64,000 bases of DNA from a virus (taxonomy: Duplodnaviria > Caudoviricetes). Positions 1-64,000 of the stretch are shown piece after piece (the first letter of the stretch is position 1; each line of letters begins with the position of its first letter). The stretch lies in IMG/VR virus record IMGVR_UViG_3300040811_001959; one strand, 5' to 3'. Made by a program: the position numbers and the translations under genes. Below the pieces are notes generated by a model, which saw only the letters and a program-made list of their open reading frames with translations, did not search any database and was not told where the DNA came from.

Positions 1-3000
1 GACTACTGTTGCAAGTTTACTACCAGAACTGTATGTATCGATAGTTCCGTACTGCCCAACTCCTATGCCACCTGTAATGAATATCCTCATAGTTTTGCCT
101 GAGTATGCAGTATCTGTATTTCCATCTGTAGCAGCAAGGGTAATATTTGCAGCCGTCACTACGCCATCGACATCTGTTGTAAGCAATCCAGTTTGAGCTG
201 TATTTGAAACAAGTAAATATCCCGATCCGCCAAATTGTTCTTCGTCTCCTGTAAGATCCGTAATCCTAATCCGGTTTACAGCATTATCTCTAAATTCGTC
301 TGCATATGTCTCTGCATTAATACCGTTGCCAAATACATTAATTCCTGCTTCGGTGTAATCATTTCCAGCATGATTAAATTCCACATTTAAAATTTTATCA
401 CCATCTGCGTTTACTTGACCTATTTCTGCATTATATTGCAAACGATTGTCAACTATACAGGTAATTGGTATTTCGTCAGCATCTACTCCTTCGGCAACCG
501 AACCAAAAGTACCGTAACTGTTATTACCGTTTGTTGCTCGTATTCTTCCGCCTGCTTCTGCTAGGTAACCTATGTGGGAATAATAAGTAAATACGGAAAC
601 AAGTTCTGCTCTACCATTATTAGTTATCCATGCTCCTATACCATCACTAATAACCTGTGTAAAGTCATTTGAAACGATTGAATCGTTTCCTCCGTTATGT
701 AGTGCGCCGTCTATTTTTTGACCTATTGCAGCATGACCAAATGTTGTAAGATTTTGAACATATGGAGATCTTGTCATAATCCATACACTTTCGTCATCTG
801 GTCCCCATCCTGGATCCAGTGAGGCATATGCTCCTGCAGTTGGTCTTCTAGTTCCAAACTCATTGTTAGGTGATAAATCGCCGTTTAATCCATCAACTGT
901 TTGTAATCGTAAACCAGTACCGTTCCGTAAGTAATACATATCCTCTTCACGAGAACCAAGAACAGCATTTACATAATACCTAGCAGCATATTTTGATTTG
1001 TAATTTGCCGGAAACTGGAAGTTTACTTGATATGATCTTAATTTTGTATCTAATGTAAATGTTCGTTGATATTCTTTAGGATGTACTAAATCCCAGCGCA
1101 TTGCGTCAACAATATAACGCATGTCTCTGCGACATAATGCAGTATTGTATTCATACCATTTTTCAACACCTAAATTAATTGTAGGATAATCTTGCGTTAT
1201 GATAAGAAATACACCACTTGCATCTTCTACAGTAAATTCATTTTCTGATAATATTTCGGAAACTACATATTCATTTCCAAATGCAATAGGAAACGTTTGA
1301 CCAATATCATTTTCAGGATAGGCATTGTCTAAATCAATAAATTTTATTGACATACCGGCATCAAGCCATTCGGTACCATTGGTCATGGTTAATCCGCTAT
1401 TTGTAGATGATATGGAAGTTACAGTTCCTGCAAACCAATTATCAACATAATTTACTGCTTCTTCTACAATGAAATCTTCATTTAATTGAAGAATTCTGTT
1501 TGTTGCCCACAAATCTGTAAAAGCTGTTTGCTTATTATTAGCTTCTGCTGCTACACCAAAAATTATGTCATTAACAAATTCAATAGCGTATCGTAATGCT
1601 TGTTTTGCCGGAGTCGATAATACGATAGCATCGGCTTGCTGCAAAGCATAAAAGTTTGCAGCCAAAGTCGCATCTTTTTGATATCCATATACTTTTGCAC
1701 TAGGTTGTCTAGCATAACTGTAAGCAGCAACTATACTTGCAAAGTTTTGATTTATAGTCCAATCGTATATTGCAGCATCAAAAATTAATGCTAAATCTCT
1801 TGTACATTTACTATGATTAAAATCAAATCCACTATAAGTTGTTGTGATACCTTGCAACGTAGCTTTTATATAGGTATCTGCGTTATTTGTTATTGTTGCT
1901 CCTGCTGCAAGGGCATCTGCGGTTTGCCAATCTAATGAAGGAGCAATGGCTGTAGCTAGAAAATCGTATTGGTTTTGAGAAATATTACCGGTAACTATAT
2001 CTCTCAGCGTATCAATCTTACCAGTTTCAGTAGGAGTTGTAAAATTAACAATGTCTGTATAAGGCTGTCCACTGATATTATTATTTGCTGCTTCCTTACA
2101 ATTAGTTGCTAAGGCTGAATATAATTGTATACTTGCTGCTCTTTCTGCAGAAGTACCATAAACTGGTTCGCCTGTAATATTATTATAGATCGATCTAACA
2201 TGATTTAATGTTGCTATATTGCATCCACTTGCGTCTGGAGTTTGATCATAATTTATATCATATGCCCATGCTTCGATCATTCTTGCTAAATCTTGTTTAC
2301 ATTTTGCTCTAAGATCAGTGCCTAATCCTTGCCAATAAGCATTAGCATTAGCTGTAAAATCAACAATGAAGTCTCTATTTTGAATTAATAAAATTTGAGT
2401 ATAGGTTCTATTAGGATAAGACGATCCTGATAAATCATGATATGTAACACTAGGAGCAGAATCGTCTCCGTCTATAAAAATGCTTTTAATCAAATTTAAT
2501 GATGAGGTTACAATTGTTGCTGCTGCATCTCCGTCTGTTGTTTCTAATGCTTCCATTCCAGCAACAGACTGATTCTTTAAAAGATCGATAGCATACAATT
2601 CTTGTTGCTGTTGTTCATTTTTTACTTTAGCTGATTGTAAACGATTGTAAGCATATCCAGAATACACCCCCCAATAATTAGATTGAAGCATACTATCATA
2701 AAATGCAGCATCTAATATATATCCGCAATCTCTTCTACAATAGGCACCTTTGTAAGTAAAATCTCCAAAATGGGTAATGATAAAATCAATAGTATTTTTT
2801 TGTATTGTATCATATTGTGCTTCAAGTAATGCTTTATCATCTAATAGATATTGTGGAGATGTAGTAATATCAGGATATACATAAGACGGTAAATTATTTA
2901 CATCTGTAATTGTTGTGATTACATCGTTCATTAAATCAAATATGTAATTACTAGCGGATAACGATGCATTGGTATTTGTAATTACTTGCTGGACATTTGT

Positions 3001-5721
3001 TTGATATGGAGGAGAAATTTGATTATTTTGAACTACACTCTGGAGCATTGCTTGTAAATATCCATACGCATCAAGAGTTGCAACTTTTTCTGTGCTATCA
3101 ATTACAAATACTCCTTCTGTTCCTCTATAGTATGCAAGAGCTGCAACTAAAGATTGCCATTGACAACCTAGTTGTATATCATAACATAAACCATCTAGTA
3201 AATAACCTACATCTTGTAAGCATTTTGTTCTACTATAATATAGATTAGGATAGTTAGTATCAAGAAATCCTTTAACCTCAGCTTTTAAAAATTCTCTGTT
3301 TCGTAGTATGTTATCTCTTGCATACCCTCCATCTGTGAAATTAAATGTATCTATCCACTGTACCTCTAATTTTGTACCTGTACCATGATCTATTAATCTT
3401 TTAATTAATCTAGTTAATCTTTCAGCAGAATAACCTGTAGTTGTATTCGCAGTAGGCCATTCTGTTATTTGAGCTTCATTATTATTATCAGTAGGTGTTA
3501 TTGATATTCCTTCAACTATTCCAGCTATTTGTGTTTCAATGTGATTTAATGCGGTATAGGTATAAAGTGGATCAGTTGCAGGTGTTAAATCTTCTTGATT
3601 TTGTCTAGGATATACTGTTACAGATCTAAGTTCATCGCCCATTATACAACATAATGCCGGTACTTGGATTGGTAAAACTTCATAGTATTTTCCAGTTGCT
3701 ACCCTAATTAAAGTATTTGTTTCGATCTTTGCAGGAAGGTTATTTGCATTGCCAGCTGTTATAGCATCAGTGATTAAGGTAATTAACTCTGTAACTCTTC
3801 CGTACGCATTTTCGTTTTCTAAATTTATATTTTTCCATTGAGAAACAACAGCAGAAGAATTATCTCCGTTTACTACCTGATAACTATTGTAACCAGTTAA
3901 ACCAATTTCCGGAGGATCAGTTTGATTTAAAACATGTTCCATTAACTGCCATGCATACACTAAGCTTGCAACAGTTTCAGTTTTTTGGCCTAAATAAGGA
4001 GATCCTACAGTATCATTAATGTATGATAAAGCAGCTTCTCTTGATTTTACATTTCCGCCATGTGTTAAATCCCAAATTACAGCATCTACAATAAATCCTA
4101 TATCTCTTTCACATTTTTCTGCAAAATATGTAAAATTAGTTGTAAAGGGATCTATACCTTCTGTTATTTGATAATCAGTCCATTCAGTTGTTTCTCGTTG
4201 AATATAAATTCTGTTTAATTCTAATAATCTTTTTGCATTAGGATATTTTGTTCCTTTGTCAATTTCTTGACAAGCAAATCTTATACTTTTCCAGGGTGAT
4301 TCTACAGTTGTTCCTCTAATAGGCGCAGGTTGATCTACACCTGTAGTGGATACATAATAAACATCTGGGTTTTGCCCAAAAAATGTCCATTGCGGTTCAT
4401 TATTAGGTGAAACACGTAATACTTGTCCTTCTTTACCGATAGGTAGTCTTGTAGGACCTGATCCACTAAAATAAACTATATCTCCTTGTGTAGTTAAGGC
4501 ATCAGTTTCTGCTCCAATTGCTAAGATATTCCAATATGTTCCTGTGATATCACGATCTGGTCTACTATTTTCTGCCCCGCCTCCTGGTGCAATTTTAGTT
4601 TCTGTTGAATAATCGTCATCTTCGCTTACATGGGACTCTATGCAAATGTAAGTAGCTGTATCATATCTTACCACGTCACCAATGACATAATATGCATCGT
4701 CTGCCCATACGCCTCTCCATTTTAATCCTGTATTGAGCCTATCCCAATATTGATTCCATGACTGATTCTCGCCTGGTTCTATGTTTGAATTATCAGTATT
4801 TGCAACATATACATACCCACCAACTGTAACTACATCTCCAGTTCTATAATCTTGAGCACTAGAATCTGCTCCCCATTCTCCTTGGAAAGAAAATCCTTTT
4901 GAAAATACAGCCCAATCCTCAATTGAAGACGTAGGAGCAATGTTAATATTTTGTCTTAGAGAAATGTATTGATACCCGCCCCATGTTACAATATCTCCTT
5001 GTTGGTATGTCGTTGTGTAGGTCCAATCGTTTTCAAAACTTAGTCCTTCTACAAAAACATCCCAACGATAATTATCACTAGCAAACTCAGCACCCGATGT
5101 ATGAAATTCATTACAAATCATTAATCCAGCACCATATTTTACAACATCATAAACTTTATAACGTGTATTTTGGGTCCATACTCCTTTCCATTCTACACCT
5201 GAGGTAAATCTGTCCCAATTTACAGCATCATTTTCTAAACCTGCAGCAAAATTATTAATGGAAGTATGAGCGGTATTACAAACAAATGTTCCGCTTCCGT
5301 ACTTTACAATATCACTTGCAAGATAATAAGTCGATGGTTGCCAATTTCCTTTCCAATCTAAACCTGTTGCGAATGTGTCCCAATTTGCTATTTCGTCTGC
5401 TAAAGTTATATTTGTGTCACTAGAGGAAGTATGAACTGTGCTACAAATATATAGATTTGCTCCATATTTAACAATATCGTTTAGTACATAGTAGGTATTG
5501 TTAGTCCAATTTCCTTTCCATGTTTGGCCATCTGACATTAAATTCCATTTAGGCGGAATTACCTCAAAGTCAGTAAAGAATAAAGTAGAACTTGTATGTC
5601 CTTCGATGCAAATATATACCCTACCCCTATAAAATACTACATCATCCTTGTAATAAACTGTATTATCTGCCCATTCATTTTTCCAAACAAACCTAATCCT
5701 ACCTAATTTAAATTCTGCCAT
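1..5721 (-). CDS. Giant virion appendage protein (>1907 aa, C-terminus runs off window): 7 CBM5/12-like repeats, pectin-lyase-like beta-helix, six Cys-x-x-Asp helical repeats
   Basis: ATG at 5721 (MAEFKLGRIRFVWKNEW) with GGAG upstream. Spot translation at 4113, 3240, 2739, 2301, 1806, 1134 and near position 1 stays in the same frame. Architecture parallels 5759..11194. Missing from the ORF track because no stop codon lies in the window. Confidence 0.85.
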   Translation of the reverse strand, partial: MAEFKLGRIRFVWKNEWADNTVYYKDDVVFYRGRVYICIEGHTSSTLFFTDFEVIPPKWNLMSDGQTWKGNWTNNTYYVLNDIVKYGANLYICSTVHTSSSDTNITLADEIANWDTFATGLDWKGNWQPSTYYLASDIVKYGSGTFVCNTAHTSINNFAAGLENDAVNWDRFTSGVEWKGVWTQNTRYKVYDVVKYGAGLMICNEFHTSGAEFASDNYRWDVFVEGLSFENDWTYTTTYQQGDIVTWGGYQYISLRQNINIAPTSSIEDWAVFSKGFSFQGEWGADSSAQDYRTGDVVTVGGYVYVANTDNSNIEPGENQSWNQYWDRLNTGLKWRGVWADDAYYVIGDVVRYDTATYICIESHVSEDDDYSTETKIAPGGGAENSRPDRDITGTYWNILAIGAETDALTTQGDIVYFSGSGPTRLPIGKEGQVLRVSPNNEPQWTFFGQNPDVYYVSTTGVDQPAPIRGTTVESPWKSIRFACQEIDKGTKYPNAKRLLELNRIYIQRETTEWTDYQITEGIDPFTTNFTYFAEKCERDIGFIVDAVIWDLTHGGNVKSREAALSYINDTVGSPYLGQKTETVASLVYAWQLMEHVLNQTDPPEIGLTGYNSYQVVNGDNSSAVVSQWKNINLENENAYGRVTELITLITDAITAGNANNLPAKIETNTLIRVATGKYYEVLPIQVPALCCIMGDELRSVTVYPRQNQEDLTPATDPLYTYTALNHIETQIAGIVEGISITPTDNNNEAQITEWPTANTTTGYSAERLTRLIKRLIDHGTGTKLEVQWIDTFNFTDGGYARDNILRNREFLKAEVKGFLDTNYPNLYYSRTKCLQDVGYLLDGLCYDIQLGCQWQSLVAALAYYRGTEGVFVIDSTEKVATLDAYGYLQAMLQSVVQNNQISPPYQTNVQQVITNTNASLSASNYIFDLMNDVITTITDVNNLPSYVYPDITTSPQYLLDDKALLEAQYDTIQKNTIDFIITHFGDFTYKGAYCRRDCGYILDAAFYDSMLQSNYWGVYSGYAYNRLQSAKVKNEQQQQELYAIDLLKNQSVAGMEALETTDGDAAATIVTSSLNLIKSIFIDGDDSAPSVTYHDLSGSSYPNRTYTQILLIQNRDFIVDFTANANAYWQGLGTDLRAKCKQDLARMIEAWAYDINYDQTPDASGCNIATLNHVRSIYNNITGEPVYGTSAERAASIQLYSALATNCKEAANNNISGQPYTDIVNFTTPTETGKIDTLRDIVTGNISQNQYDFLATAIAPSLDWQTADALAAGATITNNADTYIKATLQGITTTYSGFDFNHSKCTRDLALIFDAAIYDWTINQNFASIVAAYSYARQPSAKVYGYQKDATLAANFYALQQADAIVLSTPAKQALRYAIEFVNDIIFGVAAEANNKQTAFTDLWATNRILQLNEDFIVEEAVNYVDNWFAGTVTSISSTNSGLTMTNGTEWLDAGMSIKFIDLDNAYPENDIGQTFPIAFGNEYVVSEILSENEFTVEDASGVFLIITQDYPTINLGVEKWYEYNTALCRRDMRYIVDAMRWDLVHPKEYQRTFTLDTKLRSYQVNFQFPANYKSKYAARYYVNAVLGSREEDMYYLRNGTGLRLQTVDGLNGDLSPNNEFGTRRPTAGAYASLDPGWGPDDESVWIMTRSPYVQNLTTFGHAAIGQKIDGALHNGGNDSIVSNDFTQVISDGIGAWITNNGRAELVSVFTYYSHIGYLAEAGGRIRATNGNNSYGTFGSVAEGVDADEIPITCIVDNRLQYNAEIGQVNADGDKILNVEFNHAGNDYTEAGINVFGNGINAETYADEFRDNAVNRIRITDLTGDEEQFGGSGYLLVSNTAQTGLLTTDVDGVVTAANITLAATDGNTDTAYSGKTMRIFITGGIGVGQYGTIDTYSSGSKLATVV

Positions 5722-5742
5722 TAATTATCTCCAGTGCTTCTA

Positions 5743-5750
5743 TATTTATT
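5743..5750 (-). promoter_or_regulatory. T4-like late promoter AATAAATA
   Basis: Variant of the gp55 consensus TATAAATA, about 22 nt upstream of the ATG at 5721. Confidence 0.55.
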
Positions 5751-5758
5751 ATATTTTT

Positions 5759-8700
5759 TCATCTCAGTGCATCTCTAAAATAATATGATAAAGCTAACGG
5801 ACTACCTTTAACACCTTTATTTTGTGCTCCTATAAAATCTGCTCTTGTATTAACATTTAATTTAAATCCTGTCGTTGTACTAAAAATATTTTCATTTGTA
5901 CCAGCACGGACTTGACCAGCTATTAACTCGTTAGTTAAAACTTCGCCACCGCCTGCACTAATTCTTGATTCAATAAAGGTTACTACAGCTCTTTGAGTAG
6001 GTATGATATTATCAGAATCTGCATAAAAATTTACATCTGTAGAAAATTCTCTAATTACTGTACCTGATCCACCTAACCTTACTCCACCTAATGCTAGTTC
6101 AGACAACCCATCTAATGAAAAGAAATCTGCACTAATAGTTACAATACCAGTAGCTTGTTCTACAGCAAATAATTCTCCTGTCCTAAAGTTACCGTCTTGA
6201 TCTGTTGAAACATAAAATACTCTTCCTCCTCCATTTTCTATTACTTCTTGTTCTGGTTTAGCAATAAAAAAGGCTCCTTCGGCATAAAGAGCAGGATAGT
6301 TTGTATCAACAAAATTACCAGTTCCAATATCTAAAAAGTCGTGACCTGTAATTCTACACTGCGAATATCTTTCTCTTATTTCAATTGATCTATTATGTGT
6401 CAATAAATCTTTATTTTGAATTTTTGGACTGATCCTAAAGTCTGCTCTCAATGTTCCTGCTATACTACCATCTGATCCTAAAGGATCTATAGTTACAAGT
6501 GTAAAAATTCGTAAATCATCAGGATTTTCTTCGTCATAAATTCCATCTATGCGAAGTTGCGCACCTGGACCTGGATAGACGGTTAAACCATCGACAAAAA
6601 TATCTACATCATTAGATGGTATCCTATCTGCATACCCGTTACCTGATATAGTAACTCGAGTTGTACTAGATCTGTAACCAATTCCTCTATTTATAAATGT
6701 AGGTTGTGGTAAAACATAGTTACCTATCCGTGTAGTAACAAAAGCTTGAGACACCCATGAATTGTCAACAATTTCTAGCTCATAATCGTTACCATTTATA
6801 TACCCACTACCTGGATCCCATATAACGATTGCATCTATAGTAGAACTATCAACTTTTGCTCTTGCAAGTGCTCTTTTACCTGTTTGTATAAGCAAAATAT
6901 CACTATCATTATTTGAAATTAATCCATAATGAAACCCTGAATTGCCCTTGTATCCAAAGCTTATAGCAGACCATACGTTAAACGAAGGTAGTGTTTGTTC
7001 AGTCCAATCTATACCGTTTTCAGAAACTGCTAAAATATTTGAATTTGCAGTCCCTGTTATAAAATATAAACCATTTGAATTTTGTATTTTATTATAAGAG
7101 CCAGCAGGCGTACTGTATTCCACCCATCCATTTATAGATTCTGAAATAGATACAAGTAGTCTTCCTTCAGTTGTTAAAGCTATGATGTGTCCAGCGTTAG
7201 ATGTAATACTTATGAATTCGTGTGGTAACCCTGGTTGTTCAGGATCTGGTTGATTCAACGGAGTTGAATCCGCTTCAACCGTCCATATAATGTCTTCTGT
7301 ATCTTCGTCCCAGACTCCTAAAGCTATTGCCCTTGCATCTGATAAAGCAATAAATTTATTGTATTCATACGTAAGTACTGTCCAATCTGTTGTAACTGAA
7401 TTAGGAATTTCAGAACTAGCCCATGATGTACCATTAGTTGAGTAAAATGCAGTGCTTGAATTTGTCAAAATAACAAATATTCCGTCTCCGTACGCAATAT
7501 CTTTTATATTTCGTGTAGAAGGTAGGCTTGCTTGACCCCAGTTTGTTCCTGTTCTTGAGTAGGCAATAGTTGAACTTGTTCCATAAGGAATGCATATAAA
7601 AATTCCATTTCCATTTATAATTTTACTCCATGCTTGAATTAAAGGTAAAAATATTTCTGTCCAAGTTTTTCCATCTATAGAGTACCCAGAGAAGTTACCA
7701 TCTGAAACAACCATCCATTTTCCTTCTAATCCTTCTCCTGTAATCTGGATATTTGTAATAGTAGATGTGCTGTCATCTGTAACTTCTAAAACTTTTATTG
7801 TTAGATCATTTATGTCTACTTCTCCACCTAACTGATCTCCTTTTATTACAAAAATATCATCTACTGCATATCCGGCTCCACCGTTTAAAATATCAACTGA
7901 ATACTCTTTGCCTTGTTTTGTTACTCGAAAATTAGCCCTTAACGGAATAATTCCAACTACTTCACCATTGCCAAAGTCTAAAGATATGTTGTAAATTTCG
8001 GTTGTAGGCCCCCAGATTACGTCAGTCCATAATTTAGAATTACTTAAAAGTTCGGCAGTTACTGAAAATCCTGGATGTGGTACAATTATCCTAGGTTCAA
8101 TTGAATATGACGTACTTGCTGTAAGTAACGGTGCAATTGTTGTTCCTGGAACAATATGATCCCATCCTGGTTGATCGTCAGATTCTCTATAAATTGTTGC
8201 CGTCCTGTAATTTTGAGATAAATCATCATCCTCGTAAGCTTGTATGTACCCATATTGTCCTGTACCAGGTCCTGATGTAATGACTAGACGTTGTCCTACA
8301 TAATCATCTGCTGTAAATAAATCAGTTGCTGATAACTTTATATCTAAATCTGTTCCTAACTGAGCATTGTTTTTTCGAATAGTATATCCTAATCCTCCTA
8401 TCCTTGTACTATCTTGCGGTTCTTGTAATCTAAACTCAAAAATTCCGCCTTGCCGAAAACTGTTATATTCGCTCTGCACAAAATTTCCTGATCCTACTAC
8501 TGTTGCAGAAGCATTTGTATAATTTTCTCCGCAATGTGCATATTCAAATATTAGTAATCTGTCTAATTCTCCACTATCATCTGAAATTTCTCCAGCAAAA
8601 GCCTGATAAACTGAGGCTTCGGTCGTCCTTGTGTTAACGGTTGCATATCTAGGAGTTTCAGCATCGTCGATTCCGAGCGCAACTGATCCATACTCTCCGT

Positions 8701-11194
8701 AACTATTATTACCGTTAGTTGCTCTTATTGTTCCGCCATTTTCTGCAAGATATCCTACATAGCAATAATAGGTAAAAACACTTACTAATTCTACCCGGCC
8801 TCTATTTAAAATATATGCTCCAATTCCGTCACTTAATACTTGGGTAAAATCATTTGCTACCATTGATCTATTACCGCCATTGTGTAATATTCCGTCAATG
8901 TGTGCGCCTATACATCCAGTACCTATTGTTGTTACTCCTTGAACATACGGAGATCTATTATTAATCCATGCTTCTTCGTGGGCAGGTCCCCAACCTGGAT
9001 CTAAGCTAACAAATGCTCCGCCAGTAACTCTTGTTGTATTAATAAGAGGTGCTGCTCCGGTCAATTGCCCTACTAATCCTTCAGTAGTACAATTTCGTAA
9101 TCCAGTGATGTCTCGTACATAAAACATATTTGTATGTTTAGATCCAATTATTTGATTAGCTAATAGAGTAGAATATCTAATAGCTTTATAATTTCCAACA
9201 TAGTTAAAATCGTAAATAAATCCATTTAAAAACATTTCAATGTCTAATTTTATTTTATCTGGATCAATTTCATCGGACAAAGTTGTTGCAGTAATCAAAC
9301 ACTCTTGTGTAAGGAATTCATAATTATTAATTATTAGAGAACGTGCTCGTTGAAAGCTTTCTGAACTTATATTATTTGTGCCAGTAAGTTCTATATTTGA
9401 CGGACTACCTTGTACAATTGATGTAATATTTTCTTCTATATTTGCAAATAAATTATTCATTAAATTTATTACAACTGTTGGATCCTCAATTTCTAGTTCA
9501 GGAAAAACTTGTACTGCTGTATTGCCTAATTGCGGCGATATATTTTCTCCGTTAATCAGAGAAGGAAAAATTGTAGCTAAATGATTTAAATATGCTATTG
9601 TAACTTCACTATCGTCAAACCCTGTATTATTTGGTAATATAGAAACAGATCTAAGCTCGTCGCCCATTACTACTGTCATTTTAGGAATTACAATTGGCAA
9701 TACTTCTTCGTATCTTCCTGTACTTACAGAAATTTTGCAAGGCATTATGTTATTTTCTTCAACAAATCTGCAAGCATATTGTATAGTTCTAAATGCGTGA
9801 TATGGATCTAAACCTCTTCCTCGAGCATCAATACCAGTTGGTGATACATATACAACAGTTGTTTCTGTTTGATGCAACGTTCTCCAGAACAATCTAAAAT
9901 CGTCACTAACAGATAATAACTGATCTAACTCTCCAATTCTCAAGCCTGTTGGCCCAATTGTGCTATTATCACCTACTGCTTCTCTTTGGAAATCGTAGGT
10001 AAGTAAGTCACCAAAAAAGTTCATTCCTGCTTCACTACCAGATTGTACAATTAAATCCCAGTAAAAAAAACCTTTGCCATTGTCGCCTGGAAAATTATCT
10101 CCATTTGATAAATGAGGACTGTTACATTTCCATGATTGGCCTAGGTAATAAATTATATCATTTATAAAATATTGTACATTTATCCTCCAAAAATTTGCCC
10201 ATTTTTGTCCAGGTATAAATACTTTCCATTTTGTTTCGTCTAAGACTTCTTCGTAATTTTGTCCTTCTAAAATAGCTTGACATTCATATAACTCGCCGCC
10301 AAACAGAGCAAGATCACCGGGTTTATACTGATTTCCTATAATGTAGTTACCGGTTATAGAATTAGAGGAAACCAATTTGTTCCAATAGGCTACACTATCA
10401 TCTGTATTTGTCGGAGCAACATTTACGTTACTAGCAAGACATACATACCACGAACCACCAAATTGCACTGTATCACCTGCACCGTAATATGTGCTTGCAG
10501 TCCATTCGTCTGCATATACATATCCAGGTATAGCTACTTCAAAATTGTGTCGATAAAAGTTAGGTCCTGACACATGTGATACAATAACAACATATATTGA
10601 TCCACCAAAATTTACATAATCATTTTTTTTATAAAAAATTCCTTCTGTGTAATCTCCTATAAATTGATGACCATCTGTAAATAAATTCCATTTTGTTTCG
10701 TCATCTTCTAACAGTGTTCCAGAAGTATGAGACGTAATACATCTATAATTCAAACCGCTATATTTTACAATTGCACCTGCTCCAAAAACTTTATTTGGTT
10801 CCCAGTCCTTAACATATTCACTGCCAGTAATAAAAACATTCCATTTGCTTATGTCATTTGAAAATGCTCCTGAAAAATGTCCATCATTGCACAACCATAA
10901 CGATCCGTCAAATAGAACAATATCTCCTTGTTGATATTGATAAGAATTCTGCCATCTTCCTATAAAAGCTTGACTGCCGGTCATTACTTTCCAATGTATG
11001 TCTGGTAAAGGAGGATTGCTATTCGGAACGATTGCTTCTAAATCTACGTTAAAATCAGCATTTGAAACATGTTGCTTAAAACAAACATAAGTTTTTGCTC
11101 CTACTCTTACTACATCGTCTTTATTGTAGCTATAATTTGGCTGCCATTCACCTAACCAATTATATTTGAATCTTTCTAGTTTAAATTCTGACAT
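5759..11194 (-). CDS. Giant virion appendage protein (1811 aa): 7 CBM5/12-like repeats, beta-helix, BNR/Asp-box-like propeller
   Basis: Repeats W-x-G-x-W-x5-Y-x2-GD-x-V-x-Y-x-G-x2-Y-x-C; motifs VYVSPTG, EVLPIVIP..MGDELRS and SPYVQGVTT; SxDG/NGxxW boxes. Confidence 0.75.
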   Translation of the reverse strand: MSEFKLERFKYNWLGEWQPNYSYNKDDVVRVGAKTYVCFKQHVSNADFNVDLEAIVPNSNPPLPDIHWKVMTGSQAFIGRWQNSYQYQQGDIVLFDGSLWLCNDGHFSGAFSNDISKWNVFITGSEYVKDWEPNKVFGAGAIVKYSGLNYRCITSHTSGTLLEDDETKWNLFTDGHQFIGDYTEGIFYKKNDYVNFGGSIYVVIVSHVSGPNFYRHNFEVAIPGYVYADEWTASTYYGAGDTVQFGGSWYVCLASNVNVAPTNTDDSVAYWNKLVSSNSITGNYIIGNQYKPGDLALFGGELYECQAILEGQNYEEVLDETKWKVFIPGQKWANFWRINVQYFINDIIYYLGQSWKCNSPHLSNGDNFPGDNGKGFFYWDLIVQSGSEAGMNFFGDLLTYDFQREAVGDNSTIGPTGLRIGELDQLLSVSDDFRLFWRTLHQTETTVVYVSPTGIDARGRGLDPYHAFRTIQYACRFVEENNIMPCKISVSTGRYEEVLPIVIPKMTVVMGDELRSVSILPNNTGFDDSEVTIAYLNHLATIFPSLINGENISPQLGNTAVQVFPELEIEDPTVVINLMNNLFANIEENITSIVQGSPSNIELTGTNNISSESFQRARSLIINNYEFLTQECLITATTLSDEIDPDKIKLDIEMFLNGFIYDFNYVGNYKAIRYSTLLANQIIGSKHTNMFYVRDITGLRNCTTEGLVGQLTGAAPLINTTRVTGGAFVSLDPGWGPAHEEAWINNRSPYVQGVTTIGTGCIGAHIDGILHNGGNRSMVANDFTQVLSDGIGAYILNRGRVELVSVFTYYCYVGYLAENGGTIRATNGNNSYGEYGSVALGIDDAETPRYATVNTRTTEASVYQAFAGEISDDSGELDRLLIFEYAHCGENYTNASATVVGSGNFVQSEYNSFRQGGIFEFRLQEPQDSTRIGGLGYTIRKNNAQLGTDLDIKLSATDLFTADDYVGQRLVITSGPGTGQYGYIQAYEDDDLSQNYRTATIYRESDDQPGWDHIVPGTTIAPLLTASTSYSIEPRIIVPHPGFSVTAELLSNSKLWTDVIWGPTTEIYNISLDFGNGEVVGIIPLRANFRVTKQGKEYSVDILNGGAGYAVDDIFVIKGDQLGGEVDINDLTIKVLEVTDDSTSTITNIQITGEGLEGKWMVVSDGNFSGYSIDGKTWTEIFLPLIQAWSKIINGNGIFICIPYGTSSTIAYSRTGTNWGQASLPSTRNIKDIAYGDGIFVILTNSSTAFYSTNGTSWASSEIPNSVTTDWTVLTYEYNKFIALSDARAIALGVWDEDTEDIIWTVEADSTPLNQPDPEQPGLPHEFISITSNAGHIIALTTEGRLLVSISESINGWVEYSTPAGSYNKIQNSNGLYFITGTANSNILAVSENGIDWTEQTLPSFNVWSAISFGYKGNSGFHYGLISNNDSDILLIQTGKRALARAKVDSSTIDAIVIWDPGSGYINGNDYELEIVDNSWVSQAFVTTRIGNYVLPQPTFINRGIGYRSSTTRVTISGNGYADRIPSNDVDIFVDGLTVYPGPGAQLRIDGIYDEENPDDLRIFTLVTIDPLGSDGSIAGTLRADFRISPKIQNKDLLTHNRSIEIRERYSQCRITGHDFLDIGTGNFVDTNYPALYAEGAFFIAKPEQEVIENGGGRVFYVSTDQDGNFRTGELFAVEQATGIVTISADFFSLDGLSELALGGVRLGGSGTVIREFSTDVNFYADSDNIIPTQRAVVTFIESRISAGGGEVLTNELIAGQVRAGTNENIFSTTTGFKLNVNTRADFIGAQNKGVKGSPLALSYYFRDALR

Positions 11195-11197
11195 ATT

Positions 11198-11572
11198 TTA
11201 ATAACCTTCTGTAGATATTCCTTCTTCATAAACATGATTTCTATTAATTTTTATAGACAACCTGCCATTAATATCAATGTAATAACTTAAAAATCTATTA
11301 TCCCATTTTAATTGCGGGTATCTTAAATTAGGATATTCAATTTCATGATCGATTGTAATGCCTTCTAAGAAATCAATACCTTCTTCAAAAAAAGGATAAT
11401 TGTCATCTCCAGTACCAATTTCATTAATTACAATTTCATCATCATCTGTTCCTAACTGATCTATTGAAATAAAAAATAATTCACCGTCTTCGTTCCTTCG
11501 TAGTCCATATAGATATCTTTTTATAAAACTTTGGTTGATATCAGACGGTGTAATTCCAATAAAATAGCTCAT
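11198..11572 (-). CDS. Hypothetical virion-associated protein (124 aa)
   Basis: ORF track; tightly packed in the structural operon. Confidence 0.6.
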   Translation of the reverse strand: MSYFIGITPSDINQSFIKRYLYGLRRNEDGELFFISIDQLGTDDDEIVINEIGTGDDNYPFFEEGIDFLEGITIDHEIEYPNLRYPQLKWDNRFLSYYIDINGRLSIKINRNHVYEEGISTEGY

Positions 11573-11581
11573 AACTTTTCC

Positions 11582-11908
11582 TTAAATTGTCACATAACTT
11601 ACAATAACATCTATAGAATTTTCTGTACTAGATTGAACGTAGACTGAACTATTTTCTGTCAGAATTAATTTTTCTCCTGTAGAAATTAATCTTAAACTTG
11701 TGCCTGATGCTATTACAGTATTTTTTAAATAGAATACAGATGTATTAGTAGAATCTTCTAAAATAACACTTGCATTAATTAATGTAGGAGAAATATTTGT
11801 TAAACTTAATCCAATAACAGTAGCATTTACTTTAGTACCGGTAGATAATACAGAGACTGGCGTTTGACCAATATTACCAATTATGTTATTTTGTATTTGT
11901 GTTGGCAT
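11582..11908 (-). CDS. Small beta-rich virion protein (108 aa), distantly similar to 28476..28919
   Basis: ORF track; late promoter directly upstream. Confidence 0.65.
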   Translation of the reverse strand: MPTQIQNNIIGNIGQTPVSVLSTGTKVNATVIGLSLTNISPTLINASVILEDSTNTSVFYLKNTVIASGTSLRLISTGEKLILTENSSVYVQSSTENSIDVIVSYVTI

Positions 11909-11932
11909 AATTAACCCAATTAAACTATATTG

Positions 11933-11940
11933 TATTTATA
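11933..11940 (-). promoter_or_regulatory. T4 late promoter TATAAATA
   Basis: Exact consensus 25 nt upstream of the ATG at 11908. Confidence 0.75.
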
Positions 11941-11956
11941 GTAATAATTATGTTAA

Positions 11957-12388
11957 TTAATCGTCGACTACTGCACCACGATAAAAATCAAGGGTCATTA
12001 GATACTGATAAGCCTGTGTAAGTTCATTATTTAGATTATTAATATCTAATAAAAACATGCATCTTGAATCGTATGCTGCATGTCCTACATGTTGGCCGTA
12101 TTCATTATCTGTAGGATACATGCCTATAAAACCTACAGGACGCATACCTTTTTCTTTATCTTTTTTTGATGCCCAAACAGTTATTGCAATAGTGCAAACA
12201 TAGCCAGCTTTCCAAAGAACTTCAGGGCCTTTGTCTCCTACTTCTGTAAAGCCAGATTCAGTTGAATCGTCTGGTGGGGGTAAAATGTCACTTACTCTTT
12301 TTTGGGTTGATATTTGTGTAATTACATGATATGCATTTGGTATTGTATATGATGTACCTGCTAGAGTATAATCTTTTATTAAAGCCAT
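11957..12388 (-). CDS. Probable tail fibre assembly/accessory protein (143 aa)
   Basis: Coupled (TAATG) directly downstream of the long fibre gene; function inferred from position. Confidence 0.5.
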   Translation of the reverse strand: MALIKDYTLAGTSYTIPNAYHVITQISTQKRVSDILPPPDDSTESGFTEVGDKGPEVLWKAGYVCTIAITVWASKKDKEKGMRPVGFIGMYPTDNEYGQHVGHAAYDSRCMFLLDINNLNNELTQAYQYLMTLDFYRGAVVDD

Positions 12389-15300
12389 TATTTAATCCTG
12401 TCTAATAATTTATTTACTAAATCTTTTAATTCTATAATTTCATTTTCTAATTTATCAATTTTTTTCTGCTGGGTTTTAATTGCTTCAATAAAAACACCTG
12501 CCATTTTTCCATAATCAACACCATATTGGTCAATATCAGCTGCGTAGGTTACAACTTCAGGAAGTATTTTTTCAACATCTTGTGCAATCACTCCTACCTT
12601 GCGGGTTTTTGCTTCGTCATCTTTGCGATTATAATACACCCCTTGTAATTTTAATACAATGTTTAAAGCATCGTCAACTGCTACAACATTTTCTTTTAAT
12701 CTTGCATCAGAATACGCTACAATATCACCGGTGCTATAAACTGCTTTGTCTACATATAACCCATAACTACTACTTGTTGTGCTTGTATTAATTCCTGTAC
12801 AATTATTATTCCTGTTATGATAAAGATACCACCGTGATGTAGAATTATTATTAAAATAAATTCCACCGTTGCCTCCCGAGTCACCCATGTAATGCATGTA
12901 ACTGTATGAATCTAGAAAACCGCCATACCCTCCCCTACTCCCATTCATTCTCCACGGTGTATACGATGTTAGAGTATTTGGATACCAATGTGCGTCGTTT
13001 GCATTAGAATAGATGCCTTGGGTGCCAAAATTCATCCAATTACCGGAATAATTATAACCACTACTTCCGTTAACTTGAAATACTACTGTATCTGAATCAT
13101 AATCGCTTGTAAATCGAACGCCATTGTAGCTGCTATTTGCTCCTATTTTTATTCCCGTATGATAATTAATACGTAAATCAGGATACGGTGTAGACCATGC
13201 ACCTCCTTCTTGATATAAAGCATAGGCATGAGCACTAGCTGATGCTGGTTTTCCACTGTCTTGACCAGTTTTGTAAAACCAAAGTGTTCCTACGCTAACA
13301 TCATAATTATCAGCTCCACTTACTGAGGTACCAAGTGCTGGAAAATGTTTTCCGTCAAGTGTGTCAGCATCTAGTCCTGAACTAGGACCATCATTACCTG
13401 CATGCCATACCGTATAGGCATTGCTTTCTGCAGTGTATTGCAATCCATTTATTCCATCATTTATATCTAAATATTCATCAGTTCTGTCATTATATAGCCG
13501 CAATGAACTGTTATTTACATATTGAATATATGCTCTTCTAGTAGTATCTTGCCAAAAAGATATATAAGGATTGCCTGTAGTGCTTTGAGTTTGAATTTTT
13601 ATCTGTTCATCACCATTTCTACGTAGAGTTAATAATCCAGTTGATGTATCATCTGCGTCACTCCTTATAAATGATCCACTATCAAGTCCGTCTACAGTAT
13701 CAGCATCTAAACCACTGCCTGTTCCATCATTACCTGCATGCCAAACAGTGTTGCCTAGGATTGTCATTCCGGCACCTGTACCTCCTAAACTGATAGTATT
13801 TGACCAACTAGGTATTGTTCCGTTGCTAACAAGTACAGTATCGCTCAGTCCTATATTCAATTGTGTCAAGCTGTTGTTAGAACCACTGTAAATCAAATCT
13901 CCTTGAGAATACGTTGTAAGTCCTGTACCACCTTGAGCAATTCCTATTGCTGCTGATTGGTTTGTAGGATCTAAGAAATATGCTGCACTAAATCCTCCTA
14001 ACAATCCTGCATCAATTACTCCTGATTTGACACTTACTTTTCCGTTAGTCACTGTAAATTGACTTTTAAGAAAGCTAGATAATCCTTCTGAACTATAGGT
14101 ATTATCATTGGGATTTGATGCTTGATCAGAAGCTCGTGTAATATCAATTACTAATGAATTATAATAATAATTGATATTACTTGTTGTAAAATAATCTCCT
14201 GTAAATGTTATTGGACTATTAGTATTTGGTCTAATATTCTGGAGTGCATATTGCCAAGAACTGTCTCCCCTAAGGAACGTTTTATTAGATGCAGAGCCTG
14301 CTGCTGCTAATCTAGAGGTTGTTATAACGCCACTAACAATGTTTGATGCATCTATAGTAGATTGAGCTATTCCGCTCCAGTTGGTTGCAACAGAACTTGA
14401 ATAATTGTAAGCCCCAATTACTTTAACGTTTTGCTCTCTTACTGATAAAGTACCAGCACCTACATCTGTAATATCAACTGCTGATGTTGTAGCTCCGTTG
14501 ACACTGCTTGTTGCATCTGCTACGTTATTGTGTAAACTAAAAGAATTTGTTGTAACACTACCTATCCAGTAAGAACTAAAATCATTTAAACCTCCGGGCA
14601 TTAATGAAGAGCTCGATAGTCTAACTGGAGTTCCAACAGTTAGTCCATGGCTAGGGTATATTATCCTATTTTCGTCAACATTTATTTCATATCTTGTTAG
14701 ATTGTGTGATCCGGTGCTTGATCCACTTAAACTTACTGCAGTTCCACTAGTAAAAGCATAATTTGTATATAGTTCAATTGAATCTGTTGTTATAACTTTT
14801 ACAAAATATGTCGTATTATTAGTGAGTCCTGTAATTGTTAAATTACCTCCATTACTATACCTAACCGGATCGCCGTCAGCAAATCCGTGCGCTGTTATAT
14901 TAATGTAATTATTAGCGTAATCAACATCACCGCTTTGAGCAATATCAGCGGCATTAAATGATTTTACAATCGATCCTGTTTGATTGACTCCAAAGATTGG
15001 AGCATTTGCATCAGTTATATAGTCTGGAATAGCAGCACTAGGAGAAAATTTAATATAACTACCTGTTAACTCTAAGAACAATCTATTTTGGATAGAAGTT
15101 ACAACTCCGGCAAAACCGCTGCCAGTTCCGCTGAAATCTGCATTTGAAACTGTTATAGTATCGCCTACTGTCCAATATTCACTCGCATCAACTATATCAA
15201 TATTTGTAATTACACCATTTGATACTGTAACATTACCAAGAGTATTACTGGCTCCGTTTCCGTATAACACTGCATTGTAGACAATAGTGTTTCCTCCATT

Positions 15301-18300
15301 GCTATATCCTGATCCTCCATTAGTTATATTAAGTGTGTACAAGATACCAAGTCTTAAAGGACTAACAGAACCAGTTCCTGTTGGACCATTAACCAAATTA
15401 CCTTCTGCACCTGAAACTGCTCCTATAACACTCACCGTTGTGCTAAAATTATAACTTTGTGAAGGGTCTAATACTAGAAATTGATTTGTGTTATCATTGT
15501 TTAGAAAATAATTTTCAACAATTGTTGTTACTGGTCCTACAACTGTTGGAACTGAAGCTGCACCAAGAAATGTACCATTATCTATCAATTGATTAGATGT
15601 ATTAAATGTGCCTGTTGGATTTACAAGTATTAAAGTTGTACCGTTGATAACAGCTTCTTTAACAGTACCAGATGCTCCACTGCTATCTTGAATTAAGAAC
15701 ACGCCTTTAACAATGTATGTTGCTGATGTAAGAGTTAATTCTATTTGATCATATGTTTCACTTGCATTATCACCTGATAGAATTTCTGTTACAGGTACTG
15801 TATTCCATAATGTAAACCTACCTTCGTATGAATCTACATTGTAAGTGGTTACACCTCGACTAGGAGGTAATAAATCTGCGTTTATTTGTCCTTGACTATT
15901 TAGTAATACTAAAGCACCAGGAACAGCATTAGAACTAGCTTGTTTATCTAACACATCACCTAATCTATTAGCAAAAAAACTCCGCACTGCAAGTTGCGTT
16001 GATAATCTACTATTAAGAGCTCCGCCTGGCTCATTGTCGCCTAGATCAACATCAGTAGATATAGCATCAACTTCAACATCTGATAACGACAACTTCAAAA
16101 CTGCTAATGTTGTAATTTGGACTTCTGTCCTAAAAATGATATTACCAGATTTATTTTCAGCAACAATAAAATCGCCAACTTTAAAATCACCTAATTCATT
16201 TGTACCTGAACTGTAAACTCTACCTGGTAATTCTGATATCTGCTCAAAAGATGCACCTCTTCCTAAACCACCGTTTTGTGGTAATGCATTGTAGTCAATT
16301 CCTGATCCGGCATATTCCCATGTATGAGCCGACGAGTTTACAATACTTGGACGATGGAAATTTATTTTTTGTAATAATGCCTGGGCATATTGCAGAAAAG
16401 TATTTCCTTCAACTGTAGATTGAATTTGAAACTGTGAAGTCCATAAATCTGTACGTGATGCGGTACCTGCAACACCAATATTGCTTGAACTTCCATTAAT
16501 GCTAGTTATAGAGCTAGTTGCAGACCAAAACACTCGTTGTTGTAATTCATTTATAACGCTGTACTCTACTGATACAACTAAAACATTTGTTGCGCTATTG
16601 TATGAATAAACATAAGCATTATTTTCAAATCCATCTGTTTCTCCAACTATTGAATCACCAGGAGAAAAACTGTATGTTCCAGGATCTAAATTTAATGTTT
16701 GATAATTATTGTGATAATCTATCATCCTATCGACAAAAAATTCTTCTGGAAAAAGCAACAGTTTGTGATTACCTACACCAACTGCTGTAATATCTATTTG
16801 AGCTAATAATCCTTCGTCATTGTATAATTCAATAGTATCTTCATCAATAGTTTTTATGTAATAGATAGCCTGATCAACTAAACCAGGAATATCAATATTA
16901 CCGTCATTGCTGTACTGTGCAGGTGTACTATCTAATATACCATGTCCTACAATTGTTATTTGGTTTAAAGTTGCATCAATGTCAACTGCTGCATCAAATG
17001 TCTTAATTGGCTGTACGGCCTTGAAACTACTTGTTATATCTAAATTTGTAGTAGCATCTTTAATTCTAATTACAAATTGTTCAATAACTCTTCTTCCTGT
17101 TCCAATAGAAGTTATTGTAAAAACACCATTTGATGTTCCTATGTTTGCAATCAAACCTCTATCAAATGTAAAACTATTTTGGCTATAACCTGTTGCTCGT
17201 AAAGCAAAATAACCAAAGTTTGTGGCTGAGTTTGTAATAGATAAGTATCCACCAGACTGGCAGTATGAACCATTTAGGCAAAATATTTGAAAACAAGATA
17301 CAATTTGGGCATATCCGTCATTAGTTACAAGCCATCCTGTACCGCCAAATGATACCATTGTGAAAGCGTTAGCAACCATAGATTTACCTTGTTCAGGCAC
17401 ACCATCTGTTAAATTAACTGGAAATTCTGCTTCGTCTGGAAATTGAGGAATGTTAGGAGTAAGAACTTTTGATCCGTCAACTTTGACTCCATTGCCGCCT
17501 AAGAATGATATTATTGATGAATTTTGAATATATGGAGATAAAGTTATAGTTGGTTTATCTTTAGACAGACCAAAATATCCTGTCCTATCAACTGAACTAT
17601 CAGTAGGATCATCAAATGCTACCGCAAAATCAAATGTGTAATCTGGACGCAAATCATTATCAAGGCCATCTCGGAAAGTGATGCCAGTGAGATATGCTCC
17701 ATTCCTTACCCTAAACATATCTTTATTTGCATTCAATGGTCGAATAACAACTGCTCGCAAACTATCTCCTACAACAGAAACTAGATCTGGAATAATAATA
17801 GGATTGTCTACATAAAAATCTCCACTAGCAACATTTACTGTAACTGGAATAGTCCTAAAAGATGCTGCTGTAACTGTTCCACTATATGCAGTTTCTGTGT
17901 CTAATATATCTACAATGATATTGTATAATGCTAAAATATCAGTTTCTGTAGTTGAAGCAGTAAGAGCAGGATATTTTACTTGCTGTACTATATTCTGATA
18001 TTTTGCTGGATGATCTGCACTGTTAATAATGCTAATACTTAAATCTCTTATGAATTTTATAGATTCAACAGTTGCTGTTTTTTGATTGTTTATTACTTCA
18101 GTAACTGTTAAATAGCTTTCTCCTGCTTCAACGGATTTTTCATTTCCGCCTAGGATTAAATCAAAAACAACAGCATCAACAATTAATCCTACGTCTCTTT
18201 CGCATGTTGCTGAATTGTAAGTTAGGTTATTGTAAGTTGTAGTTATAAAATTTATTGTGGCCGAAATAGTTGTTCCTCTTAAGTTTTGAACATTTGTAAA

Positions 18301-19845
18301 ACTAGAATATAAAGGTTCATTAGATACAGGAGCTTGTACTAATGTAGGAATACTATTCGGATTGCCTGCTGTGATTGCATCTTCTACAATTTGCAATAAA
18401 GCCGCAGCCAGACTAACTTCTGTAGCAGTAGAAGCAGGATTAGATATATCTTGACTACTTGCAGTTGAAATAGGACTCCAATTAATATCTGCTTGGATAA
18501 TATTTCCTAAAACAACTGAAAGATAATCATATGCATCTGCTGTAGCAGTTGCTTCATTTTGGCCTAATTGGCTCACTCCGTTGACATAATAAGATTGAGC
18601 TGCAGTTACTGATGCACTGTTACCTCCGGATATAATACTGCTATTATTTCCATACATGATGTCGTAGCACAAAGCATCAATTAAATATCCAACATCTCTA
18701 TAACATTTTGAACTATCGTAATTAAGTGTAGGATATTCTTGATTAATATAAGCGATTATTTCTTCTTGAGCAAAAGTCCTATTTGCAACAAGCTGAAGCA
18801 TGGCATTATATTGATTTGTAGTTGTTCCTGATGCAGCAGGAAAATTTAATGTTGCTACAATATCGTTTTCAATAATATTTGTTATGATATCAAAATTTGC
18901 ATCACTAGCTGCCTGTGCAGTTGGATTAGCTGTTAGATAACCGTTTACTTCACCTTTTGCAAAATTAATAGAACCAAGTGTTTGTATACTTTGATATGTT
19001 TGATTTGAGCTGGCATTTGCCCTTTTATAAGATAAACCTGCAGTTACAGAATTATAATTTGTTCCTAAAACAAAATCATATGTAACTGCATCAATAATTA
19101 GACCTGTGTCTCTTTCACACTTAACTGTATCAAAATAATTGTTGAAATAAACAAAATTATATTCAATAAATTCTATTGTTTCTTTTTGAATGTATCTTCT
19201 ATTGTCTTCTAATAATCTTTTTGCATTGTAAGCTTCGGTTCCGGGATCAACATTTGGAATTTGTCCTAAACTTGCTGCAATCTGACAAGCTCTTTTAATT
19301 GTTTTTACAGGTGCATTTACACCGTCATTTAGGTCATCGCCGTATCTGTCAGACGCAAAAACCCTGTTGCCGCCAAAAAAGTCAGTCTTACTCCATGTTG
19401 TATTTCCTTTGCCATCGTTTCCAAGTAAACTAAAATCAATAGGTTGTTCAGCAGGTAATTTTAGTATATAATTTTGTTCTATGGTATCAGGAGCTTGAAT
19501 AGCAATATATTTGTTATTTGCATTATCAAAAAGAGTGAATGTTTCTGCACCGTTTAGAGTTAACGGTCCTGAAAAAGTTATACCTCCTGCAGTAATTGAA
19601 ATTTTTTCAGTACCGTTAACATTTAATTGAATTGAACTTAGATCAGGATCACTGTTAGTATTTGTAATAACACTGGTGGTGTCATCAAAAATTTGTTTGG
19701 TAGTATCAACAATGTCATTGTTTAAATTTTTTAAAAAAATCTTACCATCTGCATAATTAATTGCAATTTCGCCATATTCAAGGTCGTTAATAGTAGGAAT
19801 TTTATTATTTACACCACTTCTTTTTAGTTTTAAAACTGTTGCCAT
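12388..19845 (-). CDS. Long tail fibre (2485 aa) with beta-helix domain and C-terminal intramolecular chaperone (peptidase S74)
   Basis: C-terminal SDARLKEN..LxGVYY plus coiled coil; fibre knot motifs AGNDG.GSGLDAD..DG; N-terminal LKLKRS..VPT..L..GE.A.NY.DGK.F attachment motif. Confidence 0.85.
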   Translation of the reverse strand: MATVLKLKRSGVNNKIPTINDLEYGEIAINYADGKIFLKNLNNDIVDTTKQIFDDTTSVITNTNSDPDLSSIQLNVNGTEKISITAGGITFSGPLTLNGAETFTLFDNANNKYIAIQAPDTIEQNYILKLPAEQPIDFSLLGNDGKGNTTWSKTDFFGGNRVFASDRYGDDLNDGVNAPVKTIKRACQIAASLGQIPNVDPGTEAYNAKRLLEDNRRYIQKETIEFIEYNFVYFNNYFDTVKCERDTGLIIDAVTYDFVLGTNYNSVTAGLSYKRANASSNQTYQSIQTLGSINFAKGEVNGYLTANPTAQAASDANFDIITNIIENDIVATLNFPAASGTTTNQYNAMLQLVANRTFAQEEIIAYINQEYPTLNYDSSKCYRDVGYLIDALCYDIMYGNNSSIISGGNSASVTAAQSYYVNGVSQLGQNEATATADAYDYLSVVLGNIIQADINWSPISTASSQDISNPASTATEVSLAAALLQIVEDAITAGNPNSIPTLVQAPVSNEPLYSSFTNVQNLRGTTISATINFITTTYNNLTYNSATCERDVGLIVDAVVFDLILGGNEKSVEAGESYLTVTEVINNQKTATVESIKFIRDLSISIINSADHPAKYQNIVQQVKYPALTASTTETDILALYNIIVDILDTETAYSGTVTAASFRTIPVTVNVASGDFYVDNPIIIPDLVSVVGDSLRAVVIRPLNANKDMFRVRNGAYLTGITFRDGLDNDLRPDYTFDFAVAFDDPTDSSVDRTGYFGLSKDKPTITLSPYIQNSSIISFLGGNGVKVDGSKVLTPNIPQFPDEAEFPVNLTDGVPEQGKSMVANAFTMVSFGGTGWLVTNDGYAQIVSCFQIFCLNGSYCQSGGYLSITNSATNFGYFALRATGYSQNSFTFDRGLIANIGTSNGVFTITSIGTGRRVIEQFVIRIKDATTNLDITSSFKAVQPIKTFDAAVDIDATLNQITIVGHGILDSTPAQYSNDGNIDIPGLVDQAIYYIKTIDEDTIELYNDEGLLAQIDITAVGVGNHKLLLFPEEFFVDRMIDYHNNYQTLNLDPGTYSFSPGDSIVGETDGFENNAYVYSYNSATNVLVVSVEYSVINELQQRVFWSATSSITSINGSSSNIGVAGTASRTDLWTSQFQIQSTVEGNTFLQYAQALLQKINFHRPSIVNSSAHTWEYAGSGIDYNALPQNGGLGRGASFEQISELPGRVYSSGTNELGDFKVGDFIVAENKSGNIIFRTEVQITTLAVLKLSLSDVEVDAISTDVDLGDNEPGGALNSRLSTQLAVRSFFANRLGDVLDKQASSNAVPGALVLLNSQGQINADLLPPSRGVTTYNVDSYEGRFTLWNTVPVTEILSGDNASETYDQIELTLTSATYIVKGVFLIQDSSGASGTVKEAVINGTTLILVNPTGTFNTSNQLIDNGTFLGAASVPTVVGPVTTIVENYFLNNDNTNQFLVLDPSQSYNFSTTVSVIGAVSGAEGNLVNGPTGTGSVSPLRLGILYTLNITNGGSGYSNGGNTIVYNAVLYGNGASNTLGNVTVSNGVITNIDIVDASEYWTVGDTITVSNADFSGTGSGFAGVVTSIQNRLFLELTGSYIKFSPSAAIPDYITDANAPIFGVNQTGSIVKSFNAADIAQSGDVDYANNYINITAHGFADGDPVRYSNGGNLTITGLTNNTTYFVKVITTDSIELYTNYAFTSGTAVSLSGSSTGSHNLTRYEINVDENRIIYPSHGLTVGTPVRLSSSSLMPGGLNDFSSYWIGSVTTNSFSLHNNVADATSSVNGATTSAVDITDVGAGTLSVREQNVKVIGAYNYSSSVATNWSGIAQSTIDASNIVSGVITTSRLAAAGSASNKTFLRGDSSWQYALQNIRPNTNSPITFTGDYFTTSNINYYYNSLVIDITRASDQASNPNDNTYSSEGLSSFLKSQFTVTNGKVSVKSGVIDAGLLGGFSAAYFLDPTNQSAAIGIAQGGTGLTTYSQGDLIYSGSNNSLTQLNIGLSDTVLVSNGTIPSWSNTISLGGTGAGMTILGNTVWHAGNDGTGSGLDADTVDGLDSGSFIRSDADDTSTGLLTLRRNGDEQIKIQTQSTTGNPYISFWQDTTRRAYIQYVNNSSLRLYNDRTDEYLDINDGINGLQYTAESNAYTVWHAGNDGPSSGLDADTLDGKHFPALGTSVSGADNYDVSVGTLWFYKTGQDSGKPASASAHAYALYQEGGAWSTPYPDLRINYHTGIKIGANSSYNGVRFTSDYDSDTVVFQVNGSSGYNYSGNWMNFGTQGIYSNANDAHWYPNTLTSYTPWRMNGSRGGYGGFLDSYSYMHYMGDSGGNGGIYFNNNSTSRWYLYHNRNNNCTGINTSTTSSSYGLYVDKAVYSTGDIVAYSDARLKENVVAVDDALNIVLKLQGVYYNRKDDEAKTRKVGVIAQDVEKILPEVVTYAADIDQYGVDYGKMAGVFIEAIKTQQKKIDKLENEIIELKDLVNKLLDRIK

Positions 19846-19863
19846 TAGGCAATCTCCTTTTGT

Positions 19864-20286
19864 TTAATATTCGCCACAATCTATTTCTGCAAGTCCTGCA
19901 ACGCCATTAATTTGAAAACCTCCATTTATGTTTAGAGCTCCATTTGCGGTTGCAAAGTTAATTGTAAAGTTGTCTGGTACAAGGAAATTTCTATTTACTT
20001 CTATCTTGCCGTCGGCTGCTGCTGTTTCTAATCTTAAATTGCTTTGTACAGTAGAAATTTTATTATCATCTATTACTACATCATGAATGATTGCACCGTC
20101 TGCGGATATTTCACCAACTGTTAAATCGCCTGTTATATCAAAATCAGAAGTTGGAGTAGTATTATTGACTCCTATACGTCGATTGTTTGTATCTAAATAT
20201 AATAAATTTGTATCAAAAACTAGATCTAATCCATTCCTAACTAGATTAGATTGTAAAAGCTGTCCACTAATCCTTCCTACTGCCAC
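19864..20286 (-). CDS. Short fibre-family virion protein (140 aa, GTG start)
   Basis: MAVGRISGQLL N-terminus shared with 24375..26513 (MALGRISGEML); AGGAG RBS. Confidence 0.7.
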   Translation of the reverse strand: MAVGRISGQLLQSNLVRNGLDLVFDTNLLYLDTNNRRIGVNNTTPTSDFDITGDLTVGEISADGAIIHDVVIDDNKISTVQSNLRLETAAADGKIEVNRNFLVPDNFTINFATANGALNINGGFQINGVAGLAEIDCGEY

Positions 20287-20313
20287 TTGTGTTCTCCTTA
20301 AGAATTACTACAG

Positions 20314-20320
20314 TATTTAG
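20314..20320 (-). promoter_or_regulatory. Late promoter variant CTAAATA
   Basis: Intergenic, 28 nt upstream of the GTG at 20286. Confidence 0.4.
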
Positions 20321-20403
20321 TAGGCAAAACCTTGTTAATGCAACCCTTTATTGTCTGCTAAACTTTTAGCTGTAATTTTAGCAATTGTCATTTTTTATTT
20401 TTC

Positions 20404-22224
20404 CTATCTTGCATTACTATATTTAAAAGGTTGCTCACTGAAGGCCATAAAGATGTACACCTGAGCGTCATTTGTTTCTGTGTTGCCTCCTGAACCTCTG
20501 AGTTTGAATCCATTTGAAACAAAATCAAAATCTAAAAAATCATTTGCCCCAATAAGAGTTGTTCCATTCCCTCTATATCCTTCTTGAGTACTTTGATTTG
20601 CCCATAATGTTTCTGGCCCTCCTGTTGGATTGTAAGAACTTCTTGAAGAATCAATCATTCCCCAACTGGAATACTCATGACTTGCATTAATATTTTTATA
20701 CATCACAAAAGCAGGACGGAATCCACAGTACACAAACGGCCCATCGGTTGACCCGTTGCCTGTGTAACTGCCGATCTTACTGTAGCCTTCTACCGAATGC
20801 CAGCAGTAGGCTATATGGTCATCATTATTAGTGTTTACACCAGTACTAAAGTTTGTAATAAAGTAAGAACTATTAACATTTCTGGTTCCAGACGATGAAG
20901 TGTCAACCGCTGCATTGGTCAGATTTAAAAATAAGGTATGTGACCAAGAATTTAATTCCCTGCTAAAAACATTCCAATCACTTGTAGAATTTGTTCTTTT
21001 AGTAATAATTAAATCAGGAGCAGTGCTTAACCCATGAGGTAGACTAGCAGTCCCATTACTGGATAAGTTTCCAACATACTTAATAATACTAAACCCTGCA
21101 GCTTGATTGATACTCATTAAAGTAGGTGTAATTACATTGCTAGCACCAGCATTTGTAGCTGCAGTGGCTAATGCACTACAACTGGTATCGTCTTGTGTGC
21201 CACTTGTATTTATTCGTTTAGCAGATCCAGTTGTTGATGTTGATCCACTAGGCGCACCTCCTGCTTTCCAACACCATGCGACATAATTTTTGTTAGAAGC
21301 GTTGACAGCAACTCCTGAGCTAGCTTTAAGAGTAATATCATTCGTTGAATTGTTGATGTCCAAATAATTATAGCTGAATTCTTCATCAGTTCCCTGAGTT
21401 GCTAAATAATTATCTACCCCACGAACAGTATCCATCACCCGATGTGGAGTGCTAGAATCTGTTCTTTGCTTAAACCATAATAAATCAGGGGAAAATCCGC
21501 AGTTTATTGTTTTATCTGTCCCACCATTCCCAGTATAAATCAACGCCTTAAAATAATCCTGCGGCACATCATCAGTAACGGTTGGGGTAAAGTCAGGCAG
21601 GTTGGCAGTACAAAGTGCTAGTGCGTCAGTTGGTGGTTGATAATAAAATGCGCCAATGCCGTTAGCGTCAGGAGCATCCGCTGATCCGCTAGTTTTATTT
21701 CCACCGAAAGAAGGGTCTTGTCCAAAGTTGCACTGATAGTTCATACTTCCTCCACTACTATCTGACGCACAACCAATATATAAAGGATAATCAGTGTTAG
21801 GTACGGCACTACTAGCAACTTGGCTCCCATTTTTGTAAAAATAAACCGTGTTCACAGATGTGTCATATAAAATACCCATGACATCATTTTCAGTAAAAGT
21901 TGTTAAACCAGTTTGAGTTGTAGTGCTAAATATCGCTCCATCACTACGATAATGAATCCTAGAGTCCCAACTTGTTGGATTTGCAAATACACCGATACTC
22001 CAGAAAGTACCTGATTTACTACCTATATAAATTTCACAGTAACTGTCTTCATTACCCAATGCATCAATCGTCATCGATGATAGAGCAATTCTTTGGTCAG
22101 TTGTTGGACTTGCCCACTTTAAATTGCCATCAGCAAATGTTCCGCTGGGATTGTTTAACGGATTCAACGTACAGAAATTATTCGTTGGACTGTCCGGTAC
22201 AATATCGTGTGTTGAAAAAGCCAT
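20404..22224 (-). CDS. Fibre/receptor-binding distal module with SPRY/B30.2-like (ConA-like) domain (606 aa)
   Basis: DSPTNNFCTLNPL..GNLK; SPRY-like ENDVMGILYD..VYFYKNG; CFSPDLLWFKQR; GFRPAFVMYK; YIFMAFSEQPFK..NAR motifs recalled from marine myovirus fibres. Confidence 0.7.
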   Translation of the reverse strand: MAFSTHDIVPDSPTNNFCTLNPLNNPSGTFADGNLKWASPTTDQRIALSSMTIDALGNEDSYCEIYIGSKSGTFWSIGVFANPTSWDSRIHYRSDGAIFSTTTQTGLTTFTENDVMGILYDTSVNTVYFYKNGSQVASSAVPNTDYPLYIGCASDSSGGSMNYQCNFGQDPSFGGNKTSGSADAPDANGIGAFYYQPPTDALALCTANLPDFTPTVTDDVPQDYFKALIYTGNGGTDKTINCGFSPDLLWFKQRTDSSTPHRVMDTVRGVDNYLATQGTDEEFSYNYLDINNSTNDITLKASSGVAVNASNKNYVAWCWKAGGAPSGSTSTTGSAKRINTSGTQDDTSCSALATAATNAGASNVITPTLMSINQAAGFSIIKYVGNLSSNGTASLPHGLSTAPDLIITKRTNSTSDWNVFSRELNSWSHTLFLNLTNAAVDTSSSGTRNVNSSYFITNFSTGVNTNNDDHIAYCWHSVEGYSKIGSYTGNGSTDGPFVYCGFRPAFVMYKNINASHEYSSWGMIDSSRSSYNPTGGPETLWANQSTQEGYRGNGTTLIGANDFLDFDFVSNGFKLRGSGGNTETNDAQVYIFMAFSEQPFKYSNAR

Positions 22225-22233
22225 AGTTACTCC

Positions 22234-24378
22234 TTAGTTTGCTTGCCAGTGGTTGCCGTTACCACTAGAGTCTTTACCTAAATCATCATTTAATGGATAA
22301 TGTGCAATCAATCCATTGGTAATTTCCTCTTTATTGTAAAGAGATGTGATTTCACTAGCTGACAATGGAGAGCTAAACAATTTAATATTGGCAAGTTTTC
22401 CAGTGTAATAACTTGTATATACTGAATGTAAAAGTCTTTTACCAAAATGTAAGGTAGATGATCCAGCCCATGATATTGTATGACTATTAGTGTCTACTGC
22501 TCCATTATTCAGAACTAGTTTGTGGGCTGAAATAGTTACTTCAAAGTAAACATGATTCCAACCTATAACAAGTGAACCCGTGCTCGCCAATTCGCTATTA
22601 CCGGGTGGGCTTTCGTTGTAAAGCTGTATTTTTGCCTTGCCATTTGACAGAAATAAATCAAACCCCTTCCACCAAGTATTGTGATATACCGTTCTGTTAA
22701 TCACTCCAGTAGTATCTGTGCCATCATAATAAATCCAAGCAGATATATAATATGTAGTAGCAGTGCTTGGTATGGCGATGTATTGACTGCCATCAAATTT
22801 TGCTACATTGTCACCATAATCAGCATCGTACACCAAAGTGACACCGTAATTGGTTCCATTATTACCTCCAACCACATCTGATTCTATTGCGTTCTTAGAG
22901 TCAAATCGTAACCAAAATCCGTTTGTTCCATAAGTACCCGAATATGTTTTCGGCGTCCAGATACCATTTACAGGTTCTCCAAAATCGCTGGCAGACAATG
23001 CTTGTCCGTCTATGAATTGAATGTTGGCTAGGTAGCCGTAAAATACCTGCCCCGGTGCTTGCCCATTACCAATCCTGTGCTGATTTAATGTATTTACATA
23101 TGTTGAGTAATTAGGTGCTGGGGGAATATTACTTGATAAATCTGATACACGTTCCCCATTTACAAATAATTTATATCTATCATCGCCAGTTGAGTTTGTT
23201 GTGTCACAAACAAAAATCAAATGATACCAAGATGAATTGTCCCTATATTTTGCAGTGGAAATAATTTCTCCAGTTTTACTGGTATGGTATGAGTGGATAT
23301 TGATTTCATCTGACGTTTGAAATAACATTACTAGATAATCATTTCCATCTAACTTTGCTTCAAATATATTTTGATTACCACTTGAAGAATTAACTGATTT
23401 TTTGACCCAACAAGAATATGTAAATGTAGTGCTACTACTGCCTGTTGTTGTTGTAGGAGTCCTACTCAAATAACTAGTCCCATCAAACCGTAAGCTATTT
23501 TCAATTCCAGCTTTCTGCACAATGTTGACTGTTCTAGTTGTTTCAATCTGAGTTGCTCCAGGGTCTGAACCTGTGCTAAATGCTTTCACTGTTGGACTGT
23601 ATGTTGTATCACTGCTGACATTAGCCAAACTACCACTTATCAATCCAGTAGTTGAATTTAATGCGAGTCCACTTGGAAGATTTGTTGCTGCATAGGTGAC
23701 AACATCTCCGTCGGGGTCTATTGCTGTAGGCAACTGAATGTCTACAGCACTTCTAAAGATTGCATGAACTGTTTTGATTGTCTCATTTGGAGTGATAGAC
23801 CAAACCGGCTTGTTGTCAACATATAACACATTTTGTGCTATTACACCTAGTCCACTTGCCTTCACTACACGCACATCGTATGGTTCTTCTGCAGAATCCA
23901 AATCACTGGTGTTCACTGTGATCGAGAGTTCTGTTCCACTTACAAGAGTTGTACTAACCGGCACAATGTCTGTGTTTCCATTTGCCGGCACAAGTCTTAC
24001 ATATGTTCCAGAATCAAAGCCATTTCCTGTAATGGTGATTGATTGTGTGCTGGCAACTTCAGTTGTGCTGATGTGTGTTGGTGAAATACTAGCAATTGCT
24101 GGTGGGGCATCGTTAATCTTAATCCAACCGGCCACACTATCATAAAGTTCATAGTGTTCAAGTTGTATGTTGTACCTTATCATTCCAGTGACGGGACTGG
24201 ATGGTCGTTGTGCAGTTGTTCCTTTTGGTACAAGAATTGCATCAGTACGACCACCTATATCCAAGCTTACTGCAGGTGTATTACCATCAAATCCTATATT
24301 ACCCTCAGTATTAAAATTACCATTTGTTACATTAGTGGTACTATAATTTAAATCTACTAAATCTCTTACTCTACTCAT
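22234..24378 (-). CDS. Fibre proximal module with IPT/TIG, Ig-like and LamG/ConA-like domains (714 aa)
   Basis: VPKGTTAQRP..GMIRYN; ASISPT..ITGNGF (IPT); DPDGD.VTY..NLPSGL..TGLISG (Ig-like); FT.S.WVK..WYHL (LamG); YGTNGFWL; LGKDSSGNGNHW. Confidence 0.75.
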   Translation of the reverse strand: MSRVRDLVDLNYSTTNVTNGNFNTEGNIGFDGNTPAVSLDIGGRTDAILVPKGTTAQRPSSPVTGMIRYNIQLEHYELYDSVAGWIKINDAPPAIASISPTHISTTEVASTQSITITGNGFDSGTYVRLVPANGNTDIVPVSTTLVSGTELSITVNTSDLDSAEEPYDVRVVKASGLGVIAQNVLYVDNKPVWSITPNETIKTVHAIFRSAVDIQLPTAIDPDGDVVTYAATNLPSGLALNSTTGLISGSLANVSSDTTYSPTVKAFSTGSDPGATQIETTRTVNIVQKAGIENSLRFDGTSYLSRTPTTTTGSSSTTFTYSCWVKKSVNSSSGNQNIFEAKLDGNDYLVMLFQTSDEINIHSYHTSKTGEIISTAKYRDNSSWYHLIFVCDTTNSTGDDRYKLFVNGERVSDLSSNIPPAPNYSTYVNTLNQHRIGNGQAPGQVFYGYLANIQFIDGQALSASDFGEPVNGIWTPKTYSGTYGTNGFWLRFDSKNAIESDVVGGNNGTNYGVTLVYDADYGDNVAKFDGSQYIAIPSTATTYYISAWIYYDGTDTTGVINRTVYHNTWWKGFDLFLSNGKAKIQLYNESPPGNSELASTGSLVIGWNHVYFEVTISAHKLVLNNGAVDTNSHTISWAGSSTLHFGKRLLHSVYTSYYTGKLANIKLFSSPLSASEITSLYNKEEITNGLIAHYPLNDDLGKDSSGNGNHWQAN

Positions 24379-26513
24379 ACTGGCAAATACCTTATATCAA
24401 TACTTTGGTCTTGAAGTGGCGCAACTCCAAAACGTAAAGTAGTACTATTAATTATACTATAATCTTCTGGAGGTAAAATATAACCGTCTAGAATAACAAA
24501 AATATCATGTACAGTGTGACCTGATTCTATTGTAAAATCTACAGTTGCATTGTCACCTGTATACTGGTTACTACTGTATGTTAAGTTTAGTTTTTCATTT
24601 GTGACACTGGTGTCTTGTAATTTAGCTGTGCTTATGCTATTATCAGCAACTGTTACTACAGGTGATTGGAAACTATATGAGCTGTCACCATCTGATGTTA
24701 ATACTAAACCACTTGTAGTAGTTGGTGTATTAGTAGTAAAATCTACATCAATTGCCTTTGATAACTCAATCACAGCATTCCCAAAAATTTGTAAGTCAGT
24801 AGTACTAATGGCCTTACCAATCATACCTAATGTAGTAGGAGTTGTAGTTAGTGATCCTAGCGGGTTTACATAGTATACAGTATCTTTTACTAAACCTGTT
24901 TGACTTCTATTTATTGCACCTGATAAATCAATTAAACCTGTAGCAGTGTCTGCAATATCTTCTGCAGCAATACCTATCCACGATGATGCATTAGAATTGA
25001 TAGAAGCAAATGTAGAATAAGTTAGATAAGCAGGTCCTGTGCCGTAAACACCAACAACTCTATCAATACCAACTGTGGCTTTATATTGTTCTCCAGTATC
25101 ATATTTAAACATATTAGGTGTTTCAATACTATTTGCTAATGAAGGAGTTCCGTTATTAAATACGACATCTGCAGTGTATTCTTCACCGCCAGCATAAGGG
25201 AATTTCTTATAATAAAAATAAAATTGATCAATTAATTCTAAATATACCATTCCTAACCCAAGTACATCACTAGTACCTGTGAATTCTACAGTATTAAAAG
25301 TTAAGGTGTTAGTAACATTATCTATAGTTACTTCTCCTAACGAGGCTTTAAAATTAGTGGAAATATAAGGTAAATATATTTTACCTTCACTTGTTTTATA
25401 ATAAGGATTTCCAGGAGCATTATTATTAGGAATTGTAGTATACGCACCAAAAGTAATTGAATTATCACTATTAATTTGTGCAACTGCGGCTACTCTACCA
25501 TTAGCATCATGTCCTACAAAAAATCTTTGTGCTGTTTGATCATAAGCAACACCTGTCCATGTTGGACCTCCTGAAGCAGTTAATGATTGTCTTGTTCCTA
25601 AAACAATATTTTGACCATCTACATAACCTGCGTTACACCTCACATCTTGATAAGCACCGTAAATAACTAAAAACTTACCACTATCTGTATCATAGCCTAT
25701 GCTAACGTTGTTTATATTGGGGTTATCTGTATCAGCAGCAATATTTCCCATTGTAATAGTGTTTGTTGCAGGGTCAATTTCAAAAGCAGCTACCCGTAAA
25801 CCACCATCAGCATAGTTAGATCCACTACCTACCCAAGCACATATAATTTTATTTGCGTTTTTATCAATTGTTACCGATAACTCATTAGTAGTATAATTAT
25901 AAAATTGTAATTCAATTCCAAGTGTAAAACCTGTAGATGTTGCTTGAGCAACTACAGCATATAATGCGCCTCCGTTACTTCTAAACACAACATATCTATC
26001 CGTGACTTGGTCATAAATTACATTTGCTGCGAAGTATGGATCAGTTGCTAATGAATTAGAATCAGTAGCCAAAGCACTTAGGCCTGATGTACCCAAAAAG
26101 GTGGCTTTTACATAACTACCATTATCATATACTACAATATCTCCTGCAGCAAAATTGTCACTCGCTGTAATTAATTTTTGACCGCTTCCTATAGTATCAG
26201 TATCTAAACCTATACCATTTAATAACAATGCACCGTCTGTTGCTAAAGACATTGTTAAATTGTTATTATAAGCAAAATTTAGGGTATCTTGAGCATCCAT
26301 GAATATTGTCCACTCCATGGATAAATCTCCTAGTACTGTAAGGGTGTTCGCCCGTGCAGTGCCTGTTACATCTAATTCTACACCCGGACTGGTATTTTTT
26401 ATGCCAATTTTACCATCTGTTGTGATAGTAAGTGCATCATTATTAAATGTTAAGTTTCCTGTGAGATTTAAATTTTGCTCTAGCATTTCGCCAGATATGC
26501 GTCCTAATGCCAC
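24375..26513 (-). CDS. Virion fibre/appendage protein (712 aa) with central probable beta-propeller
   Basis: MALGRISG N-terminus; repeated (S/G)V(T/A)YD..(K/R)(F/Y)LV motif; C-terminal YTGD...F..DGYI.P.EDY..LRF..AP. Confidence 0.65.
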   Translation of the reverse strand: MALGRISGEMLEQNLNLTGNLTFNNDALTITTDGKIGIKNTSPGVELDVTGTARANTLTVLGDLSMEWTIFMDAQDTLNFAYNNNLTMSLATDGALLLNGIGLDTDTIGSGQKLITASDNFAAGDIVVYDNGSYVKATFLGTSGLSALATDSNSLATDPYFAANVIYDQVTDRYVVFRSNGGALYAVVAQATSTGFTLGIELQFYNYTTNELSVTIDKNANKIICAWVGSGSNYADGGLRVAAFEIDPATNTITMGNIAADTDNPNINNVSIGYDTDSGKFLVIYGAYQDVRCNAGYVDGQNIVLGTRQSLTASGGPTWTGVAYDQTAQRFFVGHDANGRVAAVAQINSDNSITFGAYTTIPNNNAPGNPYYKTSEGKIYLPYISTNFKASLGEVTIDNVTNTLTFNTVEFTGTSDVLGLGMVYLELIDQFYFYYKKFPYAGGEEYTADVVFNNGTPSLANSIETPNMFKYDTGEQYKATVGIDRVVGVYGTGPAYLTYSTFASINSNASSWIGIAAEDIADTATGLIDLSGAINRSQTGLVKDTVYYVNPLGSLTTTPTTLGMIGKAISTTDLQIFGNAVIELSKAIDVDFTTNTPTTTSGLVLTSDGDSSYSFQSPVVTVADNSISTAKLQDTSVTNEKLNLTYSSNQYTGDNATVDFTIESGHTVHDIFVILDGYILPPEDYSIINSTTLRFGVAPLQDQSIDIRYLPV

Positions 26514-26523
26514 TCATTGTTCC

Positions 26524-28476
26524 TTACTTGTCTAAGTTGTGTATCACAGTAATTGGTTTTCCGATATCAACTGCAGATGAAAATTCTAAATATAGCCCAG
26601 CTCGTCTTACAGTTCCACTTCCTAAGGCTTTTCCGTCAATTTCCCAAACATAAACTGCGCCCTTTTCGGCTCCTTCTTCGTAAGCTCCTACTATCAAATG
26701 GGTATTTGTTATTGCTAAAGCACTACCAAATAAATCTCCTGCGGGTGCCTCGTCCCAGTCAACATCTGCTAAATTTACTAATTGTTCTCCAGTTAACAAA
26801 TCAAAAACATAAACAACACCTGCATCTTGTTCTAGAGTGTTTGGGTCTTCATAGTTAGGAATATCTTCGGTATGTCCACTGATCAAAGCATATACATCGC
26901 TTATTGAAACACTATAACCAAAAAAATCATTTAACGGAGTTCCGTAGATATTTGGATTTTTTATTCCGCCAAAATCATCATTTAGATAAGTATTTCCGCT
27001 TATATCGCTGTTTGGATCTGGATATAATTTTGGAGCTAGATCAGTTGGCTGCAACGGATCTACTTGCGGTATTTCATAAAAATAAACTCTACCAGTACCC
27101 GAAACACCATCAAAAGATTCATTAAAAGCACCTACTATAGCAAATCTATCACTGATAGCTACACTATGACCAAATCCATCGTCATCTGTCTCGGCAGTAT
27201 TAGGATTATTCAGTGTATAAAGATGATCTCCTGCTAGATTAAATATGTATGCTTTATTTTGATAAGTTTGTCCTTCGATATTATTTGTGCCAACAATTAC
27301 ATAATTTGATGAAATATCTACAGCAGATCCAAACCATAATCCGCCCGAATCATAGTCTAACGGATTATCAAGAATAACAGGAGTTGCAGTATCGGCTAAA
27401 TCATAGATATATGCTCTTCCTGACGGTTTTAGATTAACAGGTTCTTCTTTAGGTGCGCCAACAACTAAATGAGTTTCTGACATCGCTATAGCATAACCAA
27501 ACCAGTCTGTAGCATCACCAATACCAGTAGTTATTTCTAATTGTGTTGTTGGAACGTTTACATTAATAGTATTAAGTTCGTATAGAAATACTTTACCGTT
27601 GTTATCACCTACTCCAGCTGGAGCAGCACTGTCTTCTTGGAATGCACCTACCGCTATGTGAGTTTGATTTATTGCGACAGCAAATCCAAACCAATCTTCG
27701 GTTTCTGTTCCAAATGCTTGCGGATTTGGAATTTCGTATGCAAGAGCTCCTGCAAGGTTGTAAACATAAACTTTTCCTGCTTCTGTTGCAGTGTCTGAGT
27801 TTTTATAAGCTCCAGTTATCAATAAACTATTAACACCGTTATTTTGTATATCTACACTATATCCAAACCTGCCGCCTAACGTAGGTCCTAACTTATAATT
27901 TACAAAGTTTGTTTCTACTGTTAAGTCAGCTATAAATGTTTCTCCTGATACATTAACAGACGCTCCAACTTTTGTAAAATCAGTATCTGCTGGATCAACT
28001 ATAACATATTCAACACCATTAACTAAATAAAATGCATCAATCACCGCTCCAGTAGCTATACTTGCCGGATCTCTTGCTAAAAGATAATTTGTTGTTGGAA
28101 TTTGATATACATTTTCAACAAAAACAAGTATGCTTTGTGGATTTGCAGGTTCAGGAAAGTCATCGTCACCACTTTCTAAAGGTCCAAATACTGTATAAGT
28201 TCCATTTCCTGGTCCTAATGTTTGTTGTGTTATTTGCCCAGGTTCTTTGTATCTTACTACTTTCCAAGTATTTTCAACAAAAAATTCAAATGCGTCAATA
28301 TCGGTATTATATCTTACGTATCCGTTAACAGGTGTAAATGGTTTTGTCTCTGTAGTACCTTTTGGAACTAATAAAGCATTTGCATCAACTGACGCAATGT
28401 TACTTGCTAAATTGTATTTGTAACCTTTTCCTGTTATTGATCTAGCATTTGTTGTTTGTTGTTTTATTAATCTCAT
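26524..28476 (-). CDS. Virion protein carrying a seven-bladed FG-GAP (integrin-alpha-like) beta-propeller (650 aa)
   Basis: Seven FG(Y/S/F)(S/A)V(A/D/S)..VGA..GxVY(V/I)Y repeats in the translation. Confidence 0.8.
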   Translation of the reverse strand: MRLIKQQTTNARSITGKGYKYNLASNIASVDANALLVPKGTTETKPFTPVNGYVRYNTDIDAFEFFVENTWKVVRYKEPGQITQQTLGPGNGTYTVFGPLESGDDDFPEPANPQSILVFVENVYQIPTTNYLLARDPASIATGAVIDAFYLVNGVEYVIVDPADTDFTKVGASVNVSGETFIADLTVETNFVNYKLGPTLGGRFGYSVDIQNNGVNSLLITGAYKNSDTATEAGKVYVYNLAGALAYEIPNPQAFGTETEDWFGFAVAINQTHIAVGAFQEDSAAPAGVGDNNGKVFLYELNTINVNVPTTQLEITTGIGDATDWFGYAIAMSETHLVVGAPKEEPVNLKPSGRAYIYDLADTATPVILDNPLDYDSGGLWFGSAVDISSNYVIVGTNNIEGQTYQNKAYIFNLAGDHLYTLNNPNTAETDDDGFGHSVAISDRFAIVGAFNESFDGVSGTGRVYFYEIPQVDPLQPTDLAPKLYPDPNSDISGNTYLNDDFGGIKNPNIYGTPLNDFFGYSVSISDVYALISGHTEDIPNYEDPNTLEQDAGVVYVFDLLTGEQLVNLADVDWDEAPAGDLFGSALAITNTHLIVGAYEEGAEKGAVYVWEIDGKALGSGTVRRAGLYLEFSSAVDIGKPITVIHNLDK

Positions 28477-28919
28477 TATATTTCCAAATAACTTATAAAT
28501 GCAGTCAAATCTGTTAAATTTAGTGTATCACCGTAAATTGGATTTTCTGGTGTACCGCTTACTTCTGTAAAAGTTTCTACTGATGGTCCGGCAAAGAAAA
28601 CAATACTATCGCCTGGTCCTAAAATAATTTTTTCAGTATCAAATGTAAAAGTTTCTTCTGCAACAAGAGTTAGTTGATTGATTACTCTCGTACCAGTGTT
28701 ACCTAATTGTCCATTTGAAACTGGATCGCCAAACGGAACTAAATGCATATCAAAAGTAGCTGAATTAAATTCATTATTATTACAGACAATTATATTTGTT
28801 ACAGCATATGTTTTATTTTGAGTATAATTTGTTCCAGTAACCGGATCCGTTAGTTCAGTTGACGGTGGTTGTAGTAATGTTAAATTAGTATTTTGTAATC
28901 TTACACTTTTTATTGCCAT
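28476..28919 (-). CDS. Small virion protein (147 aa)
   Basis: ORF track; YAVTNIIVCN..FTFDTEKIILGPGD motif; TAATG coupling to the next gene. Confidence 0.7.
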   Translation of the reverse strand: MAIKSVRLQNTNLTLLQPPSTELTDPVTGTNYTQNKTYAVTNIIVCNNNEFNSATFDMHLVPFGDPVSNGQLGNTGTRVINQLTLVAEETFTFDTEKIILGPGDSIVFFAGPSVETFTEVSGTPENPIYGDTLNLTDLTAFISYLEI

Positions 28920-28928
28920 ATTTTTTCC

Positions 28929-29975
28929 TTAAAAGATCAAACTATAAACTATTGATCTGTTCCTACTTATAAATTCGTCTTGTATTTCATTATCGTTTAT
29001 AAAATACAAACCAGTTCCACCATTATTACTGGATTTACTGTAAATTCTTATGCCATCTGACGGAGCTTCAGGATCAATCTTTGGATCATCTGCATGCGGA
29101 GTGGTTGTAAGTTCTAATACATCGTCAATCTGAACTTGGGATTGTCCTGGAGCTCTTAAAGTTAAATTATTACCATTCGTTTTTGGCCTAATAGAAGGTC
29201 CATCTAATGTCAAACCTTGAGTATCAATTGTTGAACTGTATACTGTAAAAACAATATTTCCGTCTATAAAATGATCAACTCTACTAGGAGTGCTATCAAT
29301 GTCAAAATCATGAGCTTGTACTTTTGTATCATATGCTTCTATTACTGCACCAGTTCCTATGTTTGTAAAGGCGTATTCAACATAATCTGCTACAGCCTCC
29401 ATATTTGGAATATGGAGATAATCTTTTATAACATTATTGTTTATCTCTACTAGATTATTTCCACTATAATTTAATACTTTCTTTTTATAATCCGGGATTA
29501 ATTCTGTTGTTATAGCATCACTTGCATCTATAAAAAATTTACCAGGTGTTTTAACTCCGCCGATATATATAGGTATAGGACCAATAAAATCGTCATCTTC
29601 AAATGTAAATGTTCCTCGTGTGCTAGTGCCTTCGCCATTGGTCCAAGCAATTGATTCGTCGAACACCATCCTAACCCTAGACCAATCACCTCTATCTATT
29701 TCAATACCGGCTCTATTTGAATTATCTATTATACCGTCAATACCAGAAGGGTTTTCATATTTGTTAATAACAACTATATTATCATAGACATTTAGATTTT
29801 GTGAATTTACGGTTGTAGTTGTTCCTTTGACCAATAAACCACCGTTGACGATTACTTCACCAACTAAATCGCCATTTGAATCAATTTCTCCTCGACTTGT
29901 ATCAAGGATGATATTTTTACCAGATTCAACTTTAACAATATAATTTCCGTTTTCTACACTTAAAACTTTTGACAT
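28929..29975 (-). CDS. Conserved hypothetical virion protein (348 aa)
   Basis: ORF track; TTTVNS.NL.V.DNIVVIN..AGIEIDRG fibre-like motif. Confidence 0.7.
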   Translation of the reverse strand: MSKVLSVENGNYIVKVESGKNIILDTSRGEIDSNGDLVGEVIVNGGLLVKGTTTTVNSQNLNVYDNIVVINKYENPSGIDGIIDNSNRAGIEIDRGDWSRVRMVFDESIAWTNGEGTSTRGTFTFEDDDFIGPIPIYIGGVKTPGKFFIDASDAITTELIPDYKKKVLNYSGNNLVEINNNVIKDYLHIPNMEAVADYVEYAFTNIGTGAVIEAYDTKVQAHDFDIDSTPSRVDHFIDGNIVFTVYSSTIDTQGLTLDGPSIRPKTNGNNLTLRAPGQSQVQIDDVLELTTTPHADDPKIDPEAPSDGIRIYSKSSNNGGTGLYFINDNEIQDEFISRNRSIVYSLIF

Positions 29976-29991
29976 ATTTTATTCCAAAATA

Positions 29992-30012
29992 TGTAGGCAC
30001 AAGGTGCCTACA
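29992..30012 (-). terminator. Probable intrinsic terminator
   Basis: Perfect 9-bp inverted repeat TGTAGGCAC-aag-GTGCCTACA followed by TATTTT on the minus strand, just after 30022..30471. Confidence 0.65.
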
Positions 30013-30021
30013 TTTTACCTA

Positions 30022-30471
30022 TTATACATCTTCAACGAAATCAGTAGCATTTGTTCCAGCATCATCATCGCCTGCTTCTTCTACTTCTACAGCACCATCA
30101 TCTAGAGCTGTTGAGAAGTTCCATGGAATTGATTTTCCGTCATAAGCATTTGCCCCTGTAGCTGTTGGAGCAACTACTGTCATTTTACGTCCAGCAATTT
30201 TTTTACAATTATATGTTTCGCCGTCGTCTGCTTTTACTGATATTGACATTTCAGTACCAGTTAGAGCTGCAGGTAATTTACCCCAAGTAAGAAATCTATC
30301 GTAAGTTGGTGTTCCACCTGTTCCAAGAGCTGCTACTCTAAATTTTTTGCTGCCTAATTGCTTTACAATGTATCCTTGTACAACACTTGCTGTTCCCCAG
30401 AAATCAACTTTGATTTCTTTACCTGCTGCAGTAGGTGTTCCAAAATACTTTTTGTTTACTGGTCTTCCCAT
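30022..30471 (-). CDS. Conserved hypothetical late protein (149 aa), possibly head-associated
   Basis: Strong AAGGAG RBS, own late promoter and terminator; MGRP.NKKYFG start. Confidence 0.75.
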   Translation of the reverse strand: MGRPVNKKYFGTPTAAGKEIKVDFWGTASVVQGYIVKQLGSKKFRVAALGTGGTPTYDRFLTWGKLPAALTGTEMSISVKADDGETYNCKKIAGRKMTVVAPTATGANAYDGKSIPWNFSTALDDGAVEVEEAGDDDAGTNATDFVEDV

Positions 30472-30483
30472 TTTTTTCTCCTT

Positions 30484-30563
30484 ATTAGAAGTCCGATCCG
30501 GGTTCTATCCGGTACGCTGTGGGTCAGCATAAGTCCACCATTGTGGCACACTATCGCACAAAG
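30484..30563 (-). ncRNA. GC-rich structured 5' leader (candidate cis-regulatory RNA)
   Basis: GC-rich tract between the late promoter and the RBS; short stems CCGG/CCGG, GTGG/CCAC and TGTG/CACA. Confidence 0.4.
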
Positions 30564-30571
30564 TATTTATC
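30564..30571 (-). promoter_or_regulatory. Late promoter GATAAATA
   Basis: Consensus-like; overlaps the TGA of the small upstream ORF. Confidence 0.6.
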
Positions 30572-30698
30572 AAGTTTTATGCTTGTTTTGTTTTTGTTCT
30601 AACCATGCTTTCTTAGCCCAATTTGGGAGATCTTTAAAGCGATAGCTAGTTAAACCTATTTGTTCATTTTCGTCTTGGGTTTCTAATTTTTTGTGCAT
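30570..30698 (-). CDS. Small ORF, 42 aa (MHKKLETQDENEQIGLTSYRFKDLPNWAKKAWLEQKQNKHKT)
   Basis: Hand translation; AGGAG RBS 6 nt upstream inside the iscU 3' end; fills the gap exactly. Confidence 0.55.
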   Translation of the reverse strand: MHKKLETQDENEQIGLTSYRFKDLPNWAKKAWLEQKQNKHKT

Positions 30699-31069
30699 TG
30701 TTTACTCCTGTAATCTTTTATTGCTGCTTTAATTGCATCTTCTGCTAAAACTGAACAATGGATTTTTACTGGAGGAAGTGCTAGTTCTTCTACTATTTCT
30801 GTATTTTTTATTTCAAAAGCTTCGTTTATTGTCTTGCCCTTTACCCATTCTGTTGCTAAACTACTGCTTGCAATAGCTGATCCACAACCAAATGTCTTAA
30901 ATTTTGCATCAACAATACGTTCATCTTCTACACGAATTTGTAATTTCATAACGTCACCGCATTCCGGTGCACCAACTAACCCTGTACCAACATCTGCTGC
31001 TGATTTGTCTAAACTGCCTACGTTTTTAGGATTGTTGTAATGTTCTAATACTGCATCATTATATGCCAT
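30683..31069 (-). CDS. iscU: Fe-S cluster scaffold protein IscU
   Basis: HYNNPKNVG, GAPECGD, FKTFGCGSAIASSS and PPVKIHCSVLAEDAIKAA; all three ligand cysteines present. Confidence 0.95.
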   Translation of the reverse strand: MAYNDAVLEHYNNPKNVGSLDKSAADVGTGLVGAPECGDVMKLQIRVEDERIVDAKFKTFGCGSAIASSSLATEWVKGKTINEAFEIKNTEIVEELALPPVKIHCSVLAEDAIKAAIKDYRSKQCTKN

Positions 31070-31081
31070 GGTTTTTTCTCC

Positions 31082-31119
31082 AAAAAAAAAGCTCTATAAA
31101 AATATTTATAGAGCTTTTT
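31082..31119 (-). terminator. Intrinsic terminator after the major capsid gene
   Basis: AAAAAGCTCTATAAA-aata-TTTATAGAGCTTTTT inverted repeat; U9 tract on the minus strand. Confidence 0.8.
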
Positions 31120-31148
31120 AGTTTTAGTATCTGAGTTAGATAATAATC

Positions 31149-32330
31149 TTAGCTAAAGAATACCTTGGTTGAATCCATTGCTACTTTATTCAAGTAATCA
31201 GCAGCATTACCAAGAGATGAAGCTGTATTTGTTAATTCTACATATCCATATCTTGTCATAAAGCTAACTACTGGCTCGAATGTAGCCGGATCAAGTACTG
31301 TTCCGCTGCTCATCAATGGAATGTATGGGCAGTAGAATGCAGCAGCATCGCTCTCGCTTGAACCTTTGTATCCAATAAGAACGTCTGTTGAATCTCCAGC
31401 ATATGTGTCTACATATACTTTCATAGCATTATTTAATGTACCAACAAATTTTGTATTTGTTGGAGCTTCAAATGTGCCTTCTGTTGTTCTAGCAAATGCG
31501 CTTGTTGTAGCACTTTGTAGTACAGTCAAAGCAAAAGGAGAAACAACTGCCCAGTTAGCAGCGCCTCTTCTTGTTCTTTGAGCAATAATATTTGCTGCTC
31601 TGTTAATCAATACTGCCAATGCAGCATGCTCATCGCCTACAAAAGTTGCAGTACCTGAAATGTTTGTTTGATCATATGATAAACCTGATGTACCGGCTAA
31701 AGTTCTTAAACTAGCTAATACTTCTTGATCAATTTCAGCAGTAATTTCTTGAGCTAATGCAGCCATAATTTCAGCTTCTACATCAATTCCGTGCATAGCT
31801 TGAGCATCTTGTGCAGCTTCAAAAGTCCAGCGAGCGCTGAGCTTTCGTGTTTTAGCTTCAACAGTTTGCTTCAAGATTTGAATTGACATTTTTCTGCCAG
31901 CTTGACCTTCTAGGTTAGCTGTTGCATCTGGCTTTCCAGGATTGCTACCGTTACCTGAATAAGCTTCAGCAATCTTAAATGGTGACAATGCTTCTTCTCC
32001 GGCAGTTACATCAGTTCCGCCGCTTGTGGACATTGACTCACTGTAGCGTACACGCAATGTATGGATTTGTCCTACTGGACCTGTCATTGGTTGAACACCA
32101 ACAATTTCGTTAGCTATAACGGTTGGCATTACTCTTCTAATAACTGGTAAAATTACTCTGTTTAGGGTAGCAATATTACCTGCTGCTGTACTTCCAGCGG
32201 TTGCACTTTCAACCAAATACTTTCTTGTATTTTCCAAAGTCGTTGCCATGACGCTTTTTTTCGTGCCTTGTAGGCCTTCTAGAAGTGCAGCTCTAGTATC
32301 CTGCCAGCGACTCTCTAATAATTCTGACAT
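31149..32330 (-). CDS. gp23: Major capsid protein (T4 gp23-like)
   Basis: LPVIRRVMP, VGVQPMTGPVG, AKTRKLSARWTFEAAQD, AFYCPYIPL, FEPVVSFMTRYG. Confidence 0.95.
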   Translation of the reverse strand: MSELLESRWQDTRAALLEGLQGTKKSVMATTLENTRKYLVESATAGSTAAGNIATLNRVILPVIRRVMPTVIANEIVGVQPMTGPVGQIHTLRVRYSESMSTSGGTDVTAGEEALSPFKIAEAYSGNGSNPGKPDATANLEGQAGRKMSIQILKQTVEAKTRKLSARWTFEAAQDAQAMHGIDVEAEIMAALAQEITAEIDQEVLASLRTLAGTSGLSYDQTNISGTATFVGDEHAALAVLINRAANIIAQRTRRGAANWAVVSPFALTVLQSATTSAFARTTEGTFEAPTNTKFVGTLNNAMKVYVDTYAGDSTDVLIGYKGSSESDAAAFYCPYIPLMSSGTVLDPATFEPVVSFMTRYGYVELTNTASSLGNAADYLNKVAMDSTKVFFS

Positions 32331-32343
32331 CTCTTATTTCTCC

Positions 32344-33438
32344 TTAATTAAGTCCTGCAAGTCTACGAATGTCAATGACATTATCCCTTGCACCAGTTGT
32401 CATATCTTGTTTTTGTATTTTATTGCCTGTTACTTCTTTGCCTTCTGTTATAATTGCCTTTTTTTGCTCTGGTTTTTTACCGTCAATTACGGTTGGTAAA
32501 TATCTTTCAAAAGAATTTTGTAGTCTATCTGTTTGTACACTTTCTAATAAATCAAGCATAAGCTCTTTTTGTGCTTTATTTAAAGGTTCTACTAATCCAG
32601 AAATAATTTTATTCCTGTTAATAGATTCATTTAGACTTTTTACTTCTTTTTGCTTTTTCTGTGTAGCAATTTTAGCTTGCTCAAGAATTTTCTTGGCTTC
32701 TATTAATTGCTTGTTTTTAATATCAACAACTTTTAATAGTTTAGATGTTTCAGATTTTTCATTGAGATAGCTATTGCCATACTCAGCTGCAAATGCTTCA
32801 AACAATCGTCTACCAAAGTCATTTTTTCGTGCAGTGTGAATATCTTCTTTTAATTGATGAATTTCTTTATTAAGAACTTTATCAACTAATGTAGATACTT
32901 TGTTTGCACTTGTTTCTACAAACTTTGTTTTAATCTTCTTGAAATGTCCTTTAGCTTCTCTAACAAGTCTTACTTTAGTTTCAGCTAAATCTTTCTTATC
33001 AATTTGGAACTCTTTAATTTCTGATGCTAGACTTTCGATAATAAAATCTTCTAACATTCTAAATTTGTCCGCCATTGTTTTTTGATCTTCGTGTAATTCT
33101 CTAACTTCTTTTACTAAACTTTGTGTTACAAAATGCTTCATTACAGAGGCATTTTCTTTCATAGCTCTAGTATATTTGGTTTTTGCTTCAATAAGTTGCT
33201 TGCGATCTTCAACTAGTTCAGCCATTTCAGCTTCTAGTTTTTCGCTTACCATTCTATCTACAGCTTCTACCATTAAGCCTTTATCGTGCTCGTATTTTTG
33301 AGCAAATTCCTCACGAAGTTCAGCAGTAACACTTAGGCGATTTTCTTTCACCTTTGCGTTCCATGCTTCTTCAATTTCCTGGCGCACATCTTCTGAAACT
33401 ACGTTGTTCTCAAAAAGTGTTTTTAGTGCATCCAACAT
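32344..33438 (-). CDS. gp22: Prohead core scaffold (T4 gp22-like)
   Basis: Coiled-coil, Glu/Lys-rich protein lying between the protease and the capsid gene. Confidence 0.8.
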   Translation of the reverse strand: MLDALKTLFENNVVSEDVRQEIEEAWNAKVKENRLSVTAELREEFAQKYEHDKGLMVEAVDRMVSEKLEAEMAELVEDRKQLIEAKTKYTRAMKENASVMKHFVTQSLVKEVRELHEDQKTMADKFRMLEDFIIESLASEIKEFQIDKKDLAETKVRLVREAKGHFKKIKTKFVETSANKVSTLVDKVLNKEIHQLKEDIHTARKNDFGRRLFEAFAAEYGNSYLNEKSETSKLLKVVDIKNKQLIEAKKILEQAKIATQKKQKEVKSLNESINRNKIISGLVEPLNKAQKELMLDLLESVQTDRLQNSFERYLPTVIDGKKPEQKKAIITEGKEVTGNKIQKQDMTTGARDNVIDIRRLAGLN

Positions 33439-33451
33439 TATTATTCTCCTA

Positions 33452-34075
33452 TTATTGGAGTCGATTGATCATATTGATCAATGATTCTTTTAAGTACTTT
33501 TGTGCCTTTTTATCTTCTTTAGTTGCCTGTGCTAATTCATATGCCTTATATCCACCTCTTGTATTCATTAAATGTTCGTATATAGGAGTCGGATACGCAC
33601 CAGGTGCGCTAGGTTGTGCTACAACATCTACTGTAATAATTTCAAAATCACTTACATTTCCGCTTCCGTCTTCTGATACATTTCCTGACCCTCTACTTGA
33701 AACTCCTAGCTTAACTCCGCTTTCTAGCATTGTTCTTACTAATTGTCCCATAGGCGTTGGAAGGATTTTCATTTTTCCGTAGCCATTTGGACCGTCCATC
33801 CACATTTCAGTTATCATGTGACTAACACGATCCAAATTGACTGTGAGGCCTTCTGGATGATCTACTTCACCGAGAACACTATATCCACCTTGTATCTGCT
33901 CGCTGAGAGTTTTGACAGCCCTGCCAATTTCATTTACAGGATAAACACGCTGGTTTGCGTTGCGTACTCCGCCTTGTATACAAATTCCTTTCATAAACAA
34001 GTCTTTCCCTTCGTTGGCATTCTCAACGATAACTCCTGCTTGGTCAAAGGTCAAATGCTCTCGTAGTAAATTCAT
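33452..34075 (-). CDS. gp21: Prohead protease (T4 gp21-like)
   Basis: NANQRVYP, LGEVDHP, RVSH, GVSSRGSG, DVVAQPSAPGAY. Confidence 0.95.
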   Translation of the reverse strand: MNLLREHLTFDQAGVIVENANEGKDLFMKGICIQGGVRNANQRVYPVNEIGRAVKTLSEQIQGGYSVLGEVDHPEGLTVNLDRVSHMITEMWMDGPNGYGKMKILPTPMGQLVRTMLESGVKLGVSSRGSGNVSEDGSGNVSDFEIITVDVVAQPSAPGAYPTPIYEHLMNTRGGYKAYELAQATKEDKKAQKYLKESLINMINRLQ

Positions 34076-34088
34076 CTATAAGTCCTTA

Positions 34089-35273
34089 TTATTTTGCTCT
34101 CTTTGGAGCACCGTTTAATGGGCTTCCGGCACCTTTGTCTGATGACTCTGGTTTACCTTTTCTTTCAGCACCATGTCCTGTAGAGTTTGCTTTCATTGCC
34201 GGAGCTTTTTTATTTCCTGGTACATTAACATTACCTGTATTCATGTCTTTTGGATTTTGATCACTTACTGGGTTACCATGTAAATTACCTTTATTCGCTT
34301 CAACACCTGACTCTGTTCCGCCTTTTAATATGTTTGCTGTAGTACCACCCATATCATTTTTTCCAGCTACTGGTGACTTTGTATTTGTACCATTGTCGCC
34401 CATTTTGCCATATTGATGATATTGCTCGCCGCCTACTTTATTAACATATTCTCGCATAAGTTCTGCTTGACTCAAGTTTTTTCTTGACTCATAGTTAAAA
34501 TTTTCTTCAGGCATTTCCTCTTCTTCGTCGCCCATATCCATGTCGCCTTCTTCGTCGCCCATATCCATGTCGCCTTCTTCGTCGCCCATATCCATGTCGC
34601 CTTCTTCGTCATCCATGCCCATTTCACCTTCTTCGCCGGCTAGCATTTGCTCAAACTCTGCTTTAAGATCGGCTAATTCTGCTTCAAGATCTTTAATATC
34701 ATCTTGTGTTACAGGTTCGTCACCGTCCATGTCAGCATCCATATCCATATCGCCTTCTTCGTCATCCATGTCCATTTCCATGTCATCGCCTGCGTCTCCG
34801 CCCATCATTCCCATGTCCATGTCCATTTCTGGTTCGCCTTCAACTTCAAATTCGTCTAAATTAAAGTTTTCATCAACTTCTTCGTCGTCTGATTCGTCAA
34901 CTTCTTCGTCGTCTGATTCATCGACTTCTTCGTCGTCTTCTTCTTTTGATTCGTCTAATTCGTCGTCGTCTGATTCATCAACTTCTTCGTCGTCTGATTC
35001 GTCAACTTCTTCGTCGTCTGATTCATCAACTTCTTCGTCGTCTGATTCGTCAACTTCTTCGTCTTGCTCTTCTTGTAACAAATTTTCATAAATTTGTCTT
35101 GATTTTTCTACTACAATCTCATGGAATAGATCTTCTGCTTTTGCAGTATCTTCGTTTACAAGATATTCTAGCATTTGCTGGAATTTATCTCGGCTTTCAT
35201 TTATTTTCTTTTTAGGCGCAACTTTTTTGTTAACGCTTTCTTTTACTTGTTTTCTTGTTCTTTTTTGTGCCAT
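34089..35273 (-). CDS. Highly acidic prohead core/internal protein (394 aa)
   Basis: Occupies the gp67/68 position; long Asp/Glu/Met low-complexity tracts. Confidence 0.7.
   Translation of the reverse strand: MAQKRTRKQVKESVNKKVAPKKKINESRDKFQQMLEYLVNEDTAKAEDLFHEIVVEKSRQIYENLLQEEQDEEVDESDDEEVDESDDEEVDESDDEEVDESDDDELDESKEEDDEEVDESDDEEVDESDDEEVDENFNLDEFEVEGEPEMDMDMGMMGGDAGDDMEMDMDDEEGDMDMDADMDGDEPVTQDDIKDLEAELADLKAEFEQMLAGEEGEMGMDDEEGDMDMGDEEGDMDMGDEEGDMDMGDEEEEMPEENFNYESRKNLSQAELMREYVNKVGGEQYHQYGKMGDNGTNTKSPVAGKNDMGGTTANILKGGTESGVEANKGNLHGNPVSDQNPKDMNTGNVNVPGNKKAPAMKANSTGHGAERKGKPESSDKGAGSPLNGAPKRAK
34521..34610. repeat. 27-nt tandem repeat x3.3 encoding EEGDMDMGD
   Basis: Exact copies of ttcttcgtcgcccatatccatgtcgcc at 34521, 34548 and 34575. 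Confidence 0.9.
34873..35063. repeat. 24-nt tandem repeat (about 7-8 units) encoding EEVDESDD
   Basis: Unit tcaacttcttcgtcgtctgattc(g/a), with one degenerate interruption. Confidence 0.9.
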
Positions 35274-35318
35274 TGATTACTCCTATAAATTTACCAGATG
35301 GTAAGGCTGTCATAATAG

Positions 35319-35325
35319 TATTTAC
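35319..35325 (-). promoter_or_regulatory. Late promoter variant GTAAATA for the core/protease/scaffold/capsid unit
   Basis: Intergenic, upstream of 35273; the leader contains a TTACC/GGTAA stem. Confidence 0.5.
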
Positions 35326-35370
35326 TTAAAATGTTTAAAAAGGTGCTTAAAAGATGTCAAAATGTTGTTT

Positions 35371-43837: not shown

Positions 43838-45609
43838 ACTGTCACCTCTAAATCATTACTGTAAGATGTAAATCCATTTTCCTTAATAACTTTTAACACA
43901 TGGTTAACTCTTCCGATTAGTTCATCCTTGTGACTAATAAGGAAAACATTTTTTTCTCGTTCTCTACCCATTTTTTTAATTACTGCAAGTGAACCTTCTA
44001 CTCCTGCAGTGTCCATCCCGCTGTCGATAAGTTCGTCAATGAATAATAAATTAATGTTTTGGTACAAACTCTCCCAAACATCACGGAATGCAAAGCTCAT
44101 ACCAAGTATTAATCGATTCCTTTCGCCTCTGCTAAGGTTATCAAAGTCTAAATCCTGTCCAAGCTGGGTAATTTCTACTGCTAGATCGTTTTGGAACGTA
44201 ACTTGATGTGGTAAACCTAGCCTATCTAGGTAATAAGTAAGCCTATTGTTGAGATATGCAAGATTTTGATCAATAATCTTCTTCCTAATGAACGAATCCT
44301 TGTTGGTTAACAACTTTAATAGGAATTCTTGATGCTCTTTATAGTCTGTAAGTGTGTTTACAGTATCCCAAACAATGTCCTGTAGTGCAGTTTGTGACAA
44401 TTCTTCAATCTGTTCTTGGTATGGATCTGTTTCTGCTAAGGTACGTTCTAGTGTACTACGTAATTGACCTACATTTTCTTTATGCTCGTATGCTTCCTTA
44501 ACTGTGTCATAAAAAGTGTTAGGCCTGCCATTAATATCACCAATTTCTGTTAATCCTTGTTCAACATCTGTTAATTTTCTTGTGATTTCTGTTTGATATG
44601 TAACAGCATCTTCTAATTCTTTGGACTTTTTATCTACCATTTCCTGTTTTTTGTCAGCATGTAGAGGTTGGTTACACGCATAACATATAGCAGTTTCTAA
44701 TTCTTCAATATCCTTTTTGACTTTATCAACTGTTTTATCTGCACGAGATAGAGCGCTTTCCAATGTAGCACGTTCCTTGTTTAGTGCTGTAATTGCGTTG
44801 TTGTGTTCATTCCAATCTGCGAGTTTTGTGTGTAAGTTTAGCTCGTTTTCAATGTCTAACTCTTCTAATTCGGTAATGCTACGTTGTAATTTACCGATTC
44901 CTTTTTCTTTTTGAGCTTTCCAGGCAGATTGTTTTAGTTTTAAGCTATCAATACTTTCTTGTATGTGTTCGTTACTGGTTTGCACTGCTCTAATCCGTGC
45001 TTCTTCCTCGGATATAGCTTCTTTGGTACTTCGTACCTGTTCTTTAAGTCGTTCTGCCTTTTCAGATAACAGTGTAATACCTAGCAGTTGTTCAATAATC
45101 ATTCTTTGATCATTCTGTCGCATGTTAAGGAACGGTTCCGTATAGGTATTAAGTGCAACAACATGTTTAAACATGTCATGACTCATACCAAGTAGCTCAT
45201 TTATAGCCTCTTGTGTCTTCCTACTGTCTCCTTGGCTCTCGTCTACTATTTCCTGTTCTTGATTATTAATATAAAACTTCATTACATTTGGAGATCTACC
45301 TCTTTCTATCCTGTAGTCGGTATTATTCTTCTCAAAATGTAATGTAACCAACATTCCTTTACTGTTTGTCTTGTTAATTAAGTTGTTTCTCTTAATATTA
45401 GTAAGTGCCTGTCCGTATAATGCGTATGATAGTGCATTTATAATGGTAGTTTTTCCAGTACCGTTACGAGATCCAGTATCGTCACCGCCTTGATCTAAGT
45501 TTTCACCTAAAACTAGTGTTAATTGTTCTTTGCTAAAATCTATTGCTTGCGTTTGATTTCCAACGCTCATAAAGTTCTTAACTGTAAGGTCTTTTATTTT
45601 AATTGGCAT
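43834..45609 (-). CDS. gp46: Recombination endonuclease ATPase subunit (gp46/SbcC/Rad50-like)
   Basis: Walker A NGTGKTT, CYAC zinc hook, LSRGE signature, LLFIDE Walker B, ISH. Confidence 0.93.
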   Translation of the reverse strand: MPIKIKDLTVKNFMSVGNQTQAIDFSKEQLTLVLGENLDQGGDDTGSRNGTGKTTIINALSYALYGQALTNIKRNNLINKTNSKGMLVTLHFEKNNTDYRIERGRSPNVMKFYINNQEQEIVDESQGDSRKTQEAINELLGMSHDMFKHVVALNTYTEPFLNMRQNDQRMIIEQLLGITLLSEKAERLKEQVRSTKEAISEEEARIRAVQTSNEHIQESIDSLKLKQSAWKAQKEKGIGKLQRSITELEELDIENELNLHTKLADWNEHNNAITALNKERATLESALSRADKTVDKVKKDIEELETAICYACNQPLHADKKQEMVDKKSKELEDAVTYQTEITRKLTDVEQGLTEIGDINGRPNTFYDTVKEAYEHKENVGQLRSTLERTLAETDPYQEQIEELSQTALQDIVWDTVNTLTDYKEHQEFLLKLLTNKDSFIRKKIIDQNLAYLNNRLTYYLDRLGLPHQVTFQNDLAVEITQLGQDLDFDNLSRGERNRLILGMSFAFRDVWESLYQNINLLFIDELIDSGMDTAGVEGSLAVIKKMGREREKNVFLISHKDELIGRVNHVLKVIKENGFTSYSNDLEVTV

Positions 45610-46619
45610 TATAATTCGTTGTAAATGTCTAACAGTGTGTTTTTGTTGAAGTTTTCGCTGTCGATAGCATTGATTTCTTTAGAAACAATCTCATCTACTG
45701 TTTCAAACTGGCTAATATCTAGCTCTGTTGATATTTCTTCAATCTGTTTCTGTGGAATTAGCACAATTTCTCTACAATTGTATTGCGATATATAAGTTTC
45801 TTTAATAAATTGTGCTTCTTCATATGATATTGGTAAGTCTAGTGTAACCCTAAGATACATATTTGGTTTAATTATGTTTGCTTGTGGATCTAGTAGCTTA
45901 CTTAGTGTTGTGGTACGATACTTAGGTGCATTTGACCAATTAATATATTGAGGTGCAAGGTTATTTTCACGATCAAATATCATCATACCACGTTCATCGT
46001 CACCTGCATCTGCATAGTTGTGAGGAAATGCATTACCAATATACTGTATCTTACCTTGTTTTTGACGTTTATGGAAATGACCACTGAACACAAGGTCTTG
46101 ATTTTTGAAGTGTTCAGGTCGTAAATCGCCATGTTCGGGCATTTTTACCATAGCATTCATATAAAAATGCGGTAATTCAAAGTGTCCAAACATGTATTTG
46201 GATTTACATTGCTCAATAAGCTTCCATTCATCTCCTACTAACCAGGGTACAAGTGCAACATCGTCAATTTCCGTAAACGAGTTTACAAATTCTACACCTT
46301 CTATATGTCTAGCAAAGTCAGTAGAGCTTACATCACGCTTGTCTTTGTAATATAAATCGTGATTACCTGTAAAAATAAAAAAAGTATTAAATGCTGCACC
46401 TAATTTTTCTAAACTACGGAGGGTAGCCTGCATAGTTGTTAGATTTAAACTGTTGCGATTGTGATGCCAATCTCCGCAAAATATTCCAGTTTCGCAGTTA
46501 TTTTCTTTTGCAGTTTCGATAAACCAGTCAACAAAATTTTCACAATCATCGTTATGTATTTTACTATTACCTTTTAATCCAAAATGTATATCAGTAAATA
46601 CTGCTGCTTTTTTAAACAT
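45609..46619 (-). CDS. gp47: Recombination endonuclease nuclease subunit (gp47/SbcD/Mre11-like)
   Basis: DIHFG, GDWHH, GNHD, GHFE and SGHFH metallophosphoesterase motifs. Confidence 0.93.
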   Translation of the reverse strand: MFKKAAVFTDIHFGLKGNSKIHNDDCENFVDWFIETAKENNCETGIFCGDWHHNRNSLNLTTMQATLRSLEKLGAAFNTFFIFTGNHDLYYKDKRDVSSTDFARHIEGVEFVNSFTEIDDVALVPWLVGDEWKLIEQCKSKYMFGHFELPHFYMNAMVKMPEHGDLRPEHFKNQDLVFSGHFHKRQKQGKIQYIGNAFPHNYADAGDDERGMMIFDRENNLAPQYINWSNAPKYRTTTLSKLLDPQANIIKPNMYLRVTLDLPISYEEAQFIKETYISQYNCREIVLIPQKQIEEISTELDISQFETVDEIVSKEINAIDSENFNKNTLLDIYNEL

Positions 46620-46625
46620 AAAAAT

Positions 46626-47420
46626 TTAGAATGTATTGTTTTCTTGGAATTCTTTTTCTCTTTTTAAAGCTACTTCCCATTCATCATTTGCTTGTCTAGT
46701 GTAGCTAGGATTCATATCATTCATTTCCAAAATATCATCTCGTATGTTTTGATTACGTTTTTCTAGATTAATTACCCTAACAAAACTGTTTGTAACTGCT
46801 GCTGTATAGTATGCAAATGGATTTTGACTTTTAGATTCGTCAAATTGTAACCCAATCTGAGCTAACTGTAAGATTGCTTGACCTCTCATTTCATCATTAT
46901 AAGTATATCCTCTTACATTACCACGTGTAGCATATCTTTCACATAATTTCATCCACATTAATGCAAGTTTATCGGTAGCAATACCGTGATCAAGTGAAAA
47001 AGATCCGCTAAATAAATCTCCTTTCCAATGACTTTTTCCAATACAAATTAATTCATTATTATCATTAAATTTCCAATGTTGGAATGGAGGAAAATTTAAT
47101 TTAATTTTTCGATCAGCAATAGTTTTTGGATTTTTCTTTCGACCGGGCTGGTCGGGAATATGATCAAACGTCATAATTCTAAAAACTAAATCAGTGTTGG
47201 GAATATTTTCAATATCAATGCTTAATTTTGTATCTTGATTAATTCTTTTTGCTCTATTAGATTTTGCAATATTAATTAGTTCAGCGTCTATTTGACTAAT
47301 ATTTGACAAAATAGCATCATATTGATGATATTCTGGTAAACTAAAGCTACAAAATGTGTTTTTACTTTTATGTATTTCTAATAATATATCTTTATTGTTA
47401 AGATAATTTGTTTTTTTCAT
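46626..47420 (-). CDS. gp55: Late transcription sigma factor (T4 gp55-like)
   Basis: NYLNNKD.L, RGYTYNDEM, FDESKSQNPFAYYT....NSF. Confidence 0.85.
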   Translation of the reverse strand: MKKTNYLNNKDILLEIHKSKNTFCSFSLPEYHQYDAILSNISQIDAELINIAKSNRAKRINQDTKLSIDIENIPNTDLVFRIMTFDHIPDQPGRKKNPKTIADRKIKLNFPPFQHWKFNDNNELICIGKSHWKGDLFSGSFSLDHGIATDKLALMWMKLCERYATRGNVRGYTYNDEMRGQAILQLAQIGLQFDESKSQNPFAYYTAAVTNSFVRVINLEKRNQNIRDDILEMNDMNPSYTRQANDEWEVALKREKEFQENNTF

Positions 47421-47441
47421 TTAGTCTCCAAATTAATTTTT

Positions 47442-47470
47442 ATTATAATATATGTAGTTTAAAAAGTCAA
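47442..47470 (-). promoter_or_regulatory. Sigma70-type promoter TTGACT-17-TATAAT for the gp55/47/46 operon
   Basis: -35 at 47470-47465, -10 at 47447-47442, spacer exactly 17 nt. Confidence 0.8.
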
Positions 47471-47476
47471 TAAATA
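47469..47476 (+). promoter_or_regulatory. Late promoter AATAAATA for the baseplate operon
   Basis: 20 nt upstream of the ATG at 47496 (AAGGAG RBS). Confidence 0.65.
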
Positions 47477-47495
47477 CTTTAAAGGAGTATATCCA

Positions 47496-48410
47496 ATGGG
47501 TGAAATTAGAGAAAATTTGTTAAATAGTGCGTCTCCTACAAATACAGGTGGAAATCCTTTAGAAATAGATTTAGATCCATATGCAGATAAAGCAGGGGAA
47601 GCTATTTCTGGTGCTTTGGATTCGGGCAAAGAATTAGCTGGATCTGCATGGGATTCAGTAAGTGAAACCGCATCAAATGTAGGAAATGGTATAATTGATT
47701 CTGTATCAGAATCTTCATTTGGAAAATTTTTAAGATCAGTAGGATTGCCAATTGGCGGAGAGCCCGAGGACGGCGGTGGTGACGATTCAGCATCATGGGG
47801 TGTATCCGAAGCAGCAAATGCAGATTGGAGAGTTCGACTTAGTATTGCTCCAGGATTTGGCGATGCAGCGATTATGAAACCATTTACTTTAACTGATAAT
47901 ACTTTAGTTTTTCCATATACTCCGTCTATCATATTATCTAATTCTGCATCTTATACTCCTATAAAACCCATACATAGTAATTATCCTTTTTATGCATATC
48001 AAAATTCGCAGGTAGATAATATCACAATCACAGGAGATTTTACTGTAGAAACTATGGAAGATGGAAAATATTGGATAGCAATGGTGCATTATTTACGAAG
48101 TGTCACAAAAATGGCCTATGGAGCTACACCTAATGTAGGTGCTCCACCTCCTGTAATAAAATTAAATGGTTTCGGAGAATATGTTTTTAATGATGTGCCT
48201 GTTGTAGTTAGTAATTTTACAGTTGAATTACCAACTGATGTTGATTATATTTTTGTTAAAAGGGTAGGAACGAGAGGAACTCATGTTCCTACAAAAAGTA
48301 CTTTATCAGTAACGCTAATTCCAATGTATAGTAGAAGGAATATAAAACGATTCAGCTTAAAAAGTTTTATAAGTGGAAGTTTAACACGAAGCAAGTATGG
48401 ATTTATTTAA
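47496..48410 (+). CDS. Baseplate tail-tube initiator/cap (gp48/gp54-like)
   Basis: DWRVRLS, LVFPYTP, HSNYPFYAY, PPPVIKLNG.GEY.F..VPVVV, VPT.ST.SV.L.P. Confidence 0.7.
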   Translation: MGEIRENLLNSASPTNTGGNPLEIDLDPYADKAGEAISGALDSGKELAGSAWDSVSETASNVGNGIIDSVSESSFGKFLRSVGLPIGGEPEDGGGDDSASWGVSEAANADWRVRLSIAPGFGDAAIMKPFTLTDNTLVFPYTPSIILSNSASYTPIKPIHSNYPFYAYQNSQVDNITITGDFTVETMEDGKYWIAMVHYLRSVTKMAYGATPNVGAPPPVIKLNGFGEYVFNDVPVVVSNFTVELPTDVDYIFVKRVGTRGTHVPTKSTLSVTLIPMYSRRNIKRFSLKSFISGSLTRSKYGFI

Positions 48411-48709
48411 TGTCAAAATATAAAAACAACAGTCCTTGGATTAAAACTGAAATTGTCAATAGAACATATCTAGATATTTTAGAAATTAGATCTGTGCCAG
48501 CTGAATCAGATGATGTTAGATATATGATACAACCTCAGTATACACATCGACCAGATTTACTTGCATATGATTTATATGGAGATTACGGTTTATGGTGGGT
48601 TTTTGCTCAACGCAATATGGATATAATACAGGATCCTGTTTATGATATCGAAGCTGGTGTAGAAATTATATTACCAAAATTGTCAAATTTAGTAAAATAT
48701 TTAGGTTAA
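48410..48709 (+). CDS. Baseplate wedge LysM-like protein (gp53-like)
   Basis: RPDLLAYDLYG...LWWVFAQRN..I.DP..D...G..I.LP. Confidence 0.75.
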   Translation: MSKYKNNSPWIKTEIVNRTYLDILEIRSVPAESDDVRYMIQPQYTHRPDLLAYDLYGDYGLWWVFAQRNMDIIQDPVYDIEAGVEIILPKLSNLVKYLG

Positions 48710-48710
48710 C

Positions 48711-50999
48711 ATGGCTGATACAGATATACAAGTAGTCTCAAATAACACAGGAGGAAATGGTGAATCAGCCGCAACAATTAATATTGACAGTAATGACGAT
48801 AGGTTAACTGCTCAGCCTACATTACCTTTTCCAAATGAATTAGATGATTTTGTCAGTTATAATTATATTTTTACCTTAAGTGCTTTAACAGATGAGGAAA
48901 CATCTGCACCAAATGAAACTTATAGGAAATCGGATCCTAAGATAGTTATTTTAAGATCTGGAGGAGGTGCAGACGGTGTTGATACACCTCCAGAAGCGGC
49001 ACTTGGTAAAGTTGAGTATTTTATAGATAATGTAGAAATTAATAGTTTGATAACTCATAATAGGAAAACTAAACAATCAAATGCAACAAGTATTTCTTTC
49101 AATGTTACTGAACCTTATAGTATGGGACTTTTTTTACAAGAATTAAAAGTAGCAGCTCAAAAGGCGAGAGGAGAAATGTCAAATTATCTCGAAGCTCCTT
49201 TTTTATTAACTGTTGAATTTAAAGGATGGGACAGTGATGGAAATTATTTAGAAAAAAAACATCTACGCAGGTTGCTGCCCTTTAAATTTGTTGATATTAA
49301 TTTTAATGTAACCGAAGGTGGTAGTGTTTACAATATAAAAGCAATACCGTGGACTGAACAAGGACAATTAGACGAAGTACAGGCATTAAAAGCTGATGTA
49401 AAATTAACTGGTAGAACAGTAAAAGAAATTTTGCAAACAGGAGCAGATAGTTTGCATTCTATTATTAATTCTCGAGAGCAAGAGCGTAGACGCAAAGGCG
49501 AAATAACAACAGCAAATGAATATGTAATAATTTTTCCTAAAGAAGCGACAGATTCTACATTTAAAGTAGGAGAAGTTGCTGATAATGATGGAACAAAAAC
49601 AACATCATTATATTATAAAAGTCCAGGTGCTTTAAAAACAACTAATTTGTATCAGTCTTCTGTATATGAAAAAGATACTGCAAGTTTAGGAGAATTTGTT
49701 GATGATTTAGATAATCCAGATCAGACAATTTTGGGTGTAACAGTTAATAGGAGTAATCTAGGAGAAATAGCAAGAACATTTGCAGAATCAGCTGAAACAA
49801 ATAATGCAATTGGTAAGGGAAAACTTGTTGATTCATTTTTAGATGGAACAAAAAAACCTTTTGGCAGACCAAGATTTACCGAATTAGATGACAAAGATGG
49901 AATTTTTGAAAGAGGAAAAATACAGGTAAGTGACAATTTATCTACTTTAACTTTTAAAACCGGAACAACGATACAAGAAATTATAGAAGAAGTAGTTATT
50001 TTAAGCGATTATGGTCGCACAATTGCAGATGCAAAGCCGGACGGATATGGAATGATACCTTGGTTCAGGGTCGATGTAGAAGTTTATAATTTAAAAGATA
50101 CACCGCAAGAAATTAACACAGGAAAACCTCCAAGGTTGTATGTTTACAGGGTTGTACCGTATAAAGCCCATATAAGTAGATACCAGTCTAGTTCAGAACC
50201 TAGTATTACGGCTGCATTACGAAAGCAATGTGCAAAAGAATATAATTATATTTTTACAGGTGTAAATGATAATGTACTTGAATTTGATATTAATTTTAAT
50301 AAAGCATTCTATCTTGCAGCCCAACCGTTTGGCGGAATAGATAAAGGTAGTATAAAAAGTGACGAGGAAGATGCAAGGGCAGGTGTCTCGACACAAAAAC
50401 ACAGACCACCTGTGCCGGGTAATATTGCTACAGATTCTTCGTCAGGAAGTAAATCGACAGAAGAAAGTCCAAAAACACAAACAGGATCAGTAGGCGGAGG
50501 GCAACCAGACAAACTTAGCACAGGAGTTGCAAGAGATTTTAACGATGCTCTTCTTAATAGTCCAGTTGATTTAGTAAACACAACTATGACTATTTGGGGT
50601 GATCCTTATTTTATAACTGATAGTGGGTATGGTAATTTCCATGCAATACCTAGTCAAGAGTTTATAAATGTAAATGAGGACGGAACAATGAATTATCAAG
50701 ATAGTGAAGTGCATATTATTGTAAATTTTAGAACACCGTTTGATACAAACGCTGATAATGGATTTATGGATTTCAATGGTGTTGGCTTAGAAGATACTGC
50801 TGCATATAGTGGTATATATCAGGTTATATCAGTTGTACATAGTTTTGCCGAAGGAAAATTTACACAAAAGTTAAAAATGATTAGGATAAGAAATCAAGAA
50901 GGAGTTGATACAAAACAAAAAGCAGATCCTGAAAAAGGCATAATGAGAGGATTAGATGAATTTGAACAATCTATAATTAATTCTGGAGGTTATTTGTAA
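48711..50999 (+). CDS. Baseplate hub protein (gp27/VgrG-N-like), 762 aa
   Basis: Position in the operon; C-terminal I.GDPYF and YSGIYQVISVVHSF..GKFTQ.L...R. Confidence 0.65.
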   Translation: MADTDIQVVSNNTGGNGESAATINIDSNDDRLTAQPTLPFPNELDDFVSYNYIFTLSALTDEETSAPNETYRKSDPKIVILRSGGGADGVDTPPEAALGKVEYFIDNVEINSLITHNRKTKQSNATSISFNVTEPYSMGLFLQELKVAAQKARGEMSNYLEAPFLLTVEFKGWDSDGNYLEKKHLRRLLPFKFVDINFNVTEGGSVYNIKAIPWTEQGQLDEVQALKADVKLTGRTVKEILQTGADSLHSIINSREQERRRKGEITTANEYVIIFPKEATDSTFKVGEVADNDGTKTTSLYYKSPGALKTTNLYQSSVYEKDTASLGEFVDDLDNPDQTILGVTVNRSNLGEIARTFAESAETNNAIGKGKLVDSFLDGTKKPFGRPRFTELDDKDGIFERGKIQVSDNLSTLTFKTGTTIQEIIEEVVILSDYGRTIADAKPDGYGMIPWFRVDVEVYNLKDTPQEINTGKPPRLYVYRVVPYKAHISRYQSSSEPSITAALRKQCAKEYNYIFTGVNDNVLEFDINFNKAFYLAAQPFGGIDKGSIKSDEEDARAGVSTQKHRPPVPGNIATDSSSGSKSTEESPKTQTGSVGGGQPDKLSTGVARDFNDALLNSPVDLVNTTMTIWGDPYFITDSGYGNFHAIPSQEFINVNEDGTMNYQDSEVHIIVNFRTPFDTNADNGFMDFNGVGLEDTAAYSGIYQVISVVHSFAEGKFTQKLKMIRIRNQEGVDTKQKADPEKGIMRGLDEFEQSIINSGGYL

Positions 51000-53005
51000 T
51001 GGCAAGTCAAGGATCTCGTACCCAATATTCTAGGGGGTCTAAACCAACCTGGATGACAGGAGTCGGCCCTTATGTAGGTAGGGTTACAAATCATTTAGAT
51101 ACAGAATACATGGGTTCAATCGAAGTTGAAATTTTAAAAACAACAGAAGCTGGTAGTCCAGGAGAAAGTACTGGATATTATATACCTTGTTCATACGTAA
51201 GTCCATTTATGGGTAATACTCCACGAAAAGGAGTTGGAAACAATCCTGGTTATGATTATACGCAAAAAAGTTATGGTTTTTGGGGAGTTCCTCCTGATTT
51301 GAATGTAAAAGTTCTAGTATTAATGGCAGAAAATAACTTTGGATATGGTTTTTGGATAGGTTGTTTGCAAGACAAATATATGAATTTTATGATGCCAGGT
51401 AATGCATCAACAACTTATAGTAACGACCCAGATGGAAAATATACTGGTAAGATTGTTCCTGTTGGCGAATACAATAAAGTACTAGAAACAGGAACAGGTA
51501 ATGATCCTACTCAATACATAAAATCTGTAGATAAAGATAGAGCCGATATATTAGAGCATCAGGGTTTAACCAAATGGGATGATAATATTGTAGACCAAAC
51601 TCGAGGAACGACTACTTCTAGTGCTAGAAGAGAGGTTCCTAGTATGGTTTTAGGAATCAGTAGTCCAGGACACCCTGATAGACGTAGTGGTAAACCTAAG
51701 GCTAGATATGGAGAAAAGTTTGGCGAAACAAATATTCCTTTTAGTAGATTAGGTGGCACAAGTTTTGTAATGGATGACGGCGATGAAAAAATTCTAAGGA
51801 AAAAACCTGCAAACACTGATCCTCCTGAATATGCTTACGTAGAAAAAAGAGAAACTGACGGAGATGTTGCTTTACCGCATAATGAACTTACGAGATGGCG
51901 CACACGAACTGGTCATCAAATAGTAATGCATAATACAGAAGATTTAATCTACATAATTAACGCCCAAGGCAATGCATGGATTGAATTAACAAGTAATGGA
52001 AAAATTGACATTTACACAGATGATAGTGTTAGTATACATTCTGAAACTGATTTTAATTTGAAAGCAAATAGAGATATCAACTTAGAAGCCTCTGGTAATG
52101 TCAATATTAAAGCTAGAGAGCAAATGCGTTTAGAATCTGGCAATGCTACCCATTGGAAAGTTGGTACAGCAGAAGTTAAAAAAGATCCTGCACTGAGACC
52201 TGAGTTAGGTATTAAGAACGAAGACGGAACATGGAAATGGAATAGTTTTGAAGATTTACCAACGGTAGAACAACCAGGTGATAATTTGTATATAGATGTA
52301 AGTAGAGATGTATATTGGAAGGTAGGAACTCATCCTAAATTAGGGGATTTTAAATTAGAAATTTCTCAAGATAGTCATACAACTGTTGATAGAGATTTTT
52401 TCTTGTTAGCAAAAAATAATATCCATCAGCATTCAAATAAGGCAACGTTCCATCTAGCTGATACAACTTTTGATCAAAAGTCTGGAGATGATTTTAAACA
52501 GTTTACATCTAAAAATATGCATATAAAAGCAGGTTTAAATATGCGAATTTATGCAGATACAACAGCAGTTTTAAAATCAAAAGTTTGTTACATAACAGCA
52601 ATGAATACTAATCATATAAAAGCAGGTAATATTAATTATGTAACGGCTGGTGCAAGTAATGAATATAATGCACCTATTAATAATATGAGTAAGCTGCAAT
52701 ATTTTGGAAGCGGATCAGCTAAAGGATCAAATGGTATTACAGCGGATACTGCAGAACCTGCAATTGATGCATTGTTACCTGAATGTGCTCATCATACTTT
52801 TATACCAATACGTATTCCTATGCACGAACCGTATTACAGCCATGAAAATTTAGAACCTAAAACATTTTATCCAGATAAAACAGATAGTACAATATCAATT
52901 GACGATGCGTGTGAATTTGCAATAAAATACGAACAAGAAGAAATAAAGACTCCTCTAATATTTAACGGAGGAGCTCAAGACGATACATTTAAGAAAGGTA
53001 AATGA
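50999..53005 (+). CDS. gp5: Baseplate central spike (gp5/VgrG-like), 668 aa
   Basis: N-terminal OB-fold YGFWGVPPD.N.KVLV; RTRTGHQI.M..beta-repeat; C-terminal RIPMHEP. Confidence 0.75.
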   Translation: MASQGSRTQYSRGSKPTWMTGVGPYVGRVTNHLDTEYMGSIEVEILKTTEAGSPGESTGYYIPCSYVSPFMGNTPRKGVGNNPGYDYTQKSYGFWGVPPDLNVKVLVLMAENNFGYGFWIGCLQDKYMNFMMPGNASTTYSNDPDGKYTGKIVPVGEYNKVLETGTGNDPTQYIKSVDKDRADILEHQGLTKWDDNIVDQTRGTTTSSARREVPSMVLGISSPGHPDRRSGKPKARYGEKFGETNIPFSRLGGTSFVMDDGDEKILRKKPANTDPPEYAYVEKRETDGDVALPHNELTRWRTRTGHQIVMHNTEDLIYIINAQGNAWIELTSNGKIDIYTDDSVSIHSETDFNLKANRDINLEASGNVNIKAREQMRLESGNATHWKVGTAEVKKDPALRPELGIKNEDGTWKWNSFEDLPTVEQPGDNLYIDVSRDVYWKVGTHPKLGDFKLEISQDSHTTVDRDFFLLAKNNIHQHSNKATFHLADTTFDQKSGDDFKQFTSKNMHIKAGLNMRIYADTTAVLKSKVCYITAMNTNHIKAGNINYVTAGASNEYNAPINNMSKLQYFGSGSAKGSNGITADTAEPAIDALLPECAHHTFIPIRIPMHEPYYSHENLEPKTFYPDKTDSTISIDDACEFAIKYEQEEIKTPLIFNGGAQDDTFKKGK

Positions 53006-53448
53006 TGAATCTTACAAATCTTTATAAAGATATTACAATAAAAAATGCTAACAAAACGCAAAGATTTAAACCAGGATCAAAAACTTATCGTGGTATAAGC
53101 ACCATCAATAGTGCTACAAATTCACAATTATACGATCTTGCATTAATTAAGCAAGATATTATAAATCATTTTCATATTAGACAAGGAGAAAAGTTATCTG
53201 ATCCTACATTTGGTACAATTTTATGGGATATTTTGTTTGAACCTTTAACTCCACAATTAAGAAATTTAATAATTGATAATGTAAACAGAATAATTAGAAG
53301 TGACCCAAGGGTTAAAATGGCAAGTGTAATTGTAGATGAATATGAAAGTGGAATACAAGTTGAGTGTGATTTGATTTACCTTCCTTATAATATACAGGAC
53401 AAAATGAGATTAGCATTTGATCGCAGAGCTGGATTTTTATCATCGTAA
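53002..53448 (+). CDS. gp25: Baseplate wedge/sheath initiator (gp25-like)
   Basis: D..LIKQDI.N.F.IR.GEKL.DP.FGT..WD.LFEP, DPRV. Confidence 0.88.
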   Translation: MMNLTNLYKDITIKNANKTQRFKPGSKTYRGISTINSATNSQLYDLALIKQDIINHFHIRQGEKLSDPTFGTILWDILFEPLTPQLRNLIIDNVNRIIRSDPRVKMASVIVDEYESGIQVECDLIYLPYNIQDKMRLAFDRRAGFLSS

Positions 53449-53467
53449 AATGCGTATTTAATTTGCA

Positions 53468-53475
53468 AATAAATA
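53468..53475 (+). promoter_or_regulatory. Late promoter AATAAATA
   Basis: Intergenic, upstream of the gp6-like ATG at 53492. Confidence 0.6.
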
Positions 53476-53491
53476 CATAAAAGGATTTAAT

Positions 53492-56400
53492 ATGGCATCA
53501 ACTGATAGACAAAATAGATTATTAGTAGCCGAAGACTGGAAAAGAATATACCAAAGTTATACAAGTGCAGAATTTCAAAGTTATGATTTTGACAGTCTTC
53601 GCAGGGTAATGATAAATTATCTAAGAGAAAAGTATCCTGAAGATTTTAATGATTATATTGAAAGTTCAGAATATATAGCGTTAATTGACTTAATTGCATT
53701 CTTAGGACAAAATTTATCTTTTAGGATTGATTTAAATGCTAGAGAAAACTTTTTAGAGTTAGCCGAGCGTAGAGAAAGTGTATTACGATTAGCAAGATTA
53801 CTAAGTTATAGTCCTAAAAGAAATATTTGTGCAAATGGATTATTGAAAATAACTAGTGTAAGAACAACAGAAAGCATTATTGATTCTAACAATCTAAATT
53901 TAGAAGGGCAAAATATTATATGGAATGACCCTAGTAATAATAACTGGTATGAGCAGTACATTAGAGTGTTAAATGCTGCATTTGATGTCAATAATAAATT
54001 TGGACAACCGTATAAAAGTGATACAATTAATAATTTATTAACAGAAAGATATAGAGTAAATTCATCGCAAACAGGATTACCTATTTTTAATTTTGCAAAA
54101 TCTATCGATGGTCAGACAGTCAGATTTGAAATAGTTCCTGTTGATTTTTCAAACGATATTATTGAAAAAGCACCTTTACCAGGAGATAAATTTAGCCTTT
54201 TATACAGAGAAGATGGTATAGGACCTGCTAGTATTAATACTGGATTTTTCGTTATGTTTAAACAAGGTACTTTAGATCAAGGAAATTTTACAGTAGAAAG
54301 TCCAAATGCTAATCAAATTGTAACTATAGATTCCATTAATATAAACAATGACGATGTATGGTTATATTCACTAAATGCAGATACTTCAATAAATGAATTA
54401 TGGACAAAAGTTGATGCAATTGAAGGAAACAATATAATTTATAATGATGTCGGAAAAGATATAAGGAATATTTATTCTGTATTAACCAGGGTTAATGACA
54501 GGATTAGTTTAATTTTTTCAGATGGAACTTTTGGTGCGCTTCCTCAAGGTAATTTTAGAGTTTATTATCGCACAAGTAGAAATTCAAATTTAGTAATAAA
54601 TCCGAGAGATATGTTAGGCATTGGTATTTCAATTGATTATACAAGTGCGAGCCAAAAAATTGAAACTTTAAATTTAGTTTTAGAATTACAGTATACAGTT
54701 GATAATGCGTCTATAGCAGAGTCTAATGATTCAATAAAGCAAAGAGCGCCTATGAGTTATTATACACAAAATCGGTTAATTACAGCAGAAGATTATCAGA
54801 TTGGACCATTATTAGCAAGTACAAAAATTGTAAAAACTAAAAGTATTAACAGGTTATCATCTGGCATTTCACGATATATTGATTTGAAAGATGCAACAGG
54901 AAAATATAGTAAAACAAATTTATTTGCTACAGACGGAATTTTATATAAAGAAATTTTTACAAAAAAATTTAATTTTACTTTTGAAACAGATTTAGATATT
55001 GAAAAAGTTTTACTAAATCAAGTCAATCCTTTGTTAAATGCAACACAAACGAAAAATTATTATTTTCATGTAGTTGCTGCTATTCCATATGTAGATCAAG
55101 GGTTGACTTGGGTAGATGTTTATAATGATGTAAATTACTTTACAGGGTATTTACAAAATAGCAACAATATTAGACAAGTTTTAGGAACTTTTACCCAGTC
55201 TATTTTAAAATTTATTAGGCCTAATAGTTTGTTAAAATTTGTACCGCCTAACGGTATGCATTTTGATCCAGATGGAAATTTAAAGATTGGTCAAGCAGAT
55301 TATAAAAATTCAACAAACTATAAATGGGTTAAATGTATAAAATTTGAAAATGACGGTACTAACGAGCTAGATAATGGCGATGGTCCAGTTTTATTAAATG
55401 ATTTTATTCCTACTGGTGCAATATTAGCAGAAATTAGACCTTTTGTATCTCAAATACTTACTGATGATGTAAAAAAAGAAGTAGTGTCATTAATCTTAGC
55501 TTATCAAACATTTGGTTTACGATTTGATAGAGGCACTGCTAAATGGCAAATTATTAAAGAAGAAAATTTAAATGTTGTAGATAACTATAATGAAGGAAAA
55601 GCAGGCGACATAACTGGCCAGAAATTAGATTCAACATGGATAATAAAATTTACAACATCGAGAGAGATATATGATGTTGAGCACAGAGCTGCTAGGTACA
55701 TATTTGAAAGCGAAAACGAAGTAAATTTTTATTTTGACGAGTCGGATAAAATTTATGATAACAGAACTGGAAAAATTATCAAAGATAAAATCTCAGTTCT
55801 GTCAATTAATACTTTGCCTTTTTATAATGATCAACAGGGAACAGAAAATTTTACACAAGATTTCAATTGGCAAATTATGGAATCCTATAGAGATGAATTA
55901 GGATATGTAACGAGTGATAAAGTTGCAGTTGAGTTTTTTGACAGTGACGATGACGGAATATCAGATGATGAAAGTATGTTTGAGGAGATTGTAAATCCTA
56001 GTTATAACAATGGATTAAATTCTTTTGTATTTCAAGAAAAATATCTTTCGGTAAATGGAGTAGAGAGATATAAGCATTTTCCTAATAATAATAATGAAAT
56101 CATAGTTTTACAAACAAAAAATAATGTAGGACCGCTAAGTCAATATGATAATAATCAAATATTTTATTACATTGATACAAATATTTTTCAAAAATTTAAT
56201 AAAAATCTAAATTTACTTGATACAATAGTTGATTATAAAGCATTTTTAGGTAGAAATAATTTAAAGTTTCAATATGAACACGCAGCTGATCAATCTGCAC
56301 GTATCGATCCAAGTCAAACAAACATTGTTGATGTTTACGTGTTAACTTCAGATTATGATACTCAATTTAGAAAATATTTGAATAATACTATTACAACAAA

Positions 56401-56923
56401 ACCGTTACCATTATCAAGTGACCAACTTTATGTAAGTTATGGTACCCAATTAAATTCTATTAAATCAATTACAGATGAACTAATATATCATCCTGCCAAA
56501 TATAGAATAATTTTTGGAAGTAAAGCAGACGAGACATTGCAGGTAATATTTAAAGTAATAAAAAATACTGAATTAGTGTTAAATGATAATGAAGTAAAGT
56601 CTAGAATAGTAACTTATATAAATCAATTCTTTTCTTTAACAAATTGGGATTTTGGAGAAACATTTTATTTTTCCGAATTATCAGCTTACATAATTAAAGA
56701 AATGGCTCCGGATATTACAACATTATTAATAGTTCCAGTTCAAATTGAACAAGTATATGGAAGTCTTTATCAAATAAAATGCGAAGATGACGAATTGTTA
56801 ATTAGTGGAGCAACAGTAAGCGATATAGAAATTATTGATGAAATTAGTGCAGATAAAATTAAAGCAACTGGAGCAGTTGTTGTTAGTTCTTATTCAGCAA
56901 ACACAGGAATACAGTCTTCATAA
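53492..56923 (+). CDS. gp6: Baseplate wedge protein (gp6-like), 1143 aa
   Basis: SYDFDSLR, ARENFLELAERRESVLRLA..L.Y.P, FSDGTFG.LP, APMSYYTQNRLITAEDY. Confidence 0.85.
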   Translation: MASTDRQNRLLVAEDWKRIYQSYTSAEFQSYDFDSLRRVMINYLREKYPEDFNDYIESSEYIALIDLIAFLGQNLSFRIDLNARENFLELAERRESVLRLARLLSYSPKRNICANGLLKITSVRTTESIIDSNNLNLEGQNIIWNDPSNNNWYEQYIRVLNAAFDVNNKFGQPYKSDTINNLLTERYRVNSSQTGLPIFNFAKSIDGQTVRFEIVPVDFSNDIIEKAPLPGDKFSLLYREDGIGPASINTGFFVMFKQGTLDQGNFTVESPNANQIVTIDSININNDDVWLYSLNADTSINELWTKVDAIEGNNIIYNDVGKDIRNIYSVLTRVNDRISLIFSDGTFGALPQGNFRVYYRTSRNSNLVINPRDMLGIGISIDYTSASQKIETLNLVLELQYTVDNASIAESNDSIKQRAPMSYYTQNRLITAEDYQIGPLLASTKIVKTKSINRLSSGISRYIDLKDATGKYSKTNLFATDGILYKEIFTKKFNFTFETDLDIEKVLLNQVNPLLNATQTKNYYFHVVAAIPYVDQGLTWVDVYNDVNYFTGYLQNSNNIRQVLGTFTQSILKFIRPNSLLKFVPPNGMHFDPDGNLKIGQADYKNSTNYKWVKCIKFENDGTNELDNGDGPVLLNDFIPTGAILAEIRPFVSQILTDDVKKEVVSLILAYQTFGLRFDRGTAKWQIIKEENLNVVDNYNEGKAGDITGQKLDSTWIIKFTTSREIYDVEHRAARYIFESENEVNFYFDESDKIYDNRTGKIIKDKISVLSINTLPFYNDQQGTENFTQDFNWQIMESYRDELGYVTSDKVAVEFFDSDDDGISDDESMFEEIVNPSYNNGLNSFVFQEKYLSVNGVERYKHFPNNNNEIIVLQTKNNVGPLSQYDNNQIFYYIDTNIFQKFNKNLNLLDTIVDYKAFLGRNNLKFQYEHAADQSARIDPSQTNIVDVYVLTSDYDTQFRKYLNNTITTKPLPLSSDQLYVSYGTQLNSIKSITDELIYHPAKYRIIFGSKADETLQVIFKVIKNTELVLNDNEVKSRIVTYINQFFSLTNWDFGETFYFSELSAYIIKEMAPDITTLLIVPVQIEQVYGSLYQIKCEDDELLISGATVSDIEIIDEISADKIKATGAVVVSSYSANTGIQSS

Positions 56924-56935
56924 TAAGGATAGTTA

Positions 56936-59900
56936 ATGGCGTATAAAGATAATCAAACAGATCCAGCATTACCGGCAGATAATTTACCTAGACGAGAAAC
57001 AGTAAATCATTTACCTAAATATTTTAGGACAGATTTTAATAAAAAATTTTTAAATGCTACATTAGATCAAATGGTTCAACCTGGTGTTGTTGAAAAAATA
57101 AACGGTTTTTATGGTAAAAAAAATGCAAAAGCTTTTGATGCAAATGACAATTATATAAATGATATAACACCAGATAGACAAAATTATCAGTTAGAACCAA
57201 TTACTATATCTAAAGATAATTTAAACAATATTAATTTTTTTGCAGATTATAATGATTATATTAATTTCATTAAAATTAGACATGGAAATTTAGATCATAG
57301 TGTTCTTAACAGTCAAGAATATTATTCATGGAATCCCCATATCAATTGGGATAAATTCATAAATTTTAGAGAATATTATTGGTTACCAAACGGACCAGAA
57401 ACAATTACTATTTCTGGTCAATCAAAAGAAGTAGTAAGTGAATATACTGTAAGTTTGCGCGATAATGATGATAATTTTACATATATTTTTACTCCAGATG
57501 GATTGACAAATAATCCTAGTCTTACTTTATATAGAGGACAAACTTATAGGTTTGATGTAAATACGCCAAATTATCCTATCGCATTTGTTTCAAGAATAAC
57601 ATTTACACCAGGAGAAGAAATTGATGCTGAATATAATTCATCTTTAATTTATACTAATGGTATTAAAAAAATAGACAGAGATGGCTTAGAAATTACAGCT
57701 GATTTTGTTGACGATGGCATAATAGAGTTTGTTGTTCCTGAAGTAGCACCTGATAATCTTTTTTATATTTCTAAAGATGATCCAAATTTGTCTGGTATTA
57801 TAAAAATATTTGATGTTGTAGAAAATACTGAAATAAATGTAGATAAAGAAATTTTAGGAAAAAAGTCATATTTAACAAGCGGTGGCTTTCATTTATCAAA
57901 TGGAATGAAGATAGAATTTGCAGGAAATGTTTTTCCAGAAGAATTTAGTACTGGAGAATATTATGTAGAAGGTGTCGGAGAGAAAATTGAGCTTATAGAC
58001 ACAAATAGATTAAAATTGTCTAGTTTATTTGTAGATGATTTAGAAATACCGTTTGATGATAACGGGTTTGATCAATATCCATACAGTGAAGCTTTAGGAT
58101 ATGCTGTAAGTAAAGATTATATAACAATTAATAGAAGTTCAATAGATGGAAATTTGTGGAGCAAGTACAACCGATGGTTTCATATTGACGTTATAGAACA
58201 ATCATTAAAAATTAATAATCAAGCAATTGAAATAAATCAAAATTTAAGGGCAAAAAGACCAATAATTGAATTTGAAAAAAACTTAAAATTGTTTGAGTTT
58301 GGAACAGTTGCAAAAAATGATGTTTGGTTAGTAGATGACGTAACAACAGATGTTTTTTCTACAATAGAAGGAAGTATTGGTTATAATATTGACGGAGTTG
58401 ATTTAACTGAAGGTATTAGGATTCTTTTTTTAGCTGACAATGATATTTTAGTTAAAGGCAAAATTTTTAAAGTAAAATTTATTACAGTTAACAATAATAC
58501 TCAAATTACACTTATTGAAGAACCTGATACTAATCCAATTGAAAATGAGAATGTATTAGTAAGAGAAGGAAAAACATATAAAAGTAAATCATTGTATTAT
58601 GACGGAAATGAGTGGAAGATTTGTCAACAAAAAAATAATGTTAATCAAGCTCCACTATTTGATATGTATGATTACAATGGAGTGGCATTTACTGATTCAA
58701 ATGTGTATCCGTTTTCACAATTTAGTGGAAATAAAATTTTTAGTTATAAAGAAAGCTCTAATACAATTGACGTTGAATTAGGGTTTGGGTTATCCTATAG
58801 AAATATTGTTAATAGTGGCGATATAATATTTGAATTCAATTTATTACAAGATAGTTTTCCATTTACAAATAATAATAATCTAGTTACTGAAGTAAAAACT
58901 GATATTGGATTTTTAAGAAAATACAGTAGTTTAACTGATTATGTGTCTGTGAATGGGTGGTCAACTGCTAGTACTAAAACACAACAAGTTGTAATTAGAC
59001 AATATGTAGTAGAAGATGTAACAAATTTATTTGAAATAGATGTGTATGATAATTATATTGATGATAAAGAATTATGGTTACGAGTTTATGTTAATGGAAA
59101 TATAAAAGAGCTTGATAAAGATTATTTTTTAGAAAGAAATGTAAATGATGATCTGTTTATTAATTTTGTTATACCTATAAAATTAAAAGATAATATTATT
59201 ATAAAAACAAAATATAAAAGTATAAAAAATGATAACGGATATTATGAATTACCTTATAGTTTAGAAAGAAATCCTTTAAATGAAAACGTTACAGATTTTA
59301 CTCTTGGCGAAGTTATAGATCACGGTTCTACTATTGTAGAAGAAAGTACATCATTTAGAGGAAAATTTCCTGGAAAAAGTAATTTACGAGATTTAGGTAA
59401 TTTATCTATTTATGGCAGGAAATTTTTAAAACATACCTGTCCATTAAATTTGTCAATCTATCATTTATTAGATAAAGATGTAAACGTGTTAGCCGCTATT
59501 GATAATGCAAACGATTTATACGGAAAATTTAAAAGACAATTTGTAGAAATAGCTAATGATTTAGGTTACAATGGACCAATTAAAGAGCATGTTGATTTAA
59601 TATTAGATGAATATACAAAAGGAAAAAACAATAAAGATCCTTATTTTTTCAGTGATATGGCTGCCAGTAAAGGGGTAATTGTTTACAAAGAAATAATAGT
59701 TGATACTGATCAAAGGTATTTTCAATTGTCTAAAATACATAATAACAATATGTTGGGTAATAAAGCAGTCAGCGTTTATAGAAATGGTAAACAATTGATC
59801 TATGGTCAGGATTATACTTTTAACACTGAAGGATTTGTTGATTTTTTTGGATTTAAAAAAGTTGACGATATTATAGAAATATGTGAGTATGACAATACCA

Positions 59901-62900
59901 ATGGATCATATATACCACCTACTCCTACGAAATTAGGTTTGTATCCTAAATATATTCCAGAAATTTTTATAGATAATACAAATAATAGTTTTATTACTGA
60001 AGAAAATAAAGGACCATATAAATTTTATGGACTGCAAAAAAATGAGCCAAATGACGAAGATATATTAGGATGGTTTTATCCTCTATATTTAGATTATGAT
60101 TTAGCTTGTATTTCTGATGAAAACAATGAATGTGTTATTATAACTTTTGCTGGGTTAAATCGTGTTTTTTATATGCCTAAATCTGATCAAAATAAAGGAG
60201 CACAAGATTCTATCTATTTTGACGAATGGAACGAAGGAAATGTCTACATACAAGGTCATGACGGTAGTTTAGTTTATGCATATAAAGATTTTCGAGATGA
60301 ATTAATTTTAGAAATAGAAAAAAGAATTTATAACAATATTAAAATAAATTATGATACAAATTTGTTTGATATAAATGAAATAATTCCTGGTCGTTATAGA
60401 AATACTAATATAACAAGAAGCAGCTTAAATGATCCATTAATTAGTGACTTTATAAAATGGACAAGATTTATAAATGTTGAATATGCTATGCATCAGTATT
60501 TTGATGTTAATAATAGTTTTACTTACAATTATAACGGAAGCAAGTTAGATAATTACGAAGTGTCTCCTGGGTGGTGGAGACAAATTTATACATACCTTTT
60601 TGATACTGATAGACCACACACGCATCCATGGGAAATGCTAGGATTTAGTATTAAACCAATATGGTGGGATGATCAATATGGAAGTTACCCATATACCTCA
60701 GACAATTTATTAATGTGGTCAGATATAGAAAAAGGCATAATTAGACAGCCTAATTTTTTTATCAATAAAAAATATACAAGACCAGGCTTAACAAAAATTA
60801 TTCCTGTTGATAACAAAGGAAATTTAGTAAGTCCTTCTAAATCTGGTGTAATTAAATATTATGATAAAAAATTAGTTAAAAAATCTTTTGTATTTGGTGA
60901 CGGGTCTCCTGTTGAAACAGTTTGGAGAAGATCGAGTAATTATAGATTTAGTTTGATAAAAAGTTTGATACTTTGTAAGCCTAGTTATGTATTTGGAACA
61001 GGGTTCGATAGGGCTAATCAAGTTAGGAATGATTCAGAGCAGATTATTTATTTGCCTACACAAAACCATTTTAGGTTACAAGATTTAGTTTTTCCATATG
61101 TAGAAAATGAAAATTTTTACACAAGTGGTCTTATTAATTATATTGCAGAAAATCAAAATACTTTATTTTTTAATAATTATGAAAATTATAGAAACATTTT
61201 AGTATCTCTAAATAATCAAATTTCATTTAAAGTTGGAGGATTTACCGATAAAGATAAATTTAAATTAATTTTAGATAGTAGAACACCTTTAAATGAAGGA
61301 AATGTTTTTATTCCATTAGAAAATTATGATATTTTGTTCTTAAAAAGTTATCCTATAGATGAATATGTATATAGTGGTGTTGTAATTGAAAAACAAGCCG
61401 AAGGATGGTATATTAGCGGTTATGACACAGCTTATTCTAAATTTAAATACATTCCGATAATACCGAGAGATGCTGATACAACAATAAATGTAGGAGGTAT
61501 AAGCAAGTCATATGTTACATGGGAAGCTGGTAAAACATATGCAATTGACGCTATAGTAAAAGTTGGTGATGATAGTTTTTATAGATGTAAAATTACGCAT
61601 GTAAGTGGTGATAATTTTGATAATTCTAAATTTGTAACTTTGCCTAGATTACCTATTGTTGGTGGAGTTGATGCAAAAACTAGGAGATATTTTTCACAAA
61701 ATGTCGAAGAATTATCTTACGGAACGTTATTATATGATATACAAGAGGTTGTTGATTTTTTGTATGGTTATGGTCATTATTTAAAAACAGTTGGATTTAC
61801 ATTTGATAGATTTGTAGAAAGCCAGTTAGAAGTTGCAGATTGGAGCTATGCAGTAAAACAATTTTTATTTTGGACAACTCAAAATTGGGGTGCAGGTTCT
61901 TTAATTACAGTGAGTCCAGGTGCAGATAGATTAAATTTTTCTACAAATTATGGAAGTGTTGGTAATGTAATAGATACTTCCCAAGGTTATTCTATATATA
62001 AAGCTGATGGAACAGTGATTAAAACGTCAGAGGTAAACTTTAATAGAGATAATGATAATAATTTTAGTGTAACAACTACAGGTAATGATGGTATTTATTT
62101 TATTAGAATACCCACTAATTATGCAGAGCATGTAGTTATTATAGATGATAGAACAGAATTTAATGATATAATATATGAAAAAAATTCAGGATATAGGCAA
62201 GAAAGAATTAAGGTAATAGGTTATAGAACAAATGCATGGAAAGGATCACTAGATATTCCAGGTTTCTTTTATGATGACGCAAAAGTTAAAGAATGGCAAC
62301 AATATGTAGCATATAATGTAGGAGATATTGTAAAATATAAAGAATTTTATTTTGTAGCTAAAAATAAAATTGATGCAGTTGAGAATTTTGATTTTACGGA
62401 TTGGAAAAAACTTGATACCTTAAAAGAAGCTGGATTGTACACTAATTTTGATTATAGGATAGAACAGTTTAAAGATTTTTATGATTTAGATAGTGATAAT
62501 TTAGATGTAGAACAACAAAAAATGGCTCAACATTTAATTGGTTATCAAAAAAGGAATTATTTACAGAATATTATTAATAATGATGTAAGCCAATTTAAAT
62601 TTTATCAAGGGTTTATACAAGATAAAGGTTCTAAAAATTCGCTTACAAAGCTATTTGATGTTTTAGCAAGTGCAGATAAAGATAGTTTAGAATTTTATGA
62701 AGAATGGGCAATTAGGCAAGGAGTTTACGGTGCTGTAGATAATTTTTATGAATTTGATTTTAAATTAAATGAATCAAAATTTAGATTAACTCCTCAACCT
62801 GTTGAAATAAATGTTAACAATAAAGATAATATAGATTTAATTTATAGAATAAATCCAACTGAAGCATATTTTAGTGACGGTAATAGTTCTTCACCGTTTC

Positions 62901-64000
62901 CGTCTTTCAATAATACAAAAACTTATGTAAAACATGCAGGTTATGTTTCTCCTAGTGATGTAGATTATACACTTGCAGATTATACAGATTTGTTAAAAGT
63001 AAATTTAAATGATATTAAAGTAAACGAATATTTTTGGATAGGTAATGATCCAAATGGTTGGAATATATATCAATATAAAAATTATAATAAATTTATCAAA
63101 TTTGAGGTCATCGGTACAGACAACCTTGCCTTAGAATTTGAATTTGATATAGAAGATGATTTTCAAATAGGACAAATAGTCGGTGTAAGTAATGTAGAAA
63201 AAATTACATTTGTTGGGCAAGATTCTACAGTAATTGCTAATGATTATGTAAGTTCTTTTTCAGGCGTTTTTCAAATTACGGATATTCAGATTAATAAGAT
63301 TATATGTGCATTAACTGATCTAGCATTATTAGTCCAGATTAATACAGACTCTTTACAAGGCGATACAACTGGAATAGTAAGTATTTTTTCGTCTGTTAGG
63401 GTTTCTAATTTACAAGGATTAGAACAGTTAGTGTTAAAAGATTATCAATTAAATAAGAAAATTTGGGTAGACGAAGATGCTGATAAAAATTGGAGTGTAT
63501 ATCAAATTAATCACGAGTTTAAACTTTCTACCTCTGTAACAAATCCTGCAAAAAATATTACATCGTTTGGAAACAAAATTAGTATTAATGATAGAAATAC
63601 AGTGTTAGCAATAGCAGATCCTTTACAAAATGACGGAATTGTTTATGTTTATACAAGGCCTAGTATAAATCAAAATTGGAAATTATTTCAAATATTATCA
63701 CCTGAAGAACCAGATAGCGAGTCGTTTAACATTGGTGATAGTGAGGAAAATGCAGGAATTATTTTTGTTATAACAAATAATAGTGTAGAAAATATAAATT
63801 TAGTATACAAAAATGGTGAAAAAATAAATGAAGCAAATTATAGCATTAATGTAGAGAATAATCAAGTAATAATGACATCTGCTATTTTAGCAGATGATAC
63901 TATAACAATATCTTTCCTTAAACACATCATACCTTATAAATTTGGAGCAAGTCTTGATGTAGAAAATAACAGCAATCATATAATTGTTGGCGCACCGGAT
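56936..64000 (+). CDS. Giant baseplate wedge protein (gp7-like, >2355 aa, runs off window) with FG-GAP repeats starting at the window end
   Basis: ATG at 56936 after AAGGA; HLPKYFRT..N.KFL.ATLDQ start; the frame checks out at the window end (FGASLDV..IIVGAPD). Absent from the ORF track because no stop codon lies in the window. Confidence 0.8.
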   Translation, partial: MAYKDNQTDPALPADNLPRRETVNHLPKYFRTDFNKKFLNATLDQMVQPGVVEKINGFYGKKNAKAFDANDNYINDITPDRQNYQLEPITISKDNLNNINFFADYNDYINFIKIRHGNLDHSVLNSQEYYSWNPHINWDKFINFREYYWLPNGPETITISGQSKEVVSEYTVSLRDNDDNFTYIFTPDGLTNNPSLTLYRGQTYRFDVNTPNYPIAFVSRITFTPGEEIDAEYNSSLIYTNGIKKIDRDGLEITADFVDDGIIEFVVPEVAPDNLFYISKDDPNLSGIIKIFDVVENTEINVDKEILGKKSYLTSGGFHLSNGMKIEFAGNVFPEEFSTGEYYVEGVGEKIELIDTNRLKLSSLFVDDLEIPFDDNGFDQYPYSEALGYAVSKDYITINRSSIDGNLWSKYNRWFHIDVIEQSLKINNQAIEINQNLRAKRPIIEFEKNLKLFEFGTVAKNDVWLVDDVTTDVFSTIEGSIGYNIDGVDLTEGIRILFLADNDILVKGKIFKVKFITVNNNTQITLIEEPDTNPIENENVLVREGKTYKSKSLYYDGNEWKICQQKNNVNQAPLFDMYDYNGVAFTDSNVYPFSQFSGNKIFSYKESSNTIDVELGFGLSYRNIVNSGDIIFEFNLLQDSFPFTNNNNLVTEVKTDIGFLRKYSSLTDYVSVNGWSTASTKTQQVVIRQYVVEDVTNLFEIDVYDNYIDDKELWLRVYVNGNIKELDKDYFLERNVNDDLFINFVIPIKLKDNIIIKTKYKSIKNDNGYYELPYSLERNPLNENVTDFTLGEVIDHGSTIVEESTSFRGKFPGKSNLRDLGNLSIYGRKFLKHTCPLNLSIYHLLDKDVNVLAAIDNANDLYGKFKRQFVEIANDLGYNGPIKEHVDLILDEYTKGKNNKDPYFFSDMAASKGVIVYKEIIVDTDQRYFQLSKIHNNNMLGNKAVSVYRNGKQLIYGQDYTFNTEGFVDFFGFKKVDDIIEICEYDNTNGSYIPPTPTKLGLYPKYIPEIFIDNTNNSFITEENKGPYKFYGLQKNEPNDEDILGWFYPLYLDYDLACISDENNECVIITFAGLNRVFYMPKSDQNKGAQDSIYFDEWNEGNVYIQGHDGSLVYAYKDFRDELILEIEKRIYNNIKINYDTNLFDINEIIPGRYRNTNITRSSLNDPLISDFIKWTRFINVEYAMHQYFDVNNSFTYNYNGSKLDNYEVSPGWWRQIYTYLFDTDRPHTHPWEMLGFSIKPIWWDDQYGSYPYTSDNLLMWSDIEKGIIRQPNFFINKKYTRPGLTKIIPVDNKGNLVSPSKSGVIKYYDKKLVKKSFVFGDGSPVETVWRRSSNYRFSLIKSLILCKPSYVFGTGFDRANQVRNDSEQIIYLPTQNHFRLQDLVFPYVENENFYTSGLINYIAENQNTLFFNNYENYRNILVSLNNQISFKVGGFTDKDKFKLILDSRTPLNEGNVFIPLENYDILFLKSYPIDEYVYSGVVIEKQAEGWYISGYDTAYSKFKYIPIIPRDADTTINVGGISKSYVTWEAGKTYAIDAIVKVGDDSFYRCKITHVSGDNFDNSKFVTLPRLPIVGGVDAKTRRYFSQNVEELSYGTLLYDIQEVVDFLYGYGHYLKTVGFTFDRFVESQLEVADWSYAVKQFLFWTTQNWGAGSLITVSPGADRLNFSTNYGSVGNVIDTSQGYSIYKADGTVIKTSEVNFNRDNDNNFSVTTTGNDGIYFIRIPTNYAEHVVIIDDRTEFNDIIYEKNSGYRQERIKVIGYRTNAWKGSLDIPGFFYDDAKVKEWQQYVAYNVGDIVKYKEFYFVAKNKIDAVENFDFTDWKKLDTLKEAGLYTNFDYRIEQFKDFYDLDSDNLDVEQQKMAQHLIGYQKRNYLQNIINNDVSQFKFYQGFIQDKGSKNSLTKLFDVLASADKDSLEFYEEWAIRQGVYGAVDNFYEFDFKLNESKFRLTPQPVEINVNNKDNIDLIYRINPTEAYFSDGNSSSPFPSFNNTKTYVKHAGYVSPSDVDYTLADYTDLLKVNLNDIKVNEYFWIGNDPNGWNIYQYKNYNKFIKFEVIGTDNLALEFEFDIEDDFQIGQIVGVSNVEKITFVGQDSTVIANDYVSSFSGVFQITDIQINKIICALTDLALLVQINTDSLQGDTTGIVSIFSSVRVSNLQGLEQLVLKDYQLNKKIWVDEDADKNWSVYQINHEFKLSTSVTNPAKNITSFGNKISINDRNTVLAIADPLQNDGIVYVYTRPSINQNWKLFQILSPEEPDSESFNIGDSEENAGIIFVITNNSVENINLVYKNGEKINEANYSINVENNQVIMTSAILADDTITISFLKHIIPYKFGASLDVENNSNHIIVGAPD

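Follow-up and report, generated by a model that had tools for sequence, protein, structure and literature searches.

The window, that is, the whole stretch of 64,000 nucleotides analysed from the viral record IMGVR_UViG_3300040811_001959, begins on its minus strand with a single open frame of 1907 aa by translation (1-5721), which runs off the window start. This ORF is the N-terminal 71% (1907 of 2697 aa) of P0002, a fibre-type protein of the protein collection. The PHROG families 9851, 4527, 5342 and 17885 match P0002 with E-values down to 3e-135, and all its PHROG matches are tail-fibre families. The neighbouring genes in the window encode fibre proteins, the major head protein and the prohead protease and form a structural block. 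By these matches and this location, P0002 is a phage tail-fibre or virion structural protein. The features of the locus are listed below; modules 1 to 6 were placed by pattern, homologue alignment and model.

1..5721 (-): gene of the giant fibre-type virion protein (translation, PHROG tail-fibre families)
4282..5721 (-): CBM5/12-type carbohydrate-binding repeats, residues 1 to ~480 (PF02839, E 2.5e-25, 5 stretches)
3754..4242 (-): module 1, residues 494-656, Cys537 at 4111-4113
3607..3714 (-): first beta rung, residues 670-705 (model strands, invariant alignment columns)
2905..3336 (-): module 2, residues 796-939, Cys834 at 3220-3222
2470..2853 (-): module 3, residues 957-1084, Cys995 at 2737-2739
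1975..2415 (-): module 4, residues 1103-1249, Cys1141 at 2299-2301
1552..1920 (-): module 5, residues 1268-1390, Cys1306 at 1804-1806
958..1518 (-): module 6, residues 1402-1588, Cys1530 at 1132-1134
1..936 (-): beta-rich stretch that follows module 6, residues 1596-1907, continuing outside the window (model strands, PHROG tail-fibre matches at 1641-1750)
18019..19233 (-): three more modules in the neighbouring 2485-aa tail-fibre ORF, 12388-19845(-) (profile/motif search)

The first-pass annotation had described six cysteine repeats in this protein, with Cys codons at 4111-13, 3220-22, 2737-39, 2299-2301, 1804-06 and 1132-34, and a search with the pattern C..D.....[DE][AG]...[DW] returns the same coordinates. 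Exactly six copies occur in the window ORF (Cys537, 834, 995, 1141, 1306 and 1530), where the motif takes the form K-C-x-R-D...D-A-x-x-Y-D. The three modules of the neighbouring ORF have their Cys codons at 19117-19, 18703-05 and 18202-04. In the alignment of 120 homologues (37-57% identity) the Cys, Arg+2, Asp+3 and Asp+14, numbered from the Cys, show little or no variation in any unit present, and therefore the six motifs are not due to chance.

The AlphaFold2 model of P0002 residues 490-1689, built with 96 homologous rows, has a pLDDT of 87.9 and a pTM of 0.84. Every unit is modelled as six helices, a to f, over ~125-190 aa, the longer copies containing insertions; in module 6 helices b and c are separated by a beta insertion (residues 1431-1521). 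Helix c is 21 residues long, and in each modelled unit the Cys stands third or fourth in it. The preceding helix with the pattern N..FI..E, also described at first pass, is real and corresponds to helix b. The units had further been said to interrupt a pectin-lyase-like beta-helix. In outline this holds, with the beta rung 670-705 after unit 1, a beta-rich chain from ~1596 and units 2-6 between them; the pectin-lyase-like identity is not confirmed, and no Pfam beta-helix or pectate-lyase family is matched. The first beta rung contains the conserved motif G.Y.E.LP..VP......GDE.R.

The carbohydrate-binding repeats that precede the modules pass the CBM5/12 family threshold, PF02839 scoring 88.7 bits in P0002 against a cut-off of 26.2. 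Outside the window, at residues ~2075-2270 of P0002, weak sub-threshold signals of Sortilin-Vps10, DUF6242 and BNR/Asp-box are present, which suggests a beta-propeller-like distal C-terminal domain. Megablast of the fibre gene against the phage collection gives no match, and phmmer of the whole protein and of the C-terminal half of P0002 against the PDB returns nothing useful. The 1811-aa ORF at 5759-11194 is a paralogue of the N-terminal part of P0002 and has zero modules at E<=1e-3.

In large marine phages, giant fibre proteins are built in part from the six-helix module. Profile A3, built from 132 diverse units, retrieves 1,410 protein clusters (50% identity) at E<=1e-3. The best-scoring clusters are all very large proteins, with a maximum of 36 units in one protein of 6,382 aa, and across the family the modules are found in 2-36 tandem copies per protein. 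The representative-library proteins P0122-P0124 have 31-36 modules, and in the cyanophage-type IMG/VR records G009 and G010 (L292, L293, L296) the module lies inside single open frames of 6,588-8,394 aa. The best-scoring proteins are annotated at source only as "hypothetical protein", and full-text searching of the literature gave no paper that describes modules of this kind in virions. Counted by profile over 2,264 units from 267 proteins, conservation by position is as follows.

-5: Tyr, 85.6%
-1: Lys, 58.6%
0: Cys, 95.9%
+2: Arg, 90.7%
+3: Asp, 98.6%
+5: Gly, 73%
+9: Asp, 76.8%
+14: Asp, 99.5%, the most conserved residue
+18 and +19: Gly and Gly, 72% and 58%
+20: Asn, 78%

The ~4% of units that lack the Cys have mostly Phe, Tyr, Ser or Thr in its place. 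The units are otherwise only ~20-30% identical to each other.

Three agreeing searches (hmmsearch, hmmscan and hhalign) connect the modules with phycobiliproteins, those of the PDB and Pfam not being steered towards this family. The hmmsearch of A3 against 177,635 distinct PDB sequences gives 33 matches at E<=10, all of them phycocyanin alpha chains, and the best (E 0.003) places unit positions 6-58 on chain residues 41-103. When the 132 units are compared by hmmscan with 24,736 Pfam families, PF00502 is found for nine units (best E 4.4e-4), and no other family is matched by more than two; the window's six units match no Pfam family at E<=10. The hhalign templates are natural CpcA and CpcB genes taken from cyanobacterial contigs. 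A3 aligns with the CpcA profile at 91.9% probability (P 6.8e-7, score 42.8), against a score of 12 for the reversed template and of at most 16.8 for thirty column-shuffled queries, and only weakly with CpcB alone (8.7% probability).

The unit consensus K-C-x-R-D-V-G-Y-I-[IV]-D-A-x-x-Y-D-L-x-Y-G-G-N aligns with CpcA as a string longer than C-x-R-D, and the spacing from the Cys to the GG pair is identical in both. The attachment-type Cys in C-x-R-D near the start of helix E is present in every modelled unit, on helix c. The aligned stretch comprises 27 columns, that is, one helix, and masking these columns in both profiles removes all signal (score 11.7). Asp+14, Asp+9 and Asn+20 are without counterpart in phycobiliproteins.

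The fold comparisons used module 5, the unit modelled singly (pLDDT 86.8). Foldseek against the PDB gives no significant match for this unit, and phycobiliproteins dominate the weak matches with TM up to 0.53. The top fold match in Swiss-Prot is phycoerythrocyanin beta (E 0.85). These scores lie in a range common for unrelated helical bundles, and de novo four-helix and B12-domain bundles score equal or higher. The AFDB clusters, the ESM Atlas searched by shape and the Atlas searched by language-model features give no phycobiliprotein or other informative match, and Foldseek with the 1200-aa model returns only non-specific large helical proteins. The alignments begin at phycobiliprotein residues 41-70, and most of them do not superpose helices a-b. 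The four-helix superposition shows that the predicted helices c to f are arranged like phycobiliprotein E, F, G and H. Since the helix has equal length from the Cys to the GG cap in both, the register in which the modelled Cys lies on Cys84 is the likely one.

The first reading of the repeats as phycobiliprotein or globin folds is partly supported. The modules are not formal members of PF00502, the similarity being remote and sub-threshold, with no X-Y hairpin and no alpha/beta assembly, but the attachment helix is kept. Common descent of the module and the bilin-binding globins is, on balance, probable. This judgement is separate from those made below on the four possible roles (bilin, spacer, other ligand and cross-link), whose probabilities together fall just short of the whole.

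The window's major head protein (31149-32330, minus strand) shares 69-71% identity with its counterparts in jumbo phages that infect heterotrophs (Vibrio 2.275.O, Sinorhizobium Phosso, PA5oct, CBB and GAP32), and consequently the window's phage is no ordinary cyanophage of the T4-like type. The fibre proteins have their cultured relatives in Synechococcus phages only. This marine jumbo phage combines a jumbo-phage head with cyanophage-type fibres. CheckV on related contigs implies genomes of ~350 kb, and the module is present in 12 of the 17 jumbo-lineage contigs. FDBR, heme oxygenase and CpeS are found in none of these 17 contigs, and CpeT in none of 19, which include two of cyanophage type. 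As the lineage contigs are 12-60% complete and centred on the structural block, the missing bilin genes neither support nor refute bilin binding. In the 64-kb window there are no heme oxygenase or PcyA-type reductase genes of the kind that surround BBAG genes, and the small ORFs match no lyase-like family.

The occurrence of the module was compared with that of CpeT, a homologue of bilin lyases, in 15 complete genomes. Seven have both (S-PM2, P-HM1, S-SCSM1, P-RSM6, ACG-2014i and two IMG/VR genomes), three have the module without CpeT (S-T4, S-BM3 and B23), five have neither (P-SSM2, S-SSM7, S-PRM1, S-8S55 and Vibrio 2.275.O) and none has CpeT without the module; the one-sided Fisher value of 0.019 is a hand calculation that treats the genomes as independent of phylogeny. 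In ~21 named cyanophages, counted with no phylogenetic correction, cpeT and the module-bearing giant "short tail fiber" gene share a strand, with cpeT 0.4-3.7 kb upstream. The cpeT gene directly precedes the fibre gene in ACG-2014i (L385), is separated from it by three small genes in S-PM2 (L384) and is far apart from it in P-HM1, S-SCSM1 and P-RSM6. In many cyanomyoviruses a small-gene island separates the gp5 baseplate hub genes from the giant module-bearing fibre gene, and cpeT stands at or close to the end of this island.

The cultured phage S-PM2 has nine modules, cpeT and two module-bearing giant proteins. In its genome (NC_006820.1, 161500-177000) a 2OG-Fe(II) oxygenase gene is located between cpeT and the giant fibre gene. 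The RefSeq record also places 16 tRNA features, under the one locus tag S-PM2t009, at 168556-173383 inside the CDS of the 3779-aa 'short tail fiber protein'; as this stretch is an uninterrupted module-encoding frame, these features look like a coordinate error in the record.

The pebS gene does not track the module, as P-SSM2, S-SSM7, S-PRM1 and S-8S55 have pebS and lack the module. The four longest pcyA-carrying viral contigs do have it; two of them are complete and prove to be ordinary psbA-carrying cyanophages, and co-occurrence with bilin synthesis genes was dropped as support.

The best explanation as a whole is that of derived bilin-globin-type modules with a conserved site that putatively takes a bilin, and it is held tentatively, somewhat short of an even chance. 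The modules would most likely go back to the bilin-binding globins (phycobiliproteins and BBAG-1/3) as a very remote, fused form in which the X-Y dimerisation hairpin is gone and the chromophore helix K-C-x-R-D-[VI]-G-Y...Y-x-L-x-x-G-G is kept whole. The near-invariant Lys/Cys/Arg/Asp site may still be a ligand site and could take up a linear tetrapyrrole, linked to the Cys as a thioether, during folding of the fibre inside the infected cell. This uptake would be autocatalytic, as in ApcE and the BBAGs, or aided by the phage CpeT homologue in cyanophages. The outcome would be a fibre shaft studded with pigment, with light sensing, photoprotection or stabilisation as possible roles.

Putative bilin binding by the modules is plausible if doubtful, and less likely still for this particular phage. 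C-x-R-D is a recognised mark of covalently bilin-binding globins, and the BBAG-1/3 of heterotrophs attach bilins without lyases (PMC10151467). The wider proposal, in which phage particles would carry covalently bound bilins on their fibres and the CXRD modules would be the putative acceptor for the CpeT, PebS/PcyA and hemO-pcyX genes, is rather unlikely. Against the bilin reading counts that T-type lyases normally serve Cys153/155 and not Cys84-type sites (PMC10452541). Three Asp on one helix would also make an odd pocket for a dicarboxylate pigment. Moreover, the bilin-making P-SSM2 has no module and three module-bearing cyanophages have no CpeT.

A purely structural role of the modules is a real possibility, below an even chance. 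A spectrin-like helical bundle would act as a spacer that lengthens or stiffens the fibre, its Cys/Arg/Asp/Asp residues forming a buried polar or packing network, and the likeness to the phycocyanin helix would be convergence or the relic of a lost function. The 2-36 tandem copies per protein are consistent with such a spacer, as are the modelling of the 1200-aa segment as one packed body (pTM 0.84), the confinement of the phycobiliprotein similarity to one helix and the non-specific fold matches outside the PDB. Asp+14, the most conserved residue, is likewise not a phycobiliprotein feature, and many jumbo-lineage contigs in which no bilin genes are seen carry the module. On the other hand, a buried small residue would normally swap with Ala, Ser or Val, whereas the Cys is kept in 96% of the 2,264 units, and extracellular virion proteins rarely have unpaired cysteines. 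Lys-1, Arg+2 and Asp+3 coincide exactly with the residues contacting the phycocyanin alpha-84 bilin, and a spacer leaves the cpeT association without explanation.

One helix bears three near-invariant acidic residues on neighbouring faces, and with Asn+20 and Tyr-5 these could instead hold a non-bilin ligand. This may be a metal ion at Asp+3/Asp+9/Asp+14, with or without the Cys, or a host-surface ligand, the modules then being adhesion or sensing units beside the CBM5/12 binding repeats of the same protein. No known metal-binding or lectin family is matched, however, Cys with carboxylates is not a common metal site and the sequence relationship points specifically towards bilin proteins, which makes such a ligand improbable. 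The Cys could also take part in a covalent cross-link, autocatalytic or enzyme-made, within a module or between chains, that hardens the fibre. One invariant lone Cys per module, beside a conserved Lys and Asp, agrees with this idea, as does the 2OG-Fe(II) oxygenase gene between cpeT and the giant fibre gene of S-PM2; helical bundles offer no precedent and no partner residue is identified, and a cross-link of this kind is considered very improbable. A disulphide, which had been offered at first pass as a structural alternative, is unlikely given the single conserved Cys per module. An enzymatic (depolymerase) reading was dropped, since binding or structural modules better account for an all-helical bundle in as many as 36 tandem copies.

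The significance of the modules is related to the bilin genes of phages. CpeT is encoded by roughly a fifth of cyanomyoviruses, with its purpose stated as open (PMC10452541), and the same is stated for the hemO-pcyX cassettes in phages of possibly non-photosynthetic hosts (PMC11480375). A virion family that keeps the full bilin-attachment helix, and whose gene is often right after cpeT, makes the question of phage bilin genes testable at the bench. If the modules bind pigment, they would represent a new branch among bilin-binding globins and the first virion component with a pigment. If the bilin is indeed placed on the fibre, a light-absorbing or light-sensing virion shaft might underlie light-dependent adsorption. 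If the modules bind no pigment, they would still be a very common, undescribed fibre block of giant marine phages with an unexplained near-invariant Cys/Asp site.

Among known systems, the giant proteins of T4-like cyanophages (S-PM2 p091 and the 3779-aa protein, ACG-2014i gp028) are true family members, with 1-9 modules and similar flanking fibre domains. These phages have psbA and often cpeT, whereas the capsid of the window's phage is nearest to jumbo phages of the GAP32, PA5oct and Vibrio 2.275.O type. CpcA and PF00502 share with the module the chromophore helix K-C-x-R-D-[IV]-G-Y...Y-x-L-x-x-G-G with the same Cys-to-GG spacing, three following helices that superpose on F, G and H in the models, and ~80 residues from the Cys to the domain end. 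The module differs from them in that it lacks the X-Y hairpin and shows nothing of alpha/beta pairing, its copies being fused in one chain; its helices a-b are not clearly equivalent to A/B, and no sequence similarity is detectable outside helix E. It has in addition the invariant Asp+9, Asp+14 and Asn+20, and is tandem-fused (6 copies here, up to 36) in a virion fibre protein.

The proteins BBAG-1/3, likened here by description, are non-photosynthetic phycobiliprotein relatives that keep CXRD and attach several bilins lyase-free, and they indicate that the fold and the CXRD motif work outside light harvesting (PMC10151467). They are small soluble proteins encoded beside heme oxygenase, pre-PcyA, V4R and Fe-S genes (PMC10151467), whereas the modules are parts of a structural protein with no such neighbours in the window or the lineage contigs. 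ApcE has one bilin-binding domain, with REP linker repeats, in the phycobilisome core, and is neither a virion protein nor a tandem array. It sets an example of a giant structural protein that has a phycobiliprotein-type domain fused into it and attaches the bilin autocatalytically.
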